Below are positions 1 through 64,000 of a stretch of DNA of 64,000 nt, one piece after another. Source of the stretch: Auanema rhodensis (lineage: Eukaryota; Animalia; Nematoda); the NCBI GenBank assembly GCA_964057225.1, contig OZ059896.1:18414001-18478000 (forward strand), read 5' to 3'. The notes beneath the pieces were generated by a model. It made no database searches and was not told the origin of the DNA. It saw nothing but the letters and a program-made list of their open reading frames with translations. Numbering within the stretch: position 1 is the stretch's first letter; every line of letters starts with the position of its first letter. Made by a program: the position numbers and the translations under genes.

Positions 1-8
1 GACGCCAC

Positions 9-410
9 TGTAATATCCTTGATTTGGATATTAATGTTCCATGTTATTGACCCTTAGATTGATGTGTTGTAAAAGAAAACAATAAGATTTGAGGAAGAGA
101 GAAAGATTTATTATAAATAAAAAACATTTAAACAATAAACAAATAAAGATAAAGATAAGTCCGCCAACTGAAGATTCAGTTGAATGGCAAGCTTATATAG
201 CGAATGTTATCAGCATTTTCCACGAAAGGTTATAAGTTGTCAATGACAATTATAACTATCTCAGAAAATGCTGAGGCTGCAAAATATAACTGATAACATA
301 ATACACTAAGACAAGAAACTAGAATTATAAAATATAAAATATAAAACACAGAATAAAGAAATACATAAAAATTATAGAAAGAATAAAGTAAAGAATTATA
401 AAGTATAACA
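9..410 (-). repeat. 3' LTR, family A copy 1
   Basis: 402 bp, near-identical to 8027-8427 and to the reverse complement of 13329-13729. Confidence 0.96.
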
Positions 411-467
411 TGCTACCGCTCTTGAAGTCCTGTGTCCTCACAGGTATGCATAAGGTTTCCAAAATTT

Positions 468-3400
468 TCATAATGTTGCAGCAAGCTTTTTGATGAGATC
501 CTTATGTACTTTTCTCATCTTTCCTTGACTCATTTCCAATTCCACATATGAGTTGTATACGCCTGTAATTTTGAACGGTTCATTATAAGTGGGTCGCAAT
601 TTGCCGTGAACCGTCATATCCTTCAATAGTACCATTTCACCTATTTCAAATATACGTGATGCTATTCGGTTACTATTATTCAGCCGATTTTGTTGTTCAA
701 TTGATTTTAATTGAATTTTTTCTTGAATAGAATCCCAGGTATTTTTCCGGTTTTCATTTCTTTCCAATAATTCGTCATCTTCAGGAGAATTTAGATGAGG
801 TTGTCCTGGTAATTGACGGTCCATAGGTAGTCGTGCGTCTCTTCCAAATAGAGCAATGTATGGGCTGATTCCGGTAGTTGTACTTGGGATTGTATTTAAT
901 GCGAATGTGATTTTAGGTAATTGTGAGGCCCATTGAGAGACACGGTTTTCAGCACAAGTGGATAAACATTCCTGGATGGTTCGATGTAGTCGTTCCACTT
1001 GACCGTTTGTATTTTTGTGATATGGCAGAGAGAAGGTTTGTACAATTCCAAATTCGTTGCACATTAACTTGAATTCTTTAGATATAAAATTTCCTCCATT
1101 GTCAGACACGATGCTCACTGGTGGTCCAAAAATGAAGACGAAATTCGTCAGGAACTTTCGGACTGTTTCTTCGGCATTCTGTGTGCGTAAAGGTATGCTC
1201 GTTATCCATTTCGAAAAAGCATCTTGAATAGAAAGAATATATTTAAATCCATTAGTGCTAGGGGAAAAAGGTCCTGTCACATCCATATGAATCCTATCAA
1301 ATGGTTTTTGTGGGGTAACAAACTTTCCATATGGTTCTCTCGTTGTATCATGTTGATTTATTTTCCTTTTTGCGCATGTCAGGCATTGGCTGACGATCTC
1401 TTTCGCATCTTCCATCATATTTGTCCAATGGAATCTTCTTGATAATGCTGCATGTGTTCTTTTGATTCCTTGATGCGCTCCAATTCTTGCGTCTTCATGA
1501 AAAAGTTTCGCAAGTACTTGATTCAATGTCTTTTGTTTTGGAATCATAATCCTTGGAGTAAGATATTGTTTGTTAGGTCGAGCATGCAAAACTCCGTCGA
1601 TAACAATATATCTATCGCTATTAATCTGTTTAGGTTGTTCCGTTAACATATCAGCAATAGTTTCCTTAATCCATGGTGTTCCTTGTTGTAACTGAATTAG
1701 TTTGTCGGTATCCAGAGTTTCCACATTGGTTACATTTATGAGATAGTTGATGGTTTCTTGGATATCCGTTAAACTTGTTGTTGGCGTTGTCTTCTGTAGC
1801 TTCGGTTTAGGACCATCGTTAGCTTCGTTGCCTATGTATCTGGATAGTGCATCACATACACTATTCATACGTCCTGGACAGTACATAATCACAATATCAT
1901 ATTCCTGGATCATTAACTGATATTTCGCTAGTCTTCCAATAAGATCTCTTCTACTCATTAGACTGGTTAGTGGTCGATGATCCGTTATTAGCTTAGTTGA
2001 CGTGCCTAAAACATATGTGCGAAATTGTTGTAATGCGTAGACGAGTGCCAAAGCTTCTAATTCGATAGGTGGGTATTCTCTTTCTGTAGGTGAGAGCTTC
2101 CTACTTGCGAACGCAACAGGGTGTAATCTATTTCCTGTATCTTGTAGTAAGACTGCTCCAATTGCAATAGTACTAGCGTCACTTTCAATAACAAAAGGTG
2201 CTCCATTTGTTGGTGGCTTCAGAACTGGTGCTGTGCATAGAGCTTTCTTGAGAGTCTCGAATGCTTTTTCACGTTCTTCCGTCCATTCGAAATCTTGATC
2301 CTTGTGTGTGAGTTGATACAACGGTTCGGCTATTTTGGCGTAGTCTCTGATGAATCGCCGAAAATAATTTGTCATTCCAAGGAATGAACGAATAGCGGTG
2401 ACCGTTTTAGGAGTTGAAAATTTCTTAACGGCTGTAATTTTTGATGGATCAGGTTGTATTCCATCACGACCAATTATAAATCCAAGAAATTTAACTTGTG
2501 TAGCTGCAAATTTGCATTTACTTAGTTTTGCTTTCATTCCTAATCCTTGTAAAGCTTGTAACACTTCTTCTATATCCTCCAGATGTTGTTCAGCTGTGTT
2601 TGATATAATGAGTAGATCATCCAGATAAACAAAAAGTCGACATTTTACTTGATTTTGCAAATAGCGAACAGCTGATTGAAATGTATGTGGAGCTCCACAG
2701 AGACCCATCGGCATTCTGCAATATTGATAAACTCCTGATGAGGTCACAAATGCAGTGAGGTGACGGTCTTCTTCACGTAAAGGAATTTGAAAAAATCCCG
2801 ATACGAGATCGATGTTTGTGAAGTATCGAGCTCCTGCAGTGCTGTCGATTATTTCTGGTATATGAGGAATAGAATAAGTCTGTTTCTGTGTGACACTATT
2901 GAGTGCACGGAAGTCCGTTACAAAGCGGAATGAGTTGTCTTTCTTCTTGACTAAGACGACTGGACTTGTAAAACTTGATGTTGATGTTTCTATTACTCCT
3001 TGGTCCGGCATTTCTTTTACTTGACGTTCAACTTCATCCTGTTTACCCAAAGGAACTCGATATGATCGAGATTTGGGCAGGTCCATATCGGTTCTCAAAG
3101 TGATTGAATGTTCTATTGGTCCTTTGAATAATCCAATGTTCCGATCTTCGTTAAAAAAAGCATTTTTGAATCTTCTCAACATAGTTTTGAGATTTTGACG
3201 TTGATTTTTAGATAGATCCGTTGATTCGAATTTTAAGTTATCGAAAGGATTCTTCTCAAAAATAGGCAATTTATCTGACCAATCAGCTTCTGGTGGAATA
3301 TAGTCCGGTATATGTGGGATTCCAATTTCTTCTGGTATTTTTCCTTTTCCAATAATGGTGTTTCCTGTTAACTTCACCTCATAATTTGCTGTATTGATGG

Positions 3401-4232
3401 CGAATATTGTGAGTGGTGAAGTCTTGATAGCAGTAGGTGTGAATTGAATAGGTCCATTTCCACATCGTATAAGAGCGTATTGTTTTGGTTGTAGTTCTTT
3501 TGCCAATTGTAGACGAATCATAGCTTTAGTTCGGGGTGGAATAATAGATTCTCTAATGTTTATAATTGAAACGATGTCTGAACTGACGCGAAAGCTCTTC
3601 TGGTTAGCGGATAATAATGGTAGAAAATGGTTTCCAACTATTAATTGCTTGCCTAGAGCTTGTAGAGAAGTTGTTATTCCTTTTTCTTCTAATGCTTTCA
3701 TGATGTCCAAACCAAGTAACATTTCAGTAGGACAATGTTTATCCTCAGAGATTAAAAATGTGTGTGAAAGATGGTATCCAGCAATAACAATGTCCAACGT
3801 TATTGTACCCAGAAAGTTGAATATTGATCCATTTGCTGCGGTGGCAGAGATTTTAGTTGAGTTGAAATTCTCTTTTCCTAAATAGCGTACTGATGATTCC
3901 TTCAAATATGAAACAGATGCTCCGCTATCCCATAAAGCTACGAGTCCTCTGCCTTCTGCTTCAATTCTTATATATGGGAGTTCTCTTTTGTTCGTTGCAC
4001 AGCATCCAACAAAAGGTATAATAATAGGAATAAAAGTGATGACAGTAGGAAAATATCTTCGAATAGTTTCGTCGTCGGCTGGAACATCGATGTCAGCGTT
4101 GAGTAGTTCGTGTTGTTCAACTGCATTCACATTTAAGATAGGAACTTTCTCTTTGATATAAGATACAACAATAATGTATAATGCTGATCCAAAGATTAAT
4201 ATAACTATCATAACACCTGCAGAGATAAACAT
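468..4232 (-). CDS. pol: Env TM anchor and tail fused to Pol (aspartic protease, RT, RNase H, integrase)
   Basis: N-terminal TM (GVMIVILIFGSALYIIVV); LWDSGAS; RT MPMGL and YLDD; RNase H ESDAS/ELEAL/TDHRPL/DALSR; IN HHCC (FHED..AHQG..CLTC) and D-D-E (HMDV, SDNG, QVER); open 1254 aa. Confidence 0.96.
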   Translation of the reverse strand: MFISAGVMIVILIFGSALYIIVVSYIKEKVPILNVNAVEQHELLNADIDVPADDETIRRYFPTVITFIPIIIPFVGCCATNKRELPYIRIEAEGRGLVALWDSGASVSYLKESSVRYLGKENFNSTKISATAANGSIFNFLGTITLDIVIAGYHLSHTFLISEDKHCPTEMLLGLDIMKALEEKGITTSLQALGKQLIVGNHFLPLLSANQKSFRVSSDIVSIINIRESIIPPRTKAMIRLQLAKELQPKQYALIRCGNGPIQFTPTAIKTSPLTIFAINTANYEVKLTGNTIIGKGKIPEEIGIPHIPDYIPPEADWSDKLPIFEKNPFDNLKFESTDLSKNQRQNLKTMLRRFKNAFFNEDRNIGLFKGPIEHSITLRTDMDLPKSRSYRVPLGKQDEVERQVKEMPDQGVIETSTSSFTSPVVLVKKKDNSFRFVTDFRALNSVTQKQTYSIPHIPEIIDSTAGARYFTNIDLVSGFFQIPLREEDRHLTAFVTSSGVYQYCRMPMGLCGAPHTFQSAVRYLQNQVKCRLFVYLDDLLIISNTAEQHLEDIEEVLQALQGLGMKAKLSKCKFAATQVKFLGFIIGRDGIQPDPSKITAVKKFSTPKTVTAIRSFLGMTNYFRRFIRDYAKIAEPLYQLTHKDQDFEWTEEREKAFETLKKALCTAPVLKPPTNGAPFVIESDASTIAIGAVLLQDTGNRLHPVAFASRKLSPTEREYPPIELEALALVYALQQFRTYVLGTSTKLITDHRPLTSLMSRRDLIGRLAKYQLMIQEYDIVIMYCPGRMNSVCDALSRYIGNEANDGPKPKLQKTTPTTSLTDIQETINYLINVTNVETLDTDKLIQLQQGTPWIKETIADMLTEQPKQINSDRYIVIDGVLHARPNKQYLTPRIMIPKQKTLNQVLAKLFHEDARIGAHQGIKRTHAALSRRFHWTNMMEDAKEIVSQCLTCAKRKINQHDTTREPYGKFVTPQKPFDRIHMDVTGPFSPSTNGFKYILSIQDAFSKWITSIPLRTQNAEETVRKFLTNFVFIFGPPVSIVSDNGGNFISKEFKLMCNEFGIVQTFSLPYHKNTNGQVERLHRTIQECLSTCAENRVSQWASQLPKITFALNTIPSTTTGISPYIALFGRDARLPMDRQLPGQPHLNSPEDDELLERNENRKNTWDSIQEKIQLKSIEQQNRLNNSNRIASRIFEIGEMVLLKDMTVHGKLRPTYNEPFKITGVYNSYVELEMSQGKMRKVHKDLIKKLAATL

Positions 4233-7141
4233 TCTGTTGAGGGATCCAGCAAAGAAATCAACTCCTCGTTCCCATAGTGAATATTTTGAGTAGAACTAAA
4301 AAGTTTGTTACTTTTTGTAAACCATTCTGATAAGCCTGGCAAATTCGCTTGATTCGTGATAACTCGTAGAAAATTTCTATGAGGATTGGTAGCGAAAATG
4401 TGTCCATATGTTAGGCTTATTGTTCTAACTAAGTTTTCATCGGTGATATTTTCATAAAGATTTCTTTGTGAAAATCGAATGGCTGCTAGATCGGGATACT
4501 GATCTGAACCAATGTTTAAAGCAGTTACGTTTGCAACTCCGTTGAGGGATTTCCATTCTCCATCCTCTTTCCATATATCATTTTCTACTGTTTCACATGG
4601 AATTTCAGTTCCATATGCTTCCAAATCTGCTGAATCTTGAGGTGCAAAGAAGAGGCGGTCATCATCCGTGATGACGGGTGTTTCTAAATAACACTTATCT
4701 TTGTATGTGTGGTTGCGATAAATGTGAATTGGTTCTATTGGCTGACAGGTTGAAACCCGAATAAGATTCCGCCCAATTATTCGAGCCACTATATCATCTC
4801 GTTGCATAATAGATCTGATAGCAATCGTAGGATTGATATTAAATATAGCTTGCCATGTCTTAATAAGTTCAAGTTGAGCATGACATATGCTGTGATGTTG
4901 ATGATGAAATTCTTCGACCAGTATGGTTCTCATTCGTTCAAATCCATAGTTGAGTTTGTTGATGGTAGTTAATGCATCTCGATGTCGAAGTATAGTATTC
5001 TGGTGATCAGTTAAGTGAGTGCCGAATAATTCTTGAGCTTTCTCTATGCTTCCAATCATGGGTTGCATTGATGTCATCCCTTGAATAGTACTAATTGTTT
5101 GTTTTGTAGTAGATGATGTATTTACAACAGGTTTTGAGGTAGCACTAAGAAATCGTGCAGTTGGCGTAGTTTTGGTGGTGATAGAGCGACTGAATACTCT
5201 TTTTGTAATCTCTTCAGGTGCTGGTTTTGAAAACCATGACATTAAATCAGTTAATTGTTTAGCGTCAATATTGATGTTACGGCTGTAGAGATCTTCTTTA
5301 TTCGAAGGCATCGGTATTCCAAAAATGGTTTCTCGGTTTCTGAGTGTCCAGTTATCCAACAGCTTTAATTTCATTTCATATACTTGATCTTTCACTTGTC
5401 GTTGCATAAAATGACTATGAAAGAACAGTTTCATTCGGTAATATTCTATCAGTTGAGGTTGAGAATACTGATAGCGTAGTTCACGAAGTAATTCTTTTGC
5501 TTTATATACCACAGAACGTGGATCTCCAAATGTGAAGTTGAGATGGTTTTGATATACTGTGAATATCAAAAATTCGAGTGGTGGCACATATTCTGTTTCG
5601 GATAAGATTGCAGGTATTTGTATCAATTCCCATAATTTATCTCTTGCAACCGAAATTGTAGAATTGCCTGGTTTAACTATTCTTTTTATATAATTGATAG
5701 GAAGTCGGTGTGCTAGTTGACCGATGACAAAACTAGGCTCCATTTGTTCGATCCACATTTTTGTAATCATCTTGCTTTCTTCTCCTCCTAGAGCATGTAG
5801 TAAGAGAATATTCGGATCGCGGAAGTCTTTTAAATTTGCCCAGTAATCTATAGTATGATCAGTAATGTTCAAAATATGGACAGCTGACAGCAAAAATTGA
5901 TGATATCGAGCAATAACAGTCAGGTTCTGATATTCGTTGCTAACTGATTGATAGTGATACCAGTTATGAATATATCGTATGGTATTTCCGCCAGACGTGA
6001 CAGTATATCTAGCAAACGGTAGATCCAATATTTGAATAGGAGTTAACTTATATTCCATTTCTGAGCGAAATGACGCAATTAAGGATGAATTTGTTGATCG
6101 TTTATAGCGTTGGCGTGAAGGATCCATTTGATTATCCAAATAACTTGTTAGATCCAGTAGAGAATATGCATGCGGATAATCAATTAACGAGACAAGAGTC
6201 TCAGTAGTGGATTCAAAAATTGGTGAGGTGTTGGCTAAGACAAGTGCTGTTTCTAGACTTGATATTAGCAGTGTTTGATCTCCAAGTATTCCATACAGAG
6301 GTCCAATACGTGTGTATTGGCATGGTGCTCGGGGTGTGGGTGGTTTCCAAACTACTGAACCATCTCCAAATGTACAGCTTCCCATTTGAGCTTTACAGCC
6401 TTCTGCGTTGACAATTAAGTCAGATACAATAGTATTGTCCTTTAAATTTGTAATAACTCCTCGCTCCATCACAAATTGAGTTAAGTTGGCGCATTGAGTA
6501 AAACTGAAGAAACGTTCCGGTTCATATACTGGCTTAGGAGCTTCATATGTAAGTGGATTAGCGCTCAACAGTTTTTCATTTTTCCATTTCTTGTCTCGAG
6601 CAGCTATACGGCATTCTTCTACAGATACATATCCATTACCAATGATGGTGTCGTTGCTTTCTCGGAACCAAAATTGATCCGTTACACATAATCGATAGAT
6701 GCGTGTATAACACTTCCACGCTTCCCATGTTACGACGGTTTGTTTAGGAATGAACAATTCAACGTTAACTTGATGAGCTTGTTGAATTGCTTTCCGTTGG
6801 CATCCTGTTATCTCTGGTGGTGTCATCAGAATTCCTCCTTTATGAGCTAAACATAGTTGATATGAAGCATTCACAGTGGGAAGCAGAAATGTGCAGATTA
6901 TTGTTGTGAGCAGGAATGGTAATGCAATAGTATTTATATTGAATCGAGGTTTCCATCGTCTTTGATTGCCTTGATTCTCTCTGAGATAATTGTCGCGATT
7001 ATTCCTGGCAAAGTTGTCTCGATTTTCTCTTTGATAATTGTTGCGAGGTTCTCTCGAATGATGATTACTCTCCATTGAGTAGTTGTTTCCATAATTTTGT
7101 CGAGGGCCAGAGTTCCTGTTGAATTTATTAAACTCTTCCAA
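4208..7141 (-). CDS. env: Gag C-terminal N/R-rich tail plus gB-like class III fusion glycoprotein ectodomain
   Basis: Internal signal peptide IALPFLLTTIICTFLLPTVNA; Cys pattern shared with family B; furin site RQRYKR; gB-like segment ICHAQLELIKTWQAIFNINPTIAIRSIMQRDDIVARIIGRNLIRVSTCQPI...CYLETPV; many N-x-S/T sequons. Confidence 0.85.
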   Translation of the reverse strand: MEEFNKFNRNSGPRQNYGNNYSMESNHHSREPRNNYQRENRDNFARNNRDNYLRENQGNQRRWKPRFNINTIALPFLLTTIICTFLLPTVNASYQLCLAHKGGILMTPPEITGCQRKAIQQAHQVNVELFIPKQTVVTWEAWKCYTRIYRLCVTDQFWFRESNDTIIGNGYVSVEECRIAARDKKWKNEKLLSANPLTYEAPKPVYEPERFFSFTQCANLTQFVMERGVITNLKDNTIVSDLIVNAEGCKAQMGSCTFGDGSVVWKPPTPRAPCQYTRIGPLYGILGDQTLLISSLETALVLANTSPIFESTTETLVSLIDYPHAYSLLDLTSYLDNQMDPSRQRYKRSTNSSLIASFRSEMEYKLTPIQILDLPFARYTVTSGGNTIRYIHNWYHYQSVSNEYQNLTVIARYHQFLLSAVHILNITDHTIDYWANLKDFRDPNILLLHALGGEESKMITKMWIEQMEPSFVIGQLAHRLPINYIKRIVKPGNSTISVARDKLWELIQIPAILSETEYVPPLEFLIFTVYQNHLNFTFGDPRSVVYKAKELLRELRYQYSQPQLIEYYRMKLFFHSHFMQRQVKDQVYEMKLKLLDNWTLRNRETIFGIPMPSNKEDLYSRNINIDAKQLTDLMSWFSKPAPEEITKRVFSRSITTKTTPTARFLSATSKPVVNTSSTTKQTISTIQGMTSMQPMIGSIEKAQELFGTHLTDHQNTILRHRDALTTINKLNYGFERMRTILVEEFHHQHHSICHAQLELIKTWQAIFNINPTIAIRSIMQRDDIVARIIGRNLIRVSTCQPIEPIHIYRNHTYKDKCYLETPVITDDDRLFFAPQDSADLEAYGTEIPCETVENDIWKEDGEWKSLNGVANVTALNIGSDQYPDLAAIRFSQRNLYENITDENLVRTISLTYGHIFATNPHRNFLRVITNQANLPGLSEWFTKSNKLFSSTQNIHYGNEELISLLDPSTECLSLQVL

Positions 7142-7547
7142 GGGTTTCTTGAATTGTTGCCATTGTTCCGTTCGAAATCTCGTGGCTGCTGATGGTTCCT
7201 TTGGTTCCTATTTTCCTTCATGGTGATCTTCTGAACTGCAGAGATCAACTCTTGCATAGTTGAGTTTTCTTCATGCTGTTTTTTATAGTTAGCACGAATT
7301 GCTTCTTCAAAACGTGCTGTCCTTTTTGCTTCCTCATAAGTCTTTGGATCTTTTCCTTGAACAATTATGCCTAAATCAGCCTTCAATCCATTTAAGAAAG
7401 CTGAACTTAATATGAGCTCTCTTTCTCGATCAGTTGGGCTCATAATACTGGAAGCCATTTCTTCCAAGTATGAGGAAACTGAGTAACAGTTTTCTCTCCT
7501 TGCGTCGAGCGTAGCAACGTCGCGATCGTGAAATTCCTTTCCGTGGC
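6934..7547 (-). pseudogene. gag: gag capsid region, 5'-deleted and frameshifted
   Basis: AFLNGL...DPKTYEEAKRTARFEE matches copy 2 gag; lacks ~0.92 kb present in copy 2 (~14206-15130). Confidence 0.85.
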
Positions 7548-8013
7548 TTTGTTTAAGTCTTTGTTTCAACTTGAATCAACAATCAAAAAATTATGAGAGG
7601 AAGGTTTAAATTCAAATATGACAAATGATACAGCGGATGTTATTTTCTTACAGTGGCCATTCTGTTAGTACAAACTTGTAATCTTTATCAAAAATATTGC
7701 AAATTGACTTTATTAAGGTCCAATTTTGCTTATATCAAACAGCTTTTCCATTTCCAAAAAATATATATTTTTTGCCACAATGAAAAATCAAAAATACAAC
7801 TGCGCAGAAACAAAAAAATCGAAAAGTTGGCCAATTCAGTATCTCACCCTGCGCAAAATATCAACCCTGTTTATTAAAAAAATGAGTGAGACCCTTCGTA
7901 CTGAATTGGAAAGAGAGGTGGTAGCCCAGGGAAATAGCTCAAAAAATAAATTCTCTTTAACTGAATGATAATTCATAATTTAATCGAGTTCGAAAATCGT
8001 AAAAAGATGCTAA

Positions 8014-8026
8014 GGTGGAACCTCCA
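8014..8026 (-). promoter_or_regulatory. Primer-binding site complementary to the tRNA-Gln 3' end
   Basis: TGGAGGTTCCACC directly after the 5' LTR; complement of ...GGUGGAACCU-CCA. Confidence 0.85.
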
Positions 8027-8427
8027 TGTAATATCCTTGATTTGGATATTAATGTTCCATGTTATTGACCCTTAGATTGATGTGTTGTAAAAAAAACAAT
8101 AAGATTTGAGGAAGAGAGAAAGATTTATTATAAATAAAAAACATTTAAACAATAAACAAATAAAGATAAAGATAAGTCCGCCAACTGAAGATTCAGTTGA
8201 ATGGCAAGCTTATATAGCGAATGTTATCAGCATTTTCCACGAAAGGTTATAAGTTGTCAATGACAATTATAACTATCTCAGAAAATGCTGAGGCTGCAAA
8301 ATATAACTGATAACATAATACACTAAGACAAGAAACTAGAATTATAAAATATAAAATATAAAACACAGAATAAAGAAATACATAAAAATTATAGAAAGAA
8401 TAAAGTAAAGAATTATAAAGTATAACA
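8027..8427 (-). repeat. 5' LTR, family A copy 1
   Basis: Direct repeat of 9-410 with about one indel. Confidence 0.96.
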
Positions 8428-8861
8428 CCACGTTTCGGTTTAACAAAACACTACAACGCCTAGAGTTTGTAACAAGTTAGCGGCTATTATTGAATGCAAC
8501 ACTCGGTGATGCTCTCGCATATTTTCTTTGCTTTGAGAATAAAATTATCAACGATACGTTAATAGCCAGGCGCCCCATTGATTTTTCAAATAACATTAAT
8601 ACAATGTATATATATTGTGATATCGTAGAATATTCCATTCTCGGTAATGTGAAAGCTAATTTACTTGCATGTTTACCTGTACCACCTCCTACTGAATTTG
8701 GTAAAATGATTGCCAAAACGTTTAATCCTATTCGTTATGTACCAATCACTAAGCAAACACTCGATACTATACGTATTGAAATTTTAGATGAATTTGGCCG
8801 CCCTATGCAATTTAATTATGGTTCTACAGTTGTTACATTACATGTTAAAAATGTGAAATAA
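8428..8861 (+). pseudogene. Maverick minor capsid (penton-like), 3' part
   Basis: MYIYCDIVEYSILGNVKANLL...PIRYVPI...IRIEILDEFGRP..FNYG..VVTLH; interrupted by the LTR element. Confidence 0.8.
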
Positions 8862-8866
8862 ATGTT

Positions 8867-9277
8867 TTATTCAACAGTTATACAAGACCACATTACGATT
8901 TTCGAAGGTTTAAAAGGTAGTTCAGCGCCGTTTTGTTCGATGCGCGGCTCGTGTTGTGAATATTCTCGGTTACTATTGCAGCGGCATCGTTTTGGTTCGG
9001 TTGACTGTACAAACTCCTCAGTTTTTTCAGAGGGTTCGCTGGTATCATTTCCATCACCATCTTTACCATTCGTTCCATTATTATTATGAAGACGCTGAAT
9101 ATGACGCTGACAATTGAATCTTATTCCAAAAGTTTCACTACAATAAGGGCACAAACGTCTACGAACACTATCCAAATGTCCATATTTTTGAATAAAGTCA
9201 GCATTGCTGATATAACTGTTACATACGGGTTGAATCCCGTCATGTCTTTTCAATACGTGATCACATAAAAGTTCCAT
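8867..9277 (-). CDS. Maverick C2H2 zinc-finger protein (first finger partly deleted)
   Basis: CPYCSETFGIRFNCQRHIQRLH; homolog of 31725-32189 lacking 54 bp. Confidence 0.65.
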   Translation of the reverse strand: MELLCDHVLKRHDGIQPVCNSYISNADFIQKYGHLDSVRRRLCPYCSETFGIRFNCQRHIQRLHNNNGTNGKDGDGNDTSEPSEKTEEFVQSTEPKRCRCNSNREYSQHEPRIEQNGAELPFKPSKIVMWSCITVE

Positions 9278-9318
9278 TAGAGGAAAATAAAAAACAACCA
9301 CACACAGTCTACTCACTT

Positions 9319-9489
9319 TTATATAATGAGTGGAATAATGACTAGTGTTGTACAAAAGCCTAGTCCCAGAGATATTCCTTTAATGAATGGCACTGAAATA
9401 CGTTTCAAAATCTTTTTGTACAGGGGTGTTGGCACAGATTGTTCCAACGTGTATCTTATACATAATTCACAGTGACAGGGAATATTCAT
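9319..9489 (-). CDS. 56-aa putative membrane microprotein (CxCxxC plus C-terminal TM)
   Basis: Manual translation MNIPCHCELCIRYTLEQSVPTPLYKKILKRISVPFIKGISLGLGFCTTLVIIPLII*; also open in copy B. Confidence 0.5.
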   Translation of the reverse strand: MNIPCHCELCIRYTLEQSVPTPLYKKILKRISVPFIKGISLGLGFCTTLVIIPLII

Positions 9490-9535
9490 AACTGACCACC
9501 TAATGTAGCAGGTGACGCTTTAATGGCAAAGTTGA

Positions 9536-9934
9536 TCATATGCTAGATAATTTATAGTCGAATACTTTATGCATAAACGCTTCAATAAAGACATCATCGT
9601 TTTGTAATAGTTTAAAAAATGAACAGATGCTTTCAAATGTATTACCAGCTGACAACATTAGTATTACAAATATTGCATAACCACCACAAGTGTATTCAAT
9701 TATGCGTTGTGGTTTGCAAGTATTAACTTTTACATTTTTATATTTGGCCAGATAATGACGAATGTACTTGTTCATTTTATAACCCAAGCTACAGAAAAAG
9801 TAGGCTTGATCATTACGTACAAAGATGACTTGCCAATGTGTGCCCGGTTTATCGTGTGTGTCAGTATTTACAACAAGTGCAAAATTCTTTCGACGTGTTT
9901 TGCGTAGAGTATCGGCGCTAAATACACCTAGGAA
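9536..9934 (-). pseudogene. Maverick adenain-like cysteine protease, 5'-deleted
   Basis: FLGVF...VVNTD...PGTHW...Q....TCGGY; N-terminus survives only in copy B. Confidence 0.88.
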
Positions 9935-10248
9935 CTTTGGCATCGTTTTTACCACGCATTATTCAATCACCTATAGCCCAAAATCTCATCAATGCTGGAA
10001 GGAATGCATTATCCAGTGCTGTAAGCAATAGTCCAGTTGTAAATTCACCTCTTGGCGGCCAGTTGCTAAAAACTAGCAATGAAATTGTTGATGGGGTGCT
10101 CAAGGGCGATAATATCAAGCAAACTCTTAAAACAGCCGGCCGGCAGGCTATACGAGATCTTACCGGTTTGGGCAAGCGGCGACGACGCAAAACCACAAAA
10201 CCTCATAAGCGTCTGTGCATAACTCGTGAGCGGTCGTATCGTATTTAA
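9934..10248 (+). pseudogene. Maverick basic core (pVII/PW-like) protein, C-terminal part
   Basis: Upstream of MCP; LTGLG-KRRRRK basic tail; N-terminus (QRGHGLGG) at 30817-30925. Confidence 0.6.
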
Positions 10249-11452
10249 ATGGCTAAATTGATAGATTCAAAATCAGCACAAGCACTTTTACCTAATATTA
10301 ATTATAGTGACATACCGGCGTCGGCATTAGGTGTTGAATCGACTCGTACTGTACAAGTTCCTTTAAAAAATACTTTTCTTCCTCAAGGACCATGGGAATT
10401 TGTTATAGCACAAAATTCCAAATCATTTCTTAATCTGAGAAGGTGTTGGTTGAATGTAAAATTCAAAATTGTAACCACAAACGGCGATCCAGTACCAGAC
10501 AACCTTGTTTTTGCACCATGCCAACAATTTGCAGCCAGTTTGATACACTCGTATCATTTAAAAATTGGTGATGTTAGCGTGTATGACTCTACCGTAAATC
10601 ATGCCTACAAAACATATATTGAGAATATTCTAATGTATAGCAACGATGTTAAAGAGAGCAAACTTGCCATATCAGGCTATTATGCGGATAGATATATAGA
10701 TAATGCAGCCAGTCCTGGATTTAGAGCGCGACAAGGGCTTGTTAAAAATGGCATATTGTGTGAGATGGCTGCTCCCATCAGCATCGACTTATTCAATCAG
10801 GAACGACTGTTTGTAAACTATTCAAAAATGGAGCTAACTGCATATCCAAACCGTGATAATTTCTTAATTGACACACTTGGATGGAATAATAAAAGCAAGG
10901 ATGCTGCAATGAAGGAGGAGTTTCCAAACCTGAAAATAGATATCAACGATGTGCACTTGCTTATTCAAGAGTTTGATCTAAACGCTGGATTAGCTATGGC
11001 TATAGAAGATAAACTTGTAAAAAAACGAATACACTACCCCATGACGTCAGTGAAAATGCGATCTTATTTCATAGAAGGAGGCCGTTTGGATTCACCCAAT
11101 AACATATTATTCACGTCGCATACACCGAAACGTGTTGTAGTAGGTCTTGTCGGCGCACACGCCTATAATGGTACTTTTAAACATTCGCCATTCAACTTTA
11201 AACCGTTTGAATTGAAAAATATATACTTGACGCTCAACAATCGGGTAATACCTACCCGCCCTTATAATTTAGAATGGCGTTCTTCCTATGCCACAGCATA
11301 TATTGACATGTTGGAGGGTTTGGGCCTTGGTCGTACAGATTCATCCAATGGTATTACACCAGCAATGTATAAAGCTGGGTTCACATTTTTTGTATTTGAT
11401 ATTTCACCGACTGTACACTCGTCCGAGTTATTTGATGTTATACGACAAGGTA
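10249..11452 (+). pseudogene. Maverick major capsid protein, 3'-truncated by an insertion
   Basis: GPWEF, PKRVVVGLV, YNGTFKHSPFNFKPF, FFVFDISP; identity with copy B stops at ...cgacaaggtaa. Confidence 0.9.
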
Positions 11453-11610
11453 AGTAGAGAGCCGTGCAAAATTTACTAACTACGCCCCCAAACAGCTGTC
11501 AAAAACATACTTTTGGGGGCGTCAGCTGCTAAAAACATACTTTTGGGGCGCGTCAGCTGTCAAAAACATATTTTTGAGCGTCAGCTGTTAAAATCATATT
11601 TTGGAATCAT
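11453..11610 (+). repeat. Probable Maverick B left terminus (AGTAGAGAG...) with ~30-bp subterminal repeats
   Basis: Starts where MCP-A homology ends; AG-type start; about 4 copies of cagctgtcaaaaacatacttttgggggcgt. Confidence 0.5.
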
Positions 11611-11999
11611 GGCTCATGGATTTTCCTTTTTTAAATTTAAAAATCATGATTTAAAGCATGATTTAAATTTTTTTTTTAAATCAAATTTAAATATGCTTTT
11701 TTAAATGTATATATAATTATATATTTTTAATTAATTTTTAAATATATTAAATGAAAAAAAAAATCTAAATTTTAAATATTTAAATTATATTTAAATTTTA
11801 TATTTATAAATTATATTTAAATTTTAAATATATTAATTTGTTTTAAAATTTTGTTACTTTATTCATTTATTATATTTATTGATTATGTTTGTTTACTTAT
11901 TTTGTTTATTATTTTATAATATTGTGTTTTTACTGTTTTTATTTTTAAAGATCAATAAAATTTTTTTTAATAATTTTGTTCACCGTACTTGTTATGGGT

Positions 12000-12268
12000 A
12001 ATTCAATGGAACACATATCGAAAGTTAATTCGATAAGAACGATATAAAATACCAAAATTTAATGGAACACATATCGAAGGTTAATTCGATAAGAACGATA
12101 TGAAATACCAAAATTTAATGGAACACATATCGAAGGTTAATTCGATCAGAACGATATGAAATACCAAAATTCAATGGAACACATATCGAAGATTAATTCG
12201 ATAAGACCGATATGAAATACCAAAATTTAATGGAACACATATCGAAGGTTAATTCGATAAGAACGACA
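12000..12268. repeat. 56-bp minisatellite, ~4.8 copies
   Basis: aatggaacacatatcgaaggttaattcgataagaacgatatgaaataccaaaattt repeated in tandem. Confidence 0.92.
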
Positions 12269-13084
12269 TTAAATTATTAATTTTTGAAATTACAAATTGT
12301 TATTAATTATATTTATTCTAACAAGTAAAAGTTTCAAATTAAAAGAAAAGATTAGTTTTAAACTTTATTTTACTAATATAACAATACAATAACTAAATAG
12401 AGCACACATTGAAGGTGAATACAATAAGATTAACAAACAGTTGCGCTGACCTCAACGCATATCGAGGGTTAATAAACACTAATAACTGCACTGTGAGGGT
12501 TTAAATATAGTATAATCATTTTAACATTTCAAAAGTTTTAGTTTCGTAATATAATCATTAGTAAATATTCAAGAATGAAATATTTTTCACATATAAAACG
12601 TTGGCAGTCATATGTTTTGTGCTACAATATGGGTGTAAAAGTATACTATGAATAATATATGAGCTATTAAGCAAAGTTTAAAAAGCCTAAATGTTTTACA
12701 GAGATGGCTGTTGTTTATGGCACAAACGGTAAACAATAATGTTTAAAGAGATGTGAAAACTAACTAATATGCAGCTTGTTTACAGGTTCAGAGTGCGCCA
12801 ACTGCTGGCAACTGTCGACGAGATGAGTATATCTGCATAAATATGCTGTAAAATCTAAGTAATAAAAGAATTTCATCAGCAAACTTGATTGTAACACAAT
12901 GGGTTGTACTTTACAAAAATCTTTGTATAAAAGGTTGGCAATTTTGCTACATTTACATTTCAGCTCTGCCAACTATCCGAGGATCCGACGTTTCACCATC
13001 TCCTGCCACTCTTTGCCAATCGCCATAGACTGCTCCTCTCTGCAAGTTTGCCTTATATTTTAGAAAGTTGGATCTTTAGCGGAA

Positions 13085-13328
13085 ATGAAGCGTGCTGTAC
13101 TTGCTGATGTGACAAATGTTGTGCGCAAATCGCCTGAACCTGAAGTACCACGACCACCCACACCAGCTCCAAATTTCACAAGTTTTGGTATGAACCTTAA
13201 CTTGTATTTTTTAAATCTTTAATTTAGATTCACCAATGAAGCAGATGGAGATTCTGAGAGAGAGCACTCCACCAAGGAGTGTATTAATGAGACCAATTTG
13301 TTTCTGCAAAACTTGTAGGGAATCATTG
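13085..13328 (+). pseudogene. Spliced gene fragment with D-box-like motif, cut by the LTR insertion
   Basis: MKRAVLADVTNVVRKSPEPEVPRPPTPAPNFTSF / 40-nt GT-AG intron 13188-13227 / DSPMKQ...STPPR...ICFCKTCRESL. Confidence 0.45.
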
Positions 13329-13729
13329 TGTTATACTTTATAATTCTTTACTTTATTCTTTCTATATTTTTTATGTATTTCTTTATTCTGTGTTTTATAT
13401 TTTATATTTTATAATTCTAGTTTCTTGTCTTAGTGTATTATGTTATCAGTTATATTTTGCAGCCTCAGCATTTTCTGAGATAGTTATAATTGTCATTGAC
13501 AACTTATAACCTTTCGTGGAAAATGCTGATAACATTCGCTATATAAGCTTGCCATTCAACTGAATCTTCAGTTGGCGGACTTATCTTTATCTTTATTTGT
13601 TTATTGTTTAAATGTTTTTTATTTATAATAAATCTTTCTCTCTTCCTCAAATCTTATTGTTTCTTTTACAACACATCAATCTAAGGGTCAATAACATGGA
13701 ACATTAATATCCAAATCAAGGATATTACA
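13329..13729 (+). repeat. 5' LTR, family A copy 2
   Basis: TG...CA; reverse complement of 9-410. Confidence 0.95.
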
Positions 13730-14797
13730 TGGAGGTTCCACCTTAGCATCTTTTTACGATTTTCGAACTCGATTAAATTATGAATTATCATTCAGTTAAA
13801 GAGAATTTATTTTTTTGAGCTATTTCCCTGGGCTACCACCTCTCTTTCCAATTCAGTACGAAGGGTCTCACTCATTTTTTTAATAAACAGGGTTGATATT
13901 TTGCGCAAGGGTGAGATACTGAATTGGTCAACTTTTCGATTTCTTTTTGTTTCTGCGCAGTTGTATTTTTGATTTTTCATTGTGGCGAAAAATATATATT
14001 TTTTGGAAATGGAAAAGCTGTTTGATATAAGCAAAATTGGACCTTAATAAAGTCAATTTGCGATATTTTTGATAAAGATTACAAGTTTGTACTAACAGAA
14101 TGGCCACTGTAAGAAAATAACATCCGCTGTATCATTTGTCATATTTGAATTTAAACCTTCCTCTCATAATTTTTTGATTGTTGATTCAAGTTGAAACAAA
14201 GACTTTGGAATTTGAAAGATGCCTTGTTTGGTAATTCATTGTTATCCAGTAACAATTGAGATTTTGATTTGTCCGCCATACTCACTTCTCTAATTTATGA
14301 ATCACATTGTCACATAATCATATCCTATCATCATCTTAACAATTAATTATATTCACATTTTTTTCCTCTCTATAGTTTGTTTTTGTATGAGTTCATTAAT
14401 TAATTAATCTTCAACCCATATTATTATATATCTTTTTTTTTCTTCGATTTTTTTTTTCATGTTATTCACTAATTTATTCACTATTAACTATTCATATTCT
14501 TATCTTGTTTACTAACTTATTCCACTATTTTACATTGTAGATTGTTCTGACTTTCCTCCTTTTCCAAAACGGCAACCTCCAAGAATAATTATACGGATAC
14601 GCCTTTCCGTACCTCTCAAAGATTAAGAGACAAGAGAAATCGTATTTCTCGATTTCCTTTTCCCGATAGTGACGACTCGTTTGACAACGATTTAAGTCCA
14701 TCGGACGACGAAAAAACGCCAACACACTTGGCTGTAACACCGAAAAAAGAGAAAAACTCCCCAGCGCGAAAAACTACCTCTGAAGCTCCTACTCAAC

Positions 14798-15412
14798 ATG
14801 AGACCACATGAGCAATCAAACAGAGATTCAACTCTGGAAACGCCTAATTTAATGGCATCTCCAGAGTTGACCAAAAACATAACAGAAGTTCTAGGCAGTC
14901 CACACTGCCCCAAATACGATGGTAGCCGAAGCTTTCGATCGTACATCGATATATTTAACCGATTCGCGAATGCTGCGGGACTTTCGGTAATTGAAAGAAT
15001 TTTTCTTCTTCCTCTGCTGCCTCAGCAGAATGATTCTGCGATCTCTGCATATAACTCGATTCCTTCCGAAATTCGTGAACGAGGGCCTTGGAAAGACCTT
15101 GTTTTACAATTGGCAGAGTTACTTTGCCCTGCCACGGAAAGGAATTTCACGATCGCGACGTTGCTACGCTCGACGCAAGGAGAGAAAACTGTTACTCAGT
15201 TTGCCTCATACTTGGAAGAAATGGCTTCCAGTATTATGAGCCCAACTGATCGAGAAAGAGAGCTCATATTAAGATCAGCTTTCTTAAATGGATTGAACGC
15301 TGATTTAGGCATAATTGTTCAAGGAAAAGATCCGAAGACTTATGAGGAAGCAAAAAGGACAGCACGTTTTGAAGAAGCAATTCGTGCTAACTATAAAAAA
15401 CAGCATGAAGAA
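14798..15412 (+). pseudogene. gag: gag capsid domain, copy 2
   Basis: CPKYDGSRSFRSY...QGEKTVTQF...AFLNGL; joined out of frame to env by a deletion. Confidence 0.85.
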
Positions 15413-17129
15413 CCTGACTGTTATTGCTCGATATCATCAATTTTTGCTGTCAGCTGTCCATATTTTGAACATTACTGATCATACTATAGATTACTGGGCA
15501 AATTTAAAAGACTTCCGCGATCCGAATATTCTCTTACTACATGCTCTAGGAGGAGAAGAAAGCAAGATGATTACAAAAATGTGGATCGAACAAATGGAGC
15601 CTAGTTTTGTCATCGGTCAACTAGCACACCGACTTCCTATCAATTATATAAAAAGAATAGTTAAACCAGGCAATTCTACAATTTCGGTTGCAAGAGATAA
15701 ATTATGGGAATTGATACAAATACCTGCAATCTTATCCGAAACAGAATATGTGCCACCACTCGAATTTTTGATATTCACAGTATATCAAAACCATCTCAAC
15801 TTCACATTTGGAGATCCACGTTCTGTGGTATATAAAGCAAAAGAATTACTTCGTGAACTACGCTATCAGTATTCTCAACCTCAACTGATAGAATATTACC
15901 GAATGAAACTGTTCTTTCATAGTCATTTTATGCAACGACAAGTGAAAGATCAAGTATATGAAATGAAATTAAAGCTGTTGGATAACTGGACACTCAGAAA
16001 CCGAGAAACCATTTTTGGAATACCGATGCCTTCGAATAAAGAAGATCTCTACAGCCGTAACATCAATATTGACGCTAAACAATTAACTGATTTAATGTCA
16101 TGGTTTTCAAAACCAGCACCTGAAGAGATTACAAAAAGAGTATTCAGTCGCTCTATCACCACCAAAACTACGCCAACTGCACGATTTCTTAGTGCTACCT
16201 CAAAACCTGTTGTAAATACATCATCTACTACAAAACAAACAATTAGTACTATTCAAGGGATGACATCAATGCAACCCATGATTGGAAGCATAGAGAAAGC
16301 TCAAGAATTATTCGGCACTCACTTAACTGATCACCAGAATACTATACTTCGACATCGAGATGCATTAACTACCATCAACAAACTCAACTATGGATTTGAA
16401 CGAATGAGAACCATACTGGTCGAAGAATTTCATCATCAACATCACAGCATATGTCATGCTCAACTTGAACTTATTAAGACATGGCAAGCTATATTTAATA
16501 TCAATCCTACGATTGCTATCAGATCTATTATGCAACGAGATGATATAGTGGCTCGAATAATTGGGCGGAATCTTATTCGGGTTTCAACCTGTCAGCCAAT
16601 AGAACCAATTCACATTTATCGCAACCACACATACAAAGATAAGTGTTATTTAGAAACACCCGTCATCACGGATGATGACCGCCTCTTCTTTGCACCTCAA
16701 GATTCAGCAGATTTGGAAGCATATGGAACTGAAATTCCATGTGAAACAGTAGAAAATGATATATGGAAAGAGGATGGAGAATGGAAATCCCTCAACGGAG
16801 TTGCAAACGTAACTGCTTTAAACATTGGTTCAGATCAGTATCCCGATCTAGCAGCCATTCGATTTTCACAAAGAAATCTTTATGAAAATATCACCGATGA
16901 AAACTTAGTTAGAACAATAAGCCTAACATATGGACACATTTTCGCTACCAATCCTCATAGAAATTTTCTACGAGTTATCACGAATCAAGCGAATTTGCCA
17001 GGCTTATCAGAATGGTTTACAAAAAGTAACAAACTTTTTAGTTCTACTCAAAATATTCACTATGGGAACGAGGAGTTGATTTCTTTGCTGGATCCCTCAA
17101 CAGAATGTTTATCTCTGCAGGTGTTATGA
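15410..17129 (+). pseudogene. env: env C-terminal ~570 aa, copy 2
   Basis: Translation identical to copy 1 from NLTVIARY onward. Confidence 0.88.
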
Positions 17130-17718
17130 TAGTTATATTAATCTTTGGATCATCATTATACATTATTGTTGTATCTTATATCAAAGAGAAAGTTCCTATC
17201 TTAAATGTGAATGCAGTTGAACAACACGAACTACTCAACGCTGACATCGATGTTCCAGCCGACGACGAAACTATTCGAAGATATTTTCCTACTGTCATCA
17301 CTTTTATTCCTATTATTATACCTTTTGTTGGATGCTGTGCAACGAACAAAAGAGAACTCCCATATATAAGAATTGAAGCAGAAGGCAGAGGACTCGTAGC
17401 TTTATGGGATAGCGGAGCATCTGTTTCATATTTGAAGGAATCATCAGTACGCTATTTAGGAAAAGAGAATTTCAACTCAACTAAAATCTCTGCCACCGCA
17501 GCAAATGGATCAATATTCAACTTTCTGGGTACAATTACGTTGGACATTGTTATTGCTGGATACCATCTTTCACACACATTTTTAATCTCTGAGGATAAAC
17601 ATTGTCCTACTGAAATGTTACTTGGTTTGGACATCATGAAAGCATTAGAAGAAAAAGGAATAACAACTTCTCTACAAGCTCTAGGCAAGCAATTAATAGT
17701 TGGAAACCATTTTCTACC
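17105..17718 (+). pseudogene. pol: TM plus protease, truncated pol
   Basis: LWDSGAS; matches copy 1 up to GNHFLP. Confidence 0.9.
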
Positions 17719-17759
17719 TAAAATTATTCTAAAATTATTTCTAAAATTATTAAATACTG

Positions 17760-18140
17760 TGTCACATCTGCAAGCACATGGTAAACATGTGCGCGCTATT
17801 CAAAAAGCGGGAGCCTGAACAAGCCCCGCCTACAACATGGGACACACATGACACTCTTGCTTCTGGCCTAACCCAGATAGGTTGTCTTATAGTCATGTAA
17901 GTCTCATCTCTATATCATTTATATATATACTCTATTTAATACTTTATTATATCTCTTTATATTCTTTCTTAATGTAGTTCTTATATTGTATTTTCTTGTT
18001 ATCTGATAATGAATCCTTTTCTCTTTAAGTATTTGTCTTAATAAGGAAATCGGGGTGTTCGGGTCTGCCTACCTAAGGAACAAGGTAGAAGTACATATAT
18101 CTTCCGACCATGAAAAGACGGGAAGAAACAATATGTAACG
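17760..18140 (+). repeat. 5' LTR, family B
   Basis: TGTCAC...GTAACG; few differences from 25490-25872. Confidence 0.95.
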
Positions 18141-18153
18141 TGGAGGTTCCACC
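18141..18153 (+). promoter_or_regulatory. tRNA-Gln PBS
   Basis: TGGAGGTTCCACC, identical to the family A PBS. Confidence 0.85.
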
Positions 18154-19292
18154 TTGCTTACTTTACTGTTAATTTATTGACAGCAAGTTTACGAGACTTT
18201 TGGACTTAATTACCCAACAGTGAGGAGTAACCGAGCCGTGCACCATGATTTCCCCAAAAATTATTTTGGCTACCACTTCTCCTCCGCTCAACAAAAACTG
18301 GGAGGTTTCTGAGACGTTTGGGGAAACTATCAGACAATAGTTTTGACGAGCGTTACCTTTTTGTTATGCACGCGCGTGCTATTTTGATTCATTATTTTAT
18401 GATGTGAATGTCCAGTGTGGCAACAGAGCTCACTTTTTAGCTGAGTTGTTTGGAAGCTGGAGGCTGTTGGGATAATTTTATTTACGATTTTTGATTTTAT
18501 TTCACATCCAAGGGTTCATCAGGGTTCTACTCCTGTTAACTCTTTTCTTATTAGTTCAGAGATAATAAGAATATTTAAATTCCTACCCACCCAAGTCCAC
18601 TCTACGTCTGCCAACGTTTCCTTTTTCCTATATTATTGACAGATTACTGAATTTAAACTCCTATATCAATCTTTAATTACCTTCTAAATCTTTTGAAATT
18701 AAATTAAAAATTATCTTAATTAAGATTTATTTTGAAATTCTTTCTACAAATCTTAATAAACTTTATAAAATTGAACTTTATATACGAGATGAGACATTTT
18801 TGTTTACTTTAAGCTTACTCACATTCAAATAGTTGGCCCACGCGTACCAGCTGTTCGGCATGTGTAATCAATAACAGCTGTTAAAATTTAAAAGTTTTCA
18901 AACAGGCTTAAGGCACCATCTGTGATTTCTTATTTGTCTCTAAGCTGACATTAGTGATTATAATATTCAAATATCACGACAGTTGGTCAATGGTTGTTTA
19001 CCATAAGCGCTAACATCTGGTGTCGTGACACATGGCTGGAGGCGGAGCTTGAAGCTTCAACGATCCTCCTTCATCAGACGCCATTGTCACAAACGTTTTT
19101 ACTGAAGTCTAGTTGCTTCCAGTACGCGCTCTTATATTCATCTAACTGTATTCTCCAGCCACCCTGTCGGACTCAGACATCAGCGACGAAAACAAAGATC
19201 AGGAACAAGGATTACAAGAGGTACGCCAAGTTTTTGAATTTGATTCTAAAAACTTAAATACTCCATCCACCTACCTCTCTCCTTTTGAGTTT

Positions 19293-20430
19293 TTGAGAGA
19301 AGAAGGTGATTCCTCTTCATCTTCTCACTCTTCTCCTCTAACAATTAAGACGAGAAGTAAAAGCAGAAAGGCCATCACTGAGGAAACACCTCCTACTACA
19401 GTACGAAATAGATCACCAAGTCGGTGGGCCGCTCCTATAACTAAAGCTTTTGAAAGAAAAATGACGCCTACCTCTCCATCTCCTAATTCTAATGTTGCTC
19501 CACCCTCTAGAAATATGGCAACTATTTTGAATTGCCATCTCTGTCCCAGGTATGACGGCTCTCGTAGCTTTCGTTCTTTTGTTGAATCTTTAAAAAGATT
19601 TTTTAATGTTATGAATCTAAGCTTACCTGAGAGACTATTAATTTTACCTCTTCTTTTGGAATCAAATGAAACAGCTCTCTCCTTGTATAATAGTATTCCT
19701 AGTGGCATAAGAACTAATGGCCCATGGATTGTTTTGATGGATTAGCTCACTGAGCTTTTAGCGCCTAAAACAGATAAAAATTTCACCATAGCGCTTATTC
19801 ATCGAATACAACAAGGAGATAAATCTGTTCTTGATTTTAGTATGGAATTTGAGAGAATGGCAAGCACCATAATATCACCAATGGATCCCGAGCGGGACCA
19901 ATGTTGAAAACGGCATTTTTAAATGGTTTAAAAGAGGAACTGGGTATTGCGGTTTTAACTAAAAACCCCGCCACTTATGAACAAGCTAAGAATTTAGCTA
20001 GGTTTGAAGAAGGCGTTCGGAATAGCTTCATGAAAAGAAATGAAGACACCAGCACCTTGAAGGAGCTCATAAATGCTTTACAACATAAATTAAGCTTTAG
20101 TGAAGAAAGAGAAAGAAGTAGGAATAATAATAATAATAATAAAAATTATAAAAATAATAAAAATAATAAAAGAAATAATAACTGGACTCAGCACAATAAT
20201 GGCTCTAATGATTATGAGCGAGAGAGAGAGCGACCTTCTGCCGTACGTTATAATAATAATAACTCGCAGAACGGGAAAATGAATAGGCGTCCTAACCCGG
20301 GAAACCGCCCATTTGCGAATGGCAGAAATGCCGATAGCTCGTCTTGGAACCCTAGGCCTAGTTCCCCAAGAAGACAAAGACCATCAGCCAATGGGAATGG
20401 TAACTCGAGGGTATACAGCGTACCCCATTC
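19293..20430 (+). pseudogene. gag: gag family B (stop plus frameshift), Asn/Arg-rich C-terminus
   Basis: CPRYDGSRSFRSF, AFLNGL, NPATYEQAK homologous to family A gag. Confidence 0.85.
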
Positions 20431-23340
20431 ATGCCACCGGTCACGTTGTGCCTGCCTTTATTGGCACTCTCATGCCTTCCCATTGGGTCGGCAAAATATC
20501 AGATTTGTGCTCATTCTGAAGGGGGTATATTAGTAACACCTCCTGTGGTCACAGGCTGCCATAAGGCAGAAATTGAAAAGGCTCACAGTGTTGAGGTAGA
20601 AATATATCTACCAAAAGCTGAGATAGAGTCATGGGAAGGATGGAAATGCTATGTGAAAAAGTATACAAGCTGTGTGAGAGATTTCATGTTTTTGAGAGAT
20701 CGTAACACCACATTTTCTCAAATTGAAACAGTAGATAAGAAAGATTGTGTTCGAGCACATAGAAATCGTATGTGGAATGATAAAATCATGAATGCCCAAC
20801 AGCATTCAGTTTTTGAAACACCATTAAACGAGCATAATCCAACTCGCTCGTGGTCCACTGAAGAATGTGTAGAAATTGAACAATTTGTATTGAAGCGAGG
20901 GATAATAACTAGATTGAAAGAAGATCACATTGTATCAGATTTATTTATAAATACTGATAATTGTAAAGGAAATGAAGGGTTTTGTGCAACTGGTGAAGGT
21001 GCAGTTATCTGGCAACCACCTATCCCATCAGTTGTCTGTCACTATCAAAAACTTGGCCCCTTCTCCGCCATGTTGGGTGATCATATTCTTCTAGTTCACT
21101 CTATTGAAAGCGCTTTTGTTCTCCAAAATCATTCCACATCCGCTCACGTTCAATCTTGTTTCGAATTCGCTGTTTTTAAATCACAATGTGATCTTCTGAG
21201 GCAATTATCCAATTTACAGCATATCCCCGTGTTTATAATTTGCTTGATCTTTCCAATACTTTGCTTAATGCTGATAGACGCAGAAATAAACGTAATGCAT
21301 TACCTCAAAGACATTGCTCTTTCAGTGATGATTATCTTTTTGTTAATGCGAAATCCCAACCATATGCGTTTCCATTTCTAAGACCTACTTTCATTTTTGG
21401 ATCTGCATCTATCACTAAGTTTTACGCAAAATATATGAGATATGCAGCTACATCATCTTATGAAAGTTTGCTCCAATTCGCGATAGATAATCCACTGTTC
21501 ATTGACACAATTGTTAGTTTAGGATTGACAAAAGATCACATAACTAACTGGGCAAAGTCTAATAATTTCAAAGATCCCAATCTTTTGATTTTACAATGTA
21601 TGGGTATAGAGGAAATTAAACTGGCTACTAGACAGATGATCAATAGCATGAAATTGGATGATCTTATCACTCAAGTAGCTCGTCGTATAGAAGTTCCTCG
21701 GTTAAAAAGATCTCTGATGAAATCTACAACATCCATAGAAGATTTCTTTCGAGGAATGGCTCACGCAGTAGTATATCAAGCCACAATTCTTGATGGTACA
21801 CAAACAGTTCCATCAATCGAACAGTTGGTAAGAACCTTATATCCATCTATATTACCACGCAGTGGAAATATGAATGAATCTGAAATTATTGCACCTGCTC
21901 AAGGCATGTTATTCATGATCCAACAACAATCGGGAAAAGAACAAATATCTCGTGACATGCAAGTCAGTCGACAACAAAAAGCTGATGCTACTGTTAGAAA
22001 CAACCAAGAGCAAGATTTAGCAATTATATCCAAGCTGCCTGACTATCACAACCTTTATACAAAGAATAGTACAGCATATTATGGATTTCCTCCACAGTCC
22101 ATCGAATACCCACAGGAAAATCCTAAATTCAATAAAACAGAAGTTTTAGAATTCATAAGTTGGGTTAAAACTCAAATCACAACTGATAAAAATATGGTAC
22201 AGCATACTACTGTAACCCCAATAACTGCCATCAAAACTACAATTCGTAGTTTAACAACTCCTACCCCTAATGAGTACGAGAGAGGTCGAGAGTTGTATGC
22301 AGCAGAAGTATATGACAATGTTCTCCACAAATCAGAGCATAAAACTAAAACGATAATAGAAGTTGAATTATGGGTTTGAGAAAGCGCGTCTCTCCATAAT
22401 TGACGAATTTCATCAACAGTTTCACCATCTGTAAATCTCAAATGGAAACTGTAAAAAGCTGGCAAGCTATATTAAGTATACATCCTACAATAGGAGTAAG
22501 AGCTATGCTTCAGCGGGATGATATCGTTGCCCGATTTGTTGGAAGAAATGTTTAAAAATAACAACTTGTCAGGAAATAGAACCACATTTCATTTATCGTA
22601 ATCATTCTTACAATGATAAATGTTATGCAGAGACCCCTGTTTTAACACACGATAAACAATTATTCTTTGCTCCTATCGATAGCTACGATTTGAGCACTGA
22701 AGGACATGAGATCAATTGTGAACACAAAGAGACAGAGATTTGGTATGAAAATGGAACATGGAGAGATTATAAAGGTGACACACATAAAGTAGATAGTATT
22801 CATTCAGAAAAACATGATCATTATGCTGAATTGAGTAAACTTCGATTCACAGGGCGGAATTTGTTTGAAAATTCGACTGAAAAATCCTTAGCCCTATCTA
22901 TTGGATTAACTTATGGTTATAGTTTATCTACTTCACCTCACCATGATCTTCTCCGCGTAATTTCTCGTTCACATGATTGGCCTCAAACTTCCTCTTTCAT
23001 CTTCAAAGGAAGTAAACTTATAAGAGATGCCAGGAAAATTGTTTTTTCCAATTGGGATCTGTTCATTGACTTTTGTATAGGTTCAATTGAACGAACACTC
23101 ATTACCATCGGTTGTAGAACTCTGATATTATGTCTAATGATAGCATTATATTTCACTATAAAATGTTATCTCTCCCCTACTTCTATGTTAAAAATAAACC
23201 ATATCATGTTGAGCCCAACAGCTCCACCACTTGAGGGAGATGAGATTCATGAAACAGTTAGTGATGAATTGATGCGGAGCTATTTTCCCACCATAATAAC
23301 TTACATTCCTTTAGCCATACCTTTTGTATGTCACACACGT
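20431..23340 (+). pseudogene. env: env family B: gB-like glycoprotein with TM and tail, several stops and frameshifts
   Basis: Signal peptide then YQICAHSEGG; CKGNEGFCATGEGAVIW; RRRNKR; RDDIVARFVGRN; CYAETPV; TM LILCLMIALYFTI; PTAPP; YFPTIITYIP. Confidence 0.83.
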
Positions 23341-24874
23341 GTCACGTCCATTAACCAGTTTAATGTCGCGTAAAGACCTCATAGGTAGATTAGCCAAGTA
23401 TCAACTAATGATACTAGATTTCAACATAAAGATTGAATATCGTCCTGGCAAATTAAACAGTGTCTGTGATGCTCTCTCCAGGTATATAGGAAACGAAGCA
23501 AATGACAGTCGTCCTACTAAACCAAAGGACAAAGTAAAACCTGTTGATGCTTTCATTGCTCATATTACAACTATTTCTTCTATTGACCAACTAAATTGTG
23601 AAGAAATACGGAAAGTTCAAGCTGGAGTTCCCTGGATTCGCGAAGCACTTTCTCAAATTAATAATGATAACTGTCCGGCTAATATATCAGACCGGTATGA
23701 AGAACAAGAAGGCATATTACATGCAAAACAGGCGAAAAATTATTTGAAACCATCTATTATTTTGCCTCGAAACGACAAAATAACTGATGTTGTTATCAAG
23801 TTTTTCCATGAAGATTCCAAAATTGGTGCACACCTAGGTATAAATAAAACTACTGATGCGATTCGACGACGATTCTTTTGGACTAATATGGTTCCACAAA
23901 TAACTGAATTTATTAATCGTTGTACAAAATGTGCAAGTAGGAAATCTAACCCACACCAATCGTATATTCAACCTATGGGAAGATTTGTTATACCCGAAAA
24001 GCCATTTGATCGTATTCATGTAGATATACTAGGTCCTTTACCTCGCACTAATGATGGACATCGATACATCTTGAGTATTCAAGATGCTTTTAGTAAATGG
24101 GGAACAACTTGCCCATTAATAACACAAACGGCTACTGAAATCACAAAAGCGTTTGTAATTAGATTTGTTTTCATATATGGACCACCAATGAGTATGATAA
24201 CCGATAATGGTAGTAGCTTTTTGTCATCTGAATTTCAAGCTATGTGTAAACAATTTGGAATTAAACACACTACTACGTTACCATATCATAAAAATGCTAA
24301 TGGACAAGTTGAGAGACTTCATAGAACTTTGGAAGAAGCTCTCTCTTCATTCGTGAATGAATAACAAACTAACTGGGATATACACCTACCCAAAGTTATG
24401 TTTGCGATCAATACGTTACCAAACTCATCAATATCTATTAGTCCATATGTTGTATTATTTGGTCGGGATGCAAGACTTCCTATTGACCATCAATTGCCTG
24501 GAAATAATCGTCAAACTGAAGAACCAGCCAATCCTACAGAAGATTTTGTCAATAGATCGCTAATACAAAATGAAAGCACATCTAATATAGTGAAAGATAG
24601 AATTGAAACATGCACAAAGAAGAATGAACAACGGTACAATACACGAAATAGAACACAAAATAAAGAAATTCAGGTTAATGACTTAGTTATGATAAAAGTG
24701 AATTCTACTCGAAACAAACTAACACCTTCATTCGAAGGGCCTTATTTAGTTACAGCAGTTCAAAGATCTTTCGTCGTGGTTCAAACAGATAAAGGAAAAA
24801 GCAGAAGAGTACACAAGGACTTCGTTAAACCTTACCAACGGACAACATCTATTCCGGTTATCACAATTTCTTGA
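23340..24874 (+). pseudogene. pol: pol remnant: RNase H C-terminus plus integrase
   Basis: RPLTSLMSR, DALSR, HHCC, HVDI, TDNG, QVER, GPY; internal stop near 24362. Confidence 0.9.
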
Positions 24875-25489
24875 AGGTAGTTTTTTTTTTTTTTTTTTTT
24901 TTTTTACAAAATCAAATTATTGAAATTTTTTAAATTTTATTTTGTGGCATTTCTGATTGTAACACTTCTTTGTTGTTGATTGATTTTCTCTGAAAAGTCT
25001 GCTATTGTTTTACAAGGTTTTGTTTTATTACTCCAACTCTCATTGAGTAGATTTTTTCAACATTCTCTTGTGAATCTTGCTATTTTTTATGCTTAATCAT
25101 TACTTGTATTCACCTTATGGACATTAGTCATACGGGTTAAACGAGTTTTCATTTTTTTTGTACAGAACGGGCTTGACCTATTTTCAGGGTAACACCGTAC
25201 CTGTACAACTCAAGAAAATGAACGACTATATCACAGTCGAATGGTTTAGAAGCAAAGCTCTCGTTTACAAGCATTTCACTACTCAAGTGAATGGAATAGA
25301 ATCTACTCGACACTACATTTCGAATTCAACAAACTTGAAGAGACAATAGCTAAACTTTCAAATCATATTGTATACATTTTTTTTTATCCACTACACCATG
25401 ATTTTTTTTCCAACATCCAACTATCTTAAAAAGTGAATTAATTTATTTTGTTTTTGAACGAGGACGTTCAACTTTTTAAGGTGGGGGGA

Positions 25490-25872
25490 TGTCACATCTG
25501 CAAGCACATGGTAAACATGTGCGCGCTATTCAAATAGCGGGAGCCTGAACAAGCCCCGCCTACAACATGGGACACACATGACACTCTTGCTTCTGGCCTA
25601 ACCCAGATAGGTTGTCTTATAGTCATGTGAGTCTCATCTCTATATCATTTATATATATATACTCTATTAAATACTTCATTATATCTCTTTATATTCTTTC
25701 TTAATGTAATTCTTATATTGTATTTTCTTGTTATCTGATAATGAATCCTTTTCTCTTTAAGTATTTGTCTTAATAAGGAAATCGGGGCGTTCGGGTCTGC
25801 CTACCTAAGGAACAAGGTAGAAGTACATATATCTTCCGACCATGAAGAGACGGGAAGAAACAATATGTAACG
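25490..25872 (+). repeat. 3' LTR, family B
   Basis: Direct repeat of 17760-18140, preceded by the PPT. Confidence 0.95.
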
Positions 25873-26935
25873 ACTGTATTGCCCTTTGTTGGCAATAACC
25901 TTCTCCCACTTTTCTTTCAGCTTTCGAATTCCGTTTCTGAAAAATAGTTTACTTTTAGATGCAAAAAAGATTTTAACAAAATTTTCAACTTCCTCTAAGG
26001 TTTTGAAGTTTTCACCCCTTAAACTATGTTCCATTGATCTAAATAGATGGTAATCTGTTGGAGCAAGATCCGGAGAGTATGGGGGATGCTTCAAAACCGT
26101 CCATTTCATGTCCTGAAGCGTCTGTTGAGCTTTCGCACAACAGTGTGGGCGCGCGTTGTCGTGCAGTAGAGCGATGCTCCTGTTTCTGAGCCCCTCATCA
26201 GCTTCAATGGCAGCATGAAGTTTTCTGAGTTGCTCAGAATAAAAATAGGAGCAGAGAATCCACTTCTCGTCTCCAGTTACCAAACTTTTGAAAAAACCCC
26301 TTTTTTGGCTCATTTTCAGAAGATCCTGAGCCAAACTTATTCTTGATCTGAGATTACTCTCAGTCAGAACATGCGGGGAAAAAGGTGAAATTTTATGGAT
26401 TTTACCCATTTTTTTCAACCTTTTTGAAATAGCAACATCGCTGACTTTCAGAATGTTTCCCCATTTGAAGCTGAGTTGCTCCAGGATTCTCATCCAAAAC
26501 ATTCTGAAGGTCTGCGTTGCTGAATTTCTTACCAGCGCCAGACCTTGGACGATCTTTTAAATCGGTTCCGCCCGCTCTAAAACGCGAATACCATCTTTTG
26601 CAGGTGCTGTAGTTTGGAGATGAATCTCCATAAACAGCTCTCATTTTTTTAAAGGCTGCTTTCGCAGATAATCCTTCATTAAAATGATAAAAAAGAGTAT
26701 GGCGCGCATGAGTAGAATTCATAACGGAAAACAGCAAAAAAAAAGATGGAAAATAAAAATCAATTTTTCAAACAAAAAAATTTGTTTTTTGAAATTTTTT
26801 TTTTGATAATATTGTTTTAAAATATTCAAATTTCCTTAATTTTAAATAATTTTGAATTTTAATTTTTTTTCTAAACTTTTCGAAAAAATTCGAAAAACTA
26901 GGGGGGGGGCGCAAGACTTAGTTCGGGACCTAATA
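25873..26935 (-). mobile_element. Mariner (DD34D) element with degraded transposase; last codons continue left of 17760
   Basis: HTH N-terminus; TGDEKW, HDNARPH, YSPDLAPTDYHLF; TIR-like end tattaggtcccgaactaagtcttgcg next to TA at 26936-26937; frameshift and internal deletion. Confidence 0.92.
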
Positions 26936-29540
26936 TATCCTGACCCCATTTTAAATGGGACCAAGATTATTAGCATGGTTGTCAAGCCTTTAAGAGGTCA
27001 AAACATTAACCATTTATGTTTTAAAGATAGTTATTTACTAGTGCCTTTACCCTTATCAGCGTTACCCAAGGCATTTGGTGTACCTGATATGAGTAAAGGA
27101 CAATTTCCATACCTCTATAATCACCCAATAAATTATGGCAAAGTGCTACTATCCTTGCCACCAAACCATTACTATTGTACTGCTAGAACGAAAGCAGAAG
27201 ATCTAGCTTCATTCAATGCTTGGTATGAGGAGCGTAATCAAAGTGTGTTTGATTTTGATGAGGAGCTTCTGGAATACTGTAGGACAGATGTCCGTATTTT
27301 AACCAACTGTATGAAAGTGTACATAAAGTTGGCCACCGCCACCACTGGCTGGAATTCTGTCATACAATGCATGACATTCGCCAGTTTTTCTTTATTCCAG
27401 GCAAGTTTTCAAAAATGCAAGCATTGTTTAAAGCAATTGTGTTTCAGTTGAAGATGAACCACATTAAAGAAAATCAAGTGGGTACTCTGCCTGAGACTGG
27501 TTATTATGCCGGCCAGAAGCAGAGTATAATTGCCATAAAGTACATAAAATGGCTAGAACAAGGATTACGCCGCCCATTAATGCATAAGCTTAATGGTGGT
27601 GAATTTGTTGTGAGAGTAGATGGTCAACGCTATCTACTTGATGCTTATGACAGTGTGGCTAATGATGGCTAAATGTAAAAAATGAAACATTTTGTAGTTT
27701 AATGGCTGTATCTATCATGGTTGCCCCCAGTGCACCAACAAGACTGCTATTGCACCAGGCAGAAATGGTGAAACAATGGAAGAGGTAACCAATACTTTTT
27801 TTAATCATTTTAAGCTGAAACATTTAGGTTTATGAAAAAACGACGAAAAGGCTTGAAGCTATTCAATGCCAGGGCATTAGTGTAACCACTGTGTGGGAAC
27901 ACGAAATTACTGCTCAAATGTCATCAAATGAGCAAATGGCAAATTTTATAAAGGTTGTAACTCGATTGGCACCTCGAGATGCCTTCACCGGCGGCCGAAC
28001 TCAAACATATAAGCTTCTGGCCCAAGCTTCGGATAGATACTCACTAGAGTATGTGGACTTTTGTTCACTTTATCCTTATGTAACGGCATTTGATGCCTAT
28101 TACCCTGTAGGTAATTCTAAAGTGATTACTGAGGGCTTTGAGAGTTTTGAGGCATGCTGCCCATACAAGGGCCTTGTGAAATGTGACGTGCTTGCACCCA
28201 CAAATTTGTTGTATCCTGTATTAGGAACACGCATAGGCGGTAAATTAATTTTTACAAACTGCCGCACATGTGCAAACAGAGGCAAAAATGTAACATGCCC
28301 GCACCAAGATGATGAAGACGCTCGAAAGCTGCATCTGACTGTAACGCGTTTAGAGTTCGAATGTGCCATACAGCATGGCTACAAAGTGCTTCATGTTTAT
28401 GAGGTTTGGCACTGGGATGAATGGCAGCAAGGAGGCCTATTCAAGGATTTTGTACAAAAGTACATAAAAATTAAGCAAGAGGCATCGGGCTGGCCTAAGC
28501 CAAATATGACAGAGGCTGAAAAGGTATGTGTCATGAAAAGTATGGCATTAAATAACATTTTACAGCTAAAATATCTCCAAGAGCACGAGGAGAACACTGG
28601 TGTTGCTCTGAAGAGCAACAAAATTGAAAAGAATGCGGCCATGCGTAGCATTGCCAAACCACAGCTGAATAGGTATGTAAACTTTTAAAAATAAAAATTT
28701 ACAAACTTGCTTATAGTGTATGGGGTAAAATGGGTCGAAGACCGGATAAAGCCCAAACCAAAATTATTGGTGTTGAGGATCCTGAAATTGGTAGGATCAT
28801 AACTGATCCTGCAAGGGAGCTCACGGGCTTCAAAATTGTGGACGATGTGGCGTACTGTACAACAGTGCCAGAAGACTCACACTTGGCACCAGCGCCATTT
28901 ACAAATGTAGCCATAGCGGCTTATACAACCGCTCATGCAAGGCTACTATTGTACTACTGTATACTTGTACTACTACTATTGAAAAAATTGGAAAGAACTT
29001 GGTGTATACAGGTAATTTTATACTTTGTATACAATTTAAACGTACATCATTTAGACACCGATTCTCTAATTTATTTAAAATGCCTCGATCAGCCTGATCC
29101 AATTGAGGGTATGAAAGGTGAATGGTTAGGTAAACTAACCTCAGAAATACCCGATGGTTGGTCAATGACCAAATTTGTTTCACCAGCTGCAAAAGTTTAT
29201 AGTTATGAGCTAGTAAATGCAGCTGGTCAGGTCAAGTATATCACCAAGGCAAAGGGAGTGGTAAGTATAAAAATATATTATTGAGAAACTTTTTAAAATT
29301 ACAGACGCTGGACCACACGGCAGCCACCGTGGTAAACTATCAAAGTATGGAGCGATTGGTTCGAGGACTCGTGATGGATGGAGAAAAATTGGTTTTAAAA
29401 ACCAAAACAACATTATTAAAGAGGCAGTTGGTTCCATATCCACGATGGACATGACAAAGAGTACCAAGGTCGTAATGAATAAACTTCGTTATCTAGACGA
29501 TTTTAGTACTTTACCCTATGGTCATTGTGAATACTTTTTA
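26936..29540 (+). pseudogene. Protein-primed family B DNA polymerase, multi-exon, 5' part lost
   Basis: FKDS, KGQFPY, YCRTDV, FNGCIYHGCP, GGRT, DFCSLYP, K..LNSVWGK, YTDTDS and KAKG, several restored by removing 42-47 nt introns; end coordinate approximate. Confidence 0.93.
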
Positions 29541-29672
29541 ATATATTTGAATTTATAAATTTTGTTATTGCGTGTATATTTGTATATGGTTGTATTTATA
29601 AATTTTTATGTATAGTTGTATTAATAAGTTTTATTCTTCTCATCAAATGTTTTAAAGAGTTTATTACATACA

Positions 29673-30818
29673 TTACAAACTGGTATCAATATATGGAGCA
29701 CGATTGTTGTCAAGAATAGAGTCATATTCTGCGTAAACAATAGCATATAAACCCTCTTGCGGCGTTTGTTGACCGAACTCCAATTTCAGGGCCACATTAC
29801 CTTGTCGTATAACATCAAATAACTCGGACGAGTGTACAGTCGGGGAAATATCAAATACAAAAAATGTGAAACCAGCTTTATACATTGCTGGTGTAATACC
29901 ATTGGATGAATCTGTACGACCAAGGCCCAAACCCTCCAACATGTCAATATATGCTGTGGCATAGGAAGAACGCCATTCTAAATTATAAGGGCGGGTAGGT
30001 ATTACCTGATTGTTGAGCGTCAAGTATATATTTTTCAATTCGAACGGTTTAAAGTTGAATGGCGAATGTTTAAAAGTACCATTATAGGCGTGTGCGCCGA
30101 CAAGACCTACTACAACACGTTTCGGTGTATGCGACGTGAGTAATATGTTATTGGGTGAATCCAAACGGCCTCCTTCTATGAAATAAGATCGCATTTTCAC
30201 TGACGTCATGGGGTAGTGTATTCGTTCCTTTACAAGTTTATCTTCTATAGCCATAGCTAATCCAGCGTTTAGATCAAACTCTTGAATAAGCAAGTGTACA
30301 TCGTTGATATCTATTTTCAGGTTTGGAAACTCCTCTTTCATTGCAGCATCCTTGCTTTCATTATTCCATCCAAGTGTGTCAATTAAGAAATTATCACGGT
30401 TTGGATATGCAGTTAGCTCCATTTTTGAATAGTTTACAGACAGTCGTTCCTGATTGAATAAGTCGATACTGATGGGAGCAGCCATCTCACACAATATGCC
30501 ATTTTTAACAAGCCCTTCTCGCGCTCTAAATCCAGGACTGGCTGCATTATCTATATATCTATCCGCATAATAGCCTGATATGGCAAGTTTGCTCTCTTTA
30601 ACATCGTTGCTATACATTAGAATATTCTCAATATATGTTTTGTAGGCATGATTTACGGTAGAGTCATACACGCTAACATCACCAATTTTTAAATGATACG
30701 AGTGTATCAAACTGGCTGCAAATTGTTGGCATGGTGCAAAAACAAGGTTGTCTGGTACTGGATCGCCGTTTGTGGTTACAATTTTGAATTTTACATTCAA
30801 CCAACACCTTCTCAAATT
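29673..30818 (-). pseudogene. Maverick major capsid protein copy B, N-terminus deleted
   Basis: Near-identical to 10249-11452 and keeps the C-terminus (VYAEYDSIL). Confidence 0.9.
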
Positions 30819-30925
30819 AAGTTGCCAGTATACCACCCAGTCCATGACCTCTCTGTATACCACTTTGAAACATCATTCCACTAAATGGCGCCCCACCCAT
30901 TTGTTGATTCAAAAGTGTTGTCCAT
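30817..30925 (-). pseudogene. Core protein N-terminus
   Basis: QQMGGAPFSGMMFQSGIQRGHGLGGILAT, Gly-rich like adenain substrates; continues as LASFLP in copy A. Confidence 0.6.
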
Positions 30926-31010
30926 TGAATTGAGTTCAAGTCTAGAAGGAGGTGTAGCATATTGAACCGCACGTGCGCAATACAAAAGTTACACTGGATC
31001 ATTTTACTAA

Positions 31011-31466
31011 ATGTATTCGTCTGAAATAGCGTCACTATTGCGATCTGTCCGCATCACTCGAAAACTATTCCTAGGTGTATTTAGCGCCAATACTCTACCC
31101 AAAACACGTCGAAAGAATTTTGCACTTGTTGTAAATACTGACACACACGATAAACCGGGCACACATTGGCAAGTCATCTTTGTACGTAATGATCAAGCCT
31201 ACTTTTTTTGTAGCTTGGGTTATAAAATGAACAAGTACATTCGTCATTAACTGGCCAAATATAAAAATGTAAAAGTTAATACTTGCAAACCACAACGCAT
31301 AATTGAATACACTTGTGGTGGTTATGCAATATTTGTAATACTAATGTTGTCAGCTGGTAATACATTTGAAAACATTTGTTCATTATTTAAACTATTACAA
31401 AACGATGATGTCTTTATTAAAGCGTTTATGCATAAAGTATTCGACTATAAATTATCTAGCATATGA
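31011..31466 (+). pseudogene. Adenain-like protease copy B (premature stop at 31248-31250)
   Basis: MYSSEI...NTD...GTHW...TCGGY. Confidence 0.88.
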
Positions 31467-31512
31467 GCAACTTCGCCATTAAAACGTCACCTGCTACATT
31501 AGGTGGTCAGTT

Positions 31513-31683
31513 ATGAATATTCCCTGTCACTGTGAATTATGTATAAGATACACGTTGGAACAATCTGTACGAACACCCCTGTACAAAAAGATTTCGAAAC
31601 GTATTTCAGTGCCATTCATTGAAGGAATATCTCTGGGACTAGGCTTTTGTACAACACTAGTCATTACTCCACTCATTATATAA
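31513..31683 (+). CDS. 56-aa putative membrane microprotein, copy B
   Basis: MNIPCHCELC...EGISLGLGFCTTLVITPLII*. Confidence 0.5.
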   Translation: MNIPCHCELCIRYTLEQSVRTPLYKKISKRISVPFIEGISLGLGFCTTLVITPLII

Positions 31684-31724
31684 AAGTGAGTTGACTGTGT
31701 GTGGTTGTTTTTTATTTTCCTCTA

Positions 31725-32189
31725 ATGGTACTTTTATGTAACAAGTATTGTGTTACGTGCAAGGAAATATTTTCATCAACCAAGCATTTTAGTGATCACG
31801 TATTGAAAAGACATAACAGGATTCAACCCGTATGTAACAGTTATATCTGCAATGCTGACTTTATTCAAAAATATGGACATTTGGATGGTGTTCGTAGACG
31901 TTTGTGCCCTTATTGTAGTGAAACTTTTGGAACAAGATTCAATTGTCAGCTTCATATTCGGCGTCTTCATAATAGTAATGGAACGAATGGTAAAGATGGT
32001 GATGGAAATGACACTAGCGAACCCTCTGAAAAAACTGAGGAGTTTGTACAGTCAACCGAACCAAAACGATGCCGCAGCAATAGTGACGGAGAACATTCAC
32101 AACACGAGCCGAGCGACAAACAAAACTGCCCTGAACTATCTTTTAAACCTTCGAAAATAAAAATGTGTTATTGTATAACTGTTGAATAA
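31725..32189 (+). CDS. Maverick two-finger C2H2 protein
   Basis: CVTC...HVLKRH and CPYC...HIRRLH; TATAAAA about 45 bp upstream. Confidence 0.7.
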   Translation: MVLLCNKYCVTCKEIFSSTKHFSDHVLKRHNRIQPVCNSYICNADFIQKYGHLDGVRRRLCPYCSETFGTRFNCQLHIRRLHNSNGTNGKDGDGNDTSEPSEKTEEFVQSTEPKRCRSNSDGEHSQHEPSDKQNCPELSFKPSKIKMCYCITVE

Positions 32190-32197
32190 AACGTTTA

Positions 32198-33049
32198 TTT
32201 CATATTTTTAACATGTAATGTAACAACTGTAGAACCATAATTAAATTGCATAGGACGACCAAATTCATCTAAAATTTCAATACGTATGGTATCGAGTGTT
32301 TGCTAAGTGATTGGTACATAACGAATAGGATTAAATGTTTTGGCAATCATTTTACCAAATTCAGTAGGAGGTGGTACAGGTAAACATGCAAGTAAATTAG
32401 CTTTCACATTACCGAGAATGGAATATTCTACAATATCACAATATATATACATCGTATTAATGTTGTTTGAAAAATCGGGGCGCCTGGCTATTAACGTGTC
32501 GTTGATAATTTTATTCTCAAAGCCAAGAAAATATGCGAGAGCATCACCGAGTGTTGCATTCAATAATAGCCGCTTACTTGTTACAAACTCTATGCGTTGT
32601 AGTGTTTTGTTAAACCGAAACGCGGCGTCTGCCAGCATTTCCTTGACAAGTTTAGCCTCAGCTTGTCGATTATTATACCACTTTTTCACATCTTCATCTT
32701 TATCTATCAAACCCTTTATACGTGCTTCTTCCTCAGCTCCAAGAGGTTTAGTGCTGCTAGCAATAAATTGTTCTTTTCCAGCATTGATTCCGCGTATTAT
32801 TTCATCACCATTTGCATAGTTACCTTTGGGTAAGTGCAGAATAAACTTTCTGTTGGAAAAACGTAGTGTATAAGAAAGATTTTCTGGTACATTTAATATC
32901 GAACACGGAAAAATTATGTCTGTCAGCCCAATGCAATATCTGTTATTGCGTAGCCTTAATGTTTCAGGTAACCTGATAAGAAACACTGATGAGGTATTAC
33001 TTTTTTCAGAGTCAACTGATGATGGAAGAGTAATGTAAAAATCATCCAT
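32198..33049 (-). pseudogene. Maverick minor capsid (premature stop at 32303-32305)
   Basis: MDDFYITLPS..NTSSVFLIRLP..YCIGLTDIIFP..MYIYCDIVE. Confidence 0.85.
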
Positions 33050-33128
33050 GACAAACCACCACTTGATACGTGTACACTATTGCAAATGAAATCATTTGCA
33101 TTTAAGGTACATTCACGAGTGGTTGATT

Positions 33129-33776
33129 ATGGTTTTCAGCTTCAAACTACCCAGTCAGACAACTGTAATAGGGGCAACGCAATGTGGTAAAACTACCCTT
33201 TTAAAATGTATATGTGAAAATACTGAAAAGTTTTTCAACGTCCCCACTGATAGAATATTCTGGTTCAGTCAATGTGGAGCATCGTCAGGTGTTCCATTAA
33301 ATGATGAGCGTTTAATAGTTAATCAAGAACCACCTGATCCGGATATAATAAAAGAGCAAAAGGGAGTAAACACCATACTAGTGCTGGATGATTTGATGAA
33401 TTTTTTCTCATCGAATAAAGCGGCTAAAGAATTACTCAACAACATTTTCACAGTGTGGGCACATCACTGGAATTTGGCAGTGTTTAATCTTGTGCAAGCT
33501 GCATTTCAGCTCGACAGGACCAGTCGAATTAATAGTACATATATAATACTGATGAAAAGTCATTCGGATATATTACAAATACGTAATTGTCTGCAACAAT
33601 TATTTGGCCCCCGCTTTAAAAATGCTCTAGAAGCATATGATGATGCAATGTCTACACCCTATAGTCATTTACTGATTGACAACCATCCTTTAACAAATGA
33701 GAAACAGCGTATACTATCAGATATAACAGCGGAGCACCCTATTGTTTATGTCGCCAGAAATATATTCAGTGTTTAA
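33129..33776 (+). CDS. Maverick A32/FtsK-like packaging ATPase
   Basis: Walker A GATQCGKTT; Walker B LVLDDLM; HHWNLAVFNLVQ. Confidence 0.92.
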   Translation: MVFSFKLPSQTTVIGATQCGKTTLLKCICENTEKFFNVPTDRIFWFSQCGASSGVPLNDERLIVNQEPPDPDIIKEQKGVNTILVLDDLMNFFSSNKAAKELLNNIFTVWAHHWNLAVFNLVQAAFQLDRTSRINSTYIILMKSHSDILQIRNCLQQLFGPRFKNALEAYDDAMSTPYSHLLIDNHPLTNEKQRILSDITAEHPIVYVARNIFSV

Positions 33777-33788
33777 TGTTCATGTTCA

Positions 33789-34548
33789 ATGAGTGGTCGT
33801 ATTTTGTTAAATTACAACTTTTTATCTTCTCTTCTTGCCAAAACCCCTTGTTCTGTTTCCTCATTTTCTTTTTCACAAATTGAAATTATTGTTGAAATTG
33901 TATTTAATATTGTGAAAAATACGCACAATCATAAATATCGTCTAATCCCTGTTGCTGATGAAACGCTGAATATAGACAAGTTTGATGCTGAATTGAAGTT
34001 CTTACGAGAGAATAAATCTATAACCGATTATAAAAAGGCTGAAGTTGCCAAGAAAGTATAACAATTTGTGGGAGAAATTTCCTGAGGTGCGTACAAACAA
34101 AAATAACCAACTTGTGATTAATAATGAGCCCGTACCAAACACAAATATTACGAAAATTTTGGATTTTGTACTGGATAAAACAAAAACGGAACCCAATGGA
34201 TTCTCAGTATTAGCCCAATTCTTAGCCAGTAATGGGGTCTCTAACCCTAACAAGAAGGCAAAAAATGTAGAGCCTGCCGTCAGTAACAAGGATTCAGTTG
34301 ATCCTCTGCCTACATCCACATCGGCTGTCACAGACTTTGATGCTACTATTAATATAATACCTAGAACACCACGCCATCGTAAGGCTGTTATTCGATATTC
34401 ACCCTCTCCGCGTCGTACATTCAAATCCAAAGCTATAAATAAAAAGGCAAAACCCTCTGACACTGGTGAATCATATTACACACCTCAGGCGGGAGAAACC
34501 CAGAATGGCAAAGGCCGTAAACGATTCTACATTAGATTATGGAAGTAA
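33789..34548 (+). pseudogene. Uncharacterised Maverick ORF(s), frameshifted
   Basis: Two overlapping ORFs between ATPase and integrase; ends QNGKGRKRFYIRLWK. Confidence 0.5.
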
Positions 34549-35270
34549 TGTTTTGGAGAACATTTATTATAACATTAAGCATCCAGCTTCTTATACGTCT
34601 GCCAAAAATCTATTATTGGAAGCGCGAAAGCATGGCATCGCAAAAGCACAAGTTGAAAGTTTTTTGCAAAACTCTGAAACTTTTACACGTCATATACCAA
34701 CCAGACTGCATATGCAGACTAAAGACTAGAGGCTGTGGGGTCGATTCCTAACAATGCAAGCAGATTTGGTTGATATGCAAAAATATAAAAAATCAAATGA
34801 CGGCTATGCTTACATGTTGACCATGATTGATGTTTATACACGCATGTTATATGTTAGGCCTTTGAAAACTAAAGGTGGTATAGAGGTTGCTACTGCATTT
34901 GAAAATGTATTCAAGGATTTTATACCAATCCAACTAATAACGGATAACGGTGAAGAGTTTTATAATAGTCATTGTGAAAAACTATTCAAAAAGTTTGCCA
35001 TACTGCACGGATCTACAAGTTCACCACAAAAGGCCGCAATGGTGGAGCGAGCAAATAGAACCTTAAAAACGCGCATGATGAAATATCTCTATTACAAGAA
35101 TAATCATCGATGGATTGATATACTAGATAATTTGGTCGAAGGAATAAACAAATCTTATAATCGGTCGATTAAAATGCGCCCCGTAGATGTTACAGCTAAT
35201 ATATTCGTTGAAGAATATGCACCAGCTGTTCGCAACCGATTCAAAATTGGTGTTAATGTTCGCATAAGCA
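34539..35270 (+). pseudogene. Maverick retroviral-like integrase, frameshifted and 3'-truncated
   Basis: YYNIKHPASY; QADLVDM; IDVYTR; TDNGEEF; VERANRTLK; breaks after FKIG.NVRISK. Confidence 0.93.
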
Positions 35271-36499
35271 AGAACGATAGTCCGTAAAAATCAAACCCCC
35301 AATATTCCGTCAAATTGAAAAGGGGAGTTCAATACGCAATGTTGAATTTATTTTAACGTCTATTCCATGTATTTCAAAGAATAAAATTATATTTTAAATA
35401 ATTTACTTTAATTTTAAAAATGAATTGTTTTAATTTCAAATTCAGAAAAAAATACAATATTTAATTTATCTTAAAGTCTATCCCATGTATTTAAACGAAA
35501 AAAATTATATTTGTAAATGATTCATTTTTATTTTAGCAATAAAATACAAGACTACTTAATATTCAAGAATAAAACAAATGAATAAAAATTTAAAAAAATG
35601 ATGTGATCTCTTATCCCTCCAGTTCCATGTGTTATATTTGCCTGAACAATAAATAATTATAAATAAATAGAATTAATACATATTCAATGACGAAAGACGA
35701 ACGAATCAAAATAAAACAAATAAAAATAAACAAAAAATAAAAATTTAAAAAATCAATTAAAAAATGAATTGCTTCCTATGATATTAAAAAAAATTAATTG
35801 CTTCCGGTGATATGTTCTAAAAGGAAACTGAAAAAATTAACATAGAAAAAAATACTAACTCATTTGAATATAAGAAGTTCATGATAATCAAAACCATAAC
35901 TTAGGGAGTCATTTATATCGAAATGAACGCATCCAACAAGTGCTCCAAATGCTCAGGTACTTTTGCCACACCATCATCATTGTATAGGCATTTAAAAGCT
36001 ATTCATCATACGAGTGCGGAAGAAATTATTGAATTTAAAAAGGCGAAGGAATGTGAAGAAAAAGTAAAAAAACCTCAAAACATCAAAACATACATAAATG
36101 ATTATAGATTAACGGATTGGAATGTTCAGCATGTGGAAAGAAATGTAGCGATCAGGAACAGTTTACTGTTCATTTCTTGAAAGAACATGCTACAGCCGAT
36201 GAGAAATATGAAATTGAAAAAAAATTCTTTTTAACAAGCGAAGAACAAGAAGTGAATTTCAAAAACTATATATAAATAAAAAATCTTTTAATTTAGAAAT
36301 GGCTTACTCAGAGGTGCAAAGAGACAAATACGGCTTTTTATGTCTTGACAAGTAAGAATGGCACCAGCTATCAGAGATGCCATAGAGCTGGAAAGGCTAA
36401 AACTTACAGTTTGAAGCGAACTGGCCATACAACTCGAAAAAATGTAGCGGTATGCCCCGCATTCCTCAAAGTAACCTAAAAAAATATATATATATATAT

Positions 36500-37390
36500 T
36501 ATACTTGGGCAAAGATAGGAAACTTTCGATAAAATCGATAAGCGGTAAAATCTAATTAACTTTTTATCGATTTACGATAAATATATATATCGAAAAATTT
36601 GAATTAATCGATAATTTTACCTCAATCTTCTTCGATTTATCTCGATACAAATATATATCGACAATATCGAATTTTTTCTTTCTTTTGTGGAATTTGTCAA
36701 AAAATAAGAAACAAGATGTACACATTTTAATTAATAATTGCATTCACAACTCAATTAAATAGTTTTCGCTACCATCCTCCCCATCAATCCTTTCCCCCTC
36801 CCCCCGTTTTCTAGTTCATATTCGCTCTCTTCTTCATTTGAAATCTCGTCATCTTCACTGCTTTGATTATCGTCTTGAATTATATTCGGATCTGGACGCG
36901 AGGCAAAATGTTCGTTTGATACAATTAAAAAACTTTTAGTTGCTTTGGGAGTTAATCGGCTTCGCCGCTTGTTTCCGAAGTAAATACCCGCCATGCTAAA
37001 TCAAAATTAAATTAATCAAAATTAAATTATTAAACCTGAAAACTCTTTCGCATTCAACTGAAGATGAAGGAACAGTCATATATTTTTTTGCCAACTCATA
37101 TAAGTTTGGGAGAATACGTGAATGATCTGCCCACCAAGCTGTTGGTGCGGTAGTTATATGTGGTCGCTGTTGTCTCAACAGAATTTTGTATTGAGAAAGT
37201 TCAATCTCGCAATTATTACATTTGGCATAGTTTATACCGCCAATATTTTCTCTTTCAAAATATATCCAACATTTCACCATTATTAAAAAAAAACAAAAAA
37301 AAAAGAGAAAATAAAAACACTTAAAAATTAAAAAAAAATCAATATTCAAATTACCGACTTTTGGTAAAAACAGTGTATCGTTAATTCAAA
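36500..37390 (-). mobile_element. Internally deleted hAT derivative inside a (TA)n tract of a MULE intron
   Basis: BED-finger start (CWIYF...AKCNNC) joined to hAT dimerization domain (WW...PNLYELAKKY..VPSSSVECERVF / MAG...RRSRL); flanked by (TA)n; absent from later units. Confidence 0.8.
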
Positions 37391-37679
37391 TATATATATA
37401 TATATATATTGTTAAACAACTAATATACAGATTAAAACAACTCAAACAGGCGTCAAAGTAGTCTCATGCTTCTCGCACTACGGCCATGAAACGGATGCTG
37501 CAAAATTATGGATTACTGAAAAAGATCAGAACAATATTGTTGAACTGATAAAAGAAGGATGGCCCGCTGAAGGGATAATATCAAAAATGAGGCGGATGGA
37601 GACAACTTCCGAACGAATGAAAAAGCTCACAATGGACGACGATCGGAACATTGTTGAAAGAAAGAAACTAAGACCAGGA

Positions 37680-38114
37680 AACTGAAAACATCAAACTGAA
37701 AACTGAAAACATCAAAACATACATAAATGATTATAGATTAACGGATTGGAATGTTCAGCATGTGGAAAGAAATGTAGCAATCAGGAAGAGTTTACTGTTC
37801 ATTTCTTGAAAGAACATGCTAGAGCCGATGAGAAATATGAAATTGAAAAAAAATTCTTTTTAACAAGCGAAGAACAAGAAGTGAATTTCAAAAACTATAT
37901 ATAAACAGAAAATCTTTTAATTTAGAGATGGCTTACTCAGAGGTGCAAAGAGACGAATACGGCTTTTTATGTCTTGACAAGTAAGAATAACACCAGCTAT
38001 CAGAGATGCCATAGAGCTGGAAAGGCTAAAACTTACAGTTTGAAGCGAACTGGCCATACAGCTCGAAAAAATGTAGCGGTATGCCCCGCATTCCTCAAAG
38101 TAACCTAAAAAAAA

Positions 38115-38147
<33 letters not shown>

Positions 38148-38852
38148 TTGATAAACAACTAATATACAGATTAAAACAACTCAAACAGGCGTCAAAGTAG
38201 TCTCATGCTTCTCGCACTACGGCCATGAAACGGATGCTGCAAAATTATGGATTACTGAAAAAGATCAGAACAATATTGTTGAACTGATAAAAGAAGGATG
38301 GCCCGCTGAAGGGATAATATCAAAAATGAGGCGGATGGAGACAACTTCCGAACAAATGAAAAAGCTCACAATGGACGACGATCGGAACATTGTTGAAAGA
38401 AAGAAACTAAGACCAGGAAACTGAAAACATCAAACTGAAAACTGAAAACATCAAAACATACATAAATGATTATAGATTAACGGATTGGAATGTTCAGCAT
38501 GTGGAAAGAAATGTAGCAATCAGGAAGAGTTTACTGTTCATTTCTTGAAAGAACATGCTACAGCCGATGAGAAATATGAAATTGAAAAAAAATTCTTTTT
38601 AACAAGCGAAGAACAAGAAGTGAATTTCAAAAACTATATATAAACAGAAAATCTTTTAATTTAGAGATGGCTTACTCAGAGGTGCAAAGAGACGAATACG
38701 GCTTTTTATGTCTTGACAAGTAAAAATAACACCAGCTATCAGAGATGCCATAGAGCTGGAAAGGCTAAAACTTACAGTTTGAAGCGAACTGGCCATACAG
38801 CTCGAAAAAATGTAGCGGTATGCCCCGCATTCCTCAAAGTAACCTAAAAAAA

Positions 38853-38894
<42 letters not shown>

Positions 38895-41369
38895 TGATAA
38901 ACAACTAATATACAGATTAAAACAACTCAAACAGGCGTCAAAGTAGTCTCATGCTTCTCGCACTACGGCCATGAAACGGATGCTGCAAAATTATGGATTA
39001 CTGAAAAAGATCAGAACAATATTGTTGAACTGATAAAAGAAGGATGGCCCGCTGAAGGGATAATATCAAAAATGAGGCGGATGGAGACAACTTCCGAACG
39101 AATGAAAAAGCTCACAATGGACGACGATCGGAACATTGTTGAAAGAAAGAAACTAACACCAGGAAAAAAAGATACGAATGATCTCACCTCGGTGGAAAAA
39201 CGGTTCTCGGAAAACAACCAGAATGAAGGGATAAGGTTGTTTCAAAAACCAGAAGGAATAGATCAAAATCTGAGAATAGGTTTTAAAATAAAGAAAAAAA
39301 ACAAATACCAATTTTATTGCAGTTGTGATCACAGAAAAACAAGCCACGGTTCTGAAAAAGTAAGGAAAAAAAGAAATCATTATTGACGATACCTTTAATA
39401 GCTCAAAATACAACTTGAGTTTAACTACCATAATGGTAGTAGATGACCTTGAGAGAGGAGTGCCAGCAGGTAAAAATATTAGTCTAAAAAATTAACACAA
39501 TATAATAAAATAGGTTACTTAATATCTAACCAGTGCCGAAAAGATGATGTAAGCTCCTTGTTCAACTGTATCCGTCAGATATATCCTCTCTTCAACCCTG
39601 ACGTGTTCATGTCCGATGAAGCTCCCGTTTTCTGGAATGCATATGTAGAAGTAAAAATAAGAAAGAATAAAATGCAAAACCAAACTTAACTTTAGGCGTT
39701 CCCTGCTAACAATTCAAAGAGGTTATGGTGCAGATACCACTTTACTCATGCTTGGAGAGAACGAGCAAAAAAGGATCTGAAAAAAGAAAATATTGATCAA
39801 GTAATGAAATCCCTGATGCTACTGATACGTTCATCAACGTTTTCTTCATTCCAAAGAGAACGAACGGCTCTTTTCTCGTTCTTAGCCGAACACCGTTACA
39901 AAAAATTTGCCGATTATCTGAAGAGCAATTACATGAACATAAGCGAATTTTGGGCCAGGGTCTATACAAGCAGTTCAATACTACGAACCTCAACTTATGT
40001 CGAACGATGGCACAAGAAGCTTAAGAAGGATATGTTGAGAATGAAGCAAAATCAACGGCTCGATTATCTGTTAGATATTCTCATTCGATCCACAGACGAC
40101 ATCCTGGCTGCCCATCAAACTCTTGAGAGACGAAACCTGAGTAGGAAAAGCTATAGAAAATGTCAAACATCAAAAGGACATAAAATAGCAGCTCAATTTT
40201 ACGGTTGCAACTCATCTTTGATCACCCCTTCCGGATTTTCTACCTGGGAGATTAAGAGCAAAAGTTCAACAATTGTATACACTGAAAAAAAAATCACATA
40301 TTTGTGCGAGAGGAGCATAAATACTCACTGCTCCAGATGCGGGGTATGCTCGTATGCATACGATTGTTCTTGCCCCTCTGCAGCAAAATCGGGAATAGCT
40401 TGCTCTCATAAGCATGCCATACATATGAAAATAGGTATAAATAATTCGAAATATACATTATTATACAATAATAATTCAGCTAATGAAAGCGAACCTCTCA
40501 GAGAAACAACAACTGAAGAGCTCACCAACGTCACTGAAGAGCCCATCTCAGCTCCACCAAATGTATCCAACCCAGAATATATGTTACATGAGGAATTAAG
40601 AGATACTTGGTATAGTACAAGAAACGTAATACATAAAACTTATCTCAGAATTTGAATCAAAGTTTTTTCCAGGCTTGCTCTCTTGTCGATGACATCGGCC
40701 GTCAATGTTATAAAAAAAATACTGAAAAATGTCGAGATATAATGAAGCAATTAGAGTCAGATATGCTTACCTTGATTAATCGGCATAGGGCTTAATTATA
40801 TGAAGAAGGAATCTCAATTCCTCATCTTGTTCCTCGATTGGAATGCAACGGCATATCCAACAATGTCAAAACTGCAACAATAACATCATTAACAGTAAAA
40901 TAATTTTTCATTTCATAATCTTACCAGTTCGTTTCAGTGCTTCCGTCTTAAAAAAACTGAAAACATCAAAACATACATAAATGATTATAGATTAACGGAT
41001 TGGAATGTTCAGCATGTGGAAAGAAATGTAGCAATCAGGAAGAATTTACTGTTCATTTCTTGAAAGAACATGCTACAGCCGATGAGAAATATGAAATTGA
41101 AAAAAAATTCTTTTTAACAAGCGAAGAACAAGAAGTGAATTTCAAAAACTATATATAAACAAAAAATCTTTTAATTTAGAGATGGCTTACTCAGAGGTGC
41201 AAAGAGACGAATACGGCTTTTTATGTCTTGACAAGTAAGAATAACACCAGCTATCAGAGATGCCATAGAGCTGGAAAGGCTAAAACTTACAGTTTGAAGC
41301 GAACTGGCCATACAGCTCGAAAAAATGTAGCGGTATGCCCCGCATTCCTCAAAGTAACCTAAAAAAAAA

Positions 41370-41406
<37 letters not shown>

Positions 41407-43823
41407 TATATTGATAAACAACTAATATACAGATTAAAACAACTCAAACAGGCGTCAAAGTAGTCTCATGCTTCTCGCACTACGGCCATGAAACGGATGC
41501 TGCAAAATTATGGATTACTGAAAAAGATCAGAACAATATTGTTGAACTGATAAAAGAAGGATGGCCCGCTGAAGGGATAATATCAAAAATGAGGCGGATG
41601 GAGACAACTTCCGAACGAATGAAAAAGCTCACAATGGACGACGATCGGAACATTGTTGAAAGAAAGAAACTAACACCAGGAAAAAAAGATACGAATGATC
41701 TCACCTCGGTGGAAAAACGGTTCTCGGAAAACAACCAGAATGAAGGGATAAGGTTGTTTCAAAAACCAGAAGGAATAGATCAAAATCTGAGAATAGGTTT
41801 TAAAATAAAGAAAAAAAACAAATACCAATTTTATTGCAGTTGTGATCACAGAAAAACAAGCCACGGTTCTGAAAAAGTAAGGAAAAAAAGAAATCATTAT
41901 TGACGATACCTTTAATAGCTCAAAATACAACTTAAGTTTAACTACCATAATGGTAGTAGATGACCTTGAGAGAGGAGTGCCAGCAGGTAAAAAAATTAGT
42001 CTAAAAAATTAACACAATATAATAAAATAGGTTTCTTAATATCTAACCAGTGCCGAAAAGATGATGTCCGATGAAGCTTCCGTTTTCTGGAATGCATATG
42101 TAGAAGTAAAAATAAGAAAGAATAAAATGCAAAACCAAACTTAACTTTAGGCGTTCCCTGCTAACAATTCAAAGAGGTTATGGTGCAGATACCACTTTAC
42201 TCATGCTTGGAGAGAACGAGCAAAAAAGGATCTGAAAAAAGAAAATATTGATCAAGTAATGAAATCCCTGATGCTACTGATACGTTCATCAACGTTTTCT
42301 TCATTCCAAAGAGAACGAACGGCTCTTTTCTCGTTCTTAGCCGAACACCGTTACAAAAAATTTGCCGATTATCTGAAGAGCAATTACATGAACATAAGCG
42401 AATTTTGGGCCAGGGTCTATACAAGCAGTTCAATACTACGAACCTCAACTTATGTCGAACGATGGCACAAGAAGCTTAAGAAGGATATGTTGAGAATGAA
42501 GCAAAATCAACGGCTCGATTATCTGTTAGATATTCTCATTCGATCCACAGACGACATCCTGGCTGCCCATCAAACTCTTGAGAGACGAAACCTGAGTAGG
42601 AAAAGCTATAGAAAATGTCAAACATCAAAAGGACATAAAATAGCAGCTCAATTTTACGGTTGCAACTCAGCTTTGATCACCCCTTCCGGATTTTCTACCT
42701 GGGAGATTAAGAGCAAAAGTTCAACAATTGTATACACTGAAAAAAAACTCACATATTTGTGCAAGAGGAGCATAAATACTCACTGCTCCAGATGCGGGGT
42801 ATGCTCGTATGCATACGATTGTTCTTGCCCCTCTGCAGCAAAATCGGGAATAGCTTGCTCTCATAAGCATGCCATACATATGAAAATAGGTATAAATAAT
42901 TCGAAATATACATTATTATACAATAATAATTCAGCTAATGAAAGCGAACCTCTCAGAGAAACAACAACTGAAGAGCTCACCCACGTCACTGAAGAGCCCA
43001 TCTCAGCTCCACCAAATGTATCCAACCCTGAATATATGTTACATGAGGAATTAAGAGATACTTGGTATAGTACAAGAAACGTAATACATAAAACTTATCT
43101 CAGAATTTGAATCAAAGTTTTTTCCAGGCTTGCTCTCTTGTCGATGACATCGGCCGTCAATGTTATAAAAAAAATACTGAAAAATGTCGAGATATAATGA
43201 AGCAATTAGAGTCAGATATGCTTACCTTGATTAATCGGCATAGGGCTTAATTATATGAAGAAGGAATCTCAATTCCTCATCTTGTTCCTCGATTGGAATG
43301 CAACGGCATATCCAACAATGTCAAAACTGCAACAATAACATCATTAACAGTAAAATAATTTTTCATTTCATAATCTTACCAGTTCGTTTCAGTGCTTCCG
43401 TCTTAAAAAAACTGAAAACATCAAAACATACATAAATGATTATAGATTAACGGATTGGAATGTTCAGCATGTGGAAAGAAATGTAGCAATCAGGAAGAGT
43501 TTACTGTTCATTTCTTGAAAAAACATGCTACAGCCGATGAGAAATATGAAATTGAAAAAAAATTCTTTTTAACAAGCGAAGAACAAGAAGTGAATTTCAA
43601 AAACTATATATAAACAAAAAATCTTTTAATTTAGAGATGGCTTACTCAGAGGTGCAAAGAGACGAATACGGCTTTTTATGTCTTGACAAGTAAGAATAAC
43701 ACCAGCTATCAGAGATGCCATAGAGCTGGAAAGGCTAAAACTTACAGTTTGAAGCGAACTGGCCATACAGCTCGAAAAAATGTAGCGGTATGCCCCGCAT
43801 TCCTCAAAGTAACCTAAAAAAAA

Positions 43824-43879
<56 letters not shown>

Positions 43880-46352
43880 ATAAACAACTAATATACAGAT
43901 TAAAACAACTCAAACAGGCGTCAAAGTAGTCTCATGCTTCTCGCACTACGGCCATGAAACGGATGCTGCAAAATTATGGATTACTGAAAAAGATCAGAAC
44001 AATATTGTTGAACTGATAAAAGAAGGATGGCCCGCTGAAGGGATAATATCAAAAATGAGGCGGATGGAGACAACTTCCGAACGAATGAAAAAGCTCACAA
44101 TGGACGACGATCGGAACATTGTTGAAAGAAAGAAACTAACACCAGGAAAAAAAGATACGAATGATCTCACCTCGGTGGAAAAACGGTTCTCGGAAAACAA
44201 CCAGAATGAAGGGATAAGGTTGTTTCAAAAACCAGAAGGAATAGATCAAAATCTGAGAATAGGTTTTAAAATAAAGAAAAAAAACAAATACCAATTTTAT
44301 TGCAGTTGTGATCACAGAAAAACAAGCCACGGTTCTGAAAAAGTAAGGAAAAAAAGAAATCATTATTGACGATACCTTTAATAGCTCAAAATACAACTTG
44401 AGTTTAACTACCATAATGGTAGTAGATGACCTTGAGAGAGGAGTGCCAGCAGGTAAAAATATTAGTCTAAAAAATTAACACAATATAATAAAATAGGTTA
44501 CTTAATATCTAACCAGTGCCGAAAAGATGATGTAAGCTCCTTGTTCAACTGTATCCGTCAGATATATCCTCTCTTCAACCCTGACGTGTTCATGTCCGAT
44601 GAAGCTCCCGTTTTCTGGAATGCATATGTAGAAGTAAAAATAAGAAAGAATAAAATGCAAAACCAAACTTAACTTTAGGCGTTCCCTGCTAACAATTCAA
44701 AGAGGTTATGGTGCAGATACCACTTTACTCATGCTTGGAGAGAACGAGCAAAAAAGGATCTGAAAAAAGAAAATATTGATCAAGTAATGAAATCCCTGAT
44801 GCTACTGATACGTTCATCAACGTTTTCTTCATTCCAAAGAGAACGAACGGCTCTTTTCTCGTTCTTAGCCGAACACCGTTACAAAAAATTTGCCGATTAT
44901 CTGAAGAGCAATTACATGAACATAAGCGAATTTTGGGCCAGGGTCTATACAAGCAGTTCAATACTACGAACCTCAACTTATGTCGAACGATGGCACAAGA
45001 AGCTTAAGAAGGATATGTTGAGAATGAAGCAAAATCAACGGCTCGATTATCTGTTAGATATTCTCATTCGATCCACAGACGACATCCTGGCTGCCCATCA
45101 AACTCTTGAGAGACGAAACCTGAGTAGGAAAAGCTATAGAAAATGTCAAACATCAAAAGGACATAAAATAGCAGCTCAATTTTACGGTTGCAACTCATCT
45201 TTGATCACCCCTTCCGGATTTTCTACCTGGGAGATTAAGAGCAAAAGTTCAACAATTGTATACACTGAAAAAAAAATCACATATTTGTGCGAGAGGAGCA
45301 TAAATACTCACTGCTCCAGATGCGGGGTATGCTCGTATGCATACGATTGTTCTTGCCCCTCTGCAGCAAAATCGGGAATAGCTTGCTCTCATAAGCATGC
45401 CATACATATGAAAATAGGTATAAATAATTCGAAATATACATTATTATACAATAATAATTCAGCTAATGAAAGCGAACCTCTCAGAGAAACAACAACTGAA
45501 GAGCTCACCAACGTCACTGAAGAGCCCATCTCAGCTCCACCAAATGTATCCAACCCAGAATATATGTTACATGAGGAATTAAGAGATACTTGGTATAGTA
45601 CAAGAAACGTAATACATAAAACTTATCTCAGAATTTGAATCAAAGTTTTTTCCAGGCTTGCTCTCTTGTCGATGACATCGGCCGTCAATGTTATAAAAAA
45701 AATACTGAAAAATGTCGAGATATAATGAAGCAATTAGAGTCAGATATGCTTACCTTGATTAATCGGCATAGGGCTTAATTATATGAAGAAGGAATCTCAA
45801 TTCCTCATCTTGTTCCTCGATTGGAATGCAACGGCATATCCAACAATGTCAAAACTGCAACAATAACATCATTAACAGTAAAATAATTTTTCATTTCATA
45901 ATCTTACCAGTTCGTTTCAGTGCTTCCGTCTTAAAAAAACTGAAAACATCAAAACATACATAAATGATTATAGATTAACGGATTGGAATGTTCAGCATGT
46001 GGAAAGAAATGTAGCAATCAGGAAGAATTTACTGTTCATTTCTTGAAAGAACATGCTACAGCCGATGAGAAATATGAAATTGAAAAAAAATTCTTTTTAA
46101 CAAGCGAAGAACAAGAAGTGAATTTCAAAAACTATATATAAACAAAAAATCTTTTAATTTAGAGATGGCTTACTCAGAGGTGCAAAGAGACGAATACGGC
46201 TTTTTATGTCTTGACAAGTAAGAATAACACCAGCTATCAGAGATGCCATAGAGCTGGAAAGGCTAAAACTTACAGTTTGAAGCGAACTGGCCATACAGCT
46301 CGAAAAAATGTAGCGGTATGCCCCGCATTCCTCAAAGTAACCTAAAAAAAAA

Positions 46353-46389
<37 letters not shown>

Positions 46390-47490
46390 TATATTGATAA
46401 ACAACTAATATACAGATTAAAACAACTCAAACAGGCGTCAAAGTAGTCTCATGCTTCTCGCACTACGGCCATGAAACGGATGCTGCAAAATTATGGATTA
46501 CTGAAAAAGATCAGAACAATATTGTTGAACTGATAAAAGAAGGATGGCCCGCTGAAGGGATAATATCAAAAATGAGGCGGATGGAGACAACTTCCGAACG
46601 AATGAAAAAGCTCACAATGGACGACGATCGGAACATTGTTGAAAGAAAGAAACTAACACCAGGAAAAAAAGATACGAATGATCTCACCTCGGTGGAAAAA
46701 CGGTTCTCGGAAAACAACCAGAATGAAGGGATAAGGTTGTTTCAAAAACCAGAAGGAATAGATCAAAATCTGAGAATAGGTTTTAAAATAAAGAAAAAAA
46801 ACAAATACCAATTTTATTGCAGTTGTGATCACAGAAAAACAAGCCACGGTTCTGAAAAAGTAAGGAAAAAAAGAAATCATTATTGACGATACCTTTAATA
46901 GCTCAAAATACAACTTAAGTTTAACTACCATAATGGTAGTAGATGACCTTGAGAGAGGAGTGCCAGCAGGTAAAAATATTAGTCTAAAAAATTAACACAA
47001 TATAATAAAATAGGTTTCTTAATATCTAACCAGTGCCGAAAAGATGATGTAAGCTCCTTGTTCAACTGTATCCGTCAGATATATCCTCCCTTCAACCCTG
47101 ACGTGTTCATGTCCGATGAAGCTCCCGTTTTCTGGAATGCATATGTAGAAGTAAAAATAAGAAAGAATAAAATGCAAAACCAAACTTAACTTTAGGCGTT
47201 CCCTGCTAACAATTCAAAGAGGTTATGGTGCAGATACCACTTTACTCATGCTTGGAGAGAACGAGCAAAAAAGGATCTGAAAAAAGAAAATATTGATCAA
47301 GTAATGAAATCCCTGATGCTACTGATACGTTCATCAACGTTTTCTTCATTCCAAAGAGAACGAACGGCTCTTTTCTCGTTCTTAGCCGAACACCGTTACA
47401 AAAAATTTGCCGATTATCTGAAGAGCAATTACATGAACATAAGCGAATTTTAGGCCAGGGTCTATACAAGCAGTTCAATACTACGAACCT
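37680..47490 (+). repeat. Tandem array: ~0.74-kb unit, ~2.5-kb units starting ~38441, ~40956, ~43411, and a partial unit from ~45939
   Basis: Near-identical ORFs at 39072/41589/44055/46572 and 39804/42259/44787. Confidence 0.95.
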
Positions 47491-50400
47491 TTTTTTTTCG
47501 AAAATTTACCAATGTAGTCAAGTTGATTCTCTAAAAGTATTCCCAAATTTAGAAAAAATGAAAGCAGGCAAACAAATTTTTACTGTGTCAAAAAATAACA
47601 TCAGTACTCTTGCTAGTAGCAATACTCGTAATTGTTTCGCACTCTGGACCGGCAATTGTAACATAGCAATCATTTGCTCCATATATATTTATATTTTTTT
47701 ATTCTGTATTGGTCAATAATAAGTGGTTCACTATCACCACAGATAAGATATGGTTTTATTATGAAAATGGGGACTTCTTGGAGAATAGCAATGAAAGTAA
47801 TATTATTTTAAAAATATTCAGGAATGATCATCGAGAGTTTCCATCTTTTTATAGAGAACTTGTTTATATTCAACAGTATGTTCACAAAACTGTAAGCTGG
47901 ACGGCCGGTTCAATGTTTTTTGATGTTTTTTTATTTTTATCATTCAATTTTTCGAAAATTTACCAATGTAGTCAAGTTGATTCTCTAAAAGTATTCCCAA
48001 ATTTAGAAAAAATGAAAGCAGGCAAACGAATTTCTACTGTGTCAAAGGAAAACATCAATACTTTTGCTAGCAATACTCGTGATTGTTTCGCACTCTGGAC
48101 AGGAAATTGTAATATAGCGATCATTTACTCTATATAGGTATACGATTCATTTGCTCCATATATATTTATATTTTTTTATTCTGTATTGGTCAATAATAAG
48201 TGGTTCACTATCACCACAGATAAGATATGGTTTTATTATGAAAATGGGGACTTCTTGGAGAATGGCAATGAAAGTAATATTATTTTAAAAATATTCAGGA
48301 ATGATCATCGAGAGTTTCCATCTTTTTATAGAGAACTTGTTTACATTTAACAGTATGTTCACAAAACTGTAAGCTGGACGGCCGGTTCAATGTTTTTTGA
48401 TGTTTTTTTATTTTTATCATTCAATTTTTCGAAAATTTACCAATGTAGTCAAGTTGATTCTCTAAAAGTATTCCCAAATTTAGAAAAAATGAAAGCAGGC
48501 AAACGAATTTCTACTGTGTCAAAGGAAAACATCAATACTTTTGCTAGCAATACTCGTAATTGTTTCGCACTCTGGACCGGCAATTGTAATATAGCGATCA
48601 TTTACTCTATATAGGTATACGATATATTTTGCTCCATATATGTTTATATTTTTTTATTCTGTTTTGGTCAACAATAAGTGGTTCACTATCACCACAGATA
48701 AGATATGTTTTTATTATAAAAATGGGGACTTCTTGGAGAATAGCAATGAAAGTAATATTATTTTGAAAATATTCAGGAATGATCATCGAGAGTTTCCATC
48801 TTTTTTTAGAGAACTTGTTTATATTCAACAGTATGTTCACAAAACTGTGAGCTGGACGGCCGGTTCAATGTTTTTTGATGTTTTTTTATTTTTATCATTC
48901 AATTTTTCGAAAATTTACCAATGTAGTCAAGAGAATTCTCTAGAAGTATTCACAAATTTAAAAGAAATGAAAGCAGGTTAACAAATTTTTACTGTGTCAA
49001 TGGAAAACATCAGTACTCTTGCTAGCAATACTCGTAATTGTTTCGCTTTCTGAACCGGCAATTGTAACATAACGATTTATTTGCTCTATGTATGTTTATA
49101 TTCTTTATATTGTTTAAGTCAACAACAAGCGGTTCACTATTACCACAGATAAGATATCTTTTTATTATGAAAATGAGGAATTCTTGGAGAATGGCAATAA
49201 AAGTAATATTATTTAAAAAATATTCAGGAATGATCATCGAGAGTTTCAGTTTTTTTATAAAGAACTTGTTCACATTCAACAGTATGTTCACAAATTCGTA
49301 AGCTGAACGGCCGATTCAATTTTTCAGATGTTTTTTATTTTATTATTTAATTTTTAAATATTTATGAATGTAGTCGAGAGGATTCTCTGAAAGTGTTCCC
49401 AAATTTGAAGAAAACGAAAGCAGGTTAACAAATGTTTACTGTGTCAAAGGAAAACATCAATACTTTTGCTAGCAATACTCGTAATTGTTTCGCACTCTGG
49501 ACCGGCAATTGTAATATAGCGATCATTTACTCTATATAGGTATACGATATATTTTGCTCCCTATATGTTTATATTTTTTTATTCTGTTTTGGTCAATAAT
49601 AATTGGTTCACTATCACCACAGATAAGATTTGTTTTTATTATGAAAATGGGGAATTCTTGGAGAATAGCAATAAAAGTAATATTATTTTGAAGATATTCA
49701 TTAATGATCATCGAGAGTTTCCATTTTTTTTATAGAGAACTTGTTTACATTTAACAGTATGTTCACAAAACTGTAAGCTGGACGGCCGGTTCAATATTTT
49801 TTGATGTTTTTTTATTTTTATCATTCAATTTTTCGAAAATTTACCAATGTAGTCAAGATGATTCTCTGAAAGTAATCCCAAATTTAAAAAAAATAAAAGC
49901 AGGCAAACAAATTTTTACTGTGTCGAAGGTAAACATCAGTACTTTTGCTAGCAATACTCGTGATTGTTTCGCACTCTGGACCGGAAATTGTAATATAGCG
50001 ATCATTTACTCTATATAGGTATACGATTCATTTGCTCCATATATATTTATATTTTTTTATTCTGTATTAGTCAATAATAAGTGGTTCACTATCACCACAG
50101 ATGAGATATCTTTTTATTATGAAAATGGGGAATTCTTGGAGAATAAAAATAAAATTAATATTATTTTAAAAATATTCAGGATTGATCATCGAGAGTTTCC
50201 ATCTTTTTATAGAGAACTTGTTTACATTCAACAGTATGTTCACAAAACTGTAAGTGGGACGGCTGGTTCAATGTTTTTTGATGTTTTTTTATTTTTGTCA
50301 TTCAATTTTTCGAAAATTTACCAATGTAGTCAAGTTGATTCTCTAAAAGTATTCCCAAATTTAGAAAAAATGAAAGCAGGCAAACGAATTTTTACTGTGT

Positions 50401-53400
50401 CAAAAAATAACATCAGTACTCTTGCTAGTAGCAATACTCGTAATTGTTTCGCACTCTGGACCGGCAATTGTAACATAGCAATCATTTGCTCCATATATAT
50501 TTATATTTTTTTATTCTGTATTGGTCAATAATAAGTGGTTCACTATCACCACAGATGAGATATCTTTTTATTATGAAAATGGGGAATTCTTGGAGAATAA
50601 AAATGAAATTAATATTATTTTAAAAATATTCAGGATTGATCATCGAGAGTTTTTATCTTTTTATAGAGAACTTGTTTACATTCAACAGTATGTTCACAAA
50701 ACTGTAAGCTGGACGGCCGGTTCAATGTTTTTTGATGTTTTTTCATTTTTATCATTCAATTTTTTGAAAATTTATCAATGTAGTCAAGATGATTCTCTGG
50801 AAGTAATCCCGAATTGAGAAGAAATGAAAACAGGCAAACAAATTTTTACTGTGTCAAAAAATAACATCAGTACTCTTGCTAGCAATATTCGTAAATGTTT
50901 CGCACTCTGGACCGGCAATTGTAATATAGCGATGGTTTACTCTATATAGGTATACGATTCATTTGCTCCATATATATTTATATTTTTTTATTCTGTTTTG
51001 GTCAATAATAAGTGGTTCACTATCACCACAGATAAGATATGTTTTTATTATAAAAATGGGGACTTCTTGGAGAATAGCAATGAAAGTAATATTATTTTAA
51101 AAATATTCAGGAATGATCATCGAGAGTTTCCATCTTTTTTTAGAGAACTTGTTTATATTCAACAGTATGTTCACAAAACTGTGAGCTGGACGGCCGGTTC
51201 AATGTTTTTTGATGTTTTTTTATTTTTATCATTCAATTTTTCGAAAATTTACCAATGTAGTCAAGAGAATTCTCTAGAAGTATTCACAAATTTAAAAGAA
51301 ATGAAAGCAGGTTAACAAATTTTTACTGTGTCAATGGAAAACATCAGTACTCTTGCTAGCAATACTCGTAATTGTTTCGCTTTCTGAACCGGCAATTGTA
51401 ACATAACGATTTATTTGCTCTATGTATGTTTATATTCTTTATATTGTTTAAGTCAACAACAAGCGGTTCACTATTACCACAGATAAGATATCTTTTTATT
51501 ATGAAAATGAGGAATTCTTGGAGAATGGCAATAAAAGTAATATTATTTAAAAAATATTCAGGAATGATCATCGAGAGTTTCAGTTTTTTTATAAAGAACT
51601 TGTTCACATTCAACAGTATGTTCACAAATTCGTAAGCTGAACGGCCGATTCAATTTTTCAGATGTTTTTTATTTTATTATTTAATTTTTAAATATTTATG
51701 AATGTAGTCGAGAGGATTCTCTGAAAGTGTTCCCAAATTTGAAGAAAACGAAAGCAGGTTAACAAATGTTTACTGTGTCAAAGGAAAACATCAATACTTT
51801 TGCTAGCAATACTCGTAATTGTTTCGCACTCTGGACCGGCAATTGTAATATAGCGATCATTTACTCTATATAGGTATACGATATATTTTGCTCCCTATAT
51901 GTTTATATTTTTTTATTCTGTTTTGGTCAATAATAATTGGTTCACTATCACCACAGATAAGATTTGTTTTTATTATGAAAATGGGGAATTCTTGGAGAAT
52001 AGCAATAAAAGTAATATTATTTTGAAGATATTCATTAATGATCATCGAGAGTTTCCATTTTTTTTATAGAGAACTTGTTTACATTTAACAGTATGTTCAC
52101 AAAACTGTAAGCTGGACGGCCGGTTCAATATTTTTTGATGTTTTTTTATTTTTATCATTCAATTTTTCGAAAATTTACCAATGTAGTCAAGATGATTCTC
52201 TGAAAGTAATCCCAAATTTAAAAAAAATAAAAGCAGGCAAACAAATTTTTACTGTGTCGAAGGTAAACATCAGTACTTTTGCTAGCAATACTCGTGATTG
52301 TTTCGCACTCTGGACCGGAAATTGTAATATAGCGATCATTTACTCTATATAGGTATACGATTCATTTGCTCCATATATATTTATATTTTTTTATTCTGTA
52401 TTAGTCAATAATAAGTGGTTCACTATCACCACAGATGAGATATCTTTTTATTATGAAAATGGGGAATTCTTGGAGAATAAAAATAAAATTAATATTATTT
52501 TAAAAATATTCAGGATTGATCATCGAGAGTTTCCATCTTTTTATAGAGAACTTGTTTACATTCAACAGTATGTTCACAAAACTGTAAGTGGGACGGCCGG
52601 TTCAATGTTTTTTGATGTTTTTTCATTTTTATCATTCAATTTTTCGAAAATTTACCAATGTAGTCAAGTTGATTCTCTAAAAGTATTCCCAAATTTAGAA
52701 AAAATGAAAGCAGGCAAACGAATTTTTACTGTGTCAAAAAATAACATCAGTACTCTTGCTAGTAGCAATACTCGTAATTGTTTCGCACTCTGGACCGGCA
52801 ATTGTAACATAGCAATCATTTGCTCCATATATATTTATATTTTTTTATTCTGTATTGGTCAATAATAAGTGGTTCACTATCACCACAGATGAGATATCTT
52901 TTTATTATGAAAATGGGGAATTCTTGGAGAATAAAAATGAAATTAATATTATTTTAAAAATATTCAGGATTGATCATCGAGAGTTTTTATCTTTTTATAG
53001 AGAACTTGTTTACATTCAACAGTATGTTCACAAAACTGTAAGCTGGACGGCCGGTTCAATGTTTTTTGATGTTTTTTCATTTTTATCATTCAATTTTTTG
53101 TAAATTTATCAATGTAGTCAAGATGATTCTCTGGAAGTAATCCCGAATTGAGAAGAAATGAAAACAGGCGAACAAATTTTTACTGTGTCAAAAAATAACA
53201 TCAGTACTCTTGCTAGTAGCAATACTCGTAATTGTTTCGCACTCTGGACCGGCAATTGTAACATAGCAATCATTTGCTCCATATATATTTATATTTTTTT
53301 ATTCTGTATTGGTCAATAATAAGTGGTTCACTATCACCACAGATGAGATATCTTTTTATTATGAAAATGGGGAATTCTTGGAGAATAAAAATGAAATTAA

Positions 53401-56400
53401 TATTATTTTAAAAATATTCAGGATTGATCATCGAGAGTTTTTATCTTTTTATAGAGAACTTGTTTACATTCAACAGTATGTTCACAAAACTGTAAGCTGG
53501 ACGGCCGGTTCAATGTTTTTTGATGTTTTTTCATTTTTATCATTCAATTTTTCGAAAATTTACCAATGTAGTCAAGTTGATTCTCTAAAAGTATTCCCAA
53601 ATTTAGAAAAAATGAAAGCAGGCAAACGAATTTTTACTGTGTCAAAAAATAACATCAGTACTCTTGCTAGTAGCAATACTCGTAATTGTTTCGCACTCTG
53701 GACCGGCAATTGTAACATAGCAATCATTTGCTCCATATATATTTATATTTTTTTATTCTGTATTGGTCAATAATAAGTGGTTCACTATCACCACAGATGA
53801 GATATCTTTTTATTATGAAAATGGGGAATTCTTGGAGAATAAAAATGAAATTAATATTATTTTAAAAATATTCAGGATTGATCATCGAGAGTTTTTATCT
53901 TTTTATAGAGAACTTGTTTACATTCAACAGTATGTTCACAAAACTGTAAGCTGGACGGCCGGTTCAATGTTTTTTGATGTTTTTTCATTTTTATCATTCA
54001 ATTTTTTGAAAATTTATCAATGTAGTCAAGATGATTCTCTGGAAGTAATCCCGAATTGAGAAGAAATGAAAACAGGCGAACAAATTTTTACTGTGTCAAA
54101 AAATAACATCAGTACTCTTGCTAGCAATATTCGTAATTGTTTCGCACTCTGGACCGGCAATTGTAATATAGCGATCGTTTACTCTATATAGGTATACGAT
54201 TCATTTGCTCCATATATATTTATATTTTTTTATTCTGTTTTGGTCAATAATAAGTGGTTCACTATCACCACAGATAAGATATGTTTTTATTATGAAAATG
54301 GGGACTTCTTGGAGAATAGCAATAAAAGTAATATTATTTTAAAAATATTCAGGAATGATCATCGAGAGTTTCCATCTTTTTATAGAGAACTTGTTTACAT
54401 TCAACAGTATGTTCACAAAACTGTAAGCTGGACGGCCGGTTCAATGTTTTTTGATGTTTTTTCATTTTTATCATTCAATTTTTTGAAAATTTATCAATGT
54501 AGTCAAGATGATTCTCTGGAAGTAATCCCGAATTGAGAAGAAATGAAAACAGGCAAACAAATTTTTACTGTGTCAAAAAATAACATCAGTACTCTTGCTA
54601 GTAGCAATACTCGTAATTGTTTCGCACTCTGGACCGGCACTGTAACATAGCGATCATATTCTCTATATAGGTACACGATTTATTTGCTCCATATAAGTTC
54701 GTATTTTTTTATTCTGTATTGGTCAATAATAAGTGGTTCACTATCACCACAGATAAGATATGTTTTTATTATGAAAATGGGGACTTCTTGGAGAATAGCA
54801 ATAAAAGTAATATTATTTTAAAAATATTCAGGAATGATCATCGAGAGTTTCCATCTTTTTATAGAGAACTTGTTTACATTCAACAGTATGTTCACAAAAC
54901 TGTAAGCTGGACGGCCGGTTCAATGTTTTTGATGTTTTTTTTATTTTTATCATTCAATTTTTCGAAAATTTACCAATGTAGTCAAGATGATTCTCTAAAA
55001 GTATTCCCAAATTTAGAAAAAATGAAAGCAGGCAAACAAATTTTTACTGTGTCAAAAAATAACATCAGTACTCTTGCTAGTAGCAATACTCGTGATTGTT
55101 TCGCACTCTGGACCGGCAATTGTAACATAACGATCATTTGCTCTATATATGTTTATTTTTTTCAACAATAAGTGGTTCACTATCACCACAGATAAGATAT
55201 CTTTTTGTAATAAAAATGAGGAATTCTTGGAGAATGTATTTGTTTGTATTTGATGAATCATTTGCTCCATATATATTTATATTTTTTTATTCTGTATTGG
55301 TCAATAATAAGTGGTTCACTATCACCACAGATAAGATATGGTTTTATTATGAAAATGGGGACTTCTTGGAGAATAGCAATGAAAGTAATATTATTTTAAA
55401 AATATTCAGGAATGATCATCGAGAGTTTCCATCTTTTTATACAGAACTTGTTTACATTCAACAGTATGTTCACAAATTCGTAAGCTGGACGGCCGATTCG
55501 ATTCTTCAGATGTTTTTTCATTTTTATTATTTAATTTTTAAATATTCATGAATGTAGTCAAGAGAATTCTGTAGAAGTATTCACAAATTTAAAAGAAATG
55601 AAAGCAGGTTAACAAATTTTTACTGTGTCAATGGAAAACATCAGTACTCTTGCTAGCAATACTCGTAATTGTTTCGCTTTCTGAACCGGCAATTGTAACA
55701 TAACGATCATTTGCTCTATATATGTTTATTTTTTTTATTTTGTTTTAGTCAATAATAAGCGGTTCACTATCACCACAGATAAGATATGGTTTTATTATGA
55801 AAATGGGGACTTCTTGGAGAATGGCAATAAAAGTAATATTATTTAAAAAATATTCAGGAATGATCATCGAGAGTTTCAATTTTTTTATAGAGAACTTGTT
55901 CACATTCAACAGTATGTTCACAAATTCGTAAGCTGAACGGCCGATTCAATTTTTCAGATGTTTTTTATTTTATTATTTAATTTTTAAATATTTATGAATG
56001 TAGTCGAGAGGATTCTCTGAAAGTGTTCCCAAATTTGAAAAAAACGAAAGCAGGTTAACAAATTTTTACTGTGTCAAAGGAAAATATCAGTATTTTTGCT
56101 AGCAATACTCGTGATTGTTTCGCACTCCGGACCGGCAATTGTAACATAACGATCATTTGCTCTATATATGTTTATATTTTTTTATTTTGTTTTAGTCAAT
56201 AATAAGCGGTTCACTATCACCACAGATAAGATATGTTTTGTTTATGAAAATGGGGAATTCTTGGAGAATGGCAATGAAAGTAATATTATTTTGAAAATAT
56301 TCAGGAATGATCATCAAGAGTTTCCATCTTTTTATAGAGAACTTGTTTACATTTAACAGTATGTTCACAAAATTGTTAGCTGGACGGCCAATTCAATTCT

Positions 56401-59400
56401 GCAGATGTTTTTCTATTATTATTATAATTTTTAGATATGAATCAATGTAGTCAAGATGATTCTTTGAAAGTATTCCCAAAATTAGAAGAAATGAGAGCAG
56501 GCAAACAAATGTTTACTGTGTCAAAGGAAAACATCAATACTTTTGCTAGCAATACTCGTAATTGTTTCGCACTCTGGACCGGCAATTGTAATATAGCGAT
56601 CATTTACTCTATATAGGTATACGATATATTTTGCTCCCTATATGTTTATATTTTTATATTTTGTTTTGGTCAATAATAAGGGGTTCACTATCACCACAGA
56701 TAAGATATCTTTTTATTATGAAAATGGGGAATTCTTGGAGAATAGTAATGAAATTAATATTATTTTAAAAATATTCAGGATTGATCATCGAGAGTTTCCA
56801 TCTTTTTATAGAGAACTTGTTTACATTCAACAGTATGTTCACAAAACTGTAAGCTGGACGGCCGGTTCAATGTTTTTTGATGTTTTTTCATTTTTATCAT
56901 TCAATTTTTTGAAAATTTATCAATGTAGTCAAGATGATTCTCTGGAAGTAATCCCGAATTGAGAAGAAATGAAAACAGGCAAACGAATTTTTACTGTGTC
57001 AAAAAATAACATCAGTACTCTTGCTAGCAATATTCGTAATTGTTTCGCACTCTGGACCGGCAATTGTAATATAGCGATCGTTTACTCTATATAGGTATAC
57101 GATTCATTTGCTCCATATATATTTATATTTTTTTATTCTGTTTTGGTCAATAATAAGTGGTTCACTATCACCACAGATAAGATATGTTTTTATTATGAAA
57201 ATGGGGACTTCTTGGAGAATAGCAATAAAAGTAATATTATTTTAAAAATATTCAGGAATGATCATCGAGAGTTTCCATCTTTTTATAGAGAACTTGTTTA
57301 CATTCAACAGTATGTTCACAAAGCTGTAAGCTGGACGGCCGGTTCAATGTTTTTTGATGTTTTTTCATTTTTATCATTCAATTTTTTGAAAATTTATCAA
57401 TGTAGTCAAGATGATTCTCTGGAAGTAATCCCGAATTGAGAAGAAATGAAAACAGGCAAACAAATTTTTACTGTGTCAAAAAATAACATCAGTACTCTTG
57501 CTAGTAGCAATACTCGTGATTGTTTCGCACTCTGGACCGGCAATTGTAACATAACGATCATTTGCTCTATATATTTTTATTTTTTTCAACAATAAGTGGT
57601 TCACTATCACCACAGATAAGATATCTTTTTGTAATAAAAATGAGGAATTCTTGGAGAATGTATTTGTTTGTATTTGATGAATCATTTGCTCCATATATAT
57701 TTATATTTTTTTATTCTGTATTGGTCAATAATAAGTGGTTCACTATCACCACAGATAAGATATGGTTTTATTATGAAAATGGGGACTTCTTGGAGAATAG
57801 CAATGAAAGTAATATTATTTTAAAAATATTCAGGAATGATCATCGAGAGTTTCCATCTTTTTATACAGAACTTGTTTACATTCAACAGTATGTTCACAAA
57901 TTCGTAAGCTGGACGGCCGATTCGATTCTTCAGATGTTTTTTCATTTTTATTATTTAATTTTTAAATATTCATGAATGTAGTCAAGAGAATTCTGTAGAA
58001 GTATTCACAAATTTAAAAGAAATGAAAGCAGGTTAACAAATTTTTACTGTGTCAATGGAAAACATCAGTACTCTTGCTAGCAATACTCGTAATTGTTTCG
58101 CTTTCTGAACCGGCAATTGTAACATAACGATCATTTGCTCTATATATGTTTATTTTTTTTATTTTGTTTTAGTCAATAATAAGCGGTTCACTATCACCAC
58201 AGATAAGATATGGTTTTATTATGAAAATGGGGACTTCTTGGAGAATGGCAATAAAAGTAATATTATTTAAAAAATATTCAGGAATGATCATCGAGAGTTT
58301 CAATTTTTTTATAGAGAACTTGTTCACATTCAACAGTATGTTCACAAATTCGTAAGCTGAACGGCCGATTCAATTTTTCAGATGTTTTTTATTTTATTAT
58401 TTAATTTTTAAATATTTATGAATGTAGTCGAGAGGATTCTCTGAAAGTGTTCCCAAATTTGAAAAAAACGAAAGCAGGTTAACAAATTTTTACTGTGTCA
58501 AAGGAAAATATCAGTATTTTTGCTAGCAATACTCGTGATTGTTTCGCACTCCGGACCGGCAATTGTAACATAACGATCATTTGCTCTATATATGTTTATA
58601 TTTTTTTATTTTGTTTTAGTCAATAATAAGCGGTTCACTATCACCACAGATAAGATATGTTTTGTTTATGAAAATGGGGAATTCTTGGAGAATGGCAATG
58701 AAAGTAATATTATTTTGAAAATATTCAGGAATGATCATCAAGAGTTTCCATCTTTTTATAGAGAACTTGTTTACATTTAACAGTATGTTCACAAAATTGT
58801 TAGCTGGACGGCCAATTCAATTCTGCAGATGTTTTTCTATTATTATTATAATTTTTAGATATGAATCAATGTAGTCAAGATGATTCTTTGAAAGTATTCC
58901 CAAAATTAGAAGAAATGAGAGCAGGCAAACAAATGTTTACTGTGTCAAAGGAAAACATCAATACTTTTGCTAGCAATACTCGTAATTGTTTCGCACTCTG
59001 GACCGGCAATTGTAATATAGCGATCATTTACTCTATATAGGTATACGATATATTTTGCTCCCTATATGTTTATATTTTTATATTTTGTTTTGGTCAATAA
59101 TAAGGGGTTCACTATCACCACAGATAAGATATCTTTTTATTATGAAAATGGGGAATTCTTGGAGAATAGTAATGAAATTAATATTATTTTAAAAATATTC
59201 AGGATTGATCATCGAGAGTTTCCATCTTTTTATAGAGAACTTGTTTACATTCAACAGTATGTTCACAAAACTGTAAGCTGGACGGCCGGTTCAATGTTTT
59301 TTGATGTTTTTTCATTTTTATCATTCAATTTTTTGAAAATTTATCAATGTAGTCAAGATGATTCTCTGGAAGTAATCCCGAATTGAGAAGAAATGAAAAC

Positions 59401-62400
59401 AGGCAAACGAATTTTTACTGTGTCAAAAAATAACATCAGTACTCTTGCTAGCAATATTCGTAATTGTTTCGCACTCTGGACCGGCAATTGTAATATAGCG
59501 ATCGTTTACTCTATATAGGTATACGATTCATTTGCTCCATATATATTTATATTTTTTTATTCTGTTTTGGTCAATAATAAGTGGTTCACTATCACCACAG
59601 ATAAGATATGTTTTTATTATGAAAATGGGGACTTCTTGGAGAATAGCAATAAAAGTAATATTATTTTAAAAATATTCAGGAATGATCATCGAGAGTTTCC
59701 ATCTTTTTATAGAGAACTTGTTTACATTCAACAGTATGTTCACAAAGCTGTAAGCTGGACGGCCGGTTCAATGTTTTTTGATGTTTTTTCATTTTTATCA
59801 TTCAATTTTTTGAAAATTTATCAATGTAGTCAAGATGATTCTCTGGAAGTAATCCCGAATTGAGAAGAAATGAAAACAGGCAAACAAATTTTTACTGTGT
59901 CAAAAAATAACATCAGTACTCTTGCTAGTAGCAATACTCGTGATTGTTTCGCACTCTGGACCGGCAATTGTAACATAACGATCATTTGCTCTATATATTT
60001 TTATTTTTTTCAACAATAAGTGGTTCACTATCACCACAGATAAGATATCTTTTTGTAATAAAAATGAGGAATTCTTGGAGAATGTATTTGTTTGTATTTG
60101 ATGAATCATTTGCTCCATATATATTTATATTTTTTTATTCTGTATTGGTCAATAATAAGTGGTTCACTATCACCACAGATAAGATATGGTTTTATTATGA
60201 AAATGGGGACTTCTTGGAGAATAGCAATGAAAGTAATATTATTTTAAAAATATTCAGGAATGATCATCGAGAGTTTCCATCTTTTTATACAGAACTTGTT
60301 TACATTCAACAGTATGTTCACAAATTCGTAAGCTGGACGGCCGATTCGATTCTTCAGATGTTTTTTCATTTTTATTATTTAATTTTTAAATATTCATGAA
60401 TGTAGTCAAGAGAATTCTGTAGAAGTATTCACAAATTTAAAAGAAATGAAAGCAGGTTAACAAATTTTTACTGTGTCAATGGAAAACATCAGTACTCTTG
60501 CTAGCAATACTCGTAATTGTTTCGCTTTCTGAACCGGCAATTGTAACATAACGATCATTTGCTCTATATATGTTTATTTTTTTTATTTTGTTTTAGTCAA
60601 TAATAAGCGGTTCACTATCACCACAGATAAGATATGGTTTTATTATGAAAATGGGGACTTCTTGGAGAATGGCAATAAAAGTAATATTATTTAAAAAATA
60701 TTCAGGAATGATCATCGAGAGTTTCAATTTTTTTATAGAGAACTTGTTCACATTCAACAGTATGTTCACAAATTCGTAAGCTGAACGGCCGATTCAATTT
60801 TTCAGATGTTTTTTATTTTATTATTTAATTTTTAAATATTTATGAATGTAGTCGAGAGGATTCTCTGAAAGTGTTCCCAAATTTGAAAAAAACGAAAGCA
60901 GGTTAACAAATTTTTACTGTGTCAAAGGAAAATATCAGTATTTTTGCTAGCAATACTCGTGATTGTTTCGCACTCCGGACCGGCAATTGTAACATAACGA
61001 TCATTTGCTCTATATATGTTTATATTTTTTTATTTTGTTTTAGTCAATAATAAGCGGTTCACTATCACCACAGATAAGATATGTTTTGTTTATGAAAATG
61101 GGGAATTCTTGGAGAATGGCAATGAAAGTAATATTATTTAAAAAATATTCAGGAATGATCATCGAGAGTTTCAATTTTTTTATAGAGAACTTGTTCACAT
61201 TCAACAGTATGTTCACAAATTCGTAAGCTGAACGGCCGATTCAATTTTTCAGATGTTTTTTATTTTATTATTTAATTTTTAAATATTTATGAATGTAGTC
61301 GAGAGGATTCTCTGAAAGTATTCCCAAAATTAGAAGAAATGAGAGCAGGCAAACAAATGTTTACTGTGTCAAAGGAAAACATCAATACTTTTGCTAGCAA
61401 TACTCGTAATTGTTTCGCACTCTGGACCGGCAATTGTAATATAGCGATCATTTACTCTATATAGGTATACGATATATTTTGCTCCCTATATGTTTATATT
61501 TTTTTATTCTGTTTTGGTCAATAATAATTGGTTCACTATCACCACAGATAAGATTTGTTTTTATTATGAAAATGGGGAATTCTTGGAGAATAGCAATAAA
61601 AGTAATATTATGTTGAAGATATTTAGGAATGATCATCGAGAGTTTCCATCTTTTTATAGAGAACTTGTTTACATTCAACAGTATGTTCACAAAACTGTAA
61701 GCTGGACGGCCGGTTCAATGTTTTTTGATGTTTTTTCATTTTTATCATTCAATTTTTTGAAAATTTATCAATGTAGTCAAGATGATTCTCTGGAAGTAAT
61801 CCCGAATTGAGAAGAAATGAAAACAGGCAAACGAATTTTTACTGTGTCAAAAAATAACATCAGTACTCTTGCTAGCAATATTCGTAATTGTTTCGCACTC
61901 TGGACCGGCAATTGTAATATAGCGATCGTTTACTCTATATAGGTATACGATTCATTTGCTCCATATATATTTATATTTTTTTATTCTGTTTTGGTCAATA
62001 ATAAGTGGTTCACTATCACCACAGATAAGATATGTTTTTATTATGAAAATGGGGACTTCTTGAAGAATAGCAATAAAAGTAATATTATTTTAAAAATATT
62101 CAGGAATGATCATCGAGAGTTTCCATCTTTTTATAGAGAACTTGTTTACATTCAACAGTATGTTCACAAAGCTGTAAGCTGGACGGCCGGTTCAATGTTT
62201 TTTGATGTTTTTTCATTTTTATCATTCAATTTTTTGAAAATTTATCAATGTAGTCAAGATGATTCTCTGGAAGTAATCCCGAATTGAGAAGAAATGAAAA
62301 CAGGCAAACAAATTTTTACTGTGTCAAAAAATAACATCAGTACTCTTGCTAGTAGCAATACTCGTAATTGTTTCGCACTCTGGACCGGCACTGTAACATA

Positions 62401-64000
62401 GCGATCATATTCTCTATATAGGTACACGATTTATTTGCTCCATATAAGTTCGTATTTTCTTATTCTGTATTGGTCAATAATAAGTGGTTCACTATCACCA
62501 CAGATAAGATATGTTTTTATTATGAAAATGGGGACTTCTTGAAGAATGGCAATGAAAGTAATATTATTTTAAAAATATTCAGGAATGATCATCGAGAGTT
62601 TCCATCTTTTTATAGAGAACTTGTTTATGATCAACAGTATGTTCACAAAACTGTAAGCTGGACGGCCGGTTCAATGTTTTTTGATGTTTTTTTTATTTTT
62701 ATCATTCAATTTTTCGAAAATTTACCAATGTAGTCAAGATGATTCTCTGAAAGTATTCCCAAATTTAGAAAAAATGAGAGCAGGCAAACAAATGTTTACT
62801 GTGTCAAAGGAAAACATCAATACTTTTGCTAGCAATACTCGTAATTGTTTCGCACTCTGGACCGGCAATTGTAACATAGCAATCATTTGCTCCATATATG
62901 TTTACATTTTTTTATTCTGTATTGGTCAATAATAAGCGGTTCACTATCACCACAGATAAGATATGTTTTGTTTATGAAAATGGGGAATTCTTGGAGAATG
63001 TATTTGTTTGTATTTGATGAATTATTTGCTCTATATATGTTTATATTTTTATATTTTGTTTTGGTCAATAATAAGGGGTTCACTATCACCACAGATAAGA
63101 TATCTTTTTATTATGAAAATGGGGAATTCTTGGAGAATAGTAATGAAATTAATATTATTTTAAAAATATTCAGGATTGATCATCGAGAGTTTCCATCTTT
63201 TTATAGAGAACTTGTTTACATTCAACAGTATGTTCACAAAACTGTAAGCTGGACGGCCGGTTCAATGTTTTTTGATGTTTTTTTATTTTTATCATTCAAT
63301 TTTTCGAAAATTTACCAATGTAGTCAAGATGATTCTCTGAAAGTATTCCCAAATTTAGAAAAAATAAAAGCAGGCAAACAAATTTTTACTGTGTCAAAGG
63401 TAAACATCAGTACTTTTGCTAGCAATACTCGTGATTGTTTCGCACTCTGGACCGGAAATTGTAATATAGCGATCATTTACTCTATATAGGTATACGATTC
63501 ATTTGCTCCTTATATATTTATATTTTTTTTATTCTGTATTGGTCAATAATAAGTGGTTCACTATCACCACAGATGAGATATCTTTTTATTATGAAAATGG
63601 GGAATTCTTGGAGAATAGTAATGAAATTAATATTATTTTAAAAATATTCAGGATTGATCATCGAGAGTTTTCATCTTTTTATAGAGAACTTGTTTACATT
63701 CAACAGTATGTTCCCAAAACTGTAAGCTGGACGGCCGGTTCAATGTTTTTTGATGTTTTTTCATTTTTATCATTCAATTTTTTGAAAATTTATCAATGTA
63801 GTCAAGATGATTCTCTGGAAGTAATCCCGAATTGAGAAGAAATGAAAACAGGCAAACGAGTTTTTACTGTGTCAAAGGAAAATATCAGTATTTTTGCTAG
63901 CAATACTCGTGATTGTTTCGCACTCTGGAGCGGCAATTGTAACATAACGATCATTTGCTCTATATATGTTTTTTTTTTTAATTTTGTTTTAGTCAATAAT
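47491..64000. repeat. Satellite DNA, ~454-479 bp monomer with higher-order repeats
   Basis: Recurring ggttcactatcaccacagataag, ctggacggccggttc and ctggaccggcaattg; ORF spacings of 454/477/479, 2334 and 2424 bp. Confidence 0.97.

Follow-up and report, generated by a model that had tools for sequence, protein, structure and literature searches.

In retroviruses, Env is normally translated from a spliced mRNA of its own, and frameshifting or readthrough keeps Pol levels low. Sacco, Lau, Godinez-Vidal and Kaloshian (J Gen Virol, 2022) reportedly described endogenous retroviruses of nematodes whose env sits between gag and pro-pol. These are said to pair a Metaviridae-type pol with an Env like the mononegavirus/chuvirus-type (class III) glycoproteins, and their genes were reportedly presented as one continuous gag-env-pro-pol polypeptide. 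We analyzed a stretch of 64,000 nucleotides from Auanema rhodensis (hereafter the window) that contains elements of this general kind. The window element shares with those nematode viruses a Metaviridae-type pol, the position of env and a class III Env (PF24664); in the same comparison, no extra helicase or small ORF was seen in the window element.

Chary and Hayashi (eLife 2026; PMC13524379) describe GAG-ENV-POL 'ancient errantiviruses' with an HSV/gB-type ENV in Nematoda, Bryozoa and Platyhelminthes. As presented there, these resemble the window elements in gene order, Env type, Ty3/gypsy pol, LTRs and multi-copy young insertions. GAG, ENV and POL are treated in that account as three ORFs. 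The main text contains none of the terms frameshift, fused, polyprotein or splic-, and that part of the paper does not discuss frame continuity or membrane topology. The giant gypsy-like Burro/GYPSM1 elements of planarians (Arkhipova and Yushenova 2019; PMC6431247) encode a single polyprotein in which env is placed in frame, after gag and ahead of pol. Burro, as characterized in that source, is 25-30 kb long with many cargo domains and has a gypsy-Env/F-like env with mononegavirus matches, whereas the window element is compact (about 8.4-9.4 kb) and its Env is gB-like. As far as gene organization is laid out in these two sources (PMC6431247, PMC13524379), the in-frame gag-env-pol design is already published. 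The window adds two more, rather divergent, families, natural copies that provide evidence for a continuous frame, and a short motif conserved on both predicted cytosolic flanks of Env that offers a testable guess at protease sites.

Bel/Pao-type elements also carry a PF24664 Env in a retroelement polyprotein. The family is fused in frame behind the integrase in P0027, P0065, P0067, P0071, P0122 and P0130. Their Env sits at the C-terminal end, where one membrane passage suffices and Pol is not downstream of the anchor, and their pol belongs to another lineage (Peptidase_A17). In the structural polyproteins of flaviviruses and alphaviruses, a cytosolic capsid is followed by an internal signal and luminal glycoproteins, with cleavage by signal peptidase, furin and a cytosolic viral protease. 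Such RNA viruses are not related to the window element, use class II fusion proteins and do not reverse-transcribe; the likeness is one of analogy, not kinship.

Three defective copies in the window

The env region at positions 3900-6960 (minus strand) belongs to A1 (9-8427), a copy of a Ty3/gypsy-type endogenous retrovirus with the gene order Gag, Env, protease-RT-RNase H-integrase. All A1 features lie on the minus strand. The 5' LTR (8027..8427; TG..CA ends, read directly) and the 3' LTR (9..410, placed by alignment to the 5' LTR) are 99.75% identical over 402 nt. A GTGG target duplication, read directly in the flanks, occupies 8428-8431 and 5-8, and a candidate primer-binding site (TGG..., 8014..8026, read directly) adjoins the 5' LTR. 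The pol region (468..3965, by Pfam) encodes protease (3965-3696), RT (2951-2472), RNase H (2285-1899) and the integrase zinc and core domains (1529-1017), coordinates that are Pfam residue positions converted to nucleotides, and has its stop codon at 470-468. On ORF 4295..468, Pfam placed gag-asp_proteas at residues 111-200, RVT_1 at 449-608, RT_RNaseH at 699-799, Integrase_H2C2 at 923-979 and rve at 996-1093. A1 is a Ty3/gypsy (Metaviridae) LTR retroelement, and the PR-RT-RNase H-IN order, LTR ends and target duplication fit this assignment. It integrated recently.

The gag gene of A1 is a remnant. The C-terminal part of the Gag core (7111..7547) matches the Gag part of two database proteins, P0155 and P0156, and is followed by an N/R-rich tail (6938..7109) with the C-terminal end RFNINTI. 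About 0.93 kb of 5' gag is absent upstream of 7547-7555; contigs of other DNA runs continue past 7547. A further small length lesion lies near 7475.

Copy A2 (13329..17818, plus strand; LTR 13329-13729) is 99.9% identical to A1 over 2310 nt. Its gag ORF (14738-15478) is fuller than that of A1, with the Gag N-terminal part and core in one frame, and gave a Retrotrans_gag match of 1.8e-4, below the cutoff. A deletion of about 1.3 kb fuses gag to mid-env near 15412. The C-terminal part of env follows at 15315-17129 and the anchor-protease segment at 17042-17818, and the copy stops where the LTR of a family B element starts. This third copy (17760..25872, plus strand) has LTRs at about 17760-18140 and 25490-25872 that are 91-95% alike. 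Its ORF pieces, all on the plus strand, lie at 19146-19745, 19853-20533, 20404-21381, 21192-22379, 22522-23373, 23315-24364 and 24365-24874. It has lost the region from PR to RNase H and carries a single in-frame stop (24362-24364). All three copies are defective, and env lies between gag and protease in each.

A class III Env and its flanks

The A1 Env ectodomain (4296..6865) was classed as class III (gB-like) from PF24664 and from AlphaFold2 with Foldseek. The match to PF24664 reached 3e-12 and 45.8 bits (cutoff 27), and that to Glycoprotein_B 22.6 bits, below its cutoff of 43. The AlphaFold2 model is only moderately confident overall (mean pLDDT 65.6, pTM 0.38); pLDDT is mostly 70-97 in a beta-rich region (34-260), a helix (638-709) and a beta domain (724-805). 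Foldseek returned 111 matches at E<=0.001, with low TM-scores of 0.17-0.39, and the top matches were all herpesvirus gB (best E 3.3e-10, probability 1.00). The beta-rich domain, the long helix and a single C-terminal anchor after the ectodomain reproduce the class III layout. On the Pfam match and the modeled fold together, we assign Env to the class III fusion proteins of herpesvirus-gB / Monjiviricetes type. ORF 7207..4208 contains 15 N-x-S/T sequons, a furin-type RYKR occurs in Env at 6109-6098, and a family-specific helical/Ser-Thr-rich insert lies within the ectodomain.

Hydrophobic segments bound the ectodomain. The internal signal-like segment IALPFLLTTIICTFLLPTV (6866..6937; Kyte-Doolittle 2.14) has V-N-A before the predicted signal-peptidase cut. 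The membrane anchor FISAGVMIVILIFGSALYIIVVSYI (4158..4232; Kyte-Doolittle 2.75) lies about 90 aa upstream of the protease and is encoded in the pol frame, so that A1 Env is out of frame with its own anchor. The predicted cytosolic tail (3966..4157) comprises NVNAV (4130-4119), an acidic stretch and a conserved Pro-rich hydrophobic linker, YFPTVITFIPIIIPFV (4055-4008). A second conserved Pro-rich hydrophobic stretch between tail and protease (4052-3996 in A1; Kyte-Doolittle 2.08) was flagged in P0156 too. Should this stretch cross the membrane, Pol would end up in the lumen, which counts against the topology we propose below.

A sequence-only reading of this locus had pointed to protease-site-like motifs flanking Env (NINTI/RVYSV before; NVNAV/KINHI after). 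We find these motifs in place, with [IV]-N-A-[VI] on both predicted cytosolic flanks. Among relatives, which are related sequences and do not yield independent counts, a motif of this type follows the anchor in 6 of 13 and stands ahead of the signal in 5 of 10; the background frequency is 6-7.5% of same-size windows. Both Env flanks carry it in A1 and the three closest relatives; distant relatives lack it, and seven of the 13 have none after the anchor. Counted with the same dependence among sequences, an anchor precedes the protease in 14/14 relatives, a signal-like segment precedes Env in 10/14, and a furin-type site lies inside Env in 9/14.

Frame continuity in copies and relatives

Two long frames cover most of A1. 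In ORF 7207..4208 (999 aa), the N/R-rich Gag tail continues, with no intervening stop, into ..RRWKPRFNINTIALPFLLTTIICTFLLPTVNA/SYQLC and then the ectodomain. The pol frame 4295..468 (1275 aa) runs from the ectodomain end through the anchor, the NVNAV tail and the YFPTVIT linker, and then from protease through integrase. At a G+C content of 35-38%, frames that stay open for 999 and 1275 codons far exceed chance expectation. Two breaks interrupt the series: at the start of the N/R-rich tail (7110..7150), where the env frame is -1 relative to the gag frame, and in the membrane-proximal stretch (4208..4295), where the pol frame is -1 relative to the env frame. The second is also present in A2, at 17042-17129.

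Family B is open at both sites homologous to the A1 breaks. Its Gag core and N/R tail share one frame (19853..20533), as do its ectodomain end, anchor, KINHI tail and YFPTIIT (22522..23373); it is broken at the signal segment (20404-20533) and elsewhere. Frame breaks thus fall at different places in A1 and family B. The sequence-only reading had likewise proposed that the Gag tail runs in frame into the signal peptide in family A and that the ectodomain runs in frame into the anchor, tail and YFPT(V/I)IT linker in family B; ORF 7207..4208, open throughout, and frame 22522..23373 bear this out. Its claim that frameshifts differ between families holds for A1 against B, but A2 has A1's second break.

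Contigs from three DNA runs of three studies (X1, X2, X3) carry the A1 family at about 99.5% likeness. They differ in length from the window inside both A1 break intervals, and the flanking frames are thereby in register. These in-register differences are present on every contig that spans the break sites. The single ORF of the A1 family is pieced together from A1, A2 and the contig differences; no window copy is intact, and no complete copy of the family was observed over its full length. A stop may be present in the majority copy, as contigs drop rare variants and substitutions were judged among those listed. We conclude that the breaks in the window are copy-specific damage. Because A1 and A2 have a common lesion and A1 is nonetheless a young insertion, both were likely mobilised in trans by intact copies.

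The relatives are single proteins of 2256-2766 aa in the order Gag, Env, PR, RT, RH, IN, and Env lies upstream of PR/RT within one protein in 13 of 19 long matches scanned. The nearest database proteins are 42-43% identical in Pol and 30% in Env. Three from Caenorhabditis (P0155, P0156 and P0157), with 42-43% Pol identity, are colinear with the window pieces, although the proteins from Caenorhabditis and Acrobeloides derive from gene models, in which predicted introns may be included. P0156 and P0157 have gag, PF24664 and pol domains; in P0155 the domains are PF24664 and those of pol, and blastp aligns its N-terminal region to the window Gag. Six further relatives (P0014, P0031, P0112, P0015, P0055 and P0036) are Gag-Env-Pol proteins of 2259-2535 aa, encoded on contigs too short (7928-12091 nt) to accommodate introns. 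The single Gag-Env-Pol ORF put forward earlier for the ancestor agrees with the breaks closed in three DNA runs and with the single-ORF relatives, and these sequence comparisons support the view that intact elements would carry one such ORF.

A predicted membrane-threaded chain and its alternatives

We consider it probable that A1 is a defective Ty3/gypsy endogenous retrovirus with a gB-like Env between Gag and protease, and that its intact relatives have one ORF whose product is predicted to be threaded through the ER and cut by signal peptidase, a furin-like enzyme and its own protease. Translation would start at the Gag AUG, with Gag remaining cytosolic. The internal hydrophobic segment, 350-600 residues in, would work as a signal and be cut after a small-x-small site. 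The Env ectodomain would receive its glycans in the lumen and be cleaved at R-x-K/R-R. Transfer would halt at the anchor, so that the tail, PR, RT, RNase H and IN stay cytosolic and tethered to Env until the protease cuts, likely at [IV]-N-[A/S]-[VI] motifs on both cytosolic Env flanks. A cytosolic Gag, luminal Env and cytosolic Pol and the three kinds of cleavage are predictions that fit the hydropathy, sequons, furin-type site and flank motif.

The breaks in the window could instead be native: gag, env and pol would form three overlapping ORFs, and ribosomes would pass from one to the next by programmed -1 frameshifting at two sites, in the manner of gag-pro-pol retroviruses. In A1 each of the two frame changes is -1, the gag frame has an X XXY YYZ-type heptamer some 20 nt ahead of the first break, and the second break is common to A1 and A2. 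This heptamer has a C in its A-site triplet, however, which is rated weak in established frameshift work, and inspection by eye found no slippery heptamer in the second break interval. Without a shift, Env would have no anchor. The arrangement is contradicted by the same family being in register at both sites in three DNA runs; family B is open at both homologous sites, and relatives are single ORFs. We regard native frameshifting as scarcely credible. If the copy were really intact and its breaks were mistakes of sequencing or assembly, the near-identical LTRs and the stop-free ORFs of 999 and 1275 codons would fit, but each length difference from the other runs spans several letters, unlike a single-base homopolymer slip. 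One lesion is common to A1 and A2, two independently deleted copies, and A1 has also lost the 0.93 kb of gag and shows a 30-nt difference that keeps the frame; errors are a very unlikely explanation.

Continuity might also be real while most Env comes from a separate message, spliced or initiated internally, which would leave the threaded polyprotein as a minor or non-functional product. Retroviruses usually splice env, and a spliced accessory message is described for Cer1 of C. elegans (PMC10309623). A Met directly before the signal segment in family B and P0004 would allow separate initiation in some lineages. A1 lacks such a Met, however; one occurs within 15 aa before the signal in only one of nine relatives, and A1 and eight of the nine have none near it. 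With no stop between the Env tail and PR, an env message would run on into Pol unless respliced. Splice joints in the sense orientation of the element did not turn up, which says little since the sole RNA-like run gave 5 contigs. A separate Env message strikes us as rather unlikely.

The threaded polyprotein may also bear on assembly. We tentatively suggest, at somewhat less than even likelihood, a flavivirus-like mode in which one ER-stitched chain gives each Env a Pol on its tail and a Gag on its signal anchor, the protease frees both at [IV]-N-A-[VI], budding takes place at internal membranes at 1:1:1, and A1 and A2 ride in trans. Making Gag, Env and Pol in equal quantities is not what retroviruses usually do, which counts against the single-chain reading as a whole. 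If true, a single membrane-threaded capsid-fusion-enzyme chain would be a different answer to expression, targeting and stoichiometry, and would link retroelement and RNA-virus strategies. A1 is a young insertion, defective yet recently integrated, which implies active helper copies in the genome.

Reading frames of the family A and B copies

The LTR retroelement copy A1 spans 9-8427 on the minus strand. Its LTRs of 402 nt are 99.75% alike. Direct reading showed that they have TG..CA termini, that GTGG is duplicated on either side of the element and that the 5' LTR is followed by a primer-binding-like TGG... stretch. Three minus-strand frames carry its coding sequence: a Gag remnant (7575..6934), a 999-aa middle frame (7207..4208) for Env, the fusion protein between Gag and the protease (PR), and a 1275-aa pol frame (4295..468) in which Pfam placed PR, RT, RNase H and integrase in Ty3/gypsy order. 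Both frame changes are -1. They fall at 7150-7110, the start of the Gag tail, and at 4295-4208, before the Env anchor, leaving open pieces that run from the Gag core to the first break, from the tail to the second break and from the anchor to the integrase stop. The N/R-rich tail reads without a stop into a hydrophobic segment, IALPFLLTTIICTFLLPTV, which is followed by VNA/SYQLC. The pol frame starts within the membrane-proximal part of Env and continues through the anchor (Kyte-Doolittle 2.75) and an NVNAV-containing tail to the linker YFPTVITFIPIIIPFV, which the protease follows.

About 0.93 kb of 5' gag is missing from A1 and kept in A2, a second defective family A copy (13329-17818) with its own ~1.3 kb deletion from gag into env. 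A2 holds the N-terminal part and the core of Gag in one frame. Over 2310 nt it matches A1 at 99.9% identity, and the second break is common to both. The defective family B copy (17760-25872, plus strand) has LTRs that are 91-95% alike. One of its frames contains the Gag core and tail, and the ectodomain end, the anchor, the KINHI tail and YFPTIIT also share one frame. A methionine directly precedes its signal segment. All of the strings and features quoted in the sequence-only reading are present in the window and, as it had stated, the breaks of families A and B fall at different places.

A probable single Gag-Env-Pol reading frame

The same reading had proposed that the ancestor encoded Gag, Env and Pol in one ORF. 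At least part of the element was present in 13 of the public runs listed, with half or more of the sampled words in 9. We compared contigs from three DNA runs, each from a different study (X1, X2 and X3), with A1. These contigs revealed a copy ~99.5% like A1 that continues past the start of the A1 gag deletion and carries a 30-nt in-frame difference in env. Every covering contig showed a short length difference from the window in both break intervals that was not a multiple of three, and checking the frames by hand confirmed that the flanking frames come into register at both breaks. The comparison covers the differences listed, beyond which there are 50 further substitution rows, so the majority copy may contain a stop. 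Chained together, the family A pieces would form an ORF of ~2,450-2,500 codons, which is the size of the relatives.

We collected these relatives using Env as the query. A word-based protein search gave no match of near or greater length, and an exhaustive HMMER search matched 223 proteins at a threshold of E<=0.001. We scanned 19 of the 22 listed matches of at least 2000 aa with Pfam, leaving out P0069, P0074 and P0092. Env lies upstream of PR/RT within one protein in 13 of the 19, and the other six are Bel/Pao-type proteins with Env behind integrase. Of 10 gypsy-type proteins that we looked up, six (2259-2535 aa) lie on contigs of 7928-12091 nt, too short to hold introns as well; the remainder are gene models from Caenorhabditis (or Acrobeloides), four in number, in which introns may be hidden. 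The nearest Pol relatives, 42-43% identical, are P0155, P0156 and P0157, Caenorhabditis proteins that each form one single chain (2256-2536 aa). Every piece of the element in the window is colinear with these three. Two of them contain gag, PF24664 and pol domains. In P0155, which has PF24664 and pol domains, blastp matched the N-terminal part to the window Gag.

We considered other explanations for the broken frames. A heptamer of the X XXY YYZ type lies close to the first A1 break, as might be expected if two programmed -1 frameshifts joined the ORFs, but we looked for a slippery site in the second break interval and found none. Programmed frameshifting is contradicted by the natural copies, which are in register at both breaks, and also by family B and the relatives. 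We likewise rejected an assembly error, since each lesion spans several letters and one of them occurs in both A1 and A2, which were deleted independently. A less probable alternative is that Env is expressed from a separately spliced message; the RNA-like public run X12 gave five contigs covering parts of pol and a little gag only. Together, the natural copies and the single-protein relatives support the inference of one Gag-Env-Pol ORF.

This layout has precedents. In planarian Burro elements, env sits in frame with gag on one side and pol on the other, an arrangement that a 2019 paper reported as the first of its kind (PMC6431247). A GAG-ENV-POL order with a gB-type Env was described in Nematoda, Bryozoa and Platyhelminthes in a 2026 eLife paper (PMC13524379), which refers to Sacco et al. 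2022 on nematodes. The main text of the eLife paper says nothing of frameshift, fusion, polyprotein or splicing. Literature searches on gag-env-pol, gag-env-pro-pol and endogenous retroviruses of Nematoda found nothing beyond that eLife paper. Families A and B are two new, fairly divergent members, and the layout itself is known. The abstract of Sacco et al. 2022 reportedly presents gag-env-pro-pol as one continuous polypeptide whose Env resembles those of nyami- and chuviruses.

Env and its predicted topology

Pfam matched the A1 middle frame to the Monjiviricetes fusion glycoprotein (PF24664, 3e-12, above cutoff) and, below threshold, to herpesvirus gB. We modeled a 917-aa piece of Env using AlphaFold2 with 40 relatives. 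The model had a mean pLDDT of 65.6 and a pTM of 0.38; its confident regions were the N-terminal 260 residues, which are beta-rich, and residues 640-810. Foldseek matched the model to herpesvirus gB, with 111 matches at E<=0.001 (best 3.3e-10) and TM-scores of only 0.17-0.39. The Pfam matches and the Foldseek comparison of this model identify Env, which lies between Gag and the protease, as a class III fusion protein of the gB-like kind. The A1 frame at 7207..4208 contains 15 N-x-S/T sequons, compared with 4 in the 1275-aa pol frame. After the furin-type site, A1 Env has ~120 residues more than its Caenorhabditis relatives (Env residues ~374-712; window 5070-6085, minus strand; 338 unaligned residues versus 221 in P0157). 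The extra residues are helical and Ser/Thr-rich with low model confidence, and may form a family-specific stalk or mucin-like region.

The sequence predicts a polyprotein that threads the membrane and is cleaved on both sides of it. Gag would remain in the cytosol while an internal signal, cut by signal peptidase, would lead the chain into the ER. Env would be glycosylated and cut by furin, and the anchor would return Pol, still joined to the chain, to the cytosol. Gag and Pol would be released at two cytosolic motifs by the element's protease.

The relatives contain corresponding landmarks. A hydrophobic segment, 310-600 residues in, precedes small residues and the conserved start of Env, (Y/F)Q(L/I)C...GG.L..PP. 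The internal segment was flagged in 10 of 14 relatives, and P0157 shows a weaker one. An R-x-K/R-R site occurs inside Env in 9 of 14, the membrane anchor is present in all 14, and the protease D-S/T-G follows ~90-110 residues past the anchor. Only one of nine relatives has a methionine near the signal, and separate initiation of Env is therefore not conserved.

Protease-site-like motifs had been proposed to flank Env. These strings exist. In 6 of 13 relatives an [ILV]-N-x-[VI] motif follows the anchor by no more than 60 residues, and in 5 of 10 it precedes the signal by no more than 50, against a background of 6-7.5% of windows of those sizes. The motif is found on both sides of Env in the three closest relatives and A1, and only after the anchor in family B. 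Comparative support favors the motifs as candidate sites, with the enrichment serving as a lead and not a statistic: the sequences are related and the counts are not independent.

A Pro-rich hydrophobic linker (A1 3996-4055; family B 23280-23340) separates the Env tail from the protease. Its motif, (Y/F)(I/V)P(I/L)(I/A)IP(L/F)(V/I)(C/G), is conserved in families A and B and in P0155-P0157. The topology model would fail if this linker crossed the membrane. The A1 stretch 4052-3996 has a Kyte-Doolittle value of 2.08, and a membrane-spanning linker is disfavored because of its four prolines and short length.

Deleted and antisense forms and the rest of the window

An internally deleted family A form occurs in contigs of X1-X3 and X12. 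It lacks 6213 nt (window 799-7013), nearly everything from late pol to the Gag tail, and exists as DNA. A single X12 contig (depth ~5) is antisense to the A1 integrase region (plus strand, 782-1208). It skips 43 and 46 nt (872-916 and 1033-1080) with GT..AG ends, and these stretches look like tiny nematode-type introns of an antisense transcript.

The window is AT-rich eukaryotic DNA with 29-39% G+C, down to 29-30% in 47300-64000. Maverick/Polinton-like DNA is present at 8428-11500 and 26846-35287. It includes an adenovirus-type protease (9536-9958, minus strand; Peptidase_C5 1.4e-3, below cutoff), a protein-primed PolB (27828-28688; DNA_pol_B_2 4e-13), an ATPase-like ORF (33090-33776) and an rve integrase (34730-35287; 2.8e-9). 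Twin near-identical 400-aa ORFs (10249-11457, plus strand; 29673-30872, minus strand) had no Pfam match and may encode the Maverick/Polinton capsid protein. A1 sits in one Maverick/Polinton-like copy, with its flank at 8425-8600 being 94% like 32628-32456. Two overlapping ORFs adjoining the family B 3' LTR (25801-26767, minus strand) resemble, judging by their translation, a mariner-type transposase that a frameshift has interrupted.

At least three tandem units of ~2.5 kb occupy 38900-47000, together with a fourth 161-aa ORF at 46401-46886. Every complete unit contains a 161-aa ORF and a 319-aa ORF, the latter with a Cys/His cluster, and neither matched Pfam at E<=0.01. A long array of ~2.4 kb units with ORFs of 120-200 aa fills 47300-64000, where the sole Pfam match was a weak one to MSV199 (4.5e-3, below cutoff). 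A tandem repeat at 12000-12279 has a 56-nt period and ~5 units that are 91-96% alike.
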